Shown: positions 1 through 64,000 of the stretch, in pieces
Layout of the letters: each line of letters opens with the position of its first letter
How positions within the stretch are numbered: the first letter of the stretch is position 1
Virus record (IMG/VR): IMGVR_UViG_3300028840_003749
Coordinates: 1 to 64,000 of that record
DNA from: a virus
Direction: 5' to 3' (one strand)
Length of the DNA: 64,000 nt
Notes under the pieces: model-generated
Told to the model about the DNA's origin: nothing
The model's input: the letters and a program-made list of their open reading frames with translations, nothing else
Database searches by the model: none
Made by a program: the position numbers and the translations under genes

Positions 1-131
1 CGGTAGGCCGGTAGGCCGGTAGGCCGGTAGGCCGGTAGGCCGGTAGGCCGGTAGGCCGGTAGGCCGGTAGGCCGGTAGGCCGGTAGGCCGGTAGGCCGGT
101 AGGCCGGTAGGCCGGTAGGCCGGTAGGCCGG
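1..131. repeat. Tandem octamer array (CGGTAGGC)x16 plus a partial copy, truncated by the window edge
   Basis: Read directly: 1-128 are 16 perfect head-to-tail copies of cggtaggc, then cgg. No spacers and no ORF. Confidence 0.95.
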
Positions 132-164
132 ACGTCCTTAAGAAGGCCTTCCTAAGCCTTACGT

Positions 165-228
165 CGGCCTTCCAACCTAACTCCGGTAGGCCGGACGTCG
201 GTCAGCCAAGACTTAGGTTGGAAGGCCG
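165..228. repeat. 16-bp perfect inverted repeat enclosing an extra copy of the terminal repeat unit
   Basis: cggccttccaacctaa (165-180) is the exact reverse complement of ttaggttggaaggccg (213-228). The 32-nt loop contains ccggtaggccggacgtcgg, which also occurs at the array boundary (121-137). Confidence 0.85.
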
Positions 229-356
229 GAGGCTTGGTTTGGTGAGCCTGCCTTATGTTGGTTCGCTCCACCTCCTAAGTTGAAACCGCCGAAGGCCAAA
301 AGCCAACCTTCTTAGGTTCGACCTTGGCTTCTTAGAATCACCTCCAACTTCCAACA

Positions 357-503
357 TTGATTCAACTCCGCACTTCTCTTGATTCAAGTCGTCGAAGTAT
401 TGATTCAAGTTGAATTGAAGTTGAAAACTTAGATTGGCTCTCTTGCAAGTCCAACTCGCTCTATTGTTTCTCGCTATTCCAAAGTTGAACCTTGGAAGTT
501 GAA
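357..503. repeat. Iteron-like direct repeats: TTGATTCAA x3 and (A)AGTTGAA x4-5
   Basis: TTGATTCAA at 357, 379 and 400 (21-22 bp spacing). GTTGAA at 409, 420, 484 and 498, and also at 279. Confidence 0.7.
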
Positions 504-554
504 TGTTGGAAACCGGCTTCGCTTCTTATTTCTCACTTCAGCGAAGGTTGAGAC

Positions 555-794
555 TTAAGATCGACGCTTGCTCCTCCTCTTCTTAAGTCTGCGATGGCGA
601 CTTACTTCTCGCCGGAGCGCTGCTCTTATAACGACGGCAACAGGCTCACCACGCTCCTCCGCCACCTGCGCCACCTCATCACACAAGAACTCTGGCACGT
701 AGTACGTTCGCCGCTTCATGGGTTCTCCGTAGTACGTAGGCCTCCCTCCTGTGTTTGCCGCCTGCTGCGTAGTCGCTGCTCCCCTGCTACTCAT
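555..794 (-). CDS. Ribbon-helix-helix (CopG/Arc-like) DNA-binding protein
   Basis: KRRTYYVPEFLCDEVAQVAEERGEPVAVVIRAALRREV fits the strand-helix-helix RHH pattern. The start overlaps the primase stop by 8 nt; an alternative start is M26 at 719. Confidence 0.6.
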   Translation of the reverse strand: MSSRGAATTQQAANTGGRPTYYGEPMKRRTYYVPEFLCDEVAQVAEERGEPVAVVIRAALRREVSRHRRLKKRRSKRRS

Positions 795-1821
795 CGGACA
801 CCTCCACGTGGAACAACCGCTCCAACGGACTCGAACTAAACTCCCTGGCCTCTTCTATGTACTCCCACACGGCAGGTCCAAGGCTGCACGGATCGTCCAA
901 CACCGGAAGGTACGCCACAGCCACCCTGCCAAACATCGGAGCCAGATTCATGGCCATCGCCTCACCAGCAGGAACAGCATCACCGTCCAGACACACTGTC
1001 ACTTTCTCCGGCCCCAGTACGCTGAGGAGCGACATCTGGCCTATAGATAGGTGCTTACCGCATAGAGCCACAGCCTCCCCCAAGCCTACCGTCAAGGCAT
1101 CAAACACGCCTTCCACCAGCACTACATGCCTGGACTGCCGATCCAGACACTCGTTCATACCCCACAAATAGTCCGTAGCTCTGAAACCTTCCGGAAACAT
1201 GTACTTCTGCTTACTCATGCCGGAGCAATCCCTGGCCAACCATCCTACCATGAGACCACCTGACATGACCGGTATGATGAGCCTGTTCCGCATCCTGCCT
1301 ATCGAGCACCAGCACCAGTCCAGCTGCTGAGCTGTGGTCAAGGACACATGCTTCTCCTCCAGCAGGTTCAACAGCTTATCCGGCAACTCAGCCCTGCGAG
1401 ATGCCGATATCCTTACCAAACCACTCGGCAAAGGACACTCGGACAATTTGGTTGCCGTCACCTTCCTCGGCTCTCTGCGAACCGGCCCACCTCGAGAGAA
1501 CTTCCTGACCAGCCTGAAGGCTCCGCCAAGGTCCACCTTCTCCACCTTCATGATGAAGCCCACCAAATTGTTGGAGGTCTCACACCTGAAACAGTGGAAG
1601 AGCTTCCGCTCCACATTCACGTACATGTGCTGGCCACTGTCAGAACAGAAGGGGCAATCGATCCTCAGCTCCTTGCCACCCGCCGCCTCTATCGGCCTCC
1701 TCCTTCTGAGATATCCTCTCAGGTCGAATCGGCGAATCAGGTTATCGACGCGTTCTGCCACCTCTCCCCCTCCTCTTCTTTCGTTTCGGCTTCTCCTCTT
1801 CCTCTTCCTCTCGCATGGCAA
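787..1821 (-). CDS. DNA primase (zinc finger + Toprim, DnaG-like)
   Basis: Zinc finger CPFCSDSGQHMYVNVERKLFHCFRC. Toprim motifs VLVEGVFDALTV and CLDGDAVPAG. The N-terminus overlaps the helicase ORF; a GTG start near 1761 is possible. Confidence 0.8.
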   Translation of the reverse strand: MPCERKRKRRSRNERRGGGEVAERVDNLIRRFDLRGYLRRRRPIEAAGGKELRIDCPFCSDSGQHMYVNVERKLFHCFRCETSNNLVGFIMKVEKVDLGGAFRLVRKFSRGGPVRREPRKVTATKLSECPLPSGLVRISASRRAELPDKLLNLLEEKHVSLTTAQQLDWCWCSIGRMRNRLIIPVMSGGLMVGWLARDCSGMSKQKYMFPEGFRATDYLWGMNECLDRQSRHVVLVEGVFDALTVGLGEAVALCGKHLSIGQMSLLSVLGPEKVTVCLDGDAVPAGEAMAMNLAPMFGRVAVAYLPVLDDPCSLGPAVWEYIEEAREFSSSPLERLFHVEVSDE

Positions 1822-3070
1822 ACTGCATCCTGCTGAAGTCCTGCTTGACGCTTACGCTCCACCCCTTCGGACCGAAGCTCCGATTCTTGGCGCAGAATAG
1901 CCTCATCTCACCGGCTGCCTCCTCCTCCGGCGTCTGGCACAGGCTCACCAGCACATCAGCTATCCCTGCCTTCTCAAAGCACTCAGCGATGTCGCCGACA
2001 TCCACCACCAGCCGGTTGAGGCTGTTCCTGTTACTCTGGCTCCCGGTCCATACCGGCACATTGTACTCACCGGCAATCCTCCGAAGTCCTCGGAAGGTAT
2101 CCGCCAACTCGTGCCTCACCATATCCCTCTGCGTGGCCGGTGCCAGCAGGTCTCCGTAATCCACCACCACGAAGTCCGGTATGTATCCAGATGCCACCAA
2201 CGATTGCATATGAGCATTCAGATCCCTGAACGTGACCGAACCTGACGGATAGCCACAAATCATCGCTCGACCGCCAAGGCTCTTCACCATCTCCACCATC
2301 TTCAAGAGACGCTTCGGAGCAGCCCTCAACTCGTCTCGCGTCATGCATGCTATCGACTGGTCCAGCCGCTCGCTAATCAGGTAATCTGCCATCTCCAGCG
2401 TGTAGAACACCACCTTCAACCGCTGGAGCAACGCTGCCTTCATCATGTGAACCATGCCCATCGTCTTGCCGCGTCCAGTCGGTCCGAAGATGACGCCAAG
2501 CTCGCCTCGACCCAAACCTCCAAGTCTGCTGTCCAGCTTCGGTATAAACGTCAGAACCCTGTTCTCCTCCGGCTCTGCCGCCTCACGGTCGGCCACGCGA
2601 TCCTCAACAGCTTCCACATACTCGTACCCCAGATCGGCCTCCAACCGTCCATCTCTAAACGCCTTAGTCACCACCTCCTCGGCCTCGCCAAATTGCTCGT
2701 CCGCCACCAATTCTCTGGCTTCTATGATGGCGTCAGCAACTCGCGATGTCTTGACAAACACCCCTATCCTGTCCAGCACGTACTGGACGTTCGTTACCGG
2801 CTCCATCTTCAGAAGCCGACCGACATACTGCTCGGCAGGACCGCTGTCCTCCTTGAGCTTCTTCTTCAACTCCTGAAGCAGTAAATCCCTCGGAGCCGAC
2901 CTGTACTTCAAGTGGTAATCTACAAGAGCCGCTGCCACATCCTGGCACAATTCTGAGCCAAAGCAGCCAGGAGCAACGCGGTCGCTAACCAGCCCCAGAA
3001 ACTCGTCGTTCGTGAGCATCAACTGAAGGACGCGATCCTGGAATGGCTGTCCGAAGTCGAATTTCCTCAT
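1742..3070 (-). CDS. dnaB: Replicative DNA helicase (DnaB-like, RecA fold)
   Basis: Walker A GPTGRGKTMGMVHM and Walker B-like DFVVVDYGDLL, with the typical two-domain length. Sits adjacent to the primase. Confidence 0.8.
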   Translation of the reverse strand: MRKFDFGQPFQDRVLQLMLTNDEFLGLVSDRVAPGCFGSELCQDVAAALVDYHLKYRSAPRDLLLQELKKKLKEDSGPAEQYVGRLLKMEPVTNVQYVLDRIGVFVKTSRVADAIIEARELVADEQFGEAEEVVTKAFRDGRLEADLGYEYVEAVEDRVADREAAEPEENRVLTFIPKLDSRLGGLGRGELGVIFGPTGRGKTMGMVHMMKAALLQRLKVVFYTLEMADYLISERLDQSIACMTRDELRAAPKRLLKMVEMVKSLGGRAMICGYPSGSVTFRDLNAHMQSLVASGYIPDFVVVDYGDLLAPATQRDMVRHELADTFRGLRRIAGEYNVPVWTGSQSNRNSLNRLVVDVGDIAECFEKAGIADVLVSLCQTPEEEAAGEMRLFCAKNRSFGPKGWSVSVKQDFSRMQFAMREEEEEEKPKRKKRRGRGGRTRR

Positions 3071-3083
3071 TCGATGCTATCCC

Positions 3084-3953
3084 TCAGACGAGTTGCTTAG
3101 CCGCTCTCTGGAACCTATTTGGACTGACCCACAGAACTTCCAGCCTTCTTTGCTCCTTCATACCTCCGGTGCCTTTCAGTCCAGTTGCTCGAGTCTTCCC
3201 TGCCGACGACGCATCCACCTCCTTCTCGTACCGAGTCCAACCTGCTTCGTCCAGCTTCCGGTAAATCGGATGGTCGTATCCGCTAACGACCGCCAACCCC
3301 TTCAGGTCCAGCAGCCGCCTAATCAACTCCTTGTGGTCCTTGTCCGTCATCTCGTTCTCGTAGACAGCTCCTGCTCTTCTGGTATCAAGGACGTACGGAG
3401 GGTCACAATAGAAGAGAGCCTCCTCCGAGTCGTAGTACTCCAGCACCTTTTTCCAGTCGAGACACTCGATCTGCACACTAAGAAGACGCTGGTGGAATTC
3501 CGGGAGCATATCGATGGCCGACAACCAGGATGCTGGCATGGTAGTCGTGCTCCTGACACCAAAGCCAAACGATGCTCCGAACCTGCCTCCGAAGCTCACT
3601 CGAGCGACGTAGAACCACTTCGCCACCCTCCTCACCAAACAGCGGTCGGTCCTCCACGAACGAAGGAACCGGAAGTACAAGGTGCGTGAGATAGGGAGCG
3701 AAGCACACCTGCTGCGAAACTCCTCGAAGAGAACAGGACTGCTAACGACCGTGAAGAAGTCGGCCAGCCCCTTGTCTACGTCGTTGTACACCTCCAGAGG
3801 TACCGGCTTCCGCGCCAACAGGACGTTCGCGCCTCCGCCGAACACCTCAACGTACACCTTGCACGGAGGCATTTTGCTGGCCACCCACTCTGCGATGTGG
3901 CCTTTGCCGCCTATCCATCGCAGTACGCTTCCGAGCTTCCTACGCCTTCCCAC
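3084..3953 (-). CDS. dam: N6-adenine DNA methyltransferase (Dam / D12 class)
   Basis: N-terminal LRWIGGKGHIA (SAM-binding xWxGGK) and the catalytic FYCDPPY (DPPY) motif. Confidence 0.85.
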   Translation of the reverse strand: MGRRRKLGSVLRWIGGKGHIAEWVASKMPPCKVYVEVFGGGANVLLARKPVPLEVYNDVDKGLADFFTVVSSPVLFEEFRSRCASLPISRTLYFRFLRSWRTDRCLVRRVAKWFYVARVSFGGRFGASFGFGVRSTTTMPASWLSAIDMLPEFHQRLLSVQIECLDWKKVLEYYDSEEALFYCDPPYVLDTRRAGAVYENEMTDKDHKELIRRLLDLKGLAVVSGYDHPIYRKLDEAGWTRYEKEVDASSAGKTRATGLKGTGGMKEQRRLEVLWVSPNRFQRAAKQLV

Positions 3954-4485
3954 TGTTCAGTGCCTCCGCCTGACGCCTGAGTATCTCGTCCGCTACATCC
4001 TCCGATTTTCTCTTCGGCAACTTGAACACGTTGATGCCAAAAGCCCCTGCCAGCGCCAACCTGTCTGCCTGCCGCAACTTCAGGATGTCCTCCTTCGTGT
4101 ATGGCACATCAGCCAGCAACCGCCTTCGCCTCTTCGCCTTTGGTACAAACGTCATATAGCAGGCCCGCTGCTGATCCTCCGAGCACATCCTGCAATCGGT
4201 ATCCTCTTCAGCAGCACAAGTATCCTCCGGACGAAGGAGACGAATGGCAGGGAGTATCTCATCGATGGATGCGTCCGACATTGGCGGAGGCGGTGGCTCC
4301 ATCACGTAGTACACCTTCGGAGGCTCCTTCGCCGTCAGGTCCACCATCCCCTCATCCAGGACCACCTCTCGGATGACCTGTATCTCCTGGCGGATTTTCG
4401 ATAGCTCAGCCGACAGGCCGACTACCTGACCAATCGAAATCCTCTTCACTCTCCTCCCCTTCCGGCTCTCCGGACATCGAACCAC
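3940..4485 (-). CDS. Hypothetical protein
   Basis: Long minus-strand ORF in the operon. The 5' 80 nt overlap the upstream ORF, so the true start is uncertain (M47 at 4347 is possible). Confidence 0.5.
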   Translation of the reverse strand: MVRCPESRKGRRVKRISIGQVVGLSAELSKIRQEIQVIREVVLDEGMVDLTAKEPPKVYYVMEPPPPPMSDASIDEILPAIRLLRPEDTCAAEEDTDCRMCSEDQQRACYMTFVPKAKRRRRLLADVPYTKEDILKLRQADRLALAGAFGINVFKLPKRKSEDVADEILRRQAEALNSGKA

Positions 4486-4624
4486 ATGCCGGACACTCCA
4501 TGTTCGTGATGTTTCCGTCCAATGGTATCACCGCTGCCCACCTGTATCCGCACACCCGACAGACAGCCATTGTCGCCAACCACGCCGTGAACGCCATCCT
4601 ATTGCCTCCTATAAATAACGTCAA
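4406..4624 (-). CDS. Small zinc-ribbon protein
   Basis: CRVCGYRW ... CPACG pair of CxxC knuckles, followed by an acidic tail. Confidence 0.55.
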   Translation of the reverse strand: MTLFIGGNRMAFTAWLATMAVCRVCGYRWAAVIPLDGNITNMECPACGSMSGEPEGEESEEDFDWSGSRPVG

Positions 4625-4632
4625 GCAAAATC

Positions 4633-5130
4633 CTATTCCTCTGGCAAGTCCAGCATCTTGCAGATGGCATCCACATACTCCTTCGGCCAGACATCCCGAA
4701 TGCGTTTTCTGTAGGATTGGTCAATGTCGACCACGACCTCGTCGTCCTGGACCGGCGGAGGCTCCGACATCGTCCGCTTGACGAACGCGTCGAGAAGGAT
4801 ATCGGATTTGAGTTGAGCAGGAAAAGGGAAAGGACGGTGGTTGTAGGATTGAGACCATCGAAATGCGAACGCGACGAACTGCTTCCAAAACCGGCTGCTC
4901 TTCGTCACAGAGATCCCATGCTTGTGCATGGCGATGATCGCTGAGCAGAGCATCTGGAAGTTAGGCTCAGAGAAGATGTGCTGGCCTCTGTTGACGAACA
5001 CCCTGTACGATCCTCTGGTGACAGACCTCCGCTTTATCTCATAGTAGCATCCGAGCTTGAAGGCCTCCAGGTAGTACGACGGCTTGTCCTCAAAGTCCTC
5101 TTCGGAGAGTCCGTGCCTCTTCATCGCCAA
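4633..5130 (-). CDS. Hypothetical protein
   Basis: 165-aa ORF, protein-like composition, packed in the operon. Confidence 0.6.
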   Translation of the reverse strand: MAMKRHGLSEEDFEDKPSYYLEAFKLGCYYEIKRRSVTRGSYRVFVNRGQHIFSEPNFQMLCSAIIAMHKHGISVTKSSRFWKQFVAFAFRWSQSYNHRPFPFPAQLKSDILLDAFVKRTMSEPPPVQDDEVVVDIDQSYRKRIRDVWPKEYVDAICKMLDLPEE

Positions 5131-5665
5131 TTTCCCAGAACACTCTCAATCGGTCCACCGCGCGTTTGATTCGCTGCCAAATTGCCGACTCCTGAACTCC
5201 CTCCTCTTCGGCAATCTCCTTCATCATCAGGCCGTCTTGATAGTACCGCCGAACAGCATAGAACTGACTGCTGTTGTCCAACAATCTTTCTACCTTCCCC
5301 CAGAACTCTTTCTGCTCCAGGCGTGTACTTACTGGTGGAGAACCATCCTCCGGAGCATCGTCTACTCTGAAGGTATGAAACGGTATGCCTGTCCTCTCTG
5401 CCTCCCTCATCTTGTTCCGCTGGAACCTGAGACGGAACACGTCTCTCATCGCTCCGATGACTCTCGTTCGAGCGAACGATTCAAACGATACCCCTCTCTC
5501 CTCATCATACCGCTCAACGCAATGCCAGAGCGCCTCAGCACACCGGCTCTCGACCTCGTTGATGTCCAGAGAGGCGGGGTAGCGGTGACGAGCTATGGCC
5601 TTGGCCTTTTCCACCAAATGGTAGTGTTGCCGAATGGTCCGATCAATACTCGTCTTCGTCGGCAT
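5090..5665 (-). CDS. RNA polymerase sigma factor (sigma-70 family, regions 2 and 4)
   Basis: Region 2-like EALWHCVERYDEERGVSFESFARTRVIGAMRD. Region 4 HTH YYQDGLMMKEIAEEEGVQESAIWQRIKRAVDRL. Start trimmed to ATG M42 (cat at 5663-5665). Confidence 0.8.
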   Translation of the reverse strand: MPTKTSIDRTIRQHYHLVEKAKAIARHRYPASLDINEVESRCAEALWHCVERYDEERGVSFESFARTRVIGAMRDVFRLRFQRNKMREAERTGIPFHTFRVDDAPEDGSPPVSTRLEQKEFWGKVERLLDNSSQFYAVRRYYQDGLMMKEIAEEEGVQESAIWQRIKRAVDRLRVFWEIGDEEARTLRRGL

Positions 5666-5951
5666 CCTCTGCCCACTCCTCAAGCTCGGACTCCACGAAT
5701 TCGATAATGACCTCCAGAGGCGTGTTGTACAGAACGAAGATGTCTTTGGCCTCGACCAATTCACCGTTCTCGTCGTACTCCCCCTCAACCTCTTCCTCTT
5801 CCGGATCTTCGATGTACAAGAAGTGTTCGTACCCGTGATCGTCGCACCAAACGGAGATTTTGATTAAAGCCTCCTTGATGCTTGCCGGAATGCCGTCGAA
5901 CTCGAATGGAACCTGAGTTTCCCCGTCCATTCTTTCTTCTCCTCGCGCCAT
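5643..5951 (-). CDS. Small highly acidic protein
   Basis: 102 aa, about one third D/E (EDPEEEEVEGEYDENGE, EEWAEDADEDEY). Overlaps the sigma factor start. Confidence 0.6.
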   Translation of the reverse strand: MARGEERMDGETQVPFEFDGIPASIKEALIKISVWCDDHGYEHFLYIEDPEEEEVEGEYDENGELVEAKDIFVLYNTPLEVIIEFVESELEEWAEDADEDEY

Positions 5952-5996
5952 CCTAATATCAACCTAACAGCAGCGAATAACGGCGCTACATCCTAT

Positions 5997-6047
5997 CGGT
6001 ATTGTCCGTAGGACAATTACCGTTACCAGAGCGCGCACATGTGCGCG
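5997..6047 (-). promoter_or_regulatory. Two adjacent dyad symmetries in the helicase-to-acidic-protein intergenic gap
   Basis: Imperfect hairpin cggtattgtcc-gta-ggacaattaccg (5997-6022), then the perfect 16-bp palindrome CGCGCACATGTGCGCG (6032-6047). Confidence 0.4.
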
Positions 6048-6085
6048 TAGCCAGAGGACCGTACTCCGCGAACGAATGGTTCATG

Positions 6086-7471
6086 TCAGGCCTCCTGAAA
6101 CTTCTCAACCCGCCAACCTTCCTTCGCATAGACGGCCTTTCGAGCCATACAATGCCGGACCATCCAGCGATGCCCGGCGTCTTCGAAGTCAAGGACGATG
6201 ACCTCGTCCTTGGTCTGCGTTTTCCTCATCCCCCTGCCGATACGCTGTAGCGTCTGCCGTTTCGATTTGCCTCCAGCGGCGAGCACGATGGAACCGACGG
6301 ATGGCACGTCCACCCCCTCATCGAATATCGCCGTGGCGACAACCACGTTCAGGTTCTCGTCTCTCAGTGCATCAGTCACCTCGCGTCTGGTTGTCGAGTT
6401 ATCTCTGCCTTGGACGAACTTCGCCCTCATTCCTTTCTGCTCGAACAGGTACCTCAGCGTTTCGCCGTGCACGATTTCCTTTACCAGCACCAAGGCCGTC
6501 CGGTTCTGAGCTGTCACGACGGACACGGTCGCGTCCACGATGGCCTTGTTCCGCACGTCGTTCCAGACGATGGCCTCCCCGTATACCTCCTGCCACGAGT
6601 AGCCTTGGAGCATGGTGACAGGATAGTCGACCATCTTCACGACTGGAGCTGCCAAATACCCCTTCTCGATTAGCTCCTTCGACTGCACTTCGTAGAAGAT
6701 GTCGCCAGTCATGGCCTGGAGCATCTTACCTTTGCCGCTTAGCTCCGGAGTCCCTGATGTTCCGAATCTGTACGGCGCGGTGATTCTGGAGAAGACGTCA
6801 TACCACGTATAGGATGAGAGGTGGTGCAGCTCGTCCCCGAAGACCACTGGAAAGGCTCGGAAGATGTCGTCGGAGCCGTTACGATTTGCATATAGACTCT
6901 GGACCATTGCGACCGTGATGTTGTTCGGCTCGCACCTTCCATCTCCAATTACCCCTACCTCTTGATCCAGCCGTTGCTCAAACCGCTCCTTCGTTTGCCA
7001 CATCAGGTCTTTAACGTGGACGATAAACAGAGCCGGAAGCCCGATACAACGGATGATGCCAGCAGCTATCTCCGTCTTGCCTCCACCAGTCGGCACCTTG
7101 ATGATGCCGCGCTTCACCTTCAACGCCCGCTTGATGGCCTTCATCTGGTAAGGCCTGAGCGTGATTCCGGAAAGAAGGTCATCCGTCACCTTTCGGTATC
7201 CGACGACAGGGATTCTTCTCATGTCGGAGACCTCGTACGGCCACTCCAAATCATCGAGCACTTCCAGGACAATTGGTATCAGGCCGGTCGGCACCTTGCT
7301 CCGAGAACGGAGCATTCGCATCAATCGCTTCCGTCCATCCCAGATGCCTCGCTTGTACATCTTGGAGAAGAACGCTCCATCGACCTGGAAGCTCGTAGCC
7401 TGGACGATCTCCTGTCTCGGAAAGTCGCCCTCCAGGTAGGACCACACGTTTTCAATCGTGATTGTCAGCAT
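6086..7471 (-). CDS. Superfamily-2 DEAD/DEAH-box helicase
   Basis: Motif I VPTGGGKTEIAAG, motif II FGDELHHL, motif III TSGTP, motif VI QRIGRGMR. Confidence 0.85.
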   Translation of the reverse strand: MLTITIENVWSYLEGDFPRQEIVQATSFQVDGAFFSKMYKRGIWDGRKRLMRMLRSRSKVPTGLIPIVLEVLDDLEWPYEVSDMRRIPVVGYRKVTDDLLSGITLRPYQMKAIKRALKVKRGIIKVPTGGGKTEIAAGIIRCIGLPALFIVHVKDLMWQTKERFEQRLDQEVGVIGDGRCEPNNITVAMVQSLYANRNGSDDIFRAFPVVFGDELHHLSSYTWYDVFSRITAPYRFGTSGTPELSGKGKMLQAMTGDIFYEVQSKELIEKGYLAAPVVKMVDYPVTMLQGYSWQEVYGEAIVWNDVRNKAIVDATVSVVTAQNRTALVLVKEIVHGETLRYLFEQKGMRAKFVQGRDNSTTRREVTDALRDENLNVVVATAIFDEGVDVPSVGSIVLAAGGKSKRQTLQRIGRGMRKTQTKDEVIVLDFEDAGHRWMVRHCMARKAVYAKEGWRVEKFQEA

Positions 7472-8292
7472 TACCGGTCCTCGCCGTCCTCAATGTTGGC
7501 CGGATTTACCGCCGGGTTCGCCGCAGGTGCCTCCAATTCAGCAGAATTGGCCGATGCTACCTCCTCAGCCAGGAGAGGCCTGATACCGGCCAGTTTCAGA
7601 AGGTCAGGAAACTGGTCCTCAGGGAGAGAAAGGACTTTGTGCAATTGCAGGCTGAGCTTTACAGGAAGGCCGGATGTGATGACCTCTCCAACAAGCCACT
7701 CGAGCACCTTCTTGCGAACGCTCCACTCCGGACTAACGTAGATGCCCGCAAAGAACTCTTCCGGCGCTCTTGTGCGAATCCACTCCTTCGCAAAGAGCCA
7801 GTCATCGACGTCGGCAATGACAAACTTCAGAGAGTCGATGCGGTCGAAATCGAGATCGATGACATCGGACACCTCGCCGGATGAGGGAGTTTTCACGTCC
7901 ATGCATATATCAGGATACTGGTCGTTGATGCAGTCAGGAATGCAGGAGGTATACGGGGAGGCCGTTGTCTGGCTCGTCTCGACCTCAAGCCTCTTCGACG
8001 GGATCCGCTCCATCAGATCAGCCACAGCTTCCGCTTGCAGCAGCGGCTCTCCTCCGGTAACGAGCAACAGCCCCTGCCGCATCCGATTGATGACATCGGC
8101 GACATCCTTGGTGGAGAACATCCGGCCTGCGACAACGTTCTGGGCTTCCTTCGTATCGCACCATCTACACCTGCGGTCGCATCCAGCCAATCGCAAAATG
8201 ATGCACGGCTCTCCAGCCGTATTTCCTTCCCCGCTAATCGACGTATACATCTTGAACACATTTAGTACGGCCATGTCAGGCTCCTTCCGCAA
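7471..8292 (-). CDS. queE: QueE-like radical SAM enzyme (7-carboxy-7-deazaguanine synthase family)
   Basis: N-terminal SISGEGNTAGEPCIILRLAGCDRRCRWCDTKEA matches the QueE signature (S/I-QGEG..G.P..F.R..GC..C.WCDT). Carries a C-terminal extension. Confidence 0.65.
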   Translation of the reverse strand: MRKEPDMAVLNVFKMYTSISGEGNTAGEPCIILRLAGCDRRCRWCDTKEAQNVVAGRMFSTKDVADVINRMRQGLLLVTGGEPLLQAEAVADLMERIPSKRLEVETSQTTASPYTSCIPDCINDQYPDICMDVKTPSSGEVSDVIDLDFDRIDSLKFVIADVDDWLFAKEWIRTRAPEEFFAGIYVSPEWSVRKKVLEWLVGEVITSGLPVKLSLQLHKVLSLPEDQFPDLLKLAGIRPLLAEEVASANSAELEAPAANPAVNPANIEDGEDR

Positions 8293-8353
8293 AGGACCAT
8301 TCGCCTTCCTGCCGTACTATCGCCGTCTGTCGTTAGCTTTTCCACTGGAGCAA

Positions 8354-8386
8354 GGAGTGCTGGCACATACTGAGCGCCAGCACTCC
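8354..8386 (-). terminator. Strong GC-rich stem-loop after the lysis-like genes
   Basis: ggagtgctggc (8354-8364) pairs perfectly with gccagcactcc (8376-8386), with an 11-nt loop. No clear U-tract follows. Confidence 0.4.
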
Positions 8387-8395
8387 CCGTCCGCA

Positions 8396-8677
8396 CTACT
8401 GGTGGCTCTCCTCGTACCGCTCACGTAGCTCTTTCAGCGTCTCCTCAGTGAGTTGCTCTTCTGCGTCCTGGTACAGGAGAACCATTACTCGGTCTGTCAG
8501 GAGATAGCCAGGAAACGGAGCAGCGTCCCCCTTCTCCAGGTAGTCAATCTCCATCCGAGTTGAGATTGGCTCAGGTCCGCGACATCCGACGACGCTTAAG
8601 GTCCCGCAACATATCAGCAAGACCATCAAGGTCGCGGTCAGCAACCTTCTCCGCGAACTCATCGACGTTCTCCACAT
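8396..8677 (-). CDS. Predicted lipoprotein (o-spanin-like candidate)
   Basis: Signal peptide RRRLLTATLMVLLICCGTLSVVGC with a lipobox. The ORF overlaps the upstream membrane-protein ORF in another frame. Confidence 0.5.
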   Translation of the reverse strand: MWRTSMSSRRRLLTATLMVLLICCGTLSVVGCRGPEPISTRMEIDYLEKGDAAPFPGYLLTDRVMVLLYQDAEEQLTEETLKELRERYEESHQ

Positions 8678-8792
8678 ACTGAGACGACAGAAACCGGACG
8701 GCTTCTTCGTAGGCCACGTCCGGGCTGGTTTTGTGTTTGAGGAACAGGAACAAGACCTGGAGAGCCACTCCGACGATTTGGAGTAGCGTCAT
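8571..8792 (-). CDS. Small N-terminal transmembrane protein (i-spanin/holin-accessory candidate)
   Basis: TM segment LLQIVGVALQVLFLFL, then a charged helical tail. Confidence 0.45.
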   Translation of the reverse strand: MTLLQIVGVALQVLFLFLKHKTSPDVAYEEAVRFLSSQYVENVDEFAEKVADRDLDGLADMLRDLKRRRMSRT

Positions 8793-9181
8793 TCAGAGTC
8801 TCCTCCACCTCCCTGCAACTTGTTCACTGCCATCTGGATGACGTACTTCAGCGCTTCCTCACCGTACTTCGAGAGCATCGACGGAGCCTCAGAGCGTAGC
8901 AGTGATTTCAACTCACGTAGCGCGCGCTTCTGAGCCTCCTGCACTTCCTCTTTCGTCAGCGACCCATCCTCTCTCGCGCGTTTCAACTCCTGCACGTAGG
9001 TCAGGTAGGTCGTATTTGCGGCTTGGCAGGCAAAGTCGAACAGCCTGCTCCACTTCGTCGCCGCCACCTTGTCGCGGAAGTCCTTCACCCTCCCCAACGA
9101 CCAGATGAAGCCGACAATCATGGCGAGCACGGTCCAGAACTGCTCGCTACCGAGCATATTCCACAGTGCGTCTCCCATCAC
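8789..9181 (-). CDS. Holin-like membrane protein
   Basis: Single TM FWTVLAMIVGFIWSL followed by an amphipathic charged C-terminus. Resembles the LL-H-type holin layout. Start and stop are coupled to neighbouring ORFs. Confidence 0.4.
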   Translation of the reverse strand: MMGDALWNMLGSEQFWTVLAMIVGFIWSLGRVKDFRDKVAATKWSRLFDFACQAANTTYLTYVQELKRAREDGSLTKEEVQEAQKRALRELKSLLRSEAPSMLSKYGEEALKYVIQMAVNKLQGGGGDSE

Positions 9182-9378
9182 GCTTCCTCCGTCTCAACCT
9201 TCTTCTTTACCTTGCGCACGTAATCGCACCATACCATACCGTTCAGTCCAACCTTACACCACCTCCCCTCTATGTGCGGACACCGAAACTCCGTATGTCC
9301 GTCAACAGGAACGTCTACCTCAATCGGTTCTGACGAACCGCAGCACCAGATTTGCAGTACCTCAACCTTTGCCCTCAT
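9178..9378 (-). CDS. Small Cys-rich protein (66 aa)
   Basis: MRAKVEVLQIWCCGSSEP...RCPHIEGRWCKVGLNGMVWC has 5 Cys. Lies immediately downstream of the radical SAM gene. Start trimmed to M26 of the track ORF. Confidence 0.45.
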   Translation of the reverse strand: MRAKVEVLQIWCCGSSEPIEVDVPVDGHTEFRCPHIEGRWCKVGLNGMVWCDYVRKVKKKVETEEA

Positions 9379-10867
9379 GTTTACGATTCCGCTGAGCCTG
9401 CCTCTTCTGTCTCCTCCGGCTCTCTGCCACCGACAGAGATGGACGGCGCACAAACCTTAGCGCTCGTTCCTGGCCGACCTCCGACAACATCCAAACTGCC
9501 CCCTCAAACAGCCTCTTCGCAATGTAACAGTGCGCTCTGTCCGGCGTGACCGCATTACCGTACTTTGTCAACGAATGTGCCCTACATATACCTCCGCAGG
9601 CAAACCTCATCCAGCACTGTGAGCATTCCGGTATGGCATACACTCTGTCGTCCACCCACGGCACTCTCCGCCGCTCATCCACACCGTAGTCGACGTGGCC
9701 AATAGCGCTGGCTCCTTGCCTGTGGCAGGCAAAGATGGTTCCGCTTGGCCCTACGCTTAAGTACCGAAATCCTGCGTTGCAGAAGTACGTCTTGATGGTG
9801 CAGTATAGCGTCGTGGCCATGTGACGCTTCAACCTCCCCCACGACACATGCTTGCCTCGCACCGCTCTTCGCAGATACCACTTGACGGCCTTCTCGATTT
9901 CCGTGTCGATCCAGGAAAGGTCTTCACCGAAGTCGTACTTTCCCTCCACGTCCGACTCGACCGGATAGAACGAAATGCCATCGGCCAATCCACGCTCGCA
10001 CAGCGATTCATGATGGTTGAGCACCTTCACCAGATCGAACCCTGTTCCGAGCAGCGTGCCTCTTAGCGTCACATGGCATGTCCTTCGGCCATGAGCCAGC
10101 TTCTCCAAGTTGCCGATGGTGAGGTCGTACGTCGAGCCAAGTGTAGTCGAATCGCGTTGAGCGTCCTGGATCTCCTTATCCCCATCCAGGCTTACCATTA
10201 CGCCGAACCGATGCTCCTTCATAAGCTTGACCATGTCGTCTTCCAGGATGGTCAGGTTCGTCGTGATCCCCGGCTTCAGCTTCGCTCTCAGCGCTTCGGC
10301 CTTACCAAGAGCAGCCGCCGTCGCGTATATGATGGCCTCCTTATTCAGCATCGGCTCCCCGCCGAAGAAGAACAAGCTGAGCCACTTTGACCTCGAATCC
10401 ATGAAGCGCACCGCTTTCTCAATCACGTCTCGCGGCATGAAGGAGCAGCGGTCCTCGTAGCCAAACTGGGTGAAGCAGTATGCGCAATTGAGGTTACACG
10501 CATTCGTCACGGACAAGAGCAACTGCGATGGTCCTCCACGGTACGTCTTGAAGGAAGACAGGGCCACCATAGGTTCCTTGGCCGAGAACAGCCATCGCAT
10601 CATATCCTGCTTCACAGGATCGGCGACCGGCAGGGAGAGGATGAATCGTTTGGCCGAATCCTCGTCAACGATGTCTTCCTGAGCCGCGACCATGAGGTCG
10701 TAGACGTCGTCGGTCACTTCGAAGCTAACTCTGGAGTTAGCGTCGTACGCGAAGCACTTCCCGAGATACCGGAACAGGTGGACCTGAGGTCGGCACGGCA
10801 CAAGCCACGAGAAGTTAGTGTCTACGCGCTCCGCCTCACTTGCCGACAGCATCCGATTCTGCTGCAT
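9362..10867 (-). CDS. Radical SAM enzyme with C-terminal SPASM domain (peptide/protein maturase-like)
   Basis: Radical SAM cluster motif SVTNACNLNCAYCF (Cx3Cx2C). C-terminal Cys cluster FCNAG...CHRQG...CSQCWMRFACGGICRAH is typical of SPASM. Start trimmed to M50. Confidence 0.8.
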   Translation of the reverse strand: MQQNRMLSASEAERVDTNFSWLVPCRPQVHLFRYLGKCFAYDANSRVSFEVTDDVYDLMVAAQEDIVDEDSAKRFILSLPVADPVKQDMMRWLFSAKEPMVALSSFKTYRGGPSQLLLSVTNACNLNCAYCFTQFGYEDRCSFMPRDVIEKAVRFMDSRSKWLSLFFFGGEPMLNKEAIIYATAAALGKAEALRAKLKPGITTNLTILEDDMVKLMKEHRFGVMVSLDGDKEIQDAQRDSTTLGSTYDLTIGNLEKLAHGRRTCHVTLRGTLLGTGFDLVKVLNHHESLCERGLADGISFYPVESDVEGKYDFGEDLSWIDTEIEKAVKWYLRRAVRGKHVSWGRLKRHMATTLYCTIKTYFCNAGFRYLSVGPSGTIFACHRQGASAIGHVDYGVDERRRVPWVDDRVYAIPECSQCWMRFACGGICRAHSLTKYGNAVTPDRAHCYIAKRLFEGAVWMLSEVGQERALRFVRRPSLSVAESRRRQKRQAQRNRKHEGKG

Positions 10868-11723
10868 CCTGGTCCCCTTCCGATACAAACTGAAGCAGCT
10901 TCTGCATACGATCCGCATACATGTGGTGCTCTCGGACCACTCGCTGCCCGCGCTCGGCAACCTCCTTGAGCGCACTCTTGTGGCCAACGAAGTATTGAGC
11001 TTTCTGGATTGCATCCTTCAAGCAAGAGAACTCCGCATAGTGGATGCCCGGCTTCATCAACTCATCCATGCCGTTGTCTATCCTCAGCCGTTCGTCGGTG
11101 TGCTGAAGGAGCAAGGCTCCGCACGCCATCGCCTCAAACACACGCATGTTCAGGTCGCTGGCAAGGGGGAAGTTGACAACCATCTTGCTCCGTGAGTACA
11201 TCGTCGGAATGACAGACGGATTGCCGGAGTCGTCGGCGGCTACTCGGAAGTACCTCCCAAGCAGGTCCAGCGCTGCCACTCGAGGCGGCGAGAGCCTACC
11301 GACGAATGCGATGTCGATGTCGCGTTCGACACCATCGTCTCTGCCGATACTCTCGGATGCTGCGTAAGGCAACCACAACAACCGTGCCCTGACGTTCCTC
11401 GCGACAGTTGGCAAAGCCTCTTTCTGAGCACAGACCACTATCGGAAAGAGTCGTGCTATGGCCAGACACCTCTGCATGCCGGTGTGACTATCCAGCATCC
11501 AGAACACCCGGTTCGGAAAGTTCTTCAGTGATGCGTGCTGCTCCTGGAGGGGAAACGTATCGTCAACCTTGATGACAAGGTCGAGCGGAGGTTCGATCTC
11601 TTGGTGAATGTCCAACGGTACGACGTTGTGGCCAAGTCCTTGCAGAGCCTCAGCGACGTACCAACCTGTTGTCACCTTCCCTGCTGCTTGAGCGAAAACG
11701 ACACCAATCTTCATCCTGGTCAA
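10836..11723 (-). CDS. Glycosyltransferase (GT1-like, CgeB/DUF3880-type C-terminal domain)
   Basis: NMRVFEAMACGALLLQ ... HYAEF ... REHHMYADRM resembles the CgeB-type GT1 C-terminal domain. Confidence 0.7.
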   Translation of the reverse strand: MTRMKIGVVFAQAAGKVTTGWYVAEALQGLGHNVVPLDIHQEIEPPLDLVIKVDDTFPLQEQHASLKNFPNRVFWMLDSHTGMQRCLAIARLFPIVVCAQKEALPTVARNVRARLLWLPYAASESIGRDDGVERDIDIAFVGRLSPPRVAALDLLGRYFRVAADDSGNPSVIPTMYSRSKMVVNFPLASDLNMRVFEAMACGALLLQHTDERLRIDNGMDELMKPGIHYAEFSCLKDAIQKAQYFVGHKSALKEVAERGQRVVREHHMYADRMQKLLQFVSEGDQDAAESDAVGK

Positions 11724-12180
11724 GCTCCTCTACCGGCTCAAAGTCATTGCACTTCACACAATCCCTCACCACAATCGGAGGCTCATCTCGTAGGTCGCAC
11801 GCGACCGTAGGAAACTCCTTCACCTTGCCTCCGCAGCACGTAACCTCTCTTGTTCCCACCTCCTCTCCTCTATGCTTGCACGGAAGCAGCCGCACTCGGC
11901 GTATCCGGCTTTGAGCCATGCGTTGACGCAGGTACGGATTCCGCAGGCACTCCTCGCAGAACAGAGCGTCAACCTCCAGCACCAACCCCGGACACTCGTA
12001 CGTCTCTGTGCCTTCCTCCTTTCGCTTCTTCAGGTCCATCTTGGCCTTGTGAGCTTTCAGCTTCGCTCGGAAAATCCCTGTCTTGTCGTTCGTACAGAAC
12101 CGGCAGTTGTCCTCTGACATGAAGCCACCGGTCAACTCGCACCGTCCGTCGTACAGGTACTCGCATTCAATCATACTCAC
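11650..12180 (-). CDS. Cys-rich protein (14 Cys in 176 aa)
   Basis: CEYLYDGRC, CRFC, CEEC, CCGG and CVKC motifs. Lies between the tail tip gene and the glycosyltransferase. The 3' end overlaps the GT start. Confidence 0.5.
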   Translation of the reverse strand: MSMIECEYLYDGRCELTGGFMSEDNCRFCTNDKTGIFRAKLKAHKAKMDLKKRKEEGTETYECPGLVLEVDALFCEECLRNPYLRQRMAQSRIRRVRLLPCKHRGEEVGTREVTCCGGKVKEFPTVACDLRDEPPIVVRDCVKCNDFEPVEELDQDEDWCRFRSSSREGDNRLVRR

Positions 12181-14882
12181 ACCGGAGTAATGGTGAATGA
12201 CCCGGCCAGACAGTCCGGACCGCTGCTACAGCAATCCGAATCGAACACGCCGCCATCACAGAAGTCGTTCTCGCAGTTGTCTGCTCCACCGCATCCATCC
12301 TCCCACGACGTGTACAAGCAGCTACATGCCACAGAGCTTAGCTGGAGCTGCCAATACGTTTTGCCGTCGCACGGATGGCTTTCTTCCGAGTAGATTGCGC
12401 AGGTCAGCGTGATGGTTCTGTCCGGGTCGCTGTACTCCCACCGCTGGTCTACCGGATCCCATTCCAGGTAATCGCTGAAGTTCCAGTCGGTGCAGTCCTC
12501 GCTGACCACGTTTGTGTAGCCTGTCCCTGTGAAGGAGAACGAGTACGGAGCATAGTTACAGCACTCATGCTCAAACCATGAATAGTCAGGAGCATTCTCC
12601 ACGGCTCCACAACCACCTTCCGTCGGACAAATCGGACCCGGAGGTTGCGGTGTTTGTCCATCGCACGTCGGCGTTTCGCCGTCACAAGGAGGAGCCTGAC
12701 TGTCGCACGGCAGCATGCCAGGACCGCAAATGTGGTCTTCGTCGCACACCTGACCCATCGGACACACCTGCTCGTCACCACAGACTTCGTCGCTGCCATC
12801 GTCCGGAGGATCAGGCGTCATGTTATCCCCCTCCACGCACGGCGTCACCTCATCGCCGCAGACATGCTCCGAAGAGCACGGATGTCCTGAGCCGCAAAGG
12901 TGGTCCTCACCGCATGGAGGATTCTCGCATGGAGGGCTGGTCTCGCCACACGTATCGGAGCAGACTTGCAGGTCCGGAGGGAACACGCTCGCATCATCCA
13001 ATCGCAGACCTCGCCGCCACTGCACCTTCGTCTCATCCGAGAACATCCGCTTGACCTCATCGAACGTGAACTCGAGTCCCGTCGTGAGCGTCAGCTTGGT
13101 GGAGTGGCCCTGGAAGTTGTATGAGGCCTCCGTCACCATAGCTCCGATGTTCTCGAAGCCGGTCGTGATAGGACTGCCTGCTCCCGTCTGAGCCGCGATG
13201 TTCACTCGCAGACCGAGGTTGCTGAATGCCACGTTGAATTTCTGAGCCTGCTGTACGTGGCCGTCATACAATACGTCCTTGTACGCATCGAGCAGGTTGG
13301 TAGCCATCTCCATGTACCGGTCCACCTGCGTCTCGTCCTGAAACTCCTCATCGTAGATTACCAGCTCGCGCTCGATGCCGAAGGTGCCGTACGCCGTCCC
13401 TGTGAAGCCGCTGGTCGGATACCTCACCGACGTCGGATCGGACAAGTACGCATAATCGAGACGCACGTCAACCGCAGGAGACGACGTTCCTGGCGTGAAG
13501 GTGCTCAGCTTGGTTCCCTGCCACACTGGAAGCCGAGACAGCATGACGCCGGACCGCCAGAAGAAGTCCGCAGGCACCGGCATCCATGTACTGAGTGTGT
13601 TCGATCCCACACTGCCTATGACCTTTCTCCACAGGCGCGGTCCTCTGGTCCTGGCTATCTCGTACACCAGTCCACCGAGTATCCAACTCCCTCCGTACGT
13701 CATCTCCTTGGCGATGTGCCTGTACGCAGGCGATGTGACCTGCCACCTACTATAAACATACCGGTATGGCGATACCGCCGAGCTTATCTTGTACGCCGCC
13801 CCAGCCTGCGGCACTACCATCCAGTTAGGTTCGATGTACACTCCGGTCGTGGTGCTTCTCGTGATGATGCGGTAGCTCTTGACGTTCGAGAAGGTGCCGG
13901 TCGACACGATGGTCAGCAGACCATCCTTCCACTTATTGACCGCCCAGGTCTGAGACGAATCCACCACCATGCTTGCCGTACCTGTGGTTATCGTACCAGA
14001 GCCTGTGTGCGCTCCTCCCCAGGCCTTCGGAAGACTCCAGGTCGCCTCAAGGCTCGAATCCCACAGCCGTGTCAGGTCACCGGTGCTCTCAAAGATGGAC
14101 AGCGACTTCGGCTGCTTTGCTCCGACGATGCGCATAGCTGTATAGCGGTCGGTCGTGTCGGGGTTCAAGGAGACGTTCTTCACCACGTCGATGGAGTTGT
14201 TGTACGTGATGACCGTGGTTGAAAGCGAGTTGACCTTGCGGAAGCGGAAGATCTGGTTGTGAGGGTCATAGATGTATGCATAGCCAGGAGATATCTTCAT
14301 CAGGTTAGTCAGAGCTTGATCGAACGTCATGGCCGACAGCACGACCTTATCCGGTTTCCAACTCATCGAAGAGACTTCGACCGGAGCATACCCGTATGAA
14401 TTCGACAGCGTTGCGCTGGCCGTGTCGATGACGCCTTTGCTGTTCAACTCGGTTCGGTGCTGCTCGAACAACCACTGGATCATCTGCCCTACGCTCCAGT
14501 TTTGCCGAGCGAAGGCGAATTCCTCATCCTCATACGGCGCGTTGAACACCACTCGCGGCGAGCCATTATCATCCAGGACGTTGACCTCGGCAGCCTGCTC
14601 TCTCGCCCCGTAAGCCACGTACCGGACAAGCTCACTCTCAGGAGAGCCAACATGTTCGACCGTCTTAATCTTGCCACGAAACCGAACTTTCCCGTACATG
14701 TCCAGCCGCACAGCCTGCTGGTTGTAGTACGATGGATTCGTATGCGTCACCCGCTGGAGGAAGCTGAGCGTCCGATAGCGGTCGTACGAGACGTTCAACT
14801 CCTCCAACTCGACCTGATTTGCCCTCAGATCAACCGGAGTCGTGGCTACACACAAAGCGATTATGGTAGACGCGTCAGTCAT
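12177..14882 (-). CDS. Tail tip / host-recognition protein with a Cys- and Asp/Glu-rich C-terminal region
   Basis: 901 aa, second gene after the tape measure. The beta-rich N-terminal 640 aa are followed by a region with 30 Cys in the last ~265 aa. Confidence 0.6.
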   Translation of the reverse strand: MTDASTIIALCVATTPVDLRANQVELEELNVSYDRYRTLSFLQRVTHTNPSYYNQQAVRLDMYGKVRFRGKIKTVEHVGSPESELVRYVAYGAREQAAEVNVLDDNGSPRVVFNAPYEDEEFAFARQNWSVGQMIQWLFEQHRTELNSKGVIDTASATLSNSYGYAPVEVSSMSWKPDKVVLSAMTFDQALTNLMKISPGYAYIYDPHNQIFRFRKVNSLSTTVITYNNSIDVVKNVSLNPDTTDRYTAMRIVGAKQPKSLSIFESTGDLTRLWDSSLEATWSLPKAWGGAHTGSGTITTGTASMVVDSSQTWAVNKWKDGLLTIVSTGTFSNVKSYRIITRSTTTGVYIEPNWMVVPQAGAAYKISSAVSPYRYVYSRWQVTSPAYRHIAKEMTYGGSWILGGLVYEIARTRGPRLWRKVIGSVGSNTLSTWMPVPADFFWRSGVMLSRLPVWQGTKLSTFTPGTSSPAVDVRLDYAYLSDPTSVRYPTSGFTGTAYGTFGIERELVIYDEEFQDETQVDRYMEMATNLLDAYKDVLYDGHVQQAQKFNVAFSNLGLRVNIAAQTGAGSPITTGFENIGAMVTEASYNFQGHSTKLTLTTGLEFTFDEVKRMFSDETKVQWRRGLRLDDASVFPPDLQVCSDTCGETSPPCENPPCGEDHLCGSGHPCSSEHVCGDEVTPCVEGDNMTPDPPDDGSDEVCGDEQVCPMGQVCDEDHICGPGMLPCDSQAPPCDGETPTCDGQTPQPPGPICPTEGGCGAVENAPDYSWFEHECCNYAPYSFSFTGTGYTNVVSEDCTDWNFSDYLEWDPVDQRWEYSDPDRTITLTCAIYSEESHPCDGKTYWQLQLSSVACSCLYTSWEDGCGGADNCENDFCDGGVFDSDCCSSGPDCLAGSFTITPV

Positions 14883-14885
14883 GCT

Positions 14886-15335
14886 CTACACCGTTCCCCA
14901 CACGGTCGTCGGCGTGCCGACCGATGTAAACTCGAAGGTCAGAGCGTCGTCAAAGTAGTTTCTACTTACGTCGTCGTACGCTCCCGGATTGATGTTCTTC
15001 AGCATCGTGTATGGATACCGCCGTGCTACATTGGTGCTTACCTCCGAATAGCAAACAATCAAAGAGCTTTTGCCCGCGAAGAACAGTCCGTAGTAGCTAT
15101 CGATGGCTCCAAGCAGGTTGACCGGAGCCAACGATGCCTTCCACACCTTCAACGTTACCCGCCAGACGATGTTCGGAGAGTTGCGCGTCACAAGAGGAAA
15201 CGGAGCCCACAGCAACGGCTCCTCTGTGCTCGTTAAGCTCTCCGGATACGATCTCAAGGACAGAACTCTATCGCCGAGCCACTGCTCCTTGTACCACGCA
15301 TACAGATCGCCTTCATAAGAATCAGGCTCTGTCAT
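14886..15335 (-). CDS. Distal tail protein candidate
   Basis: 149-aa ORF immediately downstream of the tape measure (synteny only). Confidence 0.45.
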   Translation of the reverse strand: MTEPDSYEGDLYAWYKEQWLGDRVLSLRSYPESLTSTEEPLLWAPFPLVTRNSPNIVWRVTLKVWKASLAPVNLLGAIDSYYGLFFAGKSSLIVCYSEVSTNVARRYPYTMLKNINPGAYDDVSRNYFDDALTFEFTSVGTPTTVWGTV

Positions 15336-18300
15336 TACGATACTCCCTGCGCCGCCTTCTTACCAGAGGTCCGGCGAGCACGTGCGCTTTCGATGGCCTC
15401 CAACCGAGCCAGGCCTGCTTCCACCATCTCGATCCTCACGTCGATGTCACCGACGAACATAGCCATCATGTCTGTCGTGTTCCCGACCAGCTTGGCCATT
15501 AACTCCTGACCTTTCGTCAAACGAGATTGGAGCGTGTCGATAAAAGCAGACTGAGCCAGACTTGCTGCTTCGAGGAACACGGCTGCCGGACCGACAGCTC
15601 CGACATCGAACGCTCCCTCCGCTCCTTTCGCTGCTGCCAAAGCAACTTCGGTGCTCTGGATAATGGTAAGGAGTTGCGAGTACAGCCTGCCCTGCTCATC
15701 GAGTTCTGCGGACTCTGCTTTCAGTATCTCAAGCTTTTCCTGCTCAAGCGTGACATGCTGGAGAAGGCTCTCCTCAACAGCTTGATTGTCTACAAGCTGT
15801 TGCTCAGCAAGCTCCCTGGCACGCTGCTGCGTCAACTCAAACATCTGCGTAGCCGTCCGAGCCATCTCCTCCTGGGCGGCCTGCTCGTCGGCTATCTGGT
15901 CCTCCAGATGCTGTTTCGTCTCTCGGTAACTCCTGACACGCTCGTCGCGCTCACGCCGAAACTCTATAACGAGATCGCGCTGAAGCTCATACCGCTCTTT
16001 CGCCGACAGGGTCTCATCTTCGGCTATTCGCCTCCAACGCTCGTTATACTGCTCCGGCATGTTCTTCCGGACCTGCCGCCAGTCGTACTCCAAATCCTTC
16101 ATGTCACGCTGGAGGTCTACAACGCGCCGCTGGCTGCTCTTCAGGGCTGCGTCCTGCGTTTGCTGGAACATGGCGAGGACGTCATTCACGTCCTCCACGG
16201 TCCGAGCGTAATCCTTCAGAGCTTCGGCGTAGATGTCAAACTGCCTCATCACGCCCGCTCGTCCAGGCTGGTCCTCTCCTATGAGGCTAAGCTGCTCTCT
16301 CCGCAGGAACGACTGGATGTTCTCCGTCATCCGCTGCCACTCGTCCCAAATGCGCTTCGCTTCATCTAATGCGTTATCTTGAGCTGTTAAGTCCTCGCGG
16401 TAGAGAGCCAGCTTCTCCTTGGTGACCTCCATGATACGGTCGCGGACTTCGCGGTTGATGGAATCGATAAGCTCGATTTCCCTCTTACCGTACAGCTCCC
16501 GCATGGTTTGCTTTCGCTCTTCGTGCTTCCGAGTTAGCTCCTCAAGCTCGGCATCCATCCACCCCTCTTTCTGCCTCATCTCGTTGAACTCGCTGTCCAT
16601 CGCGTCGAGGCGTTCTTTCAACTCCAGGCGAAGCAGGTCGAGCTTGTCCTTCTTGATGCGAGCCATCTCTTCGATAATCTCACGGCCTTCGATGCGGACC
16701 CTGGCGATGTAATCCTGAAGCTCGGTTTCGCGGACCTGCCTGAGCCGATCCTCTTCTGAGGTTACGTCTCCTATGATGCTGTCGATCTCGGCCTGTACGC
16801 TCCGCCACCTCTCTATCAAGTCATTGTACCGAGTCCTCGCACTTCGGGTAGGCTCTACGTTTAGCTCTCTTGCTTTTGCGAGAAACTCCTCCAACTCCAT
16901 CGGAAAAGCAGCTCCTCCGGTGACCTCCCTCCAGGACATGAAGTTGAGAGCGCCACGGCCTTTGTAGACTCCAGTCGTTCCTGTACCTTCGAGTGTACTC
17001 CGAATCCGCTCTCTCTCGTTCTGAAGACTGACCAGCCTTTCCACCCTCGCCTCGTCCGCCTCCTCAGCATCAAGTTGTGCCTGCCGCTCCTTCTCACCAG
17101 TAATGCCCTGAAGCAACCGCAACTGATCCTCAAGAGCCAGGTTCTTATCCTTCAGAATCTTAAGCAGTCTTGGTTCGAGAGCCGCGAGCTTACCGATAAG
17201 CTCGTTGTACCGATCTTGCTCTTCAGAGGTTCGATCCTGTTTCCGGGCCAGAGCTTCGAATTCTTCCGTCAACTTCGACAGTTGTTTCGCCTCATAAGCC
17301 GATGTTCGAGCATCAAGCTCCAACTCTTTGTAACGGACAGCCGCCTTTTCCTGGGCCGCGCTCAAAGCTACATAGGCAGCTGCAAGACCGGCAATAACCA
17401 AGGTCAGAGCTGTCAGTGCAGGCGTTGCAGCACCAAGAAGTTTCATCGATACCCCTAATGCTCCGAGCACCACGGTCAATGTCTTCGCCACGCCAATGAG
17501 CGAAAGAAGAGCCGCCCCGAAGGCCACCGTAGCGGCTGTCAGAATCTTGGTGGTATCAGTTGTCTCAGCGTATATCTTCAGCAAGTCAGAGATGAGCTTG
17601 ATGTGAGCACGCAAGATAGGCTGGAACTGCTTGCCCAACTCGTTGTACGCTTCGTTCCACAAACGAACCATCGAGGTCATTTGCTTACCAGCAGTCTCCA
17701 TCGCGGACTCGTACGTTCCCTGCAACAGTGTGAGCTTCCGGAGCACCTCCGCCATCAATGCTTCCTGGCGCTCACGGATAGTCAGGCTCTTCACTGTCTT
17801 GTTGTTCGCCGCTGCGTACTTCTCCTCAGCCTGCGCCAGACTCACAAGAACGCCCATGTACCGCAACGACATCGTATCCAGATTCGAGATGGCGTACTGC
17901 AACCGCTCGAAGGTCGCCGATGAATCCATGCCAGAAATAACCGCAGCGTCCTGTGCCCCTCTCGCCAGCTCAACGGCCTTCGTGAGGTCAAGCTCGGCTT
18001 GAATCATTTGAGCCATCGACGTTCGAGCAACCTCGGTCGTGATACCGAGAGACTTGATCCCGTTTTCCAGAGAGTGGATTTGCTCTTGCGAATAGCCTGC
18101 GTTCTTGCCGACATTCTCCAGAACGATGCCAAGCGTCTCCACTCTGGCAGCGTATTCAGCAGAGAATTTGGCCAGCGATCCCAGGCCGAGGCCTCCAAGA
18201 GCGAACGCCAGCGCTCCAACAGTCCTCTCCAACATCGTCGTGGAGCTACCAAGGTTCTCGACTTCGTCCTTAGTCTTTTTGGCCGCATCCTCTATGGCGC

Positions 18301-26778: not shown

Positions 26779-27626
26779 TTCCTCCTCCTACGCCGACTTC
26801 TTGCAGCCTCCCTCGACGGACTCGCTGCCAGCACCGCTCTGTGGAACCTATCTATGGCTGTGTAAAGCGGAGGAGCTTTCTCCTTCAACTCCCCTTTACG
26901 CATGTTGTACATCTTGAAGGCTTCGGCGAAGTGCTCCCTATTATTCGTCAGCGAGTACAGTGAGATTCTCCACCGGTCATTCCCTCGGCTACCCGCAAAC
27001 AGCCTATGGTCGTGATTAGCCTCGACCACATTTCTCCAAGCATCGACGGCCTTCCTTCTGCCAGCATCCGACCATTGGAGAGCTTCCAAGGTGCCTTCCC
27101 TCGGCACGTTCCAGTGAAGCTCCTCCATCGTATACCAGATGCCATGTCCAAGCTCGTGGTTGTACGTGCCCTCGGACAGATTCATGCCGAACTTGTAGTC
27201 CGCGCTCCCTTTCGGATGGCTAAGTGCGAATTGAAATCCAGAAGCATTAACGTATATGCGCTTCTGTCCACCCATTTCGTGGCTGCTGCCGTAGTATACC
27301 CCTCCAAGGTTCCGAGTCATAACAGGAAGAGCTGTCTCTCTTCTCCTCAACTCACTGTAGAGTGTGTCCGGAGTGCCGAGCACAGTGACGACATCGACGG
27401 AGGCGTTCACCAACTCAGGAGTCCATTTCTTCCTGGACCCCTTGACGAGCCTTTCCATCTGCTTACCGATGGCCTCACATGTCACGTCACCTGTATCGAA
27501 GGTCTCGACTCCGATGCCTGCCGCCGACGCATCCGGACGACCTCCGGATCGAGGGGCTCCTTTTTGCCGCTTGTAAATAACGGCAAACAGGTATGCCAGT
27601 TGCTTCTTGGTCAGCGACTTTCCCAC
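26775..27626 (-). CDS. Leader-tagged zinc metallopeptidase (paralog of 25679-26557)
   Basis: GTG start 1 nt after the upstream TAA gives (V)GKSLTKKQLAYLFAVIYKRQKG. Zinc motif YNHELGHGI, with downstream NNREHFAEAFKMY. The maximal ORF extends to 27677. Confidence 0.6.
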   Translation of the reverse strand: MGKSLTKKQLAYLFAVIYKRQKGAPRSGGRPDASAAGIGVETFDTGDVTCEAIGKQMERLVKGSRKKWTPELVNASVDVVTVLGTPDTLYSELRRRETALPVMTRNLGGVYYGSSHEMGGQKRIYVNASGFQFALSHPKGSADYKFGMNLSEGTYNHELGHGIWYTMEELHWNVPREGTLEALQWSDAGRRKAVDAWRNVVEANHDHRLFAGSRGNDRWRISLYSLTNNREHFAEAFKMYNMRKGELKEKAPPLYTAIDRFHRAVLAASPSREAARSRRRRRK

Positions 27627-27627
27627 G

Positions 27628-27876
27628 TTACGTCTTCTTCCTTCTCGGAGCCTTCGCACTTGTATATCCACCAGCAACCTTCTGAGCAGAGAGGCTGCTT
27701 ATCCTGGTCAGGTGGTTGAGCATGATGTTCTCCACCTTGGCCTTGCTGTAGCCCCCGTACTCGGTCACGATGTCACTGATGTAACTAACGGCGGCTGGAC
27801 TGGCTCCAGTGATGTGGCGTCCATCGTCGGAAACCTCGGCAACCGCTCGGCCCCTGTCGTCAATGATTTGCCACAT
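27628..27876 (-). CDS. Hypothetical small protein
   Basis: 82-aa ORF packed between leader-tagged genes. Confidence 0.5.
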   Translation of the reverse strand: MWQIIDDRGRAVAEVSDDGRHITGASPAAVSYISDIVTEYGGYSKAKVENIMLNHLTRISSLSAQKVAGGYTSAKAPRRKKT

Positions 27877-27885
27877 GGCTACCCC

Positions 27886-28293
27886 CTACGGAAACTGTTT
27901 CCGGCGGACGCCCTTCTTCGGAGGATTCACGTACTTAGGACGACGGCGCTTCTTAGACCTGTAGGTCTTGCCGCTCGACTTTGCCATGCGCCGCCACCGC
28001 GAGTACAATGCTTCGGCCTTCTGGACTTCGGCTCGGCTCGGCTTGGACTTCGGGGTCATGCCGTACCCGCCAGCCTTACCTTCTCGCTCAAACCAACCTT
28101 CAGCAACCGGCCTTCGCGTCCGTCGCTGTTCGGCAACAGCAACGCGAGCCATCGTCTTAGCGAGCTTTGCCGAGCGAGTGGCTCCCCTCTTGCCGAAGAC
28201 ATACCTGGAACGATATCCTCTCGCTCGCCTTTTTTCCGACTTCCCTGCCTTCGCAAAGATAGCAGCAAGCTGTGCTCTGCTCAACCGTGCCAT
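27886..28293 (-). CDS. Leader-tagged small basic protein
   Basis: Leader MARLSRAQLAAIFAKAGKSEKRRARG. Lys/Arg-rich throughout. Carries the shared second motif AEVQKAEALYSRWRRMAK. Confidence 0.65.
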   Translation of the reverse strand: MARLSRAQLAAIFAKAGKSEKRRARGYRSRYVFGKRGATRSAKLAKTMARVAVAEQRRTRRPVAEGWFEREGKAGGYGMTPKSKPSRAEVQKAEALYSRWRRMAKSSGKTYRSKKRRRPKYVNPPKKGVRRKQFP

Positions 28294-28294
28294 G

Positions 28295-28711
28295 TCACTT
28301 TCTCCTTTGCTGCTGTCTGGCCGACGACCAATGATGCCTCGTCACTCGCCGAGGCAGACGTTTGGTCTCTTCCACGAAGACCGTATCCCACATCCGCCGT
28401 TTCTTCTTGTCCTTCGGTCGAGTCACGTACTCACCGCGCTGGCGTTTTCTCCGCAGGTCTCGAATGTAGCGCTGCTCAGCCGCTGCCTTCTTGAAGCGGA
28501 TGTCACGAAGGCGGTATGCCACCTCCTTTCCCTTCTTGTACTGAGCAGCCGAGATGCCTTTCTTCCGAGCCTGAGCCTGCGTCATCGGCGACCAGTTGCT
28601 GAGGTGGCTGTAGGCCGACTCCTTCCACTTCTTCCGACCTCCTGGCTTGCCCTCTCCTGCTCTCGCCTTTGCGAAGATAGCAGCAAGCTGTGCTCTGCTC
28701 AACCGTGCCAT
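28295..28711 (-). CDS. Leader-tagged small basic protein
   Basis: Leader MARLSRAQLAAIFAKARAGEGKPGG. The 5' end is identical at DNA level to 27886-28293 over 52 bp. Confidence 0.65.
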   Translation of the reverse strand: MARLSRAQLAAIFAKARAGEGKPGGRKKWKESAYSHLSNWSPMTQAQARKKGISAAQYKKGKEVAYRLRDIRFKKAAAEQRYIRDLRRKRQRGEYVTRPKDKKKRRMWDTVFVEETKRLPRRVTRHHWSSARQQQRRK

Positions 28712-28712
28712 G

Positions 28713-29141
28713 TCACTTTCTCCTTCTGCGCCGTCGAATACCCCTTCTGTGCCGTATCCTCTTCTTTATTTCCGACAAGCTGTCGTACTTCCTCGCTGTA
28801 GTACTCACCTTCCTCATCCGCATGTAGCGCTCAGCAACGGCCTCCCCCTTCTCAGTTTCCGACTGAGTTGGAGCCTTGTAGTTCTTGTAACCGTAGACTC
28901 TATTTCCTGCAACTCCTTTCCAACCTTCCCCTCTTGCCTTCTTGAACATCGCCTTCCGAACGTCCTTACTCCAAGGACTCTTTTTCACAACACGCTTCTT
29001 CTTGGAGTCCCATACTCCTGTGAACTTGCCCGCCTTAGCTCTCAAATGAGCGTCTTTCATGGAACCTTTGAACCGACCCTTTTGAGCCGCTGCTGCTTTT
29101 GCGAAGATAGCAGCAAGTTGCCTCCTGCTCAACCGAGCCAT
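28713..29141 (-). CDS. Leader-tagged small basic protein
   Basis: Leader MARLSRRQLAAIFAKAAAAQKG. Contains ETEKGEAVAERYMRMRK and ends in RRRRRRK. Confidence 0.65.
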   Translation of the reverse strand: MARLSRRQLAAIFAKAAAAQKGRFKGSMKDAHLRAKAGKFTGVWDSKKKRVVKKSPWSKDVRKAMFKKARGEGWKGVAGNRVYGYKNYKAPTQSETEKGEAVAERYMRMRKVSTTARKYDSLSEIKKRIRHRRGIRRRRRRK

Positions 29142-30070
29142 TATGCGGCCTCCTTCCAGAGCTTCGCAATGTCTCCGACATCTCGACCTTCCCTCGTCAG
29201 GAACGTCTCATCCACACCTTTCCTGGCTTCAATCTCATCGTCGGTGTAGAACCGAGCGATGAACGGAGACGCCGTGTGCTTGCACCACGGATGAAATGGA
29301 GGACCACCGTTCGGCAACCTCTCCACCAGCGGAAACCCTGGCGTTGCTCCGGTCAGGCTGAACACCTTTCCTCGATACGCATCACAGAAGTCACCGACCG
29401 TGCTCGGATTCGGAGAAATCACGATGAGGTCATGGTTGTTCTGCCCCGCTCGTATCTTCGTCGCTACCGTGGTCGCTTCGCGCCTCATGTTGTGGCCGAC
29501 CATGCCAGCGTAGTAGTCAAGGTCGAATTGGTACATCCGACCATCATCGCCTTTGACAATAACCTTCCCCATCGCCAGCTTGTCCACCAGCCTGTCGATG
29601 ATGCGGTCCTGAAGCTTCGCTGCACTGAGGCCTTGTATCTCGGCTTTGGCGATCTCTGCTCCCATCTCCTCGGTCCAGAACTTCGGCCTGAGCATGAGCC
29701 TGGACACGTGGTGCCTGAAACCATCGGTCGCTCCGGTCAGGTAATCCTGTGCTCGCTTCACCAGATGCTCGACCGCCAACTCGTTGACCTTCTCGAAACG
29801 AGCGTTGACCAGCAGCTTGCCCTTCTTCAGCATCCGGATACTTGCGAAGTCCTGCGTCCTATACCAGTCCGGAATTGCCTTCTCTGCCCACCACCTGCTG
29901 TATCCGTCAGTCCTGCGAAGGATTTTCCGGATATCCACCAAGAGTCCGCGCGCTCGCTCTCGCCGTGCTACTGCAGGCAGATGGCGTGCCTGACTCAAGA
30001 GCGCACGCGCGGACTCTCGATAGTACTGTGCGAGCATCGCTTCCCAGTCTGCTGTACGTACGGCCATCAC
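29141..30070 (-). CDS. Head morphogenesis protein (SPP1 gp7 / Mu F-like minor capsid protein)
   Basis: C-terminal DFCDAYRGKVFSLTG...LPNGGPPFHPWCKHTASPF matches the MuF/gp7 signature (C..C..GKvfsl...PPlHPnCRCt). Confidence 0.8.
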   Translation of the reverse strand: MMAVRTADWEAMLAQYYRESARALLSQARHLPAVARRERARGLLVDIRKILRRTDGYSRWWAEKAIPDWYRTQDFASIRMLKKGKLLVNARFEKVNELAVEHLVKRAQDYLTGATDGFRHHVSRLMLRPKFWTEEMGAEIAKAEIQGLSAAKLQDRIIDRLVDKLAMGKVIVKGDDGRMYQFDLDYYAGMVGHNMRREATTVATKIRAGQNNHDLIVISPNPSTVGDFCDAYRGKVFSLTGATPGFPLVERLPNGGPPFHPWCKHTASPFIARFYTDDEIEARKGVDETFLTREGRDVGDIAKLWKEAA

Positions 30071-30507
30071 TTCTTCCTACGTTTCTGGACTTCAGCCTTG
30101 ATGCGTTTCAGCCTTACGCGCTCCTGTTGGCGGATGTGGCTATCCATCCGCTTTCCTCCTGGACTATCCCAGTCCAGCCACAAATCCACGTACCGGCCAT
30201 TTGGCAATTTGGCCGTGTAGTTGTCACCGTGCTCCGCGTATCCGCCTTCCCATCCAAGCTGCTCAGCCAGACCATGCAACGTCACATCCACTCGCCGTGG
30301 TTCCAGAAGCAGGTCGAGGTCTTTTCGACGTCCTGCTCCTTTCTCCTTCAGTCCTCCCACGACTCGCATGTTCCATCCGGCGCCGCGCACTTGCTTCCGA
30401 ATGGACCGTACAAATGTCGCAGCGTCGGACCTGCCCCACTTCGCTCGCTCACGACCACTCATCTTCGCAAAGATGGCAGCAAGCTGCTTCCGACTAAGGC
30501 GTGCCAT
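30067..30507 (-). CDS. Leader-tagged minimal Pol-beta-like nucleotidyltransferase
   Basis: Leader MARLSRKQLAAIFAKM. VGGLKEKGAGRRKDLDLLL ... GRYVDLWL resembles the Pol X palm (GS.RRGK..gDiDiLi ... rvDl). Confidence 0.5.
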   Translation of the reverse strand: MARLSRKQLAAIFAKMSGRERAKWGRSDAATFVRSIRKQVRGAGWNMRVVGGLKEKGAGRRKDLDLLLEPRRVDVTLHGLAEQLGWEGGYAEHGDNYTAKLPNGRYVDLWLDWDSPGGKRMDSHIRQQERVRLKRIKAEVQKRRKK

Positions 30508-30509
30508 TG

Positions 30510-30800
30510 CTACTTCCTTTTGCGCTTACGCATCCTCAACCACCGGAGGTACACGGCTCTGCCCTTCTTTGTCTCCTCCGATGAGTAGAACTTCTGCTTG
30601 CTGTTGCGCCAAGCCTTCGACCGAATAGCACCACGGAAGCCCGCTTCGTTGCTCAGCTTCCGAGCCGTCACTCTGGCAGAGCTGTCATCACGTCCTCCCT
30701 GTGAGAGGACGTCGTAGTTGGCCTTAAACCTGCGCTTCTCTGTAGCTCTCGCTTTCGCAAAGATGGCAGCTAACTGTTTCCTGCTGAGCTTAGCCATCAT
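30510..30800 (-). CDS. Leader-tagged small basic protein
   Basis: Leader MMAKLSRKQLAAIFAKARATEKRRFK. Contains EETKKGRAVYLRWLRMRKRKRK. Confidence 0.65.
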   Translation of the reverse strand: MMAKLSRKQLAAIFAKARATEKRRFKANYDVLSQGGRDDSSARVTARKLSNEAGFRGAIRSKAWRNSKQKFYSSEETKKGRAVYLRWLRMRKRKRK

Positions 30801-30958
30801 CTGCTCCCCTTGTACTTGAAGAACCGAATCTGCTTCAGCCGCTTCTCAGCAGCAGCCTTGCTGCCGTAGCCGCTACGCTTACCGAGGTTCTTCCTTTTGC
30901 CACCAACCTTCTTGTGGCTCCGCACATACCACCTGTTCCCTTGCTTTTGCACCACCAT
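30797..30958 (-). CDS. Small basic protein (untagged)
   Basis: MVVQKQGNRWYVRSHKKVGGKRKNLGKRSGYGSKAAAEKRLKQIRFFKYKGSR. Trimmed to M51 of the track ORF. Confidence 0.5.
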   Translation of the reverse strand: MVVQKQGNRWYVRSHKKVGGKRKNLGKRSGYGSKAAAEKRLKQIRFFKYKGSR

Positions 30959-31052
30959 TGCCACGGCCTCCTGGAGCCTTTGCTCCGCCAAACACGGCCA
31001 ACCAGCCGTTTTTCGCCTAAGAACGCACCCTGCGGCACGCCCAACGGCAAAT

Positions 31053-32006
31053 TCACTCAAAATAACCGAGCGTCGTGAGCACTCTTTGCTGGTGGACGCG
31101 TTCCTCATGCTTCCTGTACGACGTCTTGTCGAACACCGAACTTCCTTCGCACTCCCCCCTCACGCCGAACAAGTCCAGCACGGTCGGCGTCAGGTCCATC
31201 ACCTCCGGCTCCGTCACTTCAGCAGTTGCTCCGCTCAGACCGAGGCAACTCAGATTGTTGTGCGACACCCCGTCCGGCATTCCATGGTCGCCGAACACCA
31301 GCATTACATCAGGCTGCAACTCCACGCGGAGCTTCAGAGCGATTTCACGGACGAGGTCATAGTAGTGATACCACGTATCCTGCTTTTGAGCAGCATGCCC
31401 TAACCGGTCCAGGAACGAAAACTGGATGTACTCCAGGTCCGCTCTCTCCAACCCGAGGAAAAAGTCAATCATCATGCTGGAGCTACGCCGGACCATGTTG
31501 AACCGTACTTCCGGAGGCAGATGCTTGACGTTCTCGAACCCCATCGGATCTGGCCAAGGATCGACATCGCCGTACCAGTAAATCATGTCGGCCACTCGCA
31601 TCCACTGCCTTCTCGACTCGTAGCCATCCTCCATCAGGCCTTCTGGATAGAACCACGGCTTCTTCTCGATGATTGGAAACCCACATACGTGCGCGCCGTT
31701 CACCGGTCGTGCTGGCCACGTAATCGGCACGTTGACGAGCTTCACCGTGTAACCGGCATCTCCAAGCCAGTCCCACATGTACGCAGACTCCGTCGTCTCG
31801 TAGGTCTTCTCGCCTTCCACGTTCCTGCCGAAATTCTCCTCAACGCCGTGCTTCTCCATCGTGTCACCGGTGTTCAGCGACGTCCACGCCGGTCCGGATA
31901 TCGGCACCGGGGAATGCAACGGCGACGTCTGAAATCCAGGAAGGATGAAGCCTTTCTTCACGATCCGGTAATCCAAAGCATCAAACCCTGCGAGGAGCAC
32001 TCTCAC
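31053..32006 (-). CDS. Alkaline-phosphatase-superfamily enzyme (type I phosphodiesterase / nucleotide pyrophosphatase-like)
   Basis: VLLAGFDALD; nucleophile region SPVPISGPAWTSLNTGDTMEKHGV; FLDRLGHAAQ; VFGDHGM. A GTG start at 32006 overlaps the upstream TGA (GTGA). The maximal ORF reaches 32171. Confidence 0.65.
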   Translation of the reverse strand: MRVLLAGFDALDYRIVKKGFILPGFQTSPLHSPVPISGPAWTSLNTGDTMEKHGVEENFGRNVEGEKTYETTESAYMWDWLGDAGYTVKLVNVPITWPARPVNGAHVCGFPIIEKKPWFYPEGLMEDGYESRRQWMRVADMIYWYGDVDPWPDPMGFENVKHLPPEVRFNMVRRSSSMMIDFFLGLERADLEYIQFSFLDRLGHAAQKQDTWYHYYDLVREIALKLRVELQPDVMLVFGDHGMPDGVSHNNLSCLGLSGATAEVTEPEVMDLTPTVLDLFGVRGECEGSSVFDKTSYRKHEERVHQQRVLTTLGYFE

Positions 32007-32269
32007 AATGTCTTCCTTCGCCTCTTTCGCTTCTTGACAGCTCGGCGCTTCGGACCGTGGTACGTACCGGACTTCTCCTTCAGGAAACGCGTCAGCCCAC
32101 CAGGAGAGTAAATTCCTGGCTTGCCTCTCAAATGACCTTCCACGTTCCTGAATTTCCTTCCGGCTGCCCACCGAATGACGCCAACCAATTTGCGCTGCTT
32201 GCCTCTCAAACCAAATCCACGCTTGGCGGCTCGAGCAACTCTGGCCTTCTCTCCTTTCGGCACTGGCAT
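32003..32269 (-). CDS. Small very basic protein (untagged)
   Basis: 88 aa, ends in KRRAVKKRKRRRKTL. The start abuts the stop of the upstream gene. Confidence 0.5.
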   Translation of the reverse strand: MPVPKGEKARVARAAKRGFGLRGKQRKLVGVIRWAAGRKFRNVEGHLRGKPGIYSPGGLTRFLKEKSGTYHGPKRRAVKKRKRRRKTL

Positions 32270-32270
32270 A

Positions 32271-32627
32271 CTATGAGCTCCTTGTAACGAACGCCTGAAT
32301 CACCTGCATGCCCGCAGACCAGTGAGCATGCTTTGCAATGTCAACAACTCTGGCGCTCTTGATGATTTGATTCCCGGAGTTGTCATACAGGTTGTTCACC
32401 TCGTAGCCTTCATCGACGCTGGCCGTAGGCAGGAACAGAACAGTGTAGTTGATCTGCACCTCTCTCCCGTCTCGTCCTATCATGCGTCTCGAGTTGCCGT
32501 ACGCGAAACAGGAAACGCTGTTCGTCGTCGTACCGTCTATCGGCTGTCCGTACTGGTCATTCCCTGCCGGAGCCGTCACTGAGCATCGGTGCGACAACCG
32601 TTCATTCAGGTTCATCAAGAGAGCCAT
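32271..32627 (-). CDS. Head-tail joining (head completion/adaptor) protein candidate
   Basis: 118 aa. Size, position and pattern (QYGQPIDG ... NYTVLFLP) resemble SPP1 gp16/HK97-type head closure proteins. Confidence 0.45.
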   Translation of the reverse strand: MALLMNLNERLSHRCSVTAPAGNDQYGQPIDGTTTNSVSCFAYGNSRRMIGRDGREVQINYTVLFLPTASVDEGYEVNNLYDNSGNQIIKSARVVDIAKHAHWSAGMQVIQAFVTRSS

Positions 32628-32630
32628 TGT

Positions 32631-32975
32631 TCAACCACTCCATGCCATCCGACCAGCGTTTGGACCTGACGTCATTCTTACGAAGGCGCTCGACCTTCGC
32701 CTCTGCCTCCGGACTCCGAGGTACCTCCCGATGTAGCGTCCGAGCAGGCTCTTTCCTGTCCGAGCCTGCGCTCTCCGCATGGTCGGCCTTCGTATCGGAT
32801 TTCGGCCTCTGGTCATCGCCTTTGCAAACGGCTTCGGCTTTCCCTTCACGTACGTGCGTCGGTATCTCGGACTGATGGTCCGACCTTTCGTCATGCCACC
32901 TCTCGTGCGCCGCCTCGGAACAGGCCGTTCAGAGGCTCTTCCGGATATCTGTCTCCCTCTCCTCAATCGCACCAT
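32631..32975 (-). CDS. Arginine-rich basic protein (untagged)
   Basis: 114-aa ORF exactly filling the gap between two genes, extremely Arg-rich. Confidence 0.4.
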   Translation of the reverse strand: MVRLRRGRQISGRASERPVPRRRTRGGMTKGRTISPRYRRTYVKGKPKPFAKAMTRGRNPIRRPTMRRAQARTGKSLLGRYIGRYLGVRRQRRRSSAFVRMTSGPNAGRMAWSG

Positions 32976-32976
32976 G

Positions 32977-33384
32977 CTACTTCCTCCTACTCCGGCTTGC
33001 TCTCGGCTTCCTTCGAGGCTTCGCTCGCGTTCGGACCTTCTTGGCCTTGGCTTCCCGTTCCTTGCGAATCCTCTTCTCGTTCGCCTGCTGCTTTTTCAGA
33101 GCGACGTCATAGTGCTCGTTCACCGCCCGGATGGCAGCAGCCTCAGACAGGAACTGCTTGGTCTTGCCGCGCTTCATGCCGCCGATGCGAGCCGACCAGT
33201 ATCCGCCACCGATCTGCTTAACAGTCCCGAGCGACTGCTTCCTGGCCTTCTTGTTCGCCAAGGTGTACCAGATTGAGTACCGGTCCGCCTTCGACAGATA
33301 CTTCTTGCGAGCAGATCCCTGTCCTTTGATTTTGGCGAAGATGGCAGCCAGCTGCTTTTGCGAAAGTCTCCGCTTCTTAGCCAT
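32977..33384 (-). CDS. Leader-tagged small basic protein
   Basis: Leader MAKKRRLSQKQLAAIFAKIKGQGSARKK; Lys-rich C-terminus. Confidence 0.65.
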   Translation of the reverse strand: MAKKRRLSQKQLAAIFAKIKGQGSARKKYLSKADRYSIWYTLANKKARKQSLGTVKQIGGGYWSARIGGMKRGKTKQFLSEAAAIRAVNEHYDVALKKQQANEKRIRKEREAKAKKVRTRAKPRRKPRASRSRRK

Positions 33385-33386
33385 GC

Positions 33387-33809
33387 TTACGGCCCTCTGT
33401 CGTCTATCTTGTCATCGAGCTTCTGGACCTGAGTCTGAAGGACGGTCACCTTGTCCAACAGAGCCTCCAGCTTCAATGCGCTTTGTATTTCCGTCCTCTC
33501 CACCCCTCTCGCGTTCTCCTGCACCTGCTCTCTCAGCCGCTCAAGCACGGCAGAAGTGCGCTCCTGAGCTTCAGCCTTCCACCTCCATGTCAGGCCGAGG
33601 TTGGTGAGAAGTAAGACGAGAGCCGTGAGAAGCAGTGTGCCCCCGTACATCTTGATGTTCCTCAGCGTTGTGCGCACACGAGTCACAACACCGAGACCTT
33701 CGCACGAGACCACGGATACCTCCTCCAACTTTCCGTCTGCATGGCGAATCCGAGCTTCCGGCGGCCTACCGGTCGGATTCAACTGTGCGTCGTTATTGTT
33801 GTTCGGCAC
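33387..33809 (-). CDS. Membrane-anchored coiled-coil protein
   Basis: GTG start 2 nt after the upstream TAA, with AAGGGGG as RBS. TM GGTLLLTALVLLLTNLGL, then coiled coil. The maximal ORF reaches 33875. Confidence 0.5.
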   Translation of the reverse strand: MPNNNNDAQLNPTGRPPEARIRHADGKLEEVSVVSCEGLGVVTRVRTTLRNIKMYGGTLLLTALVLLLTNLGLTWRWKAEAQERTSAVLERLREQVQENARGVERTEIQSALKLEALLDKVTVLQTQVQKLDDKIDDRGP

Positions 33810-33811
33810 AG

Positions 33812-34327
33812 TTACCCCCTTACCAGTCTCGGAGTTCCCAACCATTCGCCGAGTAGCGTCACCGCTTCGTGGCACACACGACGGCCGCCAGAGTACGCAT
33901 ACGACTCGCTCAGCGGTCCGATACCTTCCGATTTGCTGACGACACCCTGCTGCCGCAGTTCCCAGTGCCTTTGCCGTCCTCCGATCCTAAGCAGGTACAA
34001 GGCCTGCTCACATGTTGCATCCTGGACGGCTTTCTCCATCCTCACGTATTCATAACCCGTCAGCGTGCTCACGAGCGATGCGACTGCCTGATCACCTTCG
34101 AGCTGGACCGGCAGCTTGAGTCGCTGAGCAGGATAATATCTTGTCCCTCTGAAGCGCAGTGTGTCGATATCACGAGTAGCTTGAAGAAGAGCACGCTCCT
34201 GCATGTCTACTGACGCCTCCGACCATGCTACCACATCCAGCACGGTCGTCATGTAGCTGTTGGCGCTGGACAGGGAGATGTAGCTGTTAGCCGTAGGACC
34301 GCCAAAACTGGAATCAATTGTCGGCAT
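33812..34327 (-). CDS. Head-tail connector protein (gp6 / SPP1 gp15-like)
   Basis: ANSYISLSSANSYM...WSEASVDMQERALLQATRDIDTLRFRG...QRLKLP fits the connector-family pattern (sY.s..ea..Y...W......AL..AT..id...f.G). Confidence 0.6.
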   Translation of the reverse strand: MPTIDSSFGGPTANSYISLSSANSYMTTVLDVVAWSEASVDMQERALLQATRDIDTLRFRGTRYYPAQRLKLPVQLEGDQAVASLVSTLTGYEYVRMEKAVQDATCEQALYLLRIGGRQRHWELRQQGVVSKSEGIGPLSESYAYSGGRRVCHEAVTLLGEWLGTPRLVRG

Positions 34328-34336
34328 ACTGCCTCC

Positions 34337-34702
34337 TTACGAGAACGCTCTCGTTATCCTGTCCCTCACCTCAATCGTACCGGCAGGTGTCGGTACGATG
34401 TAAATCTTGGTGTTACTTAGCTGGACACGAAAGTCGAACGAATAAATCCCTGCGTCCATGCTCTCCGTGTCCGACGGCACAAGGTACGCCTCCACCAAAC
34501 CTCCGAGAGGACTGGTGATAACACACTGAACAGCGACGGAGGAGATTTTGGTAATGAGGGCATCATCATCAGAATCGTGGACCGACTTCTTCACCATGAA
34601 CCTAACCAGAGCCTCAGTAAGGTTGATGGCAACACTGCTCGTGTCCGTCACCAATGCCCTGATGGTCTTGTCCGTACCTTTGACAACCAGAACGTCAGTC
34701 AC
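34337..34702 (-). CDS. Hypothetical beta-rich virion protein
   Basis: 121 aa. VVKGTDKTIRALVTD...INLTEALVRFMVKK resembles Ig-like/BppU-type N-terminal folds (weak). Confidence 0.5.
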   Translation of the reverse strand: MTDVLVVKGTDKTIRALVTDTSSVAINLTEALVRFMVKKSVHDSDDDALITKISSVAVQCVITSPLGGLVEAYLVPSDTESMDAGIYSFDFRVQLSNTKIYIVPTPAGTIEVRDRITRAFS

Positions 34703-34703
34703 C

Positions 34704-37700
34704 TTAATCCACCTCGTCTATGTGCAGAATCAGGTCCACGTCCGCTGCCAGCGGCATTCCACTGACCCCGTCTCTCTCGTCCACGGTGAGTATCAGCGTA
34801 TCGACCATATCGACCTGTGGCCGATAACTTGTGTACGCCGCACTCACATACACCCCCACCTCCTCCACTCCGCTCTCAGCTACGAAGGAGGTATCAATCG
34901 CTACTGCAAGCACTCCAACCGCAACAACACGGTTCTCCAGGTACTCTGCCCCCATCCTGCTCCAGCTACGGACATCAATGCCGACTTCCTCAACAGCTCC
35001 GTCCGTACCATACTGGAGCGACCAGACAACGACCTGGACTCCGACCTCCTCTACGATGCTCCCCGCCATCGCCTGCTGGTCAGACGTGGCAACGTACGCT
35101 CCAGCCTCTTCTGTCGCACTGGAGGACATATACTGAGTGTCGGAGGTGAGTACCTGTACTCCGACTTCCTCGACGCGAGCTTCCAGCACACCGCTGAAGT
35201 CCCACGCCGCTACGTATACTCCGACTTCCTCGACACCAGCATCCGTCGTCGCGTAGCTGCTGGTCAGCGTTACCTCAACGCCCACCTCTTCCGTCGCGCT
35301 GTCGGTCGATGCCTGCGTGTCCGTCGTACTGACGGCAACGCCAACTTCCTCTGTCCGGTTCTCCACCGCGACTTCGGTGTACGCATCGGAGGCAGCAACG
35401 TAGACGCCAACTTCCTCTGTTCCTGCTGCTGTCCCGGCCTGCTGGTCGCTTGCTGCAACGTAGACTCCGACTTCCTCTGTGACCGCTTCGGACCGGTATG
35501 CCGTGTCCGCAACCAGTACAGCAACGCCGACCTCTTCAGTCCGGTCCTCCGTGAGAACGAAGCTCGCGGCCCCTACTACAGCAACACCGACCTCTTCCGC
35601 TACGTCCTGCGTCATCCATGCCGTGCTCGCTGCGATGACCTGGACGCCGACGTACTCGAAGAGGTCTTCCGAGTTAGTCCCTACCAGCGTGTCCACCGTG
35701 AATACGTAGACACCGACCTCTTCCGTCGCTGCTGCTGTTCCTGCCTGAACCGATGTCACGAGGACCGCGACACCGACCTCCTCTGTCGCCTCATCCACCC
35801 CTGCTACCGTGTCGCTCGTGAGGACCGCGACACCAACTTCCTCAGTCACGGCCTCCGGCGCCACAACAGTATCGGAGACTATGACCGCTACCCCCACCTC
35901 CTCGACCACATCCTCAGCGCCGGTCGCCACCAGAGAATCGGAGACGATGATATCGACACCGACTTCCTCGACTACATCCTCCTCAAATGCACCGGCTCCA
36001 GCAGTGAACTGGTCGGAGCACTCTACGTAGACCCCTACCTCCTCCACCACCTCATCGGCAGGAGTGTAGACGGTCGCTATGGCCTGGACGCCGACCTCTT
36101 CGGCAACCTCCTCGTGAATCCACTTGAACGACAGCGAGTAGTTGTCCAGGTGCAGCGAGCCTGCCCACCCATTGACGGTACCCTGAATACGGCTCTCACC
36201 TTCGGAGTAGGTCGCATCCTCCGTAGCCAGCACCAACTCGTCATCCCAGTACAGTTGCAGTCCGGAGCCTATCGTCTTGAACTCCGCATACTTGCTGTTA
36301 CTCCGGTCGGTGCCATCACTGGCGAGCGTGGTGCCACCCCTGTAGATTTTACACTCAGTCATGTATGCTGAACCGGACGTGCCCCGATACAGGTAGTAGT
36401 ATGCGTAATACCCACTCGCCGTCACCTGATGACGATTGTGAATGCGGACGTACTGGCGACGGATGCCTGTCGGGCCTTGGTGCGAAGCCCAGATTCTCTG
36501 CGAGTAATCCGTGTCCAGTCCGTGACCATCTACAACGTGCTCTCTTACCTTTATCACACCATTTTCGGTTGTAGACCCGGCAATGATTTTCAGGCGGTTG
36601 TCGTCAATCTCGAAGTCCGTGGCTCCGGTTCCGTCGGGGTCTTCTTCCCACGTGTGCAGGCCGTCGCTCATGCTTCCTACCGCACCGCTATCTCCACGGT
36701 CGAAGTCGTCCGTGCAGACGTTTGCATGAGGAGGCCAGCCGAACCCGTGCGTGTGAACTCCAACTTCCTCTGTGACATCCTCAGCGAGCGCTCTCCACGC
36801 CTCAGCAAGCTCCGCAACACCAACCTCTTCCGTGACCGCATCGGAAGCGTAGAGCGTTGAGGCCGCAAGTATCTCTACCCCCGCCTCCTCTACGACCGGC
36901 TCCAGCGCGAGGTCGAGGACGACATCATCAACGAATATCGTCTCGCTCTCCGTGACGTAAACCCCCACCTCCTCTACACGGTCCTCTTCCATCGCTCCAC
37001 CGGCTTCGGTGAAGCTATCGGAGCAGGCCGTGTAGACACCGACCTCTACGAGGAGCGTAGGTTCGGGGTCACTCGCGGCGACTTCGACTCCAACCTCTAC
37101 GGCTACGTTCTCGGAGTATGGTCCATGCTCTGCGACGGAGACCTCGACGCCGACTTCCATCTCTATCGGTTCGAGAAGCTCGTCCAGGTAGTAGTTGTCG
37201 GCCTTGCTACTACCGGAGAACGTCCCATTCTTACCTCCAATGCCGGTGCATCCCTCAGAGTAGGTGGCATCAGTGGTCTGCGTCATCAACTCACCGTCCC
37301 AGAATGCTTGGAGCTTAGTGCCCCACACCCGGAACTCACAGTTCTTATTGCAATCCCTATTAGAGCCGTCATTGGAGAGTGTGGTTCCACCCCGCTTTAT
37401 GGCGATGTCGGTGAGGTATGGATCGCCAGTACTGCGGTCCTGCCGAACCTCGACATGGTATCCTACCGGCGTGTCAGTATTTCCATCGCCCTGGTCACGA
37501 GCGATGATTCTGTTCCGATTGGTCTTGTAAGCAGTTCCGCTGTGGTAGCAGACACACCCCTGCCTGTAGCTTCTGTCCAGTCCGTGTCCATTTGCTACGT
37601 GTTCGTGAATGCGGACTGTGCCGTATACCGTAATGCTTGCAGAGTAGCCAAAGATAATCCGAGAGCCGTCAACAGACACATAGCTCCCGTGGTAGACCTC

Positions 37701-39443
37701 ATCCCACGAGTGGAGACCATCGCTCATCGTTCCCGGTTCTCCACTACGGTTGAAGTCGTCACTGGCCTGATTCCAGTGCGGAGGCCAGCCGTAGGCAGGA
37801 GTGTCAACCCCAACGGAGATGAGCGCTGTAGGCTCAGGGTCTGAAGCGAGAGCCTGGACACCAACTTCTACGTAGAGACGCTCCGGAGTCATCTGGTCAG
37901 TGCAGGAAACTTCGACACCGACCTCCGAGACTTGCGGCTCCAGCACCCCATCCAAGAAGTAGGAAGCAAGCGTCATTCGGCGCGTGTTCCAACCCTTGTC
38001 GAGAGCTACTCCTGTCTGGCCTTCCGTGTGTGTAGCATCCGTGGTGTCAAGGAGAACCTCTCCGTTGTAGAGCGCGGTGAGGCTTGTGCCTCTTACCCTG
38101 AACTCCAGCTTGTCGGAGCCAGTGGTGACTGTGACACCAGGAGATGAAACAGAATCCAACTCCGTAGTGCCACGGTAAATATACACATTGATTAGAGCGA
38201 ATCCGGCGCCCTTCTGATACGCAAAACGAGCAGTGTAGCCAACATCAGGAAGGCTGTTCTGTGTGCGATTTCCGTCCCACCTGGACATGAAGTCGAAGCG
38301 GCTCGTATCGGAGGGGTCGTAGGCAGGAGTGCCGAGAATGCCTCCGTGCCGGTAGTCTACATCAAGCCCGTGTCCTGCCGACTGGTGCTCGTGAATCCTA
38401 ACCGTACCTGTTGCCCAGTAGCTTGCTGTCTGCACGGCTTCCAAAGTGTTGCTGTAAATGTTTATCCTATTGGCGTCACACACCTCGTCCCAGGTGTGCA
38501 ATCCATCACTGGCCGTTCCTACAGTACTGCTGTCCTCGCGGTCAAAGGAGTCGATGACTTCGTTCCAGTGCTTCGGCCAGCCGAATCCCGGCTCCTCGAC
38601 ACCGACTTCCACTACAACATCGTCTGAGAAAGCCTTCCACGCTGCTGCCACAGCCTGGACACCGACCTCTACTACAACGTCATCCTCGTATGTCTCACCG
38701 GCACCCGTATCATCGGTCTCTCCGATGTAGACGCCGACCTCTTCCGTGACATCCTCACTCCACACAGAAGTCAGCGAATCGGAGACGATGATAGCAGCGC
38801 CAACCTCCTCCGTGACGCTGTTCGACATGAACTGCGTGTCGGACGTAGCCTCGTAAGACCCTACCTCTTCGGTCCTGTTCTCGAACGATGCCTGCGTATC
38901 GGAGACGACCTCTTCCGAGCCGACCTCCTCAACGACATCATCCTCATACGTCTGCGCCCCTGCCTCATAGTACACGGTGATGGTCGCATGGTCCACAAAG
39001 CGCGTGTAGCTCGCGCCGCTCTGTGTTCCAGGCCGCAGACGGCAACCGAAGCTGCTATTGCCCTTGATGTCACTGAGGTTCCAGGTGGTGTTCCAGAGGG
39101 AGTCGGCAGCGCCGAAGTCAATGAGAGGAGTGTCAGAAGTGTCAAGGTCGGCTGTAGCGGACTCGTCACCCGCCTGAGTGGAACCGTCCTTGGTAAGTCC
39201 TACGGCAAGGTCACGGCGAGCAGCATTGTTTCCTTCGCCGTATCCTTCGATGCTAACCACGATGCCAGTGATGACGGAGCCGTCCGGGATGCCGGAGAAG
39301 TCATAGCCTGTGGCAGCCATGATGTCCGTATTGTTGTCCGCTTCGGCGTAGTTATCACCGGAGGAGTAGACATACGACGGATTCGTCCACGTCCCCGCGA
39401 TTACCGCTGAAGCGGTCGGACTTTGTGGTCCTTCGCTCGCCAT
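34704..39443 (-). CDS. Giant repeat protein: ~37 EEVGV modules interleaved with 3 paralogous ~200-250-aa beta-sandwich (lectin-like) domains
   Basis: 1579-aa uninterrupted ORF. Recurring x[TV]EEVGV[YAQ]V modules. Repeated domain motifs GFGWP.H.N..DDFDR...SDGLHTW.E, VRIHEH..GHGLD..Y and DATYSEG. Confidence 0.8.
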   Translation of the reverse strand: MASEGPQSPTASAVIAGTWTNPSYVYSSGDNYAEADNNTDIMAATGYDFSGIPDGSVITGIVVSIEGYGEGNNAARRDLAVGLTKDGSTQAGDESATADLDTSDTPLIDFGAADSLWNTTWNLSDIKGNSSFGCRLRPGTQSGASYTRFVDHATITVYYEAGAQTYEDDVVEEVGSEEVVSDTQASFENRTEEVGSYEATSDTQFMSNSVTEEVGAAIIVSDSLTSVWSEDVTEEVGVYIGETDDTGAGETYEDDVVVEVGVQAVAAAWKAFSDDVVVEVGVEEPGFGWPKHWNEVIDSFDREDSSTVGTASDGLHTWDEVCDANRINIYSNTLEAVQTASYWATGTVRIHEHQSAGHGLDVDYRHGGILGTPAYDPSDTSRFDFMSRWDGNRTQNSLPDVGYTARFAYQKGAGFALINVYIYRGTTELDSVSSPGVTVTTGSDKLEFRVRGTSLTALYNGEVLLDTTDATHTEGQTGVALDKGWNTRRMTLASYFLDGVLEPQVSEVGVEVSCTDQMTPERLYVEVGVQALASDPEPTALISVGVDTPAYGWPPHWNQASDDFNRSGEPGTMSDGLHSWDEVYHGSYVSVDGSRIIFGYSASITVYGTVRIHEHVANGHGLDRSYRQGCVCYHSGTAYKTNRNRIIARDQGDGNTDTPVGYHVEVRQDRSTGDPYLTDIAIKRGGTTLSNDGSNRDCNKNCEFRVWGTKLQAFWDGELMTQTTDATYSEGCTGIGGKNGTFSGSSKADNYYLDELLEPIEMEVGVEVSVAEHGPYSENVAVEVGVEVAASDPEPTLLVEVGVYTACSDSFTEAGGAMEEDRVEEVGVYVTESETIFVDDVVLDLALEPVVEEAGVEILAASTLYASDAVTEEVGVAELAEAWRALAEDVTEEVGVHTHGFGWPPHANVCTDDFDRGDSGAVGSMSDGLHTWEEDPDGTGATDFEIDDNRLKIIAGSTTENGVIKVREHVVDGHGLDTDYSQRIWASHQGPTGIRRQYVRIHNRHQVTASGYYAYYYLYRGTSGSAYMTECKIYRGGTTLASDGTDRSNSKYAEFKTIGSGLQLYWDDELVLATEDATYSEGESRIQGTVNGWAGSLHLDNYSLSFKWIHEEVAEEVGVQAIATVYTPADEVVEEVGVYVECSDQFTAGAGAFEEDVVEEVGVDIIVSDSLVATGAEDVVEEVGVAVIVSDTVVAPEAVTEEVGVAVLTSDTVAGVDEATEEVGVAVLVTSVQAGTAAATEEVGVYVFTVDTLVGTNSEDLFEYVGVQVIAASTAWMTQDVAEEVGVAVVGAASFVLTEDRTEEVGVAVLVADTAYRSEAVTEEVGVYVAASDQQAGTAAGTEEVGVYVAASDAYTEVAVENRTEEVGVAVSTTDTQASTDSATEEVGVEVTLTSSYATTDAGVEEVGVYVAAWDFSGVLEARVEEVGVQVLTSDTQYMSSSATEEAGAYVATSDQQAMAGSIVEEVGVQVVVWSLQYGTDGAVEEVGIDVRSWSRMGAEYLENRVVAVGVLAVAIDTSFVAESGVEEVGVYVSAAYTSYRPQVDMVDTLILTVDERDGVSGMPLAADVDLILHIDEVD

Positions 39444-40822
39444 TAGAAGGCTACCTTCACCTGAGCGTATCCGTCACATGAGAACGTGCCGCTGAAAGCA
39501 TCCCACATCGTCACGTTATGCCACGTGTCCGCTTCGCAGTTTGCTTCCGTGGTTCCTGTCTTGTACTGCACACTGCTCGGAGCAATGCCGTGTCCGTACT
39601 TGTTGAGCCTCACTCGCGCCGTTCCTGCCCCGAGGTCCACCACAGGAGACGTTGCATATTCTCCGCTGCTCAGAGCGATTGACTCTCCATCTCCAGAGCC
39701 GACGATGGAAGCCGTTCCACTCCAAGTCGAAAGGTCGGCAGTATTCTCCTCCAGCACGCTCGTATCGTGACCCCAAGCCACGGAGCCTGCCAATGAGTCG
39801 TGCAGGTCGTGGTACTTGGTGACGCCAGAGATTGAGCGCCCCGATGTGCCCGAGTTGTAGCTAATCGGGGCGAGATGGTATCTATAGCTGCGGTCGGTGC
39901 CCAACGTAATGCTGGCAGTATTCAGTAGATTCGTGAAGCGCGGGTCTGTCTCGCTATAGAGTTTCCATGTAATAGTCGTGCCGTTCTTGTCGATTTTGTG
40001 GTCATAGGTTGTGCCGAAACCACCCGCGCCAACAGTATACGAATCGCTGTCGGCTCCCTCTTCTTCTCGGATACGCATGTACGCATTGCTCTCTGCCGCA
40101 GACTGCCAGTTGAGATGGATACACTGGCTGTTGTTCGTGTCCCAATAATAAACGTCCTCGACAACATTGGACACAGCGTACAGCGAACCAGAACTGAGGT
40201 AATCGTAGTTGTCTATCTGGGTGCGGAGGTCATGTGCAGCCGCCCCCGTAAAGTCGGTGAAGTGCCCGACGCCGAAGTCTCGGTGGAAGTAGTCATCAAC
40301 GGTTTGCCCCATGCTTGTGATGGTAATCGTGTCGGTAGAGGCGGAGAGGTCGTCTCCCCCGTCCACCTTGGTGTAGTCGTTCTCGAAATCTTGATAGGGG
40401 TCAGGAGCGCTCGTCAGGTCGGAAGTACCCGCGATGACATCGTTACTGTCGAGCGCTGATAGCGCCTGCGCATCCAGAGACGCCAAGACCTCGGGCTTGT
40501 GAATCCGATACCATGTTTCTTCAATCTCGGCATCGGGCTTTATTATCGGGAGTCTCCTCCGCACGGCGGCAAGCATCTGCCCGACAACCTCAAGCTGCGG
40601 ATTCCAGCGGGTCAGTTGCTCCGCGCGAAACTCGGCCAGCAAGAGCTTCTTGTCGATGACCATCTGGCCCCGGACGTTGTGTTCAAGCCGTAGCTTCTCC
40701 AGCAGGCCGACTAAGGCCCGCGCCTTGTCCATGTCGGAGAGAGAGTCATAGCTGGTGCCGAGGCCGAGGGCCACAGTCAGCGCGTCGGTGTCAACGGTGA
40801 TGTTGGACCTATCAACCGCCAT
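39443..40822 (-). CDS. Hypothetical structural protein (coiled-coil N-terminus + beta-rich domains)
   Basis: 459-aa ORF whose stop is coupled to the start of the giant gene. Confidence 0.6.
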   Translation of the reverse strand: MAVDRSNITVDTDALTVALGLGTSYDSLSDMDKARALVGLLEKLRLEHNVRGQMVIDKKLLLAEFRAEQLTRWNPQLEVVGQMLAAVRRRLPIIKPDAEIEETWYRIHKPEVLASLDAQALSALDSNDVIAGTSDLTSAPDPYQDFENDYTKVDGGDDLSASTDTITITSMGQTVDDYFHRDFGVGHFTDFTGAAAHDLRTQIDNYDYLSSGSLYAVSNVVEDVYYWDTNNSQCIHLNWQSAAESNAYMRIREEEGADSDSYTVGAGGFGTTYDHKIDKNGTTITWKLYSETDPRFTNLLNTASITLGTDRSYRYHLAPISYNSGTSGRSISGVTKYHDLHDSLAGSVAWGHDTSVLEENTADLSTWSGTASIVGSGDGESIALSSGEYATSPVVDLGAGTARVRLNKYGHGIAPSSVQYKTGTTEANCEADTWHNVTMWDAFSGTFSCDGYAQVKVAF

Positions 40823-40842
40823 CGCTCAACCCTATCCGGCTC

Positions 40843-41148
40843 TTACGGACCTAACTCCGCTTCCTTCGCTGCCAACTGCTCTGCCTTCACCCTGTCAACG
40901 TCATGCTTGACCTGGAGTCGCACAAACTGGTCCAAGCTCGCGGTCTTATCCAGGTCTGCGTCCAAGCGCAGACCAAGCGTGGAGACCTTGGTGAGGGTGG
41001 CAGTGATGGAGGACGAGTTGGTCTTCTGCATCTCAAAGGTAAAGTTGGCGATGGACTGCTTGATGGAAAGAGCAGTCTGGGCGGCTTTCTCCTCAGAGTA
41101 CGCAGATGATATCCTTGTCCGACATAATGTCCGTGTGTACGTTACCAT
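40843..41148 (-). CDS. Hypothetical helical protein
   Basis: 101-aa ORF. The first 56 nt overlap the upstream ORF, so the start is uncertain. Confidence 0.45.
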   Translation of the reverse strand: MVTYTRTLCRTRISSAYSEEKAAQTALSIKQSIANFTFEMQKTNSSSITATLTKVSTLGLRLDADLDKTASLDQFVRLQVKHDVDRVKAEQLAAKEAELGP

Positions 41149-41395
41149 CGCACGTCAACCTTACAAAGCGCCACGATGCTCCAACCCTCGCGTCGTCGTC
41201 GGCAGGCCAGGAGGTCCAGGTCCAGGCACCTTCTGGCCCGCCGTCGAACTGTCCATCTGGTTCGTAGAGCAGATGTTTGTACTGGTCACTCTGCTCCACC
41301 TCGTCAGGCTCAGGTTCGGGGTCATCTACGTGCGCGTAGTACCTTGTCTCCATCTCAACGAGAGGCACAAGATACAGATGCGTTTCCACGGCCAT
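41093..41395 (-). CDS. Hypothetical acidic protein
   Basis: 100-aa ORF, Asp/Glu/Pro-rich centre. Confidence 0.5.
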   Translation of the reverse strand: MAVETHLYLVPLVEMETRYYAHVDDPEPEPDEVEQSDQYKHLLYEPDGQFDGGPEGAWTWTSWPADDDARVGASWRFVRLTCDGNVHTDIMSDKDIICVL

Positions 41396-41410
41396 GACTC
41401 ACCTCCGCTA

Positions 41411-41950
41411 TTATGCGGATTCCCTCAACCTGATGGTCATGGTGACGTTCAGGTAGTCACCGTCCGTCACCGTCCTGGTCGTACTCAGAGCAGCCGAGGC
41501 AATCAACCATCCTGTCCCGTCATCCGACTGCACGGTCGTCAGGAACAGGTTGTCAACTCCAGGCCAGTCACCACCGGAGGCATTGAACGTGCACACCTTG
41601 GTGACCATTTCGTAATCGGAGGTGCCGCCGTCCTGCTGCACGGTCCAATCATCTGCCGCCTTGACATGGAGCCGCAGATAGTTGTTCCCTGTCGGCTCCG
41701 TCGTAACGCTGGTGATAGTGTCGGCCTCAGTCAATGAGGCTCTGTCATCCAGCCCCAGATACAATGTACTCGGCAAGGTCGTATTGCCAGAGAGAATCTG
41801 GCAGAACAACGCCTCACCTTCATCATGCAAGATGTTGTGAACATCTTCCTGATGCAGCAGCTCTCCCGCTCTTGACCAGTGCTCGACATGCCACCGAGTG
41901 TGCAGACCGAGCTGCGTGTGAGCCGGACGAACCACCTTGTCGCCACTCAT
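41411..41950 (-). CDS. Hypothetical beta-rich protein
   Basis: 179-aa ORF with protein-like composition. Confidence 0.55.
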   Translation of the reverse strand: MSGDKVVRPAHTQLGLHTRWHVEHWSRAGELLHQEDVHNILHDEGEALFCQILSGNTTLPSTLYLGLDDRASLTEADTITSVTTEPTGNNYLRLHVKAADDWTVQQDGGTSDYEMVTKVCTFNASGGDWPGVDNLFLTTVQSDDGTGWLIASAALSTTRTVTDGDYLNVTMTIRLRESA

Positions 41951-42035
41951 GCTCTACTTCCTCCTTCTTCCTCGTCCCGTCTTCCTGGTCTTGGAGCAGC
42001 CTCCACGTCCTCTGTTGGCTCTCACTCCTCGACCA

Positions 42036-42461
42036 CTACCGTCTCGCTTCGGAACGCCTTTTTTCGCCACTTCCAATTCCCCTTATCACCAGTATGCAAT
42101 CATCATCTCTCCTGTACCGGACGCCGCGAGCCACAATGGTCGCGTCCAACAATCGCTCATACAGGAGAGCGTGGCTCAGCTTCGCACAGCACGCTACCGG
42201 CGTCCCCTCCGTCACCTCAAGAGCCTTGCGGACCACCTCGACAATCAACGAAACAACCTGCTCCTTGGTGACCGTCTGGTTCGGACCGAGTATGAATGCT
42301 GGTTCTCCTTCGTTCTCCAACCCTCCTATCACGTGGAATGCTCCGTGCTTCCTGGAGCACTCGTGCTGCCAACACAACGGTAGCAAGCTCCTATCAATGG
42401 CCCTCACTTCAGCCACGGCCTTCACGCCGTTGATTTCTGCTGTCACGCGAATAGGAGTCAC
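42036..42461 (-). CDS. Hypothetical protein
   Basis: 141-aa ORF. Confidence 0.5.
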   Translation of the reverse strand: MTPIRVTAEINGVKAVAEVRAIDRSLLPLCWQHECSRKHGAFHVIGGLENEGEPAFILGPNQTVTKEQVVSLIVEVVRKALEVTEGTPVACCAKLSHALLYERLLDATIVARGVRYRRDDDCILVIRGIGSGEKRRSEARR

Positions 42462-42477
42462 AACGCTTCCCGTCTCC

Positions 42478-42822
42478 TTACAGCACGTAGCCGCTCATGT
42501 TGGCGATGGCGGCTCCGCTGCTTGTCACGGTCAGCGATGGCGTTGTGTTCTGCGTCATGGCCATCGGAGGACTGAAAACGACGTCGAAGATCCCTACCGG
42601 CAGGATCATCTGCCACTTCAACGTCGCTCCGTCCTTCAGCAGAGCCACCTTACCGGCTACGCTCGTGTAGCCTGAAATCTGCGTGATGTGGTGCTCCCTC
42701 GTAGCAACCGCTGCTTGGCTGATGGCAATGGTAGACGTGGCCGAGCCGGTCACGGTCCAGTTATCTTCCATCAGCCCGTTAGCGAGCGCTACACCGTTTT
42801 CGTCTCGGACAGAAACTCCCAT
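42478..42822 (-). CDS. Hypothetical beta-rich protein
   Basis: 114-aa ORF, Thr/Ser/Val/Ala-rich. Confidence 0.5.
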   Translation of the reverse strand: MGVSVRDENGVALANGLMEDNWTVTGSATSTIAISQAAVATREHHITQISGYTSVAGKVALLKDGATLKWQMILPVGIFDVVFSPPMAMTQNTTPSLTVTSSGAAIANMSGYVL

Positions 42823-42838
42823 TCCATCAACCTCCTCT

Positions 42839-43735
42839 TCAACGACCTTTCTTTCTCCTGGTCGACTTCCATTCGGTCAACCTGCGCTGGAGCAGCTCTA
42901 ATCGGTCCGAAATGGTGTATCCAAACTCTCGAGCCTCTTCCTCTCCCATCTTCTTGTCGGCGGCCAAAGCACAGGATACGTAAGACTCAACAACCTCCGA
43001 AGGAACCAACCCGGCAAGCTTGCGTCGAAACGCAGGACTCATCTGCTCAGGCCTCGTATAGCTGGATATGCTATCGGAGCCTGCTCCGTTGTGGTCGATT
43101 GGAATCCCGACCATCTTACTCTCATCAATAAGGATGTTGAAGCCGTGTCGGTCCGAGTTGCCAATGATGAAGTCGAAGGCCTGGATGTCATTCCAATTCT
43201 TCAACTCCCTCTTGTCTCTGTTAGGAACGGCTGCAATTGGCGGCTCGTCCACCCACTGCATCACGATGCCATCGTCGCCTTGGACGTTCATCGGCTCGAC
43301 CGTAGGCATCGGAAGGCCAAGCTCGGTCCCAAGCTCGTACGCGAACAACTCCATGTCCACGTTCTGACTTACGATGACCACCTCGCGTTGTATATGACCA
43401 CGAGCTTCTGCGGGCTTAAAGACAACCTTGTGGATTTTTTCTCCGTCCGAAAGGTCCACAGTAAATGTCCGAGACACGCCTGAGTTAAGTCGTTCGACCA
43501 AGAGCACATCCATCGAAGCGTAGTCTTTCGGACCGCCTACCTTCTTGTACCCTCTGACCGTGACTCGCGGAAGCTCCTTCGCTCCTTCCTGCTTCAACAG
43601 CGACTGGTGAAGCTCTTCCGCAGATTTCGGAGCTTCCGCTTTCGTTCCCCCAGATTTGCCTCCTCCTGCTCGCTTCTTGTCCTTGTAGACAGTCGCAAAC
43701 AGAAAGGCCAGCTGCTTTCTGGTGAGCTTACTCAC
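42839..43735 (-). CDS. Leader-tagged PI3/PI4-kinase-like (atypical kinase) protein
   Basis: Leader MSKLTRKQLAFLFATVYKDKKRAGGG. Kinase motifs HKVVFKP, IVMQWVD, catalytic loop FDFIIGNSDRHGFNILID and IPIDHNG. Confidence 0.65.
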   Translation of the reverse strand: MSKLTRKQLAFLFATVYKDKKRAGGGKSGGTKAEAPKSAEELHQSLLKQEGAKELPRVTVRGYKKVGGPKDYASMDVLLVERLNSGVSRTFTVDLSDGEKIHKVVFKPAEARGHIQREVVIVSQNVDMELFAYELGTELGLPMPTVEPMNVQGDDGIVMQWVDEPPIAAVPNRDKRELKNWNDIQAFDFIIGNSDRHGFNILIDESKMVGIPIDHNGAGSDSISSYTRPEQMSPAFRRKLAGLVPSEVVESYVSCALAADKKMGEEEAREFGYTISDRLELLQRRLTEWKSTRRKKGR

Positions 43736-43738
43736 ACC

Positions 43739-44611
43739 TCAACGCCTTTGTCTTTTTCGCCGAGAGCCTCTCCGAGATCCCCGCTCCTTCTCGTACTGGC
43801 GGATCTCCTTCTGAAGGAGTGGCAAAGCCTCTCCAACCCATTCTCCGGCTATTGTACTGCTCGTTCCTTCCGCCCACTCAGCAGCGTACTCTATTCGCTT
43901 CACTGTATCATCAACATCCAGCGCCAACACGCGCTTCCTGAATTCCGGAGTCAACCTGTTCACCGAGTACCTTTTGGGAGTCCTCCAGCCACACGAGTTG
44001 TGGTCAATCGGAACCACCATCTTCTGCGACACGTCGACCAGATAGTTGCCATCATGCCGGTCCGTGTTTCCGATGATAAAGTCAAATGCCCTCATGTCGT
44101 CGTAATTCTTCAGGCCAACCAACTCGTCATAGCTGCAATCCTCCGCAGCAGGCAGGTCTACCCACTGCATGGCGATTCCTGGCCTGTCCTTTCCTGACAC
44201 CCTAAGCGCTTTTTCTTCTGTGGCAGGAATCGGAAGACCAAGCTTAGTACCGATTTCGTATGCGAATAACTCCAGGTCCGTATCCTGGCTTATCCCCAAC
44301 TCCGAGTTATCCTTTGGCTTGAACAGCACCTTATGAATACGCTCTCCGTCGGAAAGCCGCGTTACGTAAGTTTCGCTCACACCAGAATTCAAAGACTTGG
44401 CCCGGCCGACCTTCTGCATAGAGCCGTAACCTTTTGATCCTCCGGCATCTTTGTAACTCTTGAACGAAACCTCCTTCAGCTTAGAAGCAGGCCCGGCATC
44501 CGGAGTCGCCGAACCTCGCCGTGCTCTCGCGCCTCTCCTCGACCTTCTTTCGGAGGCCATGCGAGCAAACATGGCAGCCAGCTGCTTCTTACTAAGAGGT
44601 CGCCTACTCAT
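43739..44611 (-). CDS. Leader-tagged PI3/PI4-kinase-like protein (paralog)
   Basis: Leader MSRRPLSKKQLAAMFARMASERRSRRG. Kinase motifs HKVLFKP, IAMQWVD, FDFIIGNTDRHDGNYLVD and VPIDHNS. Confidence 0.65.
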   Translation of the reverse strand: MSRRPLSKKQLAAMFARMASERRSRRGARARRGSATPDAGPASKLKEVSFKSYKDAGGSKGYGSMQKVGRAKSLNSGVSETYVTRLSDGERIHKVLFKPKDNSELGISQDTDLELFAYEIGTKLGLPIPATEEKALRVSGKDRPGIAMQWVDLPAAEDCSYDELVGLKNYDDMRAFDFIIGNTDRHDGNYLVDVSQKMVVPIDHNSCGWRTPKRYSVNRLTPEFRKRVLALDVDDTVKRIEYAAEWAEGTSSTIAGEWVGEALPLLQKEIRQYEKERGSRRGSRRKRQRR

Positions 44612-44852
44612 ACCTCGACGCCCTCAACACCATGCCATCGAAGATTTGACACATGCGCCGAAGAAACTCCTCCTTGTCGGACTTCGCCGAGATCGCTTTA
44701 CCTCCCAGGACGTACTTCTCATTCAACACGTGCCGAACCAACTTGGCATCGCCTGTTCCAACAACGCGTCCATTGCGGAAGAAGAACGTGGCAGCAAGCA
44801 CCTGGGGATCCGAATGATCCGGATCGATACGGTAGAGTTTCACCCGCTTCAT
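44604..44852 (-). CDS. Hypothetical small protein
   Basis: 82-aa ORF overlapping the downstream start by 8 nt. Confidence 0.5.
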   Translation of the reverse strand: MKRVKLYRIDPDHSDPQVLAATFFFRNGRVVGTGDAKLVRHVLNEKYVLGGKAISAKSDKEEFLRRMCQIFDGMVLRASRYE

Positions 44853-44882
44853 GTCAAACCTTTCCGGAGCGTTTAGCCGGTC

Positions 44883-45545
44883 TTAACCAGCCGTCCACTC
44901 CCATCTGGTCGGATTCGCAAAGACCATCAGCGAGTTTCCGTTGCCGTCCATCAACACGGTATTGGCCGTCGCATCGTAGCTCGCTCGAATGCTGGAGATT
45001 TCCGAGTCGGCTCCGTTGATGGCTCCCTTCAGAATATCGGCGCTGGAGTTGATCTTGAACGGCAGACCTATCTCGTTGAGATGGCCGATCTGGACTTGGT
45101 CAGACGCCGTCGACGTTCCGCTCGCAATTGACCCTACCACGGTGACCGTAGTCAGTCGCGAGTACGCATACGACGAATACAGCGTGCCTGCTCCTGATGC
45201 GACCGTCATGATGACGGTCTCACTCAGAGCCGAGCCGTTGATGTCAAGACCGGTCAGGTTGAACGTCCATGTACCGGCTGCATCCCCGTCCGCATCCGTG
45301 TCCGAGTAGTTGAACTGGAGCTTCCTCGGAATGTCCGGCTGAGCCATCGAGTCCATCACACCGTTCGTGGTCCCATCATCCACCGCCGTTGTGCTGATGG
45401 CGCTGGTGGAATCGGCGGTCATCTTCGGCACCGAGTAGACCAGCGTACGGCTTAGCAAGTCATCAACATACTCTCCGAGAAAGAACGCATACGGAGAGGG
45501 AACAAGCTCGTCCAGGTAGGATTTCTGTCGCGCAGAAAGAACCAA
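44883..45545 (-). CDS. Capsid-associated protein candidate sharing an N-terminal motif with 45549-45836
   Basis: QKSYLDELVPSPYAFFLGEYVDD followed by a Thr/Ser-rich beta domain. Third gene after the major capsid gene. Confidence 0.55.
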   Translation of the reverse strand: MVLSARQKSYLDELVPSPYAFFLGEYVDDLLSRTLVYSVPKMTADSTSAISTTAVDDGTTNGVMDSMAQPDIPRKLQFNYSDTDADGDAAGTWTFNLTGLDINGSALSETVIMTVASGAGTLYSSYAYSRLTTVTVVGSIASGTSTASDQVQIGHLNEIGLPFKINSSADILKGAINGADSEISSIRASYDATANTVLMDGNGNSLMVFANPTRWEWTAG

Positions 45546-45548
45546 TGG

Positions 45549-45836
45549 TTACTCCTTTTTCTTCTTTGCGGATTTGGCCTTGGTCGCCGCCGGAGCCTCA
45601 GAATCGGCCACGGACTCGTCTTTCGGAGCCTCGTCGCCCCCTGCGGCCTTCCCGGCGGCTACTTCCGCCGCTTTTGGCTTCGCCTTGGCCATCATATTGG
45701 CCACCAGTACCTCCAGGCGCTCCAGCCGTTCATCAATGTCGGCCACGACGTCACCAAGAGGGAAGGCAAACGGAGACGGAACAAGACTATTGAGCGTTTG
45801 CCTCTGAGCGTCGTTCATCACATTTCTTCCGGGCAT
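45549..45836 (-). CDS. Small capsid-associated protein candidate (shared N-terminal motif, Ala/Lys-rich tail)
   Basis: QRQTLNSLVPSPFAFPLGDVVAD, then a helix and a low-complexity tail KAKPKAAEVAAGKAAGG...KKKKE. Confidence 0.55.
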   Translation of the reverse strand: MPGRNVMNDAQRQTLNSLVPSPFAFPLGDVVADIDERLERLEVLVANMMAKAKPKAAEVAAGKAAGGDEAPKDESVADSEAPAATKAKSAKKKKE

Positions 45837-45840
45837 GCTG

Positions 45841-46044
45841 TTAACTCCTACTCACCTTCCTCCGAGCCAGCCTCTTGACGATGCTGTCTCGAGCCTGCCT
45901 CAACTCCTCAGTCCACCGTTCCAGGACGTGAGCCTGAACAGGGTGAGAGTTTACATTGACGCCGGACATCTCGTAGATAACGGCATCAAGCCGTTCAATC
46001 TCGGCATCAGTAACCTTGACCGCCTTCCGCGCTACAGCACTCAC
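45841..46044 (-). CDS. Hypothetical small helical protein
   Basis: 67-aa ORF just downstream of the capsid gene terminator-like hairpin. Confidence 0.5.
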   Translation of the reverse strand: MSAVARKAVKVTDAEIERLDAVIYEMSGVNVNSHPVQAHVLERWTEELRQARDSIVKRLARRKVSRS

Positions 46045-46085
46045 TGAACATCTCCTTCCTGAGCCTCAAACCCCTATGCAAGAGA

Positions 46086-46122
46086 AGGAGGAGCCGGACG
46101 CCGAAACATCCAGGCTCCTCCT
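46086..46122 (-). terminator. Stem-loop immediately downstream of the major capsid gene
   Basis: aggaggagcc (46086-46095) pairs perfectly with ggctcctcct (46113-46122). On the minus strand it is followed by the pyrimidine-rich TCTCTTGC. Confidence 0.5.
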
Positions 46123-46171
46123 CTCTTTGCTGTCCCCTTATAGGCGGTAGCTCCAACCTCAGCGGCTCGTG

Positions 46172-47296
46172 TTAACCACTGTAGGCCTTAGCCATTCCTG
46201 CCTCGTTCCGAACCTCAACGGTGTACTCACCGATGATCATGCCCTTCTCGGAGTCACCGGTCCGGCTGACAGGCACGTACCGGAAAGACCGATTCCTCAG
46301 AGGCAGGACACGAATCCTCTGCGAGCTGGTGATGATGAGACTGTTGGCCCGCATCCAGCGGTTCAAGACGACGGTCTGAAGACCGAAGGTGGACTCGTAC
46401 TCCGTCACACGGTTCTTGAATCGCTCTTCGGCGTTCGTCACCCTCGTCCTGGTGCTGTTCCAGGAGTCGATGGTCCGCTTGAAGTTCTTGTCGCAGATGA
46501 TCAGGTCGACATCCGTGCCGCCGTAATCCCATGCGGCCTGGATCACGTTGGCAAGCCAGGACTCCGTCAGCGTCGGACCGATGGACTGGTTGTTCGTGGT
46601 CACGAAGTCCCACAGTCCTTTCATGGTCCGGTACGCCGTCGCCGAACCGAGTGTGTTGCCACTCAGCTTGCCACGGAGCAGAGCGCGCTCAAGATCCCGC
46701 AATGACTCGCGAGTCTTCTTCGCACGCTGATAATCCATCTCGGAGCCGACGCCTCCAAGCTGCCGCACCGCTTCCATCGTTCCGGACACGATGATGTCCT
46801 TCTTGATGATCTGCGTGTAATTCGACAGCCGGACGCGGGGACGAGACGTATCCTGGTTGACGTCGGCGCCTTCCAGTGCAGCATCGGACACCACGTAGAA
46901 CGAGTATCCAGGAGCATAACTGGTTGCCGCCGTGCCTCCCTGCGCTCTGGCGACGGTGATGTAGTTACCGCTCACGGCGGTAACCTGCAACACCTCAGAG
47001 CCGTCACTGTTCTCAATGTAGGCACCGGTCTGCATGTACGCCGCCAGTCCACCCGCAATTTCGATGGAGCTTGCCGCAGTGGTGCTATGACTCAGAGTCG
47101 AGCTGACCAGGGTGTTCGGAGCCAAGTCATCCTCAAGCCATTCGTGAAGCACGTTCTGCGCTTCGTTCACGGCCTGCGGAAGAGCGTTGAGCAGTGGCGT
47201 CTCGTACGGAGCAATCATCGAGATGATGTCACTCACGTCCTCCGCCACACCGTCGAACACACCCGAGTCGTAGATAGCTCGGCCAGTAAACGCCAT
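46172..47296 (-). CDS. Major capsid protein (HK97 fold, SU10/DUF5309-like)
   Basis: N-terminal VAEDVSDIISMIAPYETPLLNALPQAVNEAQNVLHEWLEDDL matches the DUF5309 signature (..sP.dTP....i.....a.n..hEW.eD.L). 374 aa, follows the scaffold gene. Confidence 0.75.
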   Translation of the reverse strand: MAFTGRAIYDSGVFDGVAEDVSDIISMIAPYETPLLNALPQAVNEAQNVLHEWLEDDLAPNTLVSSTLSHSTTAASSIEIAGGLAAYMQTGAYIENSDGSEVLQVTAVSGNYITVARAQGGTAATSYAPGYSFYVVSDAALEGADVNQDTSRPRVRLSNYTQIIKKDIIVSGTMEAVRQLGGVGSEMDYQRAKKTRESLRDLERALLRGKLSGNTLGSATAYRTMKGLWDFVTTNNQSIGPTLTESWLANVIQAAWDYGGTDVDLIICDKNFKRTIDSWNSTRTRVTNAEERFKNRVTEYESTFGLQTVVLNRWMRANSLIITSSQRIRVLPLRNRSFRYVPVSRTGDSEKGMIIGEYTVEVRNEAGMAKAYSG

Positions 47297-47338
47297 CCTT
47301 CACTCCTTCTGATTCTCTTCGCTGTCCCTCTCCGTGGC

Positions 47339-48256
47339 TTACGGAGCTGCACCGCTTTCCGCAGCTTCCAGTGCTCGCTTGGCGGCTGAGTACGCAGTCA
47401 CAGCCTCGTCAGTGCCCGATGCATCCGCTGCCGCCTTCGCCGCATCCACCTTCTGGCGCAAGTCGGCAACCTGTCCTGCACGTTCACCTCCGACACTCCG
47501 ACCGGACCCTCCACCTCCGCCTGCGGCAGGTGGCAGCAAGAACGCATACTTGGTGCTCAGTGCTTCACCCACGCCTTCTTCCGGAGTGAAGACAACACCT
47601 TCGTCGTTCTCGTATCGCCACACATTCTCATCTTCGTCGTAGAAGAGACCATCTTCCACGAGACGCAGTGCCGCCTCGACATCAATGCAGCGATGCTTGC
47701 TCAAGGCGTCTGCAAGCACCCTCCGGCCTTCCGTCAACATCCGTTGTCTATCAGCCTCCTGCCGAGCTTCCTCGGCAGCGGACGCCCTCTGGTTGGCCGC
47801 GTCGATTTGCTGCTGCATCTTCTTCAGCCTGTACTGCGTCTGCTTCAAAGAAGCCGCCATCCGACGCTCACCCTCCGTCGATGCCCCCTCCACATCAACA
47901 TCATCCATGTCATCGTAGTCGACATCATCTTCGCCTCGGAAACCGTCGTCGTCTTCGTCAAGGTCAACTTCACCTCGCTCGATGGCGTCTACGAAATCCT
48001 CAGCGCTCTCGAATCCCTGGCTCTGAGCCAGACCTTCGATAATGCCGTCGACGTAACCGGTGACATCTTCCATGCCTGTTTCGATGGCGCCAAACCTCTT
48101 ACCGAGATTCTGCTCCATCGCCCGGATGAGTTTCTTCTGACGGCTGTCAAGAATGTTGACGACTTTCTGGAGGTCAGGAGACAGACCTGCCGACGATCCT
48201 CCGTCGTCATCGCCTCCGCCCCCGACGTCGTCCTCTGAAAAGCCAATGCCGCTCAT
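47339..48256 (-). CDS. Scaffolding protein
   Basis: Very acidic, coiled-coil-rich (DDDGFRGEDDVDYDDMDDVD; QIDAANQRASAAEEARQEADRQR). Lies between the portal and capsid genes. Start trimmed to M28 (GGAGG RBS). Confidence 0.6.
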   Translation of the reverse strand: MSGIGFSEDDVGGGGDDDGGSSAGLSPDLQKVVNILDSRQKKLIRAMEQNLGKRFGAIETGMEDVTGYVDGIIEGLAQSQGFESAEDFVDAIERGEVDLDEDDDGFRGEDDVDYDDMDDVDVEGASTEGERRMAASLKQTQYRLKKMQQQIDAANQRASAAEEARQEADRQRMLTEGRRVLADALSKHRCIDVEAALRLVEDGLFYDEDENVWRYENDEGVVFTPEEGVGEALSTKYAFLLPPAAGGGGGSGRSVGGERAGQVADLRQKVDAAKAAADASGTDEAVTAYSAAKRALEAAESGAAP

Positions 48257-48419
48257 GTACCTCCACGGCGAGAACAGCAATTTCCAGTAAAGCATTCCAA
48301 CCACTCCTATCCGGCCTTTGCAGGCTCGTACCCTCATTCAGAGGTAGGTACTACTTGATTCCCTCAGCCTGTATCCTTCATGGCAGCGGCGTCGTGCCTG
48401 AAGCTGAGTCTCCAGACCG

Positions 48420-49946
48420 CTAACCGCCAAAGCCTCCGCCGAAGCCGAAGCCTGTCTGTGGCGGGACGTCTTCTTCCGTGTCGATTTCGTGCTCGACCTT
48501 CGCTCGGATATCGTCGGGCGACTTCGACAGGAATTTCATCGCTACCTTCTTCTCCATTTCTCGTTTCGCAGTATCGCTACGCATACCCTCCTTGAACTCT
48601 TGCAACAGTGCGAGGTCGTCCAGCAAGTTTTCCACACCGAACTGCTCCGGATAGTCGATCTCTCCGGTGAACTTCTTATCCCTACCATTCGAAGACATCC
48701 ACATGCCAATGAGCCTGTGAACCTTCTTCTCAGCGTCCTCCAGGTCGTTCGCATCGGATGCGAGCATCTGGTTCGTCTCATTGAACTCGTACGACCATGC
48801 GATCCCCGACTGGACCTGACGGACGCGCTCGTAACCAGCCAGACCTCCGAGTCCGGCTATCCTGTAAATCTGGTCAACCGCTCGACCGATGTGCTCCTCA
48901 AGTGCTGCCATCGGCTCTCCCGGCGCCGTGAGGTACGCAGGAGGATGCACCGCCTGCGGATCGTACTCAAGGATGTTGTAATGCGAAAGCTTGATTTCGT
49001 CCGAGTCGCCCCCTGGTTGCCTTGGCATGGTCAAGATGTTCAGACAGCGGTTGTACGCCTCTTCATCGATGAGGCTGGACCATGCCATAATGCCGAGGTT
49101 GATTCTCGCTATGTCTCTGATGTAGCTTAGCCCCCACGGAGCGTTCGTCCTCTTCGACTTGACATGCCGAACCAGGACGACTGGCACTTCGCCAAGTGGA
49201 TTCGGCCCCCTGCCGACCTCCTCCGCACTGCGCGGCTTCATGGCAAACTCGTCCTTCGTCGGCGTTCGGCCAGCGGAAGTCCTAATGCTCTCCCGTCGGA
49301 ATACTACCTTGTGCAGATACCACATGTCGCGCGTCCACGTCCGGTAGTACACCGTCTGGTCAGGACTGCGCTTCTGCATCGCATCCCACTCATCGCCTAA
49401 GTCTTCGACGTACCGAATCCATCGGAGAGAGCCTTTCTCATCGAAGCTCCAGGCTCGCATCGCGACCGGGTCAATTTCGGTCAGGTACGGACGGATGCCT
49501 TGCTGCCGACGCTCCAACTCATTCCGGACCTCGCCTCTCGGCATGTCCACCAAGATCCCCATGTAGCCGAACACTCGCACATAACGGTCAACCGACCACA
49601 TGAACTGGTTGAGGCTGTTGCCGTCTTGGTCGGCATCGTTGTAAATGCCGTCGATGACATCCTGCGGAACTCCGCCTTCCCACTTCGGATCGCGCTTGAT
49701 GTCAGCCCGGTACAGAAAGGCGGACATCATGTCGATGACCATCGCACAGTAATTGTAGTAGTACGACCTGTCTCTCCGTCTGGTATAGCTGACGTTGTCC
49801 TCTCGTTCATGCTTCTTCAAGAACTCCCGGATCGACCGTCCGCCTTCATAGCAAGTCAGGTACATCAACCATGTCTTCGCGTAGTCAGCATGGATGGGAT
49901 GTACTGCTGTTATGATGTCAGACAGATTCTGCGCTGCGGTGACCAT
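48420..49946 (-). CDS. Portal protein
   Basis: 508-aa ORF directly after the large terminase gene. Size and synteny fit; no motif was independently verified. Confidence 0.65.
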   Translation of the reverse strand: MVTAAQNLSDIITAVHPIHADYAKTWLMYLTCYEGGRSIREFLKKHEREDNVSYTRRRDRSYYYNYCAMVIDMMSAFLYRADIKRDPKWEGGVPQDVIDGIYNDADQDGNSLNQFMWSVDRYVRVFGYMGILVDMPRGEVRNELERRQQGIRPYLTEIDPVAMRAWSFDEKGSLRWIRYVEDLGDEWDAMQKRSPDQTVYYRTWTRDMWYLHKVVFRRESIRTSAGRTPTKDEFAMKPRSAEEVGRGPNPLGEVPVVLVRHVKSKRTNAPWGLSYIRDIARINLGIMAWSSLIDEEAYNRCLNILTMPRQPGGDSDEIKLSHYNILEYDPQAVHPPAYLTAPGEPMAALEEHIGRAVDQIYRIAGLGGLAGYERVRQVQSGIAWSYEFNETNQMLASDANDLEDAEKKVHRLIGMWMSSNGRDKKFTGEIDYPEQFGVENLLDDLALLQEFKEGMRSDTAKREMEKKVAMKFLSKSPDDIRAKVEHEIDTEEDVPPQTGFGFGGGFGG

Positions 49947-49971
49947 GTACCATGCTCGCTTTCAGTCGCCT

Positions 49972-51519
49972 CTAAGCATTCACGAAGCTCGCCTTGGACA
50001 TTCGCACCTTGCCGGTCAGCCCCTTCTTCCAGCTTCTCAGCATGTACCGTGCAGCATCCATAGCATGGTCGTTCAGCTTCAGCGGCGGTTTCTCCTTGGA
50101 AGGTTTCCCTTCGTCCGTCTCCTGCCACCTGTACGACTTGAACTCACGGATCGTGTTCCTCAAGTGCCGCATCACGATTAGACCCGGCTTTTTCGTCATC
50201 GGATTGACTCTGAGGAACTCCTTGACATCATTAATGCCGTTCAGCACGTCCTTATCAGCGGCGAACGTCGGAATCCGCTGCGCTGACAACTCTGCTCTGT
50301 CCTGTCTATCCCAATCAGCCCACATCAACTCGCCGGATTGGTAATCGCTCGATGCCTTGATGGTCTCCGCGTGGTCCTTGATGAGCTTGAGCTGTTCCTC
50401 ATAATACTCGTAGTAAAACACAATGGTGCCATCCGGAGCAACCGCCCCCTTCAGGCACACAAACGGATGGCCAGGACTTGCACCGAAGTCGATAGCTCCA
50501 AGCCGCTGCCAGTTTTTCGGAATGACGTGCTTCTTGATCGGATCGAACGGATAGGCCTTGTACAGCTGATCCCAGTCCCATACGTTCTCGTTCTCGTTGA
50601 ACTCCTCACCGTACACCAACAGCACGTCGGACGGCTTCGTACAATTCCACTCGCTCTCCCACGCATCATCACTGAGAACGACGGCCTTGTTAATGAAGTC
50701 GTCAATGGCATAGTAGCCTTCCGACTTGTGCGCGTCTCCCTGGCACCGCTCGTACGCAGGACAGTCTCCGTACCGAGGATCGCCTTTGCACTTCCGCGTG
50801 CACTTCCTGACCATCTCCCTCCAGCACCACGGATATACGGCAATGCCAAGGTCTTCCGCTTCGTCCAGGAGCCGCTGCATCGTACCGACACCGAACTTCC
50901 TGGTGCTGGTGAACACGTCCTGAGCCTTCACTTCTCCCCGGCTCACGGTCATGCTCAATCCGGTTTGCAGCGTCGTCCAATCGATTAGCTCGACCTCATC
51001 AATCCTTGACTTCTGAGGATGCGGTGACGACAGACCTTTCACCGTACCAGTCAGAATCTCAAGGCTGCTCCCTCCGGACGACTGCGTTGCTCCAAGCGTG
51101 CATTTCGGAAAGTACTTCTGGAACCGCCGCATGAAGACGAAGCTGCGAACGTACTGGTAGCACCTGTTCGCCTGAGCCAGCGTAGCTCCAGCATGCGTTG
51201 TCTCACACCCCTCCTTGAACAGCATGTCGCAGAAGTTGACGATGGCAAGATTGAGCGTCTTGCCCCCCGTCCGGTTTGCAAATCCGATGGCCTTGCTTAC
51301 TCTCTCAAAGTACAAGTCGCTCACGAACTGGAACGGAGCCACATGTCCGGAGCACACGGCCTTCTTCGGCACCGTGAATCCCAGGCAGTGCCGGATGAAC
51401 TCGTCAAGCTCAAAGTCGTCCTTCGGCGGATGCTTGATGTACCACTCGGCGTATCTGTCCGCCAGCTGGTCCCTCAACTCCGCCTTCGTCCATCTTCGTT
51501 TGCGAGAAGCAATGGTCAC
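49972..51519 (-). CDS. terL: Terminase large subunit
   Basis: ATPase P-loop-like FANRTGGKTLNLAIVNF. C-terminal nuclease-like region IDFGASPGHPF ... DHAMDAARY. 515 aa. Confidence 0.75.
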   Translation of the reverse strand: MTIASRKRRWTKAELRDQLADRYAEWYIKHPPKDDFELDEFIRHCLGFTVPKKAVCSGHVAPFQFVSDLYFERVSKAIGFANRTGGKTLNLAIVNFCDMLFKEGCETTHAGATLAQANRCYQYVRSFVFMRRFQKYFPKCTLGATQSSGGSSLEILTGTVKGLSSPHPQKSRIDEVELIDWTTLQTGLSMTVSRGEVKAQDVFTSTRKFGVGTMQRLLDEAEDLGIAVYPWCWREMVRKCTRKCKGDPRYGDCPAYERCQGDAHKSEGYYAIDDFINKAVVLSDDAWESEWNCTKPSDVLLVYGEEFNENENVWDWDQLYKAYPFDPIKKHVIPKNWQRLGAIDFGASPGHPFVCLKGAVAPDGTIVFYYEYYEEQLKLIKDHAETIKASSDYQSGELMWADWDRQDRAELSAQRIPTFAADKDVLNGINDVKEFLRVNPMTKKPGLIVMRHLRNTIREFKSYRWQETDEGKPSKEKPPLKLNDHAMDAARYMLRSWKKGLTGKVRMSKASFVNA

Positions 51520-52139
51520 TCTTCAAGCTCCGCAGCAGCCTGTCTCAATTCGGTGATGGATAGCTCTTCGGTAGACTTTACAATTGATCCCTCCTTGCCT
51601 TCCATCAGCCTCATCATGCTGAGAGCGTCCTTCAGCACTGCCAAGGCCTCCGAAGTGCTCCTTGACCTCAATCCGCTCGTTCGGCTTACCCCCTCTCGGT
51701 CCTCGCCGAGCAAGTCGCTCATGGTCTTGTTCCAAACCAACTGGAGGTCTCGCATGCGAGAAGCGTCATCCTGAGCCAGCGCTCGAACCACGGTCGCTTC
51801 CGTCTCTCGACGCCCGCTCTGCTCCTCGATGATGCTACGAGACACGCCGGTGAGCTTCTTGAGAACACGTTTCTTCTTTGGCTTGGACTTGGTGGAGGGT
51901 CGCTTCTTCCTGCGGAGTGATTTTCGTTCAGGCATGTTCATCGAGGCGGTTACGACCGAGACCTTCTTAAGCAGCTTGTCCCAGCCGTGGTACGGACATG
52001 CATACGGACACTCAAAGTCGGCATCCGACCACTTCACAACCGTGTTGCGGTGAATGCCGAGAGCCTTGGCGACCGATTGCAGGGAACGCGTTTCGCGGTA
52101 TTGCAAAAACGCCTTCTTATGCATGTCTTGTTGGTACAT
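51516..52139 (-). CDS. terS: Terminase small subunit candidate (HTH)
   Basis: N-terminal HTH RSLQSVAKALGIHRNTVVKW, a basic linker, and a stop overlapping the terL start. Start trimmed to ATG M46 (52139) with GGAGAGG RBS. Confidence 0.55.
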   Translation of the reverse strand: MYQQDMHKKAFLQYRETRSLQSVAKALGIHRNTVVKWSDADFECPYACPYHGWDKLLKKVSVVTASMNMPERKSLRRKKRPSTKSKPKKKRVLKKLTGVSRSIIEEQSGRRETEATVVRALAQDDASRMRDLQLVWNKTMSDLLGEDREGVSRTSGLRSRSTSEALAVLKDALSMMRLMEGKEGSIVKSTEELSITELRQAAAELEE

Positions 52140-52146
52140 CAGTCTG

Positions 52147-52178
52147 CCTCTCCGCAGAAGAACGATAACGCGGAGAGG
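52147..52178 (-). promoter_or_regulatory. Hairpin sequestering the terS ribosome-binding site
   Basis: cctctccgc (52147-52155) pairs with gcggagagg (52170-52178). The arm nearest the ATG is the GGAGAGG Shine-Dalgarno sequence. Confidence 0.4.
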
Positions 52179-52360
52179 TAGTATAGGGATGTCGGATTTT
52201 TCTGTAAGGATGGTGTCAAGGCAGGAAGAGACGAGAAGAGAGGCCAGAAGGAAGGCTCGCAGCCTCCCCACCACCTCTCTTCTCGTGTCGTCGCGTGGCA
52301 GCGTGGACTACTCGGAACCGGTCTTTTTCACTGGTTGTGCCGTGTGGATCCCTGCTTCAA

Positions 52361-52549
52361 TTAAACGTTACGAACGTACCGGCGCGGACGACGGCCTGTG
52401 ATGCGGCCTTCAGGAAATCCGGCCAGCTCACCTTCGCCGAGTCGCCTCAGCACAGCACGAGCACGACGACGACCACCAACGGTCCTCGCTCGACGCCGAC
52501 GCTCTGCGGCTCCGCGCTCTTCTCGAGCCCTGTTCTCATGGTTGATCAT
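52361..52549 (-). CDS. Small arginine-rich protein (paralog of 52595-52759)
   Basis: MINHENRAREERGAAERRRRART..., with RBS GGAAGGAG 7 nt upstream of the ATG. Confidence 0.45.
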   Translation of the reverse strand: MINHENRAREERGAAERRRRARTVGGRRRARAVLRRLGEGELAGFPEGRITGRRPRRYVRNV

Positions 52550-52594
52550 TCGGAAGCTCCTTCCAGGCTACCAGGATTAGGTCCGCCAGTCAAC

Positions 52595-52759
52595 TTAGAT
52601 TACCAGGAACCTTCTCCTGGCCCTCTCCTCCGGAGTTGTTCCGAACGCTGCTCTTCGAGCGCGGTTGATTCGGCGCGTTCTTGCTCCACGACGAGCAGCA
52701 GCTCTTCGCCTATTCGCCGCCCTCTCTTCAGGCGTTCTGTCCGAATCGTGATTAATCAC
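52595..52759 (-). CDS. Small arginine-rich protein (54 aa, GTG start; below the ORF-track cutoff)
   Basis: Hand translation: VINHDSDRTPEERAANRRRAAARRGARTRRINRARRAAFGTTPEERARRRFLVI. RBS AGGAG 7 nt upstream. The start lies inside a 14-bp palindrome. Confidence 0.35.
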   Translation of the reverse strand: MINHDSDRTPEERAANRRRAAARRGARTRRINRARRAAFGTTPEERARRRFLVI

Positions 52760-52760
52760 G
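52747..52760. promoter_or_regulatory. Perfect 14-bp palindrome CGTGATTAATCACG
   Basis: Read directly and confirmed against the plus-strand ORF translation (RIVINHVD). Overlaps the GTG start of 52595-52759. Confidence 0.5.
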
Positions 52761-53233
52761 TCGATGCTCCTCTTCTCGCGGCAGATGAAGCTCTCGCCTC
52801 AGCTTGGAGTCTCGCCTTACGGATACGACCGCATCGAGGCCCTTCCCATAGACGGTGACCTGTTGCATCACGGCAGGCCACATGAGTAGTTGCATTCCGG
52901 TTCCGATACCGCCACGCTCTTACTCGCCCGCTCCTTGCCTCGTACAGCTTGAGCCTCTCTGTCTCCGGCCTTCCGGTCGAGTCTGCCGGTCGGCCTCAAC
53001 CAACCCCGCTCCAGCGTCCATACCAGAGCGTCCTCGATGCTCCAATGTACTATGGTGATGGCGGCTTACTGTGCACAGGAATCCTGACCACGCTCCAATC
53101 CTTCGCGCGTGAGGCGCAGGAGGGGTGAGCGTAGGAGAGCAGGCCTGCTGGTGTCGGCACGGCCTTGACCGGCACCAACCGGTCATGCTTCTCCCACCTC
53201 AAGCACACGCAACAGCAGCAGTCACGCATCCGG

Positions 53234-53446
53234 TCAATCCGACGACGTTTCACCGCTATGCCTCTGAAGGTGAGGACCAGGGTACACCAGACTGTCCAGG
53301 CGCATCTGCACGGAGAAGCGCAGAACCACGACTCCGACAGGCTCGATGGACTCGACCATCTGCTGCGCCTCCCGCTCATTGAAGAAGATACCTTTGACAG
53401 TACCTTCGTCCGGATAATCCGACACGACCATGTAGACATTCATCAC
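53234..53446 (-). CDS. Hypothetical small protein
   Basis: 70-aa ORF whose start overlaps the phosphatase stop (ATGA-type coupling). Confidence 0.5.
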   Translation of the reverse strand: MMNVYMVVSDYPDEGTVKGIFFNEREAQQMVESIEPVGVVVLRFSVQMRLDSLVYPGPHLQRHSGETSSD

Positions 53447-53958
53447 TCGTACTCCTCAGCCCACTCATCCAACGCTCCGGTCGATGGCGACAGCAGCGGA
53501 ATGTGACCGTACTTCCACGACAGAGCTTCCTTCCGAGCCGCTGCCTTCGGCCACCCCCTTATCTCGTACAGGTACAGGAAGATGACCATGCCAGTCCGGT
53601 CGGAGCCACTGCGACAATGCACCAGCATCGTGTCCTCATCGTGGAGCCTGAGCACCTCCAACACTTCCTCAACTTCGGCATCGGTCGGCCTGCGTCCAGC
53701 GCTCAGCGGCACTCCCACCACCTCCGTTCCGAACACACCAGCGGTCGCCACCTCCAGGTCGTACTCCTTCTGGCCGGGGTGAGATCCGCGAGCGTTCAGA
53801 ATCACGTCCACGTCATGGTCGTAGAGGAAGTCGTACAGCCAGTCCGATTCCGGCTGAGCACTGCGCCACATCCATTCGTCCACTTGATGCAGGTTCGTGC
53901 ACCCCACCACAAGCAGCGCCACGAGCAGTGCCACACGATATCTCCGCTGGAGCCTCAT
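53443..53958 (-). CDS. Lipoprotein protein-tyrosine/dual-specificity phosphatase
   Basis: Active site VHCRSGSDRTG (HCx5R[ST]). N-terminal MRLQRRYRVALLVALLVVGC is a signal peptide plus lipobox. Strong AGGAGG RBS before M24 (53958). Confidence 0.7.
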   Translation of the reverse strand: MRLQRRYRVALLVALLVVGCTNLHQVDEWMWRSAQPESDWLYDFLYDHDVDVILNARGSHPGQKEYDLEVATAGVFGTEVVGVPLSAGRRPTDAEVEEVLEVLRLHDEDTMLVHCRSGSDRTGMVIFLYLYEIRGWPKAAARKEALSWKYGHIPLLSPSTGALDEWAEEYE

Positions 53959-54281
53959 GGCTTGTCCTCCTTTCGGTCCTGCGTAGCCTCGTGCGAAGCA
54001 GGGTCCTCCAGCACGGCGATGCGGCAAGGCACGACGAAACGACCTGCGATATCCTGCAGCATGAAGTACGCCCCCAGAACATCATGCTCCGTCATGACCA
54101 TCTGCCCCGCCGCCACAATCTCCTCCGGCCCGACGCCGAGCTTCCGCTCGTACTCCTGAGCGCGGCTGGCAGCGGCTTTCACCATGTCAAGAGCGTGCAT
54201 GGACCGGTTGTCGGTGTCCAGCAAATCGTAGGATATCTCACGGCAGATTCGGATTGCATCATCCAGCGTCATGTCACTCAT
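53955..54281 (-). CDS. Hypothetical protein
   Basis: Trimmed to MSDMTLDDAIRICREI... (AGGAGG RBS); 108 aa. Confidence 0.5.
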   Translation of the reverse strand: MSDMTLDDAIRICREISYDLLDTDNRSMHALDMVKAAASRAQEYERKLGVGPEEIVAAGQMVMTEHDVLGAYFMLQDIAGRFVVPCRIAVLEDPASHEATQDRKEDKP

Positions 54282-54475
54282 CGCTTGCCTTCCTCCTTCG
54301 CCCGTGCCACGCGATGCAACGTGGCTTCGTGGAATGTCTCCAGGCCAAAACCGCCTCGTACTGCCCACCGCTGGCGTCCCATGCGCGCAAGGATGCAACC
54401 GTAGACCCGCCGAGGCATATACCACCGCTTGCCTGTGACGCGGACTCCGACCCCATACTCACTCCTCGTTCTCAT
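54278..54475 (-). CDS. Hypothetical small basic protein
   Basis: Trimmed to MRTRSEYGVGVRVTGKRWYMPRR... with AGGAGG RBS; 65 aa. Confidence 0.45.
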   Translation of the reverse strand: MRTRSEYGVGVRVTGKRWYMPRRVYGCILARMGRQRWAVRGGFGLETFHEATLHRVARAKEEGKR

Positions 54476-55901
54476 CGCTCGCCTCCTTTTCATCCTGCGT
54501 AGCCTTGGCGGAGCAGGACCACGCCAGCACCGCACGGCAGAGGGCTTCGAGGGGGGTGGCGGCTGTCTCGATCGCACCACGGTAGTAGCCCATGTACGAG
54601 CGTTCTTCCGCCTTAACCGTGGGCACTCGTTGAACAAGAACCTTGGCACTCGGCACTTGTTTCTCCAGCGCCTCCAGCACCCGGTCGATGGTCAGGTGGT
54701 GGCGCCAGCGGCAGGCTCGATGAATGGTCCCGCATTCGTCGCATTGCAGGTCGTCCTCTGGGTCCGCCTGCACCCAGTCGGGCGCTGTCCTCACGGCGCC
54801 GCATTTGATGCACTCCACCAGCGTCCCCGGCTCCACCTCAATCCCCAGCGCCTCGCAGACGCGCGCATGGAAGTCGGCCTCAAGGGTGCGGGTGTCGTCA
54901 GGTGGAACACAGGGGCCCGGCGGGTAGTAGTCGTCTACATCGTGGTCGCGCACGGGCTTCCCTGCGGACTCGTGCCCCTGTGCCGCTATGCCATCGCTCG
55001 CCCGCTTCAGCAACCCCCGCATTTGACGGTTTCTTCCCAGGTCACGCCAGGTCCGCGCCTGGCCTGGGGTGTGGAGGTCGGCTTCCGCCTTCGCCGTTTT
55101 CTCCTGCGCCATTTTCTCCTCCTCCTTCGCTCTAATGCAGTCCTCGCACAGTCCAAAAGCGTCCAGGAGCCTGCCGCAGTCAGGACAGGTGTGTCCCCTC
55201 TTCTCCTCCCACACCGTCTTCTTGCACTCAGGACACCAGTAGATAACGTGCTGCGTATCTTCTGGTCCTCGCTCCATCGTCGTAGCGCAGGTAGGACAGA
55301 GGTGTCGACACTTGAGGCAAGTCCACGTATCCTCAACGTGAATCCAACCAATCGAACCCCCCACCATGAGGATGCCGCATTCGTGACATGAAGGAATGGC
55401 GTGCTCCGTGGAGATGACTGTGAACCAGTGGTCGTACTCTCCTCGCGGCCACCATACACCACGGTCCAGTTTCATCCCCTCATGGTCAAGTAGTATCACG
55501 TTCGACCACAGGACTGAAGCATGGGTGTAGGTTGGAGACAGGGCAACGTGCGGCTCCACCTTCAGGACGGCTATTACGCCTTTGTGCTCGCCTGCGTCCG
55601 GATGCCAGACGACGAGAGTGCCGGGGGCAAATGGTTCGTGTTCCGGTCGAGCAGGTTCCGGACCGCGACCACAGGTATACTGCTCCATCCCCTTCTCCAC
55701 TTCCTCCTTCACATCGAAGCTCTGGTCCTCACCGTGGTCAATGTGACGCTGGAGCAGGCCTTCCACCTCACCAAGACGGAGGTCGAGCGCGAGGTTGGCA
55801 GCGATGAGGTGACGAAACAGCACCCCTACTGCTGAGTAGCCCGACACTTTCTCCAGCAGAAACTCCAACTGCACAGCATTCTTCAGGTCGCCTGTACTCA
55901 T
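54459..55901 (-). CDS. Multi-zinc-ribbon protein
   Basis: 480 aa with at least five CxxC pairs (CHECG, CLKC..CPTC, CPEC, CPDC..CEDC, CIKCG..CDECG). Confidence 0.6.
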   Translation of the reverse strand: MSTGDLKNAVQLEFLLEKVSGYSAVGVLFRHLIAANLALDLRLGEVEGLLQRHIDHGEDQSFDVKEEVEKGMEQYTCGRGPEPARPEHEPFAPGTLVVWHPDAGEHKGVIAVLKVEPHVALSPTYTHASVLWSNVILLDHEGMKLDRGVWWPRGEYDHWFTVISTEHAIPSCHECGILMVGGSIGWIHVEDTWTCLKCRHLCPTCATTMERGPEDTQHVIYWCPECKKTVWEEKRGHTCPDCGRLLDAFGLCEDCIRAKEEEKMAQEKTAKAEADLHTPGQARTWRDLGRNRQMRGLLKRASDGIAAQGHESAGKPVRDHDVDDYYPPGPCVPPDDTRTLEADFHARVCEALGIEVEPGTLVECIKCGAVRTAPDWVQADPEDDLQCDECGTIHRACRWRHHLTIDRVLEALEKQVPSAKVLVQRVPTVKAEERSYMGYYRGAIETAATPLEALCRAVLAWSCSAKATQDEKEASDENEE

Positions 55902-56185
55902 GGCTCCTCCAACACTTCCTCAAGGTCGAACTCCACCATCAGCCTCGTCTCGTGCCGCTCGCACTGGCTACTGGAAGTCCACACCGGCATATCATCCACG
56001 AGAATGATGACACCGATGTAGGGGTCGTCCACCACTACGCTGAGCTTTCCGCGAATCTTGCGCTTGCTCTCTCTCCAATGTCCGTACTCGCTCAGGACGA
56101 AGCCGAGCCAGATGCAGAGCGCTGCCAGAGCCAGGTTAAACACGTCTTGCGGACTCATGGCTCCTCCCTCAGCCTCCTCGCGCAT
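55898..56185 (-). CDS. Small membrane protein
   Basis: TM VFNLALAALCIWLGFVL; 95 aa. Confidence 0.5.
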   Translation of the reverse strand: MREEAEGGAMSPQDVFNLALAALCIWLGFVLSEYGHWRESKRKIRGKLSVVVDDPYIGVIILVDDMPVWTSSSQCERHETRLMVEFDLEEVLEEP

Positions 56186-56472
56186 GCCTTGGCCGCATTA
56201 TCTCTGGAGCGCTTCGCGGCACCTACGTCCTTGCCATACGGAGGACCGTCGTCTGAGAGAGGGTGAAGGACGGCGTGCGACCAGAAGTGCTTCGTAATCT
56301 GCTCATACTCCTCTCTGCACGGAGGACAAACATTATGGCCTCCGGTCGTGACGCCCCACCCAAGAGGAGGTACGTGCTCTCTCTGGCCTTGGCCTCCTGC
56401 ACCGACAGGCGCTCTGTAATCCATCTGCTCCCACGCTCCGCACCTGTCACAGATGACGATATGAGCGTACAT
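56155..56472 (-). CDS. Small zinc-ribbon protein
   Basis: CDRCG ... CPPC; 105 aa. Confidence 0.5.
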   Translation of the reverse strand: MYAHIVICDRCGAWEQMDYRAPVGAGGQGQREHVPPLGWGVTTGGHNVCPPCREEYEQITKHFWSHAVLHPLSDDGPPYGKDVGAAKRSRDNAAKACARRLREEP

Positions 56473-56484
56473 GGCCTGCTCTCC

Positions 56485-56706
56485 TCAAAACTCGTCCGGC
56501 TTCAAGTTGTCCATCCACCGAAGAGCCTCAGCAGCGGCATCCTCTGCTGCTGAGATTCTTCCGGAGATAACCCCCACCTTGACGTTATCAATGTGCATGT
56601 CCTCCATCAATGCGTGCTCGTAGACGGCCTGGGCACAGTTGTGAAGCATAGTACAAGCAGAACTCAACTCCTGCTTCACAACGTTGATTTCCGGCCTATT
56701 CATCAT
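56485..56706 (-). CDS. Hypothetical small protein
   Basis: 73-aa ORF. Confidence 0.5.
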   Translation of the reverse strand: MMNRPEINVVKQELSSACTMLHNCAQAVYEHALMEDMHIDNVKVGVISGRISAAEDAAAEALRWMDNLKPDEF

Positions 56707-56833
56707 AGAACTCCATCCACTGCCGGGCCAAGAGGCTAACGAACACGGCTACCAACCAGATGCAGCCTCCGATAAGGAGGTAGGGGATATAGAGGAGGAG
56801 CTTCAGTGTTGCGACGAGTGCTTTGCCTGCCAT
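56696..56833 (-). CDS. Possible 45-aa membrane peptide (below the ORF-track cutoff)
   Basis: Hand translation: MAGKALVATLKLLLYIPYLLIGGCIWLVAVFVSLLARQWMEFYDE. Overlaps both neighbours. Confidence 0.3.
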   Translation of the reverse strand: MAGKALVATLKLLLYIPYLLIGGCIWLVAVFVSLLARQWMEFYDE

Positions 56834-57159
56834 GCTTCATACCTCATCATCCAGAAACTCCACTCCAGTCGTCGGGCTGTGAATGTGCGTTGTGCCATGT
56901 GGACACCGATTTCCACAAGCTGTACGACGATAGCTCCGAAGACGTAGCACGAATGGTTGGGGAGGCGGTAATCCGGCTTGCACTCCTGCTCCAAGAACTT
57001 GTGCTCTTCAGAACCAAGCTCGACGGGGTACGCTTTACGAGGAGCAGCAGGCGGAAGCGACTCAAGCACCTTCACCAAGTCCTGCATCGTGATTTGGTCC
57101 GTCGTCCCCAGATTGGAAGTGCTCTCCTTGTTCATACCATGGTCGTCCTGACTTACCAT
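56803..57159 (-). CDS. Hypothetical protein
   Basis: 118-aa ORF. Confidence 0.5.
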   Translation of the reverse strand: MVSQDDHGMNKESTSNLGTTDQITMQDLVKVLESLPPAAPRKAYPVELGSEEHKFLEQECKPDYRLPNHSCYVFGAIVVQLVEIGVHMAQRTFTARRLEWSFWMMRYEAWQAKHSSQH

Positions 57160-57173
57160 CTCTGCACCTCAGC

Positions 57174-57566
57174 CTACTCATCCAGGTCCAACTCGGTCAG
57201 ACCCTGCTCGTCGTCCGTATCAGCATCAAGGCTGATGCAGGTATCGTACCCCAGGACGGAGTCAAAGAACCACCTCTCGCACTCCTTCGCGCACTGCTCA
57301 AAGCCATTGATGAGCAGCGAACGAACATCCTTGAGCGAACAGGACGGACTCCACCAATGAGGCTTCTCAGACGGGACAGCCAATTCGGTCCGAGTGGCTG
57401 TGAACATGAACAGGTTCTCTCCACGGTCGATGATGTGCAGCAGCCAACCTTGAGCGGCAGGGTCTTTGCGGTCGTCGTGCGCGCCGGATGCCTCGTCAAT
57501 GCTTTCCTGTGTCGCCGTCCATCGGCCTTTGTACAGAGGATCAGGTGTCCATGTGAACCGAGCCAT
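57174..57566 (-). CDS. Hypothetical protein
   Basis: 130-aa ORF with an acidic C-terminus. Confidence 0.5.
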   Translation of the reverse strand: MARFTWTPDPLYKGRWTATQESIDEASGAHDDRKDPAAQGWLLHIIDRGENLFMFTATRTELAVPSEKPHWWSPSCSLKDVRSLLINGFEQCAKECERWFFDSVLGYDTCISLDADTDDEQGLTELDLDE

Positions 57567-57777
57567 CAGCTACCTCCTTGTCAGGGGTTCGCCTCCTGCC
57601 GATAAAGCACGGAGGCGTGAACTTCCATTCGCGGTCGATGCGTTCTCGTATCAGGCGAGGATAGTCGGTGGGGCCGTCGTGAACATCGCAGGCAAACTGC
57701 ATGTCGGTTGCGGACCTCCTCATGTACTGGAAGACGGACTCCAACGCCTCCCACAACTCCTCCTTCGTCGCTTTCAT
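57541..57777 (-). CDS. Hypothetical small protein
   Basis: Trimmed to MKATKEELWEALESVFQY... (GGAGGAGGAG RBS). The upstream part of the track ORF runs through the tRNA-like element. Confidence 0.5.
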   Translation of the reverse strand: MKATKEELWEALESVFQYMRRSATDMQFACDVHDGPTDYPRLIRERIDREWKFTPPCFIGRRRTPDKEVADGSVHMDT

Positions 57778-57804
57778 ACTCTCCTCCTCCACATAAGAGC
57801 GAGG

Positions 57805-57923
57805 CTGAGACGGCAGGATTCGAACCTGCACCTTGCTGCATCGGCCAGTTGGGAAAGGACTGGCAACTCGCAAACACGCTCTATCCTGGCGCATTCTCGG
57901 CTGCACTCTTGAGCTACGTCTCG
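57805..57923 (-). ncRNA. tRNA-like element: canonical T-arm and acceptor stem, but ~118 nt long with no canonical anticodon arm found
   Basis: Minus strand: 5' CGAGACG ... GCAGG-TTCGAAT-CCTGC-CGTCTCA-G 3'. Positions 2-7 pair with 66-71, with a C1/A72 mismatch. An internal 6-bp hairpin GCCAGT-CCTTTCCCA-ACTGGC is present. Confidence 0.45.
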
Positions 57924-58200
57924 TAAGGCTTCCCTTGCCTCTGCCTCGCGTTCTCTCCAGCTTAGTGATAGCCGAGGTCGCTGGCCGAGAACATGACAGA
58001 TGAGGTCGATGGAGCACTTGTCACCACCCACCCCGCATCCTGCAACGCCTCCTGCTGGCCGTGCATCACCTCTCGCAACTGGCGCGTCATGTCAGGAGGA
58101 CTCAGCATACGACGCCGCTTCAGCGGCTTGTTCCTGTAGTAGGAGGGTTCTTCGTACTCCTCCTCCTCATCCTCGTCCAGGAACTCGTCTTCGTCTGAAG

Positions 58201-58404
58201 CTACGAAGCAAAAGGGCGAACGAGAACGACCATCCTCTCCTTCTTGACCTTCAGGTCCGGATTGTCCATCACCGCAGCGATGGCAGCGGACTTGTCATCC
58301 GTTGCGACCACGGCAACAGGACCGAGCACCAACTTCTCGGTCTCACCCTCTTCCCTCTTCTTCTTCGTCGGCTGCTCCAGAATCGCCACTTCGTACAGAG
58401 GCAT
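58201..58404 (-). CDS. Hypothetical small protein
   Basis: Trimmed to MPLYEVAILEQPTKKKREEGE... (AGGAG RBS); 67 aa. Confidence 0.5.
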   Translation of the reverse strand: MPLYEVAILEQPTKKKREEGETEKLVLGPVAVVATDDKSAAIAAVMDNPDLKVKKERMVVLVRPFAS

Positions 58405-58624
58405 CCTCTTCACTCCTGTTCCAAAACCTCGCTTCCATTTGTGACAGTACGACCTGACACACGCCACACAAGTCCTTGCTCGCTCCGGCACGGGTTCGCA
58501 ACTCCACAAAGTCTTTCGGCAGCGAGTAATCGTGCTTCGGACCGAACTGGGCATCGGGGAGGAAGTGGTCAACCAACTCCTCCTCCTTGCCACACCTGTC
58601 ACACACAACCGTATGCTTCCTCAT
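58343..58624 (-). CDS. Small zinc-ribbon protein
   Basis: CDRCG ... CGVC. The 3' end overlaps the next ORF by about 60 nt. Confidence 0.45.
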   Translation of the reverse strand: MRKHTVVCDRCGKEEELVDHFLPDAQFGPKHDYSLPKDFVELRTRAGASKDLCGVCQVVLSQMEARFWNRSEEDASVRSGDSGAADEEEEGRG

Positions 58625-58698
58625 TACCCCTTTCCTTCAGCAAACCACCGGTTCCTGTCCGTCACCGTAAACTATCGCCATCCGGAGTTATTGTCCTA

Positions 58699-59145
58699 TC
58701 AATCGCTGTAGAGGTCTTCCGGTGAATACTCCAGCGACCGAATCACGGTGAAGTACTTGCTCGACACTGCCATATCAAAGAGCGTTCCTGGCTCGACACT
58801 CGTACTCCAGAGCACCAATGCGGTAAAGTGGCTCTTCCCCTTCTCAAACCGCGTCACAGTCGCGAGGTCCGTCCTGCCCACATCATTGTAGACGATGATG
58901 TCATTGACGTAGAGGTCGGGGAACGGCTTGAGAGAGCAGTCTCGAACAACGAACTCCCTGCCGCCGGACTCCGCTCTGACCGTGTAGAGCACCACCACCT
59001 TGTCCCCCCGCAAAGGCGGCTTCTTGAACGCGATGGCGACCACTTCCGCAACTTCGTTCATCGCTCCATACAGCACCTTCTCGGTCAGCATGTACTCCAC
59101 TTCACAAATGAACTGCTTCTTAGCCATTAGCTCCCCTCCTGTCAA
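58699..59145 (-). CDS. Hypothetical protein, paralog family member 1 of 3
   Basis: PFPDLYVNDIIVYND...SHFTALVLWSTSVEPG...YFTVI aligns with the two ORFs upstream. Confidence 0.55.
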   Translation of the reverse strand: MTGGELMAKKQFICEVEYMLTEKVLYGAMNEVAEVVAIAFKKPPLRGDKVVVLYTVRAESGGREFVVRDCSLKPFPDLYVNDIIVYNDVGRTDLATVTRFEKGKSHFTALVLWSTSVEPGTLFDMAVSSKYFTVIRSLEYSPEDLYSD

Positions 59146-59330
59146 TCAAACCATTTGTACTTGTGAGCCAGCACCGCAGCTTCCAGAAGAACTACTCCGA
59201 ACACGATGATGCCGATAACCGTACATGCGGTACAGATGAGAGGGTAGGTTACGGTGGTAGCGTGCACATGGTACTCGTACGCCTCACACGTCCTCTCCAC
59301 AGCCTTGTATACAAGCTCTTGCCATGTCAT
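59142..59330 (-). CDS. Small membrane protein
   Basis: TM ICTACTVIGIIVFGVVLLEAAVL; 62 aa. Confidence 0.5.
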   Translation of the reverse strand: MTWQELVYKAVERTCEAYEYHVHATTVTYPLICTACTVIGIIVFGVVLLEAAVLAHKYKWFD

Positions 59331-59345
59331 CTTACACTAACCCCC

Positions 59346-59759
59346 TTACCAGCAACCTTTCGGAGCACCCAGAACACGAAAGTCGTCCTCATGGCCTGCA
59401 TAGCACCACGTCGTCTCTTTCTCGACGTAGGAATCAGGGTGGGTGGTCCAGAGAGTGACGGCCCCAAACTCCTTCGTACCGGTCATGCCGGTGGTCACTC
59501 TGATAACGCACGCGGAGTCTTCGCTCGGAGAGCACCAGAGAAGGAGGCTACCAGGAAGGAACGGATACTTCGGCATCTTGCTGATATGCGGCTCCAGCAC
59601 CCACTTCATCATCCCACCACCGTCCTCTGCCGCCACGTTGTACGCCGCAAGCTCCGATTCACTGTCCACGTAGACACCTTTCACCACCCCCGGCCTTTTC
59701 TCTCCTGTGTCCGGGTCCGTCGCCATCACCTTGTCACCAAACCAGTACTTGAACGTCAT
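59346..59759 (-). CDS. Hypothetical protein, paralog family member 2 of 3
   Basis: Trimmed to MTFKYWFGDKV... Contains PFLPGSLLLWCSP, EFGAVTLWTTHPD and HEDDFRVL. Confidence 0.55.
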   Translation of the reverse strand: MTFKYWFGDKVMATDPDTGEKRPGVVKGVYVDSESELAAYNVAAEDGGGMMKWVLEPHISKMPKYPFLPGSLLLWCSPSEDSACVIRVTTGMTGTKEFGAVTLWTTHPDSYVEKETTWCYAGHEDDFRVLGAPKGCW

Positions 59760-59760
59760 G

Positions 59761-59994
59761 TCAACCATCATCGTCCTCAGAGGAAGGGACTTCAAAGAGC
59801 GGCATCGCCGTTTCGATGCACTTCTCCATCTCCACAGTGAAAGCGGAAGCGTGGGGCTCCTCGCCACGGATGAGAGCCATCGTGCAGAGCAGCATCGACC
59901 GATGCAGCACCAGAATCGCTGTTCTCAGCGTAATGTCCAGGTGCCTCACTGCCGCAACAAGCTCCGATGCGAGTTGTCGTTGGATGGGGTCCAT
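59761..59994 (-). CDS. Hypothetical small protein
   Basis: 77-aa ORF abutting both neighbours. Confidence 0.45.
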   Translation of the reverse strand: MDPIQRQLASELVAAVRHLDITLRTAILVLHRSMLLCTMALIRGEEPHASAFTVEMEKCIETAMPLFEVPSSEDDDG

Positions 59995-60419
59995 CAGGAA
60001 GCTCCTTCTTCAATCACCGCGAACTCGTGTTCGTGGTCCTGCCAGAGCCACTTCGTCACTGCACCAACCACATGCTCCAGGTTCGGTGTCATCCACAACG
60101 TGCGGGCGTTGAACCGCTTCGGCATTTCGCTCATATCCGTGACCTTGAGGAGCCTGCGGTTGTCAACAGAATCGGTCCACATCAGGAGAGAGCCGACCAC
60201 GAATGGAGGGGCGTCCTTGATTTCTTCCGCACTGAGGAATGACTGAGGAAAGCCTGCTTCACTGACTATGCGGAAGCGAGCCACCTCCTCCCCCTCCTCC
60301 TCGTTTCGCCTGAACTTTACTTGGTCCACGGAGTACACCCTGTCCGAAGCTCGCGGATTGGTGTACTGCACTCGGTCACCTATCCAGAACGGCATCTCAA
60401 GCGTTATCGTCCTCTTCAT
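59994..60419 (-). CDS. Hypothetical protein, paralog family member 3 of 3
   Basis: Trimmed to MKRTITLEMPFWIGDRV... (GAGGAGGG RBS). Contains PPFVVGSLLMWTD, RFNARTLWMTPN and HEHEFAVI. Confidence 0.55.
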   Translation of the reverse strand: MKRTITLEMPFWIGDRVQYTNPRASDRVYSVDQVKFRRNEEEGEEVARFRIVSEAGFPQSFLSAEEIKDAPPFVVGSLLMWTDSVDNRRLLKVTDMSEMPKRFNARTLWMTPNLEHVVGAVTKWLWQDHEHEFAVIEEGAS

Positions 60420-60432
60420 CAGTACACCCTCC

Positions 60433-60915
60433 TCAGCAGGTATGAGCAACCTTGTCGGCCAAGCGGATGATTCGGATAGCAAGATCGTTGCTACTGGCTA
60501 CGGAAATCTGAATCATACCGAGGATGCCGGTTGGAGGAGAGGCGGGCGTCGGAGTCGGGCATGGCTCTCCTGACATGCTCTGACTCACGTCTTCGACCAT
60601 CTCCGCAGCTACATCCTCGCCAACCAAGTACATAAGGGCGGATACGAGAATGTTATGCACGTCATGAAGAGCGTTGATGTTCTCACCGAGCTGGCGGTAG
60701 ATAACCTCGAGTGCTCTTTCGCCTGCTCCGACCTCCTCGACCAAAGGTGGCCGGGGGGTTTTCAACTCGCGGACCTGCTCAACACGCGCTTCATCCATCA
60801 GTTGTCCCTCCAACAGAGCCAATAACTCATCCGCTTCCTCTAACGATATCTGTATGGTCATGCCGTCATATATTCGACGGCGCATCAGCCAGTTACGCAC
60901 ATCCTGGAGGTTCAC
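60433..60915 (-). CDS. Hypothetical helical protein
   Basis: 160-aa ORF. Confidence 0.5.
   Translation of the reverse strand: MNLQDVRNWLMRRRIYDGMTIQISLEEADELLALLEGQLMDEARVEQVRELKTPRPPLVEEVGAGERALEVIYRQLGENINALHDVHNILVSALMYLVGEDVAAEMVEDVSQSMSGEPCPTPTPASPPTGILGMIQISVASSNDLAIRIIRLADKVAHTC

Positions 60916-64000: not shown

Follow-up and report, generated by a model that had tools for sequence, protein, structure and literature searches.

The window analysed here, a 64,000-nt stretch of viral DNA, carries on its minus strand a giant gene whose product we read, with a probability of roughly 0.55, as a fibre or adhesin on the virion surface, expressed late by an uncultivated tailed phage (contig of at least 94.7 kb). 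The protein is laid out as an orphan N-terminal domain, 37 repeat units, three inserted concanavalin (ConA)-like domains and an acidic tail. This reading builds on an established gene and operon position, on the statistics of the repeat and the absence of its relatives, and on the paralogy and predicted fold class of the domains. The region holds one complete ORF of 1579 aa with an ATG start and its stop codon at 34704-34706, divided as follows.

34704-39443, minus strand: coding sequence of the 1579-aa protein (ORF call)
38949-39443, minus strand: N-terminal domain, aa 1-165, beginning WTNPSYVYSSGDNYAEAD
38598-38948, minus strand: repeat block 1, aa 166-282; 6 units, reaching aa 168-293
37929-38597, minus strand: predicted ConA-like (CBM66/DUF1080-related) domain A, aa 283-505
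37818-37928, minus strand: repeat block 2, aa 506-542; 3 units (SEVGV, VEVGV, ISVGV), reaching aa 502-560
37149-37817, minus strand: predicted ConA-like domain B, aa 543-765
36762-37148, minus strand: repeat block 3, aa 766-894; 7 units, reaching aa 758-907
36114-36761, minus strand: predicted ConA-like domain C, aa 895-1110, the copy chosen for modelling
34809-36113, minus strand: C-terminal array, aa 1111-1545; 21 units without interruption
34707-34808, minus strand: acidic C-terminal tail, aa 1546-1579, RPQVDMVDTLILTVDERDGVSGMPLAADVDLILHIDEVD, with two VDxLIL-type mini-motifs

The protein has a pI of about 4.05 (D+E 17.5%, K+R 4.7%). The proteome taken together is not acidic. A halophile origin, prompted by the acidity and by a Halorubrum virus match of the nearby protein g179, was rejected, as acidic and basic residues nearly balance over the window proteome (D+E 12.8%, K+R 12.0%). 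A 607-aa ORF on the plus strand (34548-36371) was also discarded, being an antisense shadow of the repeat array and not a gene. The identical 1579-aa protein was found on 3 to 5 metagenome contigs, the longest of 94.7 kb, in a single sequence version. Beyond these copies, the whole protein retrieved only itself by tblastn against 50,697 phage records, in a set of 5.8 billion protein clusters, and in scans of IMG/VR, JGI metagenomes and GTDB genomes.

We examined the repeat by counting its core. The strict motif EEVGV occurs 21 times, against a mean of 0.019 (maximum 1) in shuffled versions of the protein and a composition expectation of 0.024. A relaxed core pattern gave 39 sites, two of which were false (aa 159 and 1288), leaving 37 units in four blocks of 6, 3, 7 and 21. 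The sequence-only reading had counted about 37 units with 21 in the C-terminal array, and both figures were reproduced exactly, with the array at 34809-36113. Most neighbouring units lie 20 aa apart, with extremes of 17 and 28 aa, and lag 20 gives the highest autocorrelation (0.36). Within the C-terminal array the spacing ranges from 19 to 25 aa and is exactly 20 aa in 15 of 20 cases. The array is rich in V (22%), A (14%) and E (13%), contains 19% D+E and has neither Lys nor His. At the nucleotide level the units share a mean identity of only 49%, TRF detects almost nothing, and every synonymous codon is in use at the E, E, V, G and V positions of the core. Since synonymous codons vary this freely, the repeat is old and kept by selection on the protein.

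The sequence pattern of a unit reads as one 11-residue amphipathic beta-strand followed by a polar, S/T/D-rich linker of about 7 residues. A Val face is formed at positions 3, 7, 9, 11 and 13, position 8 is an invariant Gly, and the mean hydropathy of the two strand faces is +2.78 versus -0.25. An AF2 model of aa 1279-1440 in the C-terminal array likewise gave one long strand per unit, at low confidence (pLDDT about 53). The beta-solenoid or beta-helix that the sequence-only reading had put forward for a fold check thus found no support in this single low-confidence model. Foldseek with the same model returned nothing at E <= 0.001; its list was headed by FapC and CsgA, both non-significant (probability <= 0.06, TM-score <= 0.22).

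The repeat is, by sequence, an orphan. The array had no match in Pfam even at E <= 10, none in PHROGs or NCBIfam, and none in the PDB by phmmer at E <= 10, in agreement with the earlier remark that it resembles no familiar family. No other protein or contig among those searched carries it. A degenerate DNA pattern representing two EEVGV cores 20 aa apart had no match in IMG/VR, and the 42 loci that it retrieved from metagenome and genome collections were rejected when read in frame, being chance pairs or simple repeats of 5-10 aa such as (EEVGV)n. In the literature, EEVGV was found only in the tail of alpha-tubulin, as one copy.

Domains A, B and C are paralogous, about 220 aa long and 36-45% identical in pairwise comparison. 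All three carry the motifs GWP.H.N, D.F.R, SDGLH.W.E, EH..GHGLD..Y, EF...G..L and TDAT..EG, so that the three paralogous domains proposed from the sequence are borne out by alignment with every listed motif present. An exhaustive profile search with the domain collected 136 relatives. A profile built from the three window domains and 17 relatives matched CBM66 (4azz/4b1l/4b1m) at E = 1.6e-8 to 2.7e-8 over about 100 of its 205 positions, while the profile from the three window copies alone gave E = 0.05. PF06439 (3keto-disac_hyd, formerly DUF1080) was matched by 9 of 30 full-length relatives and by 6 of 20 excised domain segments, and PF23918 (DUF7257) weakly by two domain segments. The window domains themselves did not match PF06439 even at E <= 10 and reached no Pfam threshold; since only relatives match PF06439, the assignment is superfamily-level and transitive, not one of family membership. 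Similarly, relatives matched PHROG families named virion structural protein, tail protein and minor tail protein, those with tail families at E 1.7e-5 to 0.02, with no direct sequence match from the window domains.

Structure comparison pointed in the same direction. The AF2 model of domain C is all-beta with 15 strands, at low confidence (pLDDT 52.9). Among the top 50 PDB matches by Foldseek with this model, every one with a probability of at least 0.9 has a ConA-like fold, and the six of lower probability are ryanodine-receptor chains; TM-scores ranged from 0.3 to 0.52. The ConA-like matches comprise L-type lectins, CBM66, GH16, PL7, galectin and the receptor-binding domain of phage TM4 gp23. 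In a viral structure library the top matches are tail-fibre, minor-tail and receptor-binding proteins as well as entries annotated as ConA-like. The initial impression of a LamG/concanavalin beta-sandwich is thus backed by the CBM66 profile match, PF06439 in the relatives and Foldseek, and at superfamily level the domains probably belong to the concanavalin-like lectin/glucanases, in the CBM66/PF06439 branch. An IMG/VR scan with the domain alignment gave no confirmed loci. Small lectin-domain relatives (L002-L004) were set aside, their contexts being phage-like but unrelated to the window; a 2075-aa neighbour gene product in L002 contains no EEVGV-type repeats.

The N-terminal 165 residues form a distinct domain, as had been noted, without a paralogue inside the protein and without relatives in Pfam, NCBIfam or the sequence databases. 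No homology was found in it to known anchors by which decoration proteins or fibres bind capsids, and 9hz8_M, the capsid linker protein of phage 7-7-1, was rejected as a relative after reading of the alignment (domain i-Evalue 2.4). We regard this domain as a candidate virion-docking part. At the other end, the protein lacks the C-terminal receptor-binding knob or chaperone domain of classical fibres and finishes in repeats and the acidic tail.

All neighbours of the giant ORF lie on the same strand, in a late structural operon with the terminase, portal and SU10-type major capsid protein (MCP) genes upstream and the Ad1 adaptor gene downstream. The neighbouring features are as follows.

33812-34327, minus strand: head-tail adaptor Ad1 (phrog_477, PF20557), at the neck end of the interval
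34337-34702, minus strand: downstream 121-aa gene, phrog_1084 (labelled unknown function), whose GTG start adjoins the stop of the giant ORF
39443-40822, minus strand: upstream 459-aa orphan gene, ending in a TAA that overlaps the giant ORF's ATG start (TAATG)
41411-41950, minus strand: g179, a 179-aa member of PF23140, the podophage GP4 fibre I gp80 family, three genes upstream of the giant ORF
46172-47296, minus strand: SU10-type MCP, at the head end of the interval

The giant gene is translationally coupled within this operon. An AAGG motif precedes its start, and no promoter or terminator signal around it stood above chance. Given the overlap of the stop of the 459-aa gene with the giant start, its product is likely a partner protein. 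The location in the head-to-connector interval, proposed from the sequence, was confirmed by the MCP and Ad1 genes at its two ends. The MCP-to-Ad1 interval is a lineage-specific cassette of about 11.8 kb with kinase-like genes and the PF23140 homologue inside; it is missing from Lietuvens, the closest MCP relative, which has five small genes in its place. A weak tape-measure-like ORF lies at 15335-18391, about 16 kb from the giant gene. A search for the tail type, by scanning the downstream genes against PHROGs and Pfam and by comparison with Lietuvens, revealed no sheath or tube and only the weak tape-measure match. Kinship with podophage GP4 was rejected: g179 matches at the Pfam level only, and no window protein has pairwise similarity to GP4.

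We infer virion location, carbohydrate binding, oligomeric state and scaffold geometry of the giant protein from the features above. The N-terminal domain would dock the protein on the particle, at capsid or neck, and the coupled 459-aa protein may take part in this. An extended beta-strand scaffold would be built by the 37 acidic units, each an amphipathic strand of about 11 residues plus a linker. The ConA-like modules seem to be spliced in directly behind a VGV core, unit six of block 1 passing straight into domain A, and each would be left via LEP or a similar linker into the next unit. Modules spliced between units in this way would protrude as side knobs, which might provide multivalent and reversible binding to glycans of the host or the environment as the first adsorption step. 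The late-operon gene, the lectin-type domains, the amphipathic strand repeat and the PF23140 gene three genes upstream argue for a fibre. Against it, neither the whole protein nor its N-terminal domain or repeat has a relative of known virion location, both AF2 models are of low confidence (pLDDT 53 and 53.5), the window domains alone stay below Pfam thresholds, the cassette with its kinase-like genes is not purely structural, the C-terminus offers no knob or chaperone but only repeats and the acidic tail, and the extreme acidity, with almost no Lys or Arg, could also belong to an internal or ejected protein.

Where such a fibre would sit can be read in two ways. The sequence-only reading had leaned towards a head fibre or decoration protein rather than a tail fibre, a preference that is not established here: the position in the cassette is non-discriminating, the nearest viral folds are mostly tail fibres and minor tail proteins, and the N-terminal domain lacks relatives. 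A head fibre or capsid decoration, anchored by the N-terminal domain on capsomers or vertices and making first contact through its lectin knobs like Hoc and the head fibres of 7-7-1 and phiCbK, is possible but on balance doubtful. It would agree with a gene lying between those for MCP and head-tail adaptor and translationally coupled in that operon, not beside the weak tape-measure-like ORF at 15335-18391, and with the missing C-terminal knob typical of tail fibres. However, the interval is the lineage-specific cassette of about 11.8 kb that is absent from Lietuvens, it contains a homologue of a tail-fibre family and kinase-like genes, the sole capsid hint (9hz8_M) is not significant, and the viral proteins of closest fold are mostly tail proteins. 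Since the interval holds both kinase-like genes and a tail-fibre-family homologue, gene position does not discriminate between head and tail fibre. We consider rather unlikely a GP4-like side fibre attached to neck or tail, in which a ring encircling the head-to-tail adaptor carries the fibres and the fibre genes lie downstream of the capsid gene. In GP4, a 15-copy fibre adaptor is placed on the head-to-tail adaptor (PMC11445570), and fibre genes come after that for MCP and before other tail genes. The membership of g179 in the GP4 fibre I gp80 family PF23140 (34.5 bits, cutoff 27), the tail fibres and minor tail proteins among the viral lectin-fold neighbours and the position of the giant gene two genes upstream of Ad1 fit such an arrangement. 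Nevertheless, window proteins share no pairwise similarity with those of GP4, a fibre-adaptor homologue is not recognisable, the orphan N-terminal domain is not homologous to known fibre anchors, and the giant gene lies outside the tail/baseplate module, upstream of the adaptor.

Other readings change the nature of the protein. The globular domains could be enzymes, glycan hydrolases or lyases of ConA-like glucanase type, on a multi-headed depolymerase: PF06439 is named after a 3-keto-disaccharide hydrolase, PL7 alginate lyases and GH16 glucanases are among the Foldseek matches, and the motif EH..GHGLD..Y, unchanged across domains A, B and C, recurs in the two closest relatives. We find this quite unlikely, as CBM66, the one module of solved structure that is matched significantly by sequence, is non-catalytic; the quality of the domain model is too low for judging a cleft. 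The pI of about 4, an array with 19% D+E and no Lys, a proteome that is overall not acidic and probable non-structural enzymes in the cassette speak for an internal, ejected or non-virion product such as a polyanionic scaffold, DNA mimic or secreted matrix binder. This appears very improbable, given that lectin-type domains like those of phage receptor-binding proteins make little sense inside a capsid and that the Val-rich amphipathic strand pattern favours folded beta structure over a disordered polyanion. Finally, a bolder and rather improbable version of the surface fibre takes the EEVGV unit to define a fibrous beta architecture not described before, in which a polyanionic array of Val-faced strands, perhaps oligomeric or stabilised by cations, has lectins spliced between its strands to give a beads-on-a-shaft head or neck fibre of a new lineage of about 95 kb. 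In that version the protein may also be modified post-translationally by kinase-like and glycosyltransferase enzymes of the same late region.

Host range and first contact are decided by phage fibres that bear carbohydrate-binding modules, and engineering can make use of new shaft architectures as scaffolds. Here one chain joins a repeat without detectable relatives in billions of sequences to three diverged lectin modules, a combination which suggests that an uncultivated phage lineage recognises glycans multivalently or with several specificities. Should the repeat turn out to be a new fibrous fold, the few viral fibre architectures would gain another member; otherwise the protein is still a clean case of lectin domains inserted in a repeat scaffold. 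It has no bearing on a long-standing open question.

Known fibre shafts offer a comparison for the proposed surface fibre. The triple beta-spiral of adenovirus and reovirus is built from a 15-residue repeat with conserved Gly/Pro, and T4 gp5 and gp12 form a triple-stranded beta-helix. Like such shafts, the EEVGV repeat has short periodic units with alternating hydrophobics and an invariant Gly, in many tandem copies, within a viral structural context and with globular, putatively binding domains attached. Unlike the triple beta-spiral, its period is 20 residues and its V-G-V hydrophobic spacing is off the beta-spiral consensus, and unlike viral shafts in general it is strongly acidic and without a sequence match or significant fold match. 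The functional amyloids CsgA (curli) and FapC and the choline-binding/CROP repeats have a similar period of 20-23 residues; however, their signatures are Q/N/G-rich or aromatic and unrelated to the E/V-rich EEVGV unit, whose single hydrophobic strand fits poorly to a two-sheet solenoid.

For the lectin-type domains, CBM66, the C-terminal module of Bacillus subtilis levanase SacC (PDB 4AZZ, 4B1L, 4B1M), shares with them both a profile match and a Foldseek match. In contrast to CBM66/PF06439, the window domains bear a signature of their own, GWP.H.N..D.F.R.DS..G..SDGLH.W.E followed by EH..GHGLD..Y, and they are embedded among the repeats of a phage protein instead of being attached to a glycoside hydrolase. 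The best viral structural neighbours are ConA-like receptor-binding domains of actinobacteriophages (the C-terminal one of TM4 gp23, PDB 9N6A; Gordonia DUF7257 proteins; the tail fibre of Rhodococcus phage ReqiPepy6), with a likeness confined to the fold (10-19% identity; TM-score 0.4-0.58, obtained with a low-confidence model). Each of these proteins has one terminal domain and is encoded in the tail module, whereas the giant protein has three internal copies and its gene lies in the head-neck interval.

Head fibres and decoration adhesins (phi29 gp8.5, T4 Hoc, T5 pb10, and those of 7-7-1 and phiCbK) resemble the giant protein in having a gene near the capsid gene. Known examples consist of Ig-like domains, helical supercoils or still unidentified proteins, with no homology to it. 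The role proposed for the giant protein, a reversible first contact with the host, would be comparable to that of the head fibres of phage 7-7-1, which have been proposed to make reversible first contact with the host surface (PMC12796354).

The EEVGV pentapeptide occurs 21 times in the giant protein, against a mean of 0.019 (maximum 1) in 2000 shuffles of that protein and 0.024 expected from composition. With a relaxed core pattern allowing one or two substitutions we found 39 sites, two of which (aa 159 and aa 1288) were discarded as false. The 37 units left match the count of about 37 in the sequence-only reading, and its 21 uninterrupted C-terminal units were reproduced. Units and globular domains are arranged as follows:

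aa 168-293: repeat block 1, 6 units
aa 283-505: domain A
aa 502-560: repeat block 2, 3 units
aa 543-765: domain B
aa 758-907: repeat block 3, 7 units
aa 895-1110: domain C
aa 1111-1545 (34809-36113, minus strand): C-terminal array, 21 units

Most spacings between units are 20 residues (range 17-28). Within the C-terminal array, identity autocorrelation is highest at lag 20 (0.36), followed by lags 40 and 62. The consensus is (E/D)-x-V-(V/T)-E-E-V-G-V-(Y/A/E/Q)-V-phi-phi-S-D-T-x-x-x-x, with Gly8 present in all 37 units, Val7 in 35, Glu6 in 34 and Val9 in 32. Because mean hydropathy is +2.78 at positions 3, 7, 9, 11 and 13 and -0.25 at the alternate positions 4-14, the unit reads as one putative amphipathic beta-strand of about 11 residues, with a Val face, and a polar S/T/D-rich linker of about 7 residues. 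At the DNA level the units share a mean identity of only 49%, both Glu, all four Val and all four Gly codons are used in the core, and Tandem Repeats Finder detected almost nothing; the array is thus old and maintained by peptide-level selection, not a recent product of slippage. Length polymorphism through replication slippage is not expected. The identical giant protein is found in 3 to 5 metagenome contigs (the longest, 94.7 kb, in ENA ERZ27256783), and since its 90%-identity cluster has one member sequence, no array length variant is on record.

That the acidic repeat is unfamiliar was borne out: it matched nothing in Pfam (even at E <= 10), PHROGs, NCBIfam, PDB sequences or 50,697 phage records. 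A search of a 5.8-billion-cluster protein collection, in which proteins with the repeated words would have ranked first, returned the giant protein alone, and an EEVGV-type unit is absent from all 135 distant relatives that share the globular domain. A degenerate DNA pattern of two cores 20 aa apart has 10 matches in the window, where 0 are expected, and none in IMG/VR; the 42 matching loci in metagenome and genome collections were rejected as chance pairs or simple repeats of 5-10 aa. Two loci from the Bathyarchaeota MAG CAWIYF01 picked up by the EEVGV scan (L037, 7493-7836, and L043, 2503-2756) are long simple repeats of 30-nt period that in one frame read (GIGVGEEVGV)n; they bear no relation to the 20-aa unit.

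An AlphaFold2 run on eight units, with the other repeat blocks aligned in phase, gave a low-confidence antiparallel meander with one strand of 12-17 residues per unit (pLDDT 53.5), from which we take only that the region is predicted to be all-beta. Foldseek returned nothing significant for this model; FapC, CsgA and other beta-solenoids headed the weak list, at probability <= 0.06. We infer that a two-sheet solenoid fits poorly with one hydrophobic strand per 20 residues, and that sheets whose Val faces are buried, either against one another or between chains, would fit better.

Domains A, B and C, the three globular domains in N- to C-terminal order, align over their full length with 36-45% identity and about 50 invariant columns, in which every motif quoted for them earlier falls. 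The N-terminal 165 residues, likewise set apart as a distinct domain, have no paralogue within the giant protein. The lectin-like, concanavalin (ConA)-like impression was also supported. When the profile of the three copies was searched exhaustively with HMMER, 136 proteins were returned at E <= 0.001 (15 at E <= 1e-10), many multi-domain and some with PEP-CTERM tails. Of 30 full-length relatives, 9 match PF06439 (3-keto-disaccharide hydrolase, formerly DUF1080), a member of the concanavalin-like clan, as do 6 of 20 domain segments excised from relatives. Once 17 relatives had been added to the three copies, the profile matched the levanase carbohydrate-binding module CBM66 (4AZZ, 4B1L, 4B1M) at E = 1.6e-8, versus only E = 0.72 for a neurexin LamG domain. 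Relatives also match PHROG families named as virion structural, tail and minor tail proteins. A subfamily signature, D.F.R.DS..G..SDG.H.W.E followed by EH..GHGLD..Y, is common to domains A-C and their closest relatives of about 400 aa. Since domains A-C themselves pass no Pfam threshold, their putative ConA-like assignment is at superfamily level.

The low-confidence AlphaFold2 model of domain C (pLDDT 52.9) is all-beta with 15 strands. Leaving aside a few ryanodine-receptor chains of low probability, the PDB entries that Foldseek ranks highest are all ConA-like; among them are Emp46p/47p L-type lectins, PL7 lyases, GH16 glucanases, CBM66, galectin and the receptor-binding domain of mycobacteriophage TM4 gp23. 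Among viral predicted structures the model comes closest to tail-fibre, minor-tail and receptor-binding proteins and to "ConA-like lectin" proteins, most of them from actinobacteriophages. We favour, with a probability of about 0.55, a virion surface adhesin in which three diverged glycan-binding modules are carried on an acidic beta-repeat scaffold. We consider it unlikely that domains A-C act as a depolymerase. A further alternative starts from composition. The C-terminal array holds 22% Val, 13% Glu and neither Lys nor His, and the repeat blocks contain 19-27% D+E and less than 2% K+R. Since D+E about equals K+R in the window proteome, this acidity is a trait of the giant protein and not of a halophilic host. 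That the giant protein is an acidic protein away from the virion surface seems very improbable.

For the adhesin, the junctions suggest how modules and scaffold are joined. All three lectin domains start directly behind the VGV of a core, as EVGVEEPGFGWP, SVGVDTPAYGWP and EEVGVHTHGFGWP show. The C-terminal end is "L(D)..LEP" in domains A and B and "LSFKWIH" in domain C, and each runs on into a new core. Each domain thus takes the place of the latter half of a unit, and the three appear to be inserted into a continuous scaffold, between one strand and the next. The two termini of ConA/LamG-type sandwiches are adjacent, which would permit insertion with the shaft unbroken.

The giant protein is encoded by one ORF with an ATG start, on the minus strand, which carries essentially all credible genes of the window. 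As had been read, it lies between capsid and connector genes; upstream the order is large terminase, portal, probable scaffold and major capsid protein (MCP):

49972-51519, minus strand: large terminase, upstream of the MCP
48420-49946, minus strand: portal, between large terminase and MCP
46172-47296, minus strand: SU10-type MCP (PF17236, 2e-78)
41411-41950, minus strand: 179-aa protein, above the Pfam threshold for PF23140 ("podophage GP4 fibre I protein gp80")
34704-39443, minus strand: giant ORF, 1579 aa
33812-34327, minus strand: Ad1 head-tail adaptor, downstream (phrog_477, 1.3e-16)

In the sequence TAATG, the giant ORF start overlaps the stop of the 459-aa gene upstream; an AAGG motif lies 11-12 nt 5' of that start, and the GTG start of a 121-aa downstream gene (phrog_1084) adjoins its stop. 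Promoter- and terminator-like sites in 32-48.5 kb were not above shuffled expectation. A 607-aa frame antisense to the C-terminal array (34548-36371, plus strand) is a shadow ORF, not a gene, arising from the periodic, GC-rich array codons. The translationally coupled 459-aa protein (39443-40822, minus strand; pI 4.6) is an orphan, with no match in Pfam, PHROG, NCBIfam or PDB, and is likely a partner or assembly factor of the giant protein.

Several other genes of the window were recorded:

43739-44611 and 42839-43735, minus strand: adjacent kinase-like paralogues (290 and 298 aa) between capsid gene and giant ORF; PF00454 PI3_PI4_kinase (9.5e-7), phrog_3162, weakly HipA_2 and Fam20C
31053-32171, minus strand: type I phosphodiesterase/nucleotide pyrophosphatase family (PF01663, 4.6e-7), among neck-region genes
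29141-30070, minus strand: SPP1 gp7-like minor capsid protein (phrog_4611, 9.3e-18), 26% identical to that of Sporosarcina phage Lietuvens
20560-23670, minus strand: 1036-aa fusion of glycosyltransferase, methyltransferase and second glycosyltransferase region (phrog_2170, phrog_4752, phrog_13126 at 5e-25), downstream of neck genes
9362-11014, minus strand: radical SAM protein (phrog_1802, 8.9e-31), farther downstream than the neck-region genes

A late structural operon is an unusual site for kinases; the paralogues may be packaged or modify virion proteins, and the fusion possibly modifies virion proteins or DNA. Compared with its distant relatives the structural module is therefore rearranged: the SPP1 gp7-like gene lies downstream of the neck genes and not beside the portal.

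The head-to-connector position stands; the head fibre proposed from it, rather than a tail fibre, becomes one of two roughly equally likely placements. Neither sheath nor tube was found among the downstream genes, and the tape-measure match there (15335-18391) is weak. Pfam, NCBIfam and database searches gave no relatives for the N-terminal domain, where docking would be expected to occur; its weak match to a phage 7-7-1 capsid linker protein does not hold up at the level of the domain.

The MCP-to-adaptor interval spans about 11.8 kb and 14 genes, the kinase-like paralogues and the 179-aa protein included. In the myovirus Lietuvens, whose MCP is the nearest (29% identity) from an annotated genome, only five small genes separate the MCP from the tail sheath. 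Searched by tblastn against 50,697 phage records, the 179-aa protein matched only a hypothetical protein from Halorubrum tailed virus 25, an archaeal virus (33% identity, 5e-5). No window protein has pairwise similarity to GP4. The GP4 fibre genes come after the capsid gene, as the giant ORF does here, and the GP4 fibres are attached to the head-to-tail adaptor through a 15-copy adaptor ring (PMC11445570). Phage fibres that carry carbohydrate-binding modules, the kind to which the giant protein would belong, are well known; its scaffold repeat is new, and no second case has been found so far.

Follow-up and report, generated by a model that had tools for sequence, protein, structure and literature searches.

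INTRODUCTION

In MuF polymorphic toxins and phage polyvalent proteins, an enzymatic effector goes with a MuF minor head protein and is presumed to be capsid borne (Jamet et al. 2017, PMC5576092; Iyer et al. 2017, PMC5512222). HExxH peptidases and kinases occur among the domains of polyvalent proteins (PMC5512222); the MuF toxin paper (PMC5576092) does not bring up kinases in its main text. A second point of comparison is the capsid-targeting sequence of phage T4, with the internal proteins IPI-III and Alt (reviewed in PMC3012670 and PMC9026906). Literature searches on PI3K/PI4K-like virion kinases of phages turned up nothing specific. T7 gp0.7 and HipA provide functional precedents for a phage or toxin kinase that reprograms host proteins; gp0.7 is synthesized early, once the DNA has been injected, and does not belong to the virion.

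Here we describe two kinase genes, K1 and K2, in a 64,000-nucleotide stretch of viral DNA (the window, meaning the whole stretch that was analyzed). The source phage is known from metagenome contigs only. As in MuF toxins, the K1/K2 family is found as the C-terminal passenger of MuF domains (10 of 68 homologs), and the genome has a MuF-like gene. Unlike MuF toxins, K1 and K2 themselves have no MuF domain: they are a free-standing, leader-tagged tandem pair whose genes lie some 13 kb away from that of the MuF-like protein. The likeness to T4 is that a short N-terminal peptide is common to unrelated late proteins, both small basic proteins and enzymes; co-injection with the DNA would likewise be expected. 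The differences are that the leader has, by inspection, no sequence similarity to the T4 peptide and that the capsid is of the SU10/DUF5309 type. In addition, a scan of window proteins revealed no prohead protease family (the contig, 94.7 kb in all, continues for about 30 kb beyond the window), and no conserved cleavage motif was found after the leader among its copies, so the analogy is incomplete. On balance, we think that K1 and K2 are probably unfused capsid cargo kinases that are loaded by their leaders and injected into the host.

RESULTS

Tandem kinase genes in an accessory block

K1 and K2 lie in tandem on the minus strand, separated by 3 nt (Table 1), and BLASTP aligned their products with 40% identity over 244 residues (E = 2e-53). 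An earlier note on this DNA had placed two tandem paralogs at 42839 to 44611, about 1.5 kb downstream of the major capsid gene; both ORFs were found at exactly these limits, with 1,561 bp between the capsid gene and the K2 start. K2 overlaps the 82-aa ORF upstream of it by 8 nt. The K2 protein is made up of a leader, a disordered basic linker (residues 32 to 67), a kinase core (approximately residues 65 to 250), a long C-terminal helix, and a polybasic tail. The core is minimal in both proteins, about 190 residues. A scan for promoters and terminators from 40.5 to 48.5 kb gave no signal above that of shuffled controls.

The two genes are part of an 11.8-kb block (34.3 to 46.2 kb) that runs from the capsid gene to the head-tail adaptor gene, Ad1. 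In the related phages (52 to 58% capsid identity), both the kinase and the leader are absent from the stretches recovered, and in the three whose recovered DNA extends past the capsid gene on its downstream side (L009, L010, and L012) the capsid gene adjoins the adaptor gene. Because Ad1 directly follows the capsid gene in these related phages, we regard the block as accessory. The earlier description of the kinases as lying inside the head module is correct in that they are between the capsid and head-tail adaptor genes, but what surrounds them is an extra block inserted, relative to the related phages, between genes that are adjacent there.

The same genome encodes a DSP-type phosphatase (53443 to 54027), and its structural region also encodes a 1036-aa glycosyltransferase-methyltransferase and a nucleotide pyrophosphatase/phosphodiesterase. 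The scaffold gene is at 47339 to 48337 and the portal gene at 48420 to 49946. As to the taxonomy of the phage lineage, the sole clue is a contig from a Mariprofundaceae MAG.

TABLE 1 Features of the window discussed in the text, with positions, strand, and the basis of each assignment
Feature	Position	Strand	Basis
Leader-tagged 361-aa protein, no recognizable family	23663..24748	-	Leader pattern
Leader-tagged 291-aa HExxH (HEVGH) protein, putative zinc metallopeptidase	25679..26554	-	30% identical to 26775..27626, E = 3e-21
Leader-tagged 283-aa HExxH (HELGH) protein	26775..27626	-	Weak anthrax-lethal-factor-like and M90 matches, below threshold
Three consecutive tagged, very basic proteins (135, 138, and 142 aa; pI 11.7-11.9)	27886..29141	-	
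MuF-like minor head protein, untagged, signature PNGGPPFHPWCKH	29141..30070	-	phrog_4611 "minor head protein," E = 9e-18; weak Pfam Phage_min_cap2
Two tagged small basic proteins (146 and 95 aa)	30067..30797	-	
Tagged small basic protein (135 aa; pI 11.7)	32977..33384	-	
Head-tail adaptor Ad1	33812..34327	-	phrog_477, E = 1e-16; synteny with L009, L010, L012
K1, 298-aa paralog of K2 with K2-like layout	42839..43735	-	GTG-start ORF; BLASTP, PHROG
K1 C-terminal polybasic tail RRLTEWKSTRRKKGR	42842..42886	-	K/R in 8 of the 15 final residues
K1 catalytic loop FDFIIGNSDRHGFN	43136..43177	-	D188, N193, D195, R196, H197, N200
K1 leader LTRKQLAFLFAT, residues 4-15	43691..43726	-	A[FY]LFA[TV]VY subtype, common to the 361-aa and the two HExxH proteins
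K2, 290-aa PI4K-II/Fam20-like kinase	43739..44611	-	ATG-start ORF; Pfam, PHROG, AF2, Foldseek
K2 C-terminal polybasic Ser/Arg-rich tail ERGSRRGSRRKRQRR	43742..43786	-	K/R in 9 of the 15 final residues
K2 PIDHN, DFG equivalent, with metal-binding D203	43997..44011	-	D203 invariant in A3; aligns with IDNGLAFP of PI4K type II-alpha
K2 catalytic loop FDFIIGNTDRHDGN	44045..44086	-	D177, N182, D184, R185, H186, N189 (near-)invariant in A3
K2 leader LSKKQLAAMFAR, residues 6-17	44561..44596	-	AAIFAK subtype, common to the small basic proteins
Major capsid protein, SU10/DUF5309 type	46172..47296	-	phrog_1328, E = 1e-74; Pfam SU10_MCP

Kinase fold and active site

The Pfam model PF00454 (PI3_PI4_kinase) recognized K2 with 29.4 bits against a cutoff of 27.1, over residues 172 to 219 only, and precomputed Pfam annotation marks K2 as "weak"; K1 alone scored 19.7 bits, below threshold. 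For both proteins the Pfam matches are confined to the catalytic-loop region. The family phrog_3162 matched K2 (E = 1e-10) and K1 (E = 9e-10), and a search of PDB sequences with K1 alone gave only marginal matches, to Fam20. A family profile built from 40 sequences (A3) matched PI4K type II-alpha, its best match to any solved structure, with an E value of 1.9e-15 in an alignment that spans the glycine loop to IDNGLAFP. The same profile matched Fam20 kinases, including Fam20B xylosylkinase, with E values of about 1e-13 to 1e-15.

The AF2 model of K2 had a pLDDT of 82.4 and a pTM of 0.73. When this model was compared with the PDB by Foldseek, a check that the earlier note had proposed, the best 50 of the 96 matches with E ≤ 0.001 were all kinases, and Vps34, PI4KII-beta, DNA-PK, CotH, CtkA, and PknB were among the kinases matched. 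TM-scores to PDB kinases were modest (0.35 to 0.48), and the best-superposing matches were to PI4K type II-beta (TM, 0.46; rmsd, about 5 Å). NCBIfam profiles gave nothing useful for K1 or K2, and PADLOC returned weak PDC-M03A matches at the catalytic loop only, with no defense-system context. Matches of both proteins to Pfam HipA_2 were weak and below threshold; HipA itself differs in that it has N-terminal domains of its own and pairs with HipB.

All of the motifs on which the earlier note had based a PI3K/PI4K-like fold are present: the Lys strand (IHKVVFKP/IHKVLFKP), the hinge (MQWVD in K1 and K2), the catalytic loop (FDFIIGNSDRHGFN in K1 and FDFIIGNTDRHDGN in K2), and the metal site (PIDHNG/PIDHNS). 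The fold is borne out by Pfam (for K2), by the family profile, and by AF2 with Foldseek. Across A3, K2 residues E114, D177, D184, N189, and D203 are invariant, and G77, K98, N182, R185, and H186 are nearly so. K1 keeps all of the K2 catalytic residues, with K107, E129, D195-R-H...N200, and D214 corresponding to K98, E114, D184-R-H...N189, and D203 of K2. Thus, both proteins are atypical protein-kinase-like enzymes and, to judge from these residues, are apparently active.

Like PI4K-II, Fam20, and CotH, the phage proteins have a glycine loop, an FKP lysine, a helix-C glutamate, a GNxDRHxxN loop, and an (I/L)D(H/N)G metal site. Their core is much smaller than that of any of the three. It lacks the palmitoylation or membrane insert of PI4K-II, the N-terminal segment and disulfides of Fam20, and the extensions of CotH; what it carries in their place is a viral leader and a viral tail. 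On sequence and model grounds, the family is placed between the type II PI 4-kinases and the Fam20/CotH kinases. No lipid-, membrane-, or head-group-binding insert was recognizable in the core of the AF2 model of K2. We see no support for a lipid substrate, which we consider unlikely; protein and sugar kinases stand beside PI4K-II among the closest relatives.

A leader common to 11 proteins

The earlier note had claimed that both kinases carry a leader tag, and the leader occurs much more often than chance would allow. Its pattern, [RK]Q[LIVM]A.[LIMV]FA, is present nine times in the six-frame translation of the window, compared to about 0.01 chance matches expected per ∼128,000 translated residues (an estimate from residue frequencies). 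All nine occurrences are on the minus strand and no more than about 10 residues from an ORF start; two further copies read AQLAAIFAK. The 11 ORFs that carry the leader (two kinases, two HExxH proteins, one protein without a family, and six protamine-like proteins) are all located in the region bounded by the capsid gene on one side and the tail genes on the other; in all of them the leader starts at residue 3 to 7. It is about 12 residues long, with the consensus [LF]-[ST]-basic-basic-Q-[LI]-[AI]-[AFY]-[ILM]-[FI]-[AL], and in the AF2 model of K2 it is part of a helix (residues 8 to 30).

K1 and K2 have leaders of different subtypes, and each subtype is common to unrelated passengers, so the leader acts like a module in its own right, whatever the passenger domain. 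The N terminus of K1, for example, is 72% identical over 25 aa to that of the 361-aa protein. Codons vary synonymously within the leader copies; the leader is therefore conserved as protein, and we rejected the idea that it is a DNA-level regulatory element. A Sec or Tat signal was rejected as well. In such signals the basic region is followed by a hydrophobic core at least about 10 residues long and, in the case of Tat, contains an invariant twin arginine, whereas the leader has a hydrophobic patch of about 6 residues (LAAIFA) followed by charged residues, and its basic pair is variable (RK, KK, RA, RR, or QK). Nor is the leader a strongly amphipathic helix, its hydrophobic moment being only 0.02 to 0.28. 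In IMG/VR, the matches to two back-translated leader patterns were all internal and of the kind expected by chance. A related leader, M(A/P)R(L/F)SRKQIIAIILKKK, is present on three kinase homologs from other metagenomes that are 25 to 30% identical to K1/K2.

K/R-rich C-terminal tails are found in 10 of the 11 tagged proteins, some of them Ser/Arg-rich (RGSRRGSRRKR and RASRSRRK are examples). The six small tagged proteins are 95 to 146 aa long, with pI values of 10.9 to 11.9. No sequence relatives in the PDB were found for the 361-aa protein or for one of the HExxH proteins. For the HELGH protein, the GTG start at 27626 was inferred from the leader; the start of the longest ORF is at 27677.

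Distant homologs are fused to head proteins

By the searches made here, the kinase family is rare and sparse. A tblastn search of GenBank phages with K2 gave no match, and one with P0023, a typical family member, gave a sole, weak match, to a "kinase" of Myxococcus phage Mx1. In a word-indexed collection of 5.8 billion proteins, K2 found only itself and K1, and the 40-sequence profile found at least nine matches. No relative of the kinases was found in IMG/VR.

PF00454 was passed by 10 of 10 distant homologs sampled and by 65 of 68 in a larger sample. We took a census of fusions among these 68 distant kinase homologs, which are 400 to 1200 aa long. Domains of head-internal proteins were present in 13 (Phage_Mu_F in 10 and Phage_min_cap2, Phage_portal, and Peptidase_S78_2 in 1 each), and a PT-HINT polymorphic-toxin domain was present in 1. 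The MuF signature HPxC[RK][CH] lies N-terminal of the kinase in P0033, P0045, P0066, P0072, P0075, and P0076. In P0045, residues 12 to 336 match the MuF-like minor head protein of the window (E = 1e-27; 29% identity), and residues 374 to 515 match K2 (E = 2e-14); judged by these alignments, P0045 is a Rosetta-stone fusion of a homolog of that protein with a kinase. The top structural matches in BFVD were phage proteins with names referring to head morphogenesis, portal, and ADP-ribosyltransferase fusion.

The repeated fusion of distant homologs to MuF, minor-capsid-2, portal, and prohead-protease domains, together with P0045, is independent evidence that strengthens the idea, put forward in the earlier note, that the kinases may be injected. 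These fusions indicate how the family is used and do not by themselves make the unfused K1 and K2 packaged proteins. The same note had called the duplicated, tagged arrangement near the capsid gene unusual for a phage; a kinase of this family beside head genes is less unusual than that, the family being recurrently head-associated in phages.

DISCUSSION

In many other phages, the family serves as a deliverable effector domain, attached covalently behind the C terminus of a head-internal anchor, and in some bacteria it is joined to a polymorphic-toxin HINT module. Here the kinases are separate, and, if they are capsid cargo, as we favor, the covalent link would be replaced by the ∼12-residue leader plus the disordered basic linker. 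The leader would dock the tagged proteins inside the assembling procapsid via the MuF-like protein (our proposed cargo anchor or partner), the portal, or the scaffold, and the polybasic C-terminal tails would bind the packaged DNA. The tagged set would then exit the capsid together with the genome. The kinases would become active only upon contact with the ATP of the host cytoplasm; early in infection, their targets would be host proteins and possibly also the basic proteins injected with them. A point against the cargo reading is that some 13 kb separates the K1 and K2 genes from the MuF-like gene and the main tagged cluster. That the leader is a portable, noncovalent capsid-loading signal is plausible, if somewhat short of probable; if it is, the phage injects two kinases, two metallopeptidases, one further enzyme, and six protamine-like proteins without MuF fusion. 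In the boldest version, which we think quite improbable, the first kinase substrates are the Ser/Arg-rich polybasic tails, and host ATP triggers the shedding of the genome's protein coat, much as when protamines or the hepatitis B core tail are phosphorylated.

The kinases could instead act late in the cytoplasm of the producer cell, unpackaged, phosphorylating phage structural or basic proteins or late host factors, with the leader as an oligomerization or regulatory element. The genes lie among late structural genes, CotH, a kinase of structural (spore-coat) proteins, is among the structural matches, the Ser/Arg-rich tails of several tagged proteins could be substrates, and the phage also has a gene for a DSP-type phosphatase. 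This explanation is unlikely, since it accounts neither for the fusions of homologs to MuF, portal, minor-capsid, and prohead-protease domains nor for the leader on protamine-like proteins, which are typically of the capsid-internal kind. Virion delivery is common to our reading and to one in which the kinases are toxins of the polymorphic-toxin or superinfection-exclusion type directed at competing cells or phages, with a neighboring ORF (82, 114, or 141 aa, at 44604 to 44852, 42478 to 42822, and 42036 to 42461, respectively) as the immunity protein or inhibitor. In the homolog P0025, a Pretoxin-HINT domain immediately precedes the kinase, MuF fusions are treated as polymorphic toxins in the literature (PMC5576092), and the small flanking ORFs have no assigned function. 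None of these neighbors matches a known immunity family, however, and they are not kept beside the tagged kinase homologs in L006 and L007, so we rate the toxin explanation as decidedly unlikely.

Two further alternatives concern the substrate. As small-molecule kinases acting on sugars, nucleotides, or antibiotic-like compounds, K1 and K2 might modify virion glycans; Fam20B xylosylkinase is among the profile matches, and the glycosyltransferase-methyltransferase and the nucleotide pyrophosphatase/phosphodiesterase are encoded in the structural region. Because the glycosyltransferase is conserved in relatives that have no kinases, the two are not coupled, and the fusion partners of the homologs point to delivered effectors rather than to biosynthesis; a small-molecule role is very unlikely. 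The earlier note raised the option of lipid kinases; acting on phosphoinositides or on other lipids, they would remodel the membrane of the host. This would fit PI4K type II-alpha and II-beta as the best profile and Foldseek matches, respectively. But Fam20 protein and sugar kinases score equally well, and the minimal core has no recognizable membrane- or head-group-binding insert. Most bacteria are not known to contain phosphatidylinositol, and the sole hint of lineage is the Mariprofundaceae contig. We hold the lipid explanation to be highly improbable.

If K1 and K2 are indeed leader-loaded cargo, the effectors that phages deliver from the capsid would include an uncharacterized family of PI4K-II/Fam20-like kinases, and a short common leader could stand in for a covalent MuF fusion. 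The leader would then provide a small, naturally occurring tag with which foreign proteins could be loaded into phage capsids. Because the module is absent from the relatives recovered, it would also be a clean case of the gain of accessory cargo in a structural operon. Together, the tandem kinases, the DSP phosphatase, and the Ser/Arg-rich co-cargo would suggest a phosphorylation circuit that operates in the first moments of infection.

K1 and K2 genes in the head gene block

The minus strand carries all large ORFs in the window, and the GC skew is negative over the full length. The interval 42839-44611, which an earlier note had assigned to two tandem proteins, contains exactly two ORFs, K1 and K2. 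They are separated by 3 nt, GAGG directly precedes the start codon of each, and their products are paralogs (40% identity over 244 residues; E 2e-53). The capsid gene lies 1,561 bp upstream of the K2 start, close to the 1.5 kb that the note had given. Because the ~94.7-kb contig carrying the window is present in several public assemblies, it is not a one-off assembly artifact. Immediately downstream of the capsid gene, two neighboring ORFs (220 and 95 aa) have a common N-terminal motif, (S/T)(Y/L)(L/N)(D/S)(E/L)VPSP(Y/F)AF, distinct from the kinase leader; neither gave a family match.

Features of the window. aa, amino acids.
Feature	Position	Strand	Remarks
1036-aa glycosyltransferase-methyltransferase	20560-23670	minus	Two glycosyltransferase regions, one methyltransferase region
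Leader-tagged 361-aa protein	23663-24748	minus	Family not recognized
Leader-tagged HExxH protein, paralog 1 of 2	25679-26554	minus	
Leader-tagged HExxH protein, paralog 2 of 2	26775-27626	minus	
Six leader-tagged small proteins	27886-28293, 28295-28711, 28713-29141, 30067-30507, 30510-30797, 32977-33384	minus	95-146 aa
MuF-like minor head protein	29141-30070		Untagged; phrog_4611, E 9e-18
Type I phosphodiesterase/nucleotide pyrophosphatase	31053-32171	minus	Untagged, 372 aa; Pfam 30.2 bits (cutoff 23); within tagged-gene cluster
Homolog of 113-aa protein	32271-32627		
Head-tail adaptor	33812-34327		
1579-aa repeat protein	34704-39443	minus	Between capsid and adaptor genes
K1	42839-43735	minus	GTG start, 298 aa
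K2	43739-44611	minus	ATG start, 290 aa
220-aa ORF	44883-45545	minus	
95-aa ORF	45549-45836	minus	
Major capsid protein	46172-47296	minus	Upstream of kinases; phrog_1328, E 1e-74; Pfam SU10_MCP
Scaffold-like acidic, coiled protein	47339-48337	minus	Head gene upstream of kinases
Portal	48420-49946	minus	Head gene upstream of kinases
Large terminase	49972-51519	minus	Head gene upstream of kinases
DSP/PTP-type phosphatase	53443-54027	minus	Upstream of terminase genes; PTP-NADK 35.3 bits, Tc-R-P "polymorphic toxin system DSP-PTPase" 34.9 bits, above Pfam cutoffs

Kinase fold and active site

The motifs quoted in the earlier note, IHKV(V/L)FKP, MQWVD, FDFIIGN(S/T)DRH..N, and PIDHN(G/S), are found in K1 and K2 alike. 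K2 matched the Pfam PI3_PI4_kinase model above the gathering cutoff (29.4 versus 27.1 bits) and K1 below it; matches to the HipA_2, Fam20C, and actin-fragmin-kinase models were weaker, and all single-sequence Pfam matches centered on the catalytic loop. Both proteins matched phrog_3162, a phage family of unknown function (E ~1e-10). Relatives found by an exhaustive profile search of 1.84 billion representatives numbered only 273 at E ≤ 1e-3, of which 15 reached E ≤ 1e-10; the family is sparse, with K1 and K2 as outliers within it.

In alignment A3, which combines K1 and K2 with 38 short relatives (K2 numbering), E114, D177, D184, N189, and D203 are invariant, and G77, K98, N182, R185, and H186 are nearly so. 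The conserved positions are those of the glycine loop, the ATP lysine, the helix-C glutamate, the GNxDRHxxN catalytic loop, and the metal-binding aspartate. K1 retains the full set (G86, K107, E129, D188, N193, D195, R196, H197, N200, and D214), and both paralogs look catalytically competent. Among PDB sequences, the family profile matched PI4K type II-alpha (E 1.9e-15, the alignment spanning the glycine loop to IDNGLAFP), the Fam20 kinases (~1e-13 to 1e-15), and SMG1, Vps34, DNA-PK, and mTOR (1e-4 to 5e-3).

AlphaFold2 reached a pLDDT of 38 with the two paralogs alone as input and a pLDDT of 82.4 (pTM 0.73) with A3. In the latter model, residues 8-30 form an N-terminal helix, 32-67 a basic linker that is disordered, ~68-250 a compact core of two lobes, and 252-289 a long helix at the C terminus. 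A Foldseek comparison of the model with the PDB returned kinases for all 50 of the matches listed, of 96 with E ≤ 0.001 (TM 0.35-0.48); they include Vps34, PI4KII-beta, DNA-PK, ATR, PknB, CotH, and CtkA. Because the Pfam (K2), profile, conservation, and structural evidence agree, the PI3/PI4-kinase-like fold read from the sequence is supported. We are confident that K1 and K2 have a kinase fold and active site; they belong to the PI3K/PI4K-like kinase superfamily, close to PI4K-II and Fam20.

Homologs fused to head proteins

The best Foldseek matches in BFVD were large phage proteins that include a PI3K/PI4K-like domain; they are named "Phage head morphogenesis domain," "Phage portal protein, HK97," and "ADP-ribosyltransferase" (Mycobacterium phage Onyinye). 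Tailed viruses of haloarchaea also gave matches, to stand-alone "PI3K/PI4K catalytic domain" proteins. When 68 distant homologs of 400 to 1200 aa were scanned with Pfam, 65 had PF00454 and 10 had Phage_Mu_F. Phage_min_cap2, Phage_portal, Peptidase_S78_2 (XkdF-type prohead protease), Pretoxin-HINT, Zeta_toxin, an inorganic pyrophosphatase domain, and a 2'-5' RNA ligase domain occurred once each. The MuF signature HPxC[RK][CH], where seen, was N-terminal to the kinase.

One homolog, P0045 (620 aa), is a Rosetta-stone fusion of a minor head protein and a kinase. Its residues 12-336 match the window's minor head protein (29% identity; E 1e-27), including the signature PNGG(P/T)PFHP(W/R)CKH, and residues 374-515 match K2 (30% identity; E 2e-14). 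From these fusions, the kinase domain has repeatedly been a passenger on head-internal phage proteins and is at least once the toxin module of a polymorphic toxin.

Several other homologs (P0003, P0006, P0007, P0009, P0010, P0061, and P0063, among others) are giant proteins with 2 to 5 kinase-domain copies each. In several giant homologs a short motif, H-x(1-3)-DQK-x-H or G(G/P)xGSG, is repeated along the chain (in P0006 at residues 20, 178, 441, and 696), and stand-alone homologs often begin with motifs of this kind or with "NPYHD..GRF." These motifs may be alternative leader, linker, or processing signals.

Leader and basic tails

The leader is present on 11 minus-strand ORFs of the window, including both kinases, as the earlier note had said of the pair. 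Its consensus, [LF]-[ST]-[RKQ]-[KAR]-Q-[LI]-[AI]-[AFY]-[ILM]-[FI]-[AL]-[KTVR], starts at residues 3 to 7, and the Gln is invariant. The codons vary synonymously among copies, so constraint acts on the peptide. One subtype, LT(K/R)KQLA(F/Y)LFA(T/V)(V/I)Y, is found on K1, the 361-aa protein, and the HExxH proteins, and another, LS(R/K/Q)xQLAA(I/M)FA(K/R), on K2 and the small proteins; that the paralogs differ in subtype, each common to unrelated passengers, is as expected of a transferable module. A related leader, M(A/P)R(L/F)SRKQIIAIILKKK, begins three kinase homologs from groundwater and other metagenomes (P0036, P0073, and P0102), and since these are only 25 to 30% identical to K1/K2, the leader-kinase combination is old.

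A Sec or Tat signal was rejected because the leader has no hydrophobic core and its basic pair is variable; a strongly amphipathic helix was also ruled out. Ten of the 11 tagged proteins have K/R-rich C-terminal tails, in which basic residues fill 5 to 11 of the final 15 positions. The six small ones are protamine-like (pI 10.9-11.9; net charge, +18 to +37).

At metagenome locus L007 (1-570), a partial HEYAH ORF ends at the start codon of a leader-tagged kinase homolog; its similarity to the window's HExxH proteins is weak (E 0.005-0.03). At L006 (1345-1677), a 110-aa HELTH protein is downstream of such a homolog.

Accessory blocks in a structural operon

The tagged genes all fall within the interval from the capsid gene to the tail-side genes, and six of them directly flank the MuF-like gene. 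A related capsid gene is present at nine metagenome loci, with 52 to 58% identity in six. In three (L012, L009, and L010), the capsid and head-tail adaptor genes are adjacent or separated by no more than a single small ORF; downstream of the adaptor come a 113-aa protein and then a ~1000-aa homolog of the 1036-aa protein. No kinase or leader was found in these three loci; therefore, two blocks are accessory additions in the window phage's lineage. One is the 11.8 kb between capsid and adaptor (34337-46044), with K1, K2, a 459-aa protein, and the 1579-aa repeat protein; the tagged-gene/MuF cluster of 8.5 kb (23663-32171, plus 32977-33384) is the second. The kinases and tagged cargo set are thus lineage-specific insertions in a conserved structural operon.

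The 1036-aa gene, itself within the structural block, is kept in relatives (38% identity in L012). The 1579-aa protein has dozens of short "(T/V)EEVGV"-type repeats and three longer ones containing "SDGLH(T/S)W(D/E)E"; in the DNA itself, a single short tandem array (period 66) was detected. It may be a head fiber or decoration protein. In genome collections, a related capsid gene (52% identity) was found on one contig only (L017, JAUZQU010000124.1); that contig is in a Mariprofundaceae (Zetaproteobacteria) MAG bin, which hints weakly at the host range of the wider group of phages.

Proposed role and comparison with known systems

The explanation that we find best, and modestly favor, is that K1 and K2 are an unfused, leader-tagged, duplicated kinase cargo in an 11-member tagged set. 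It draws on the two intact kinases, on the repeated tethering of their family to proteins inside phage heads, on the peptide-level leader that 11 late proteins share, on the polybasic tails, and on the MuF-like protein, a homolog of which is fused elsewhere to this kinase. The leader would dock tagged proteins in the procapsid, standing in for a covalent MuF link; the basic tails would ride on packaged DNA; the set would be ejected together with the genome; and the kinases would act once they meet ATP in the host. The earlier observation is confirmed and its interpretation largely supported; packaging and injection of the kinases we infer.

By substrate, the closest solved relatives include a lipid kinase (PI4K-II), protein kinases (Fam20C, CotH, CtkA, and PIKKs), and a sugar kinase (Fam20B). 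Protein substrates are favored for K1/K2 because the fusion partners are typical of protein-modifying effectors and because most bacteria lack phosphatidylinositol. Speculatively, the Ser/Arg-rich co-cargo tails, e.g., RGSRRGSRRKR on K2 itself, are candidate substrates, and the phage's DSP-type phosphatase might oppose the kinases.

The K1/K2 system would work like MuF polymorphic toxins and polyvalent proteins (PMC5576092, PMC5512222), but it falls outside the MuF-fusion class because fusion was tested and is absent from K1/K2. The tagged set would likewise resemble the internal proteins of T4 with their capsid-targeting sequence (PMC3012670); it is not classed as T4-like because the leader by inspection has no sequence similarity to the T4 peptide and because neither a protease, among the window proteins scanned, nor a conserved cleavage site was found. 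A kinase clade described in polyvalent proteins (PMC5512222) has traits that are in part similar: a conserved Gln in the last N-lobe strand, comparable by description to the MQW of K1/K2, but also an insert between the catalytic His and Asp that is not seen in K1/K2. Our literature search turned up no account of a PI3K/PI4K-like kinase that is cargo of a phage virion.
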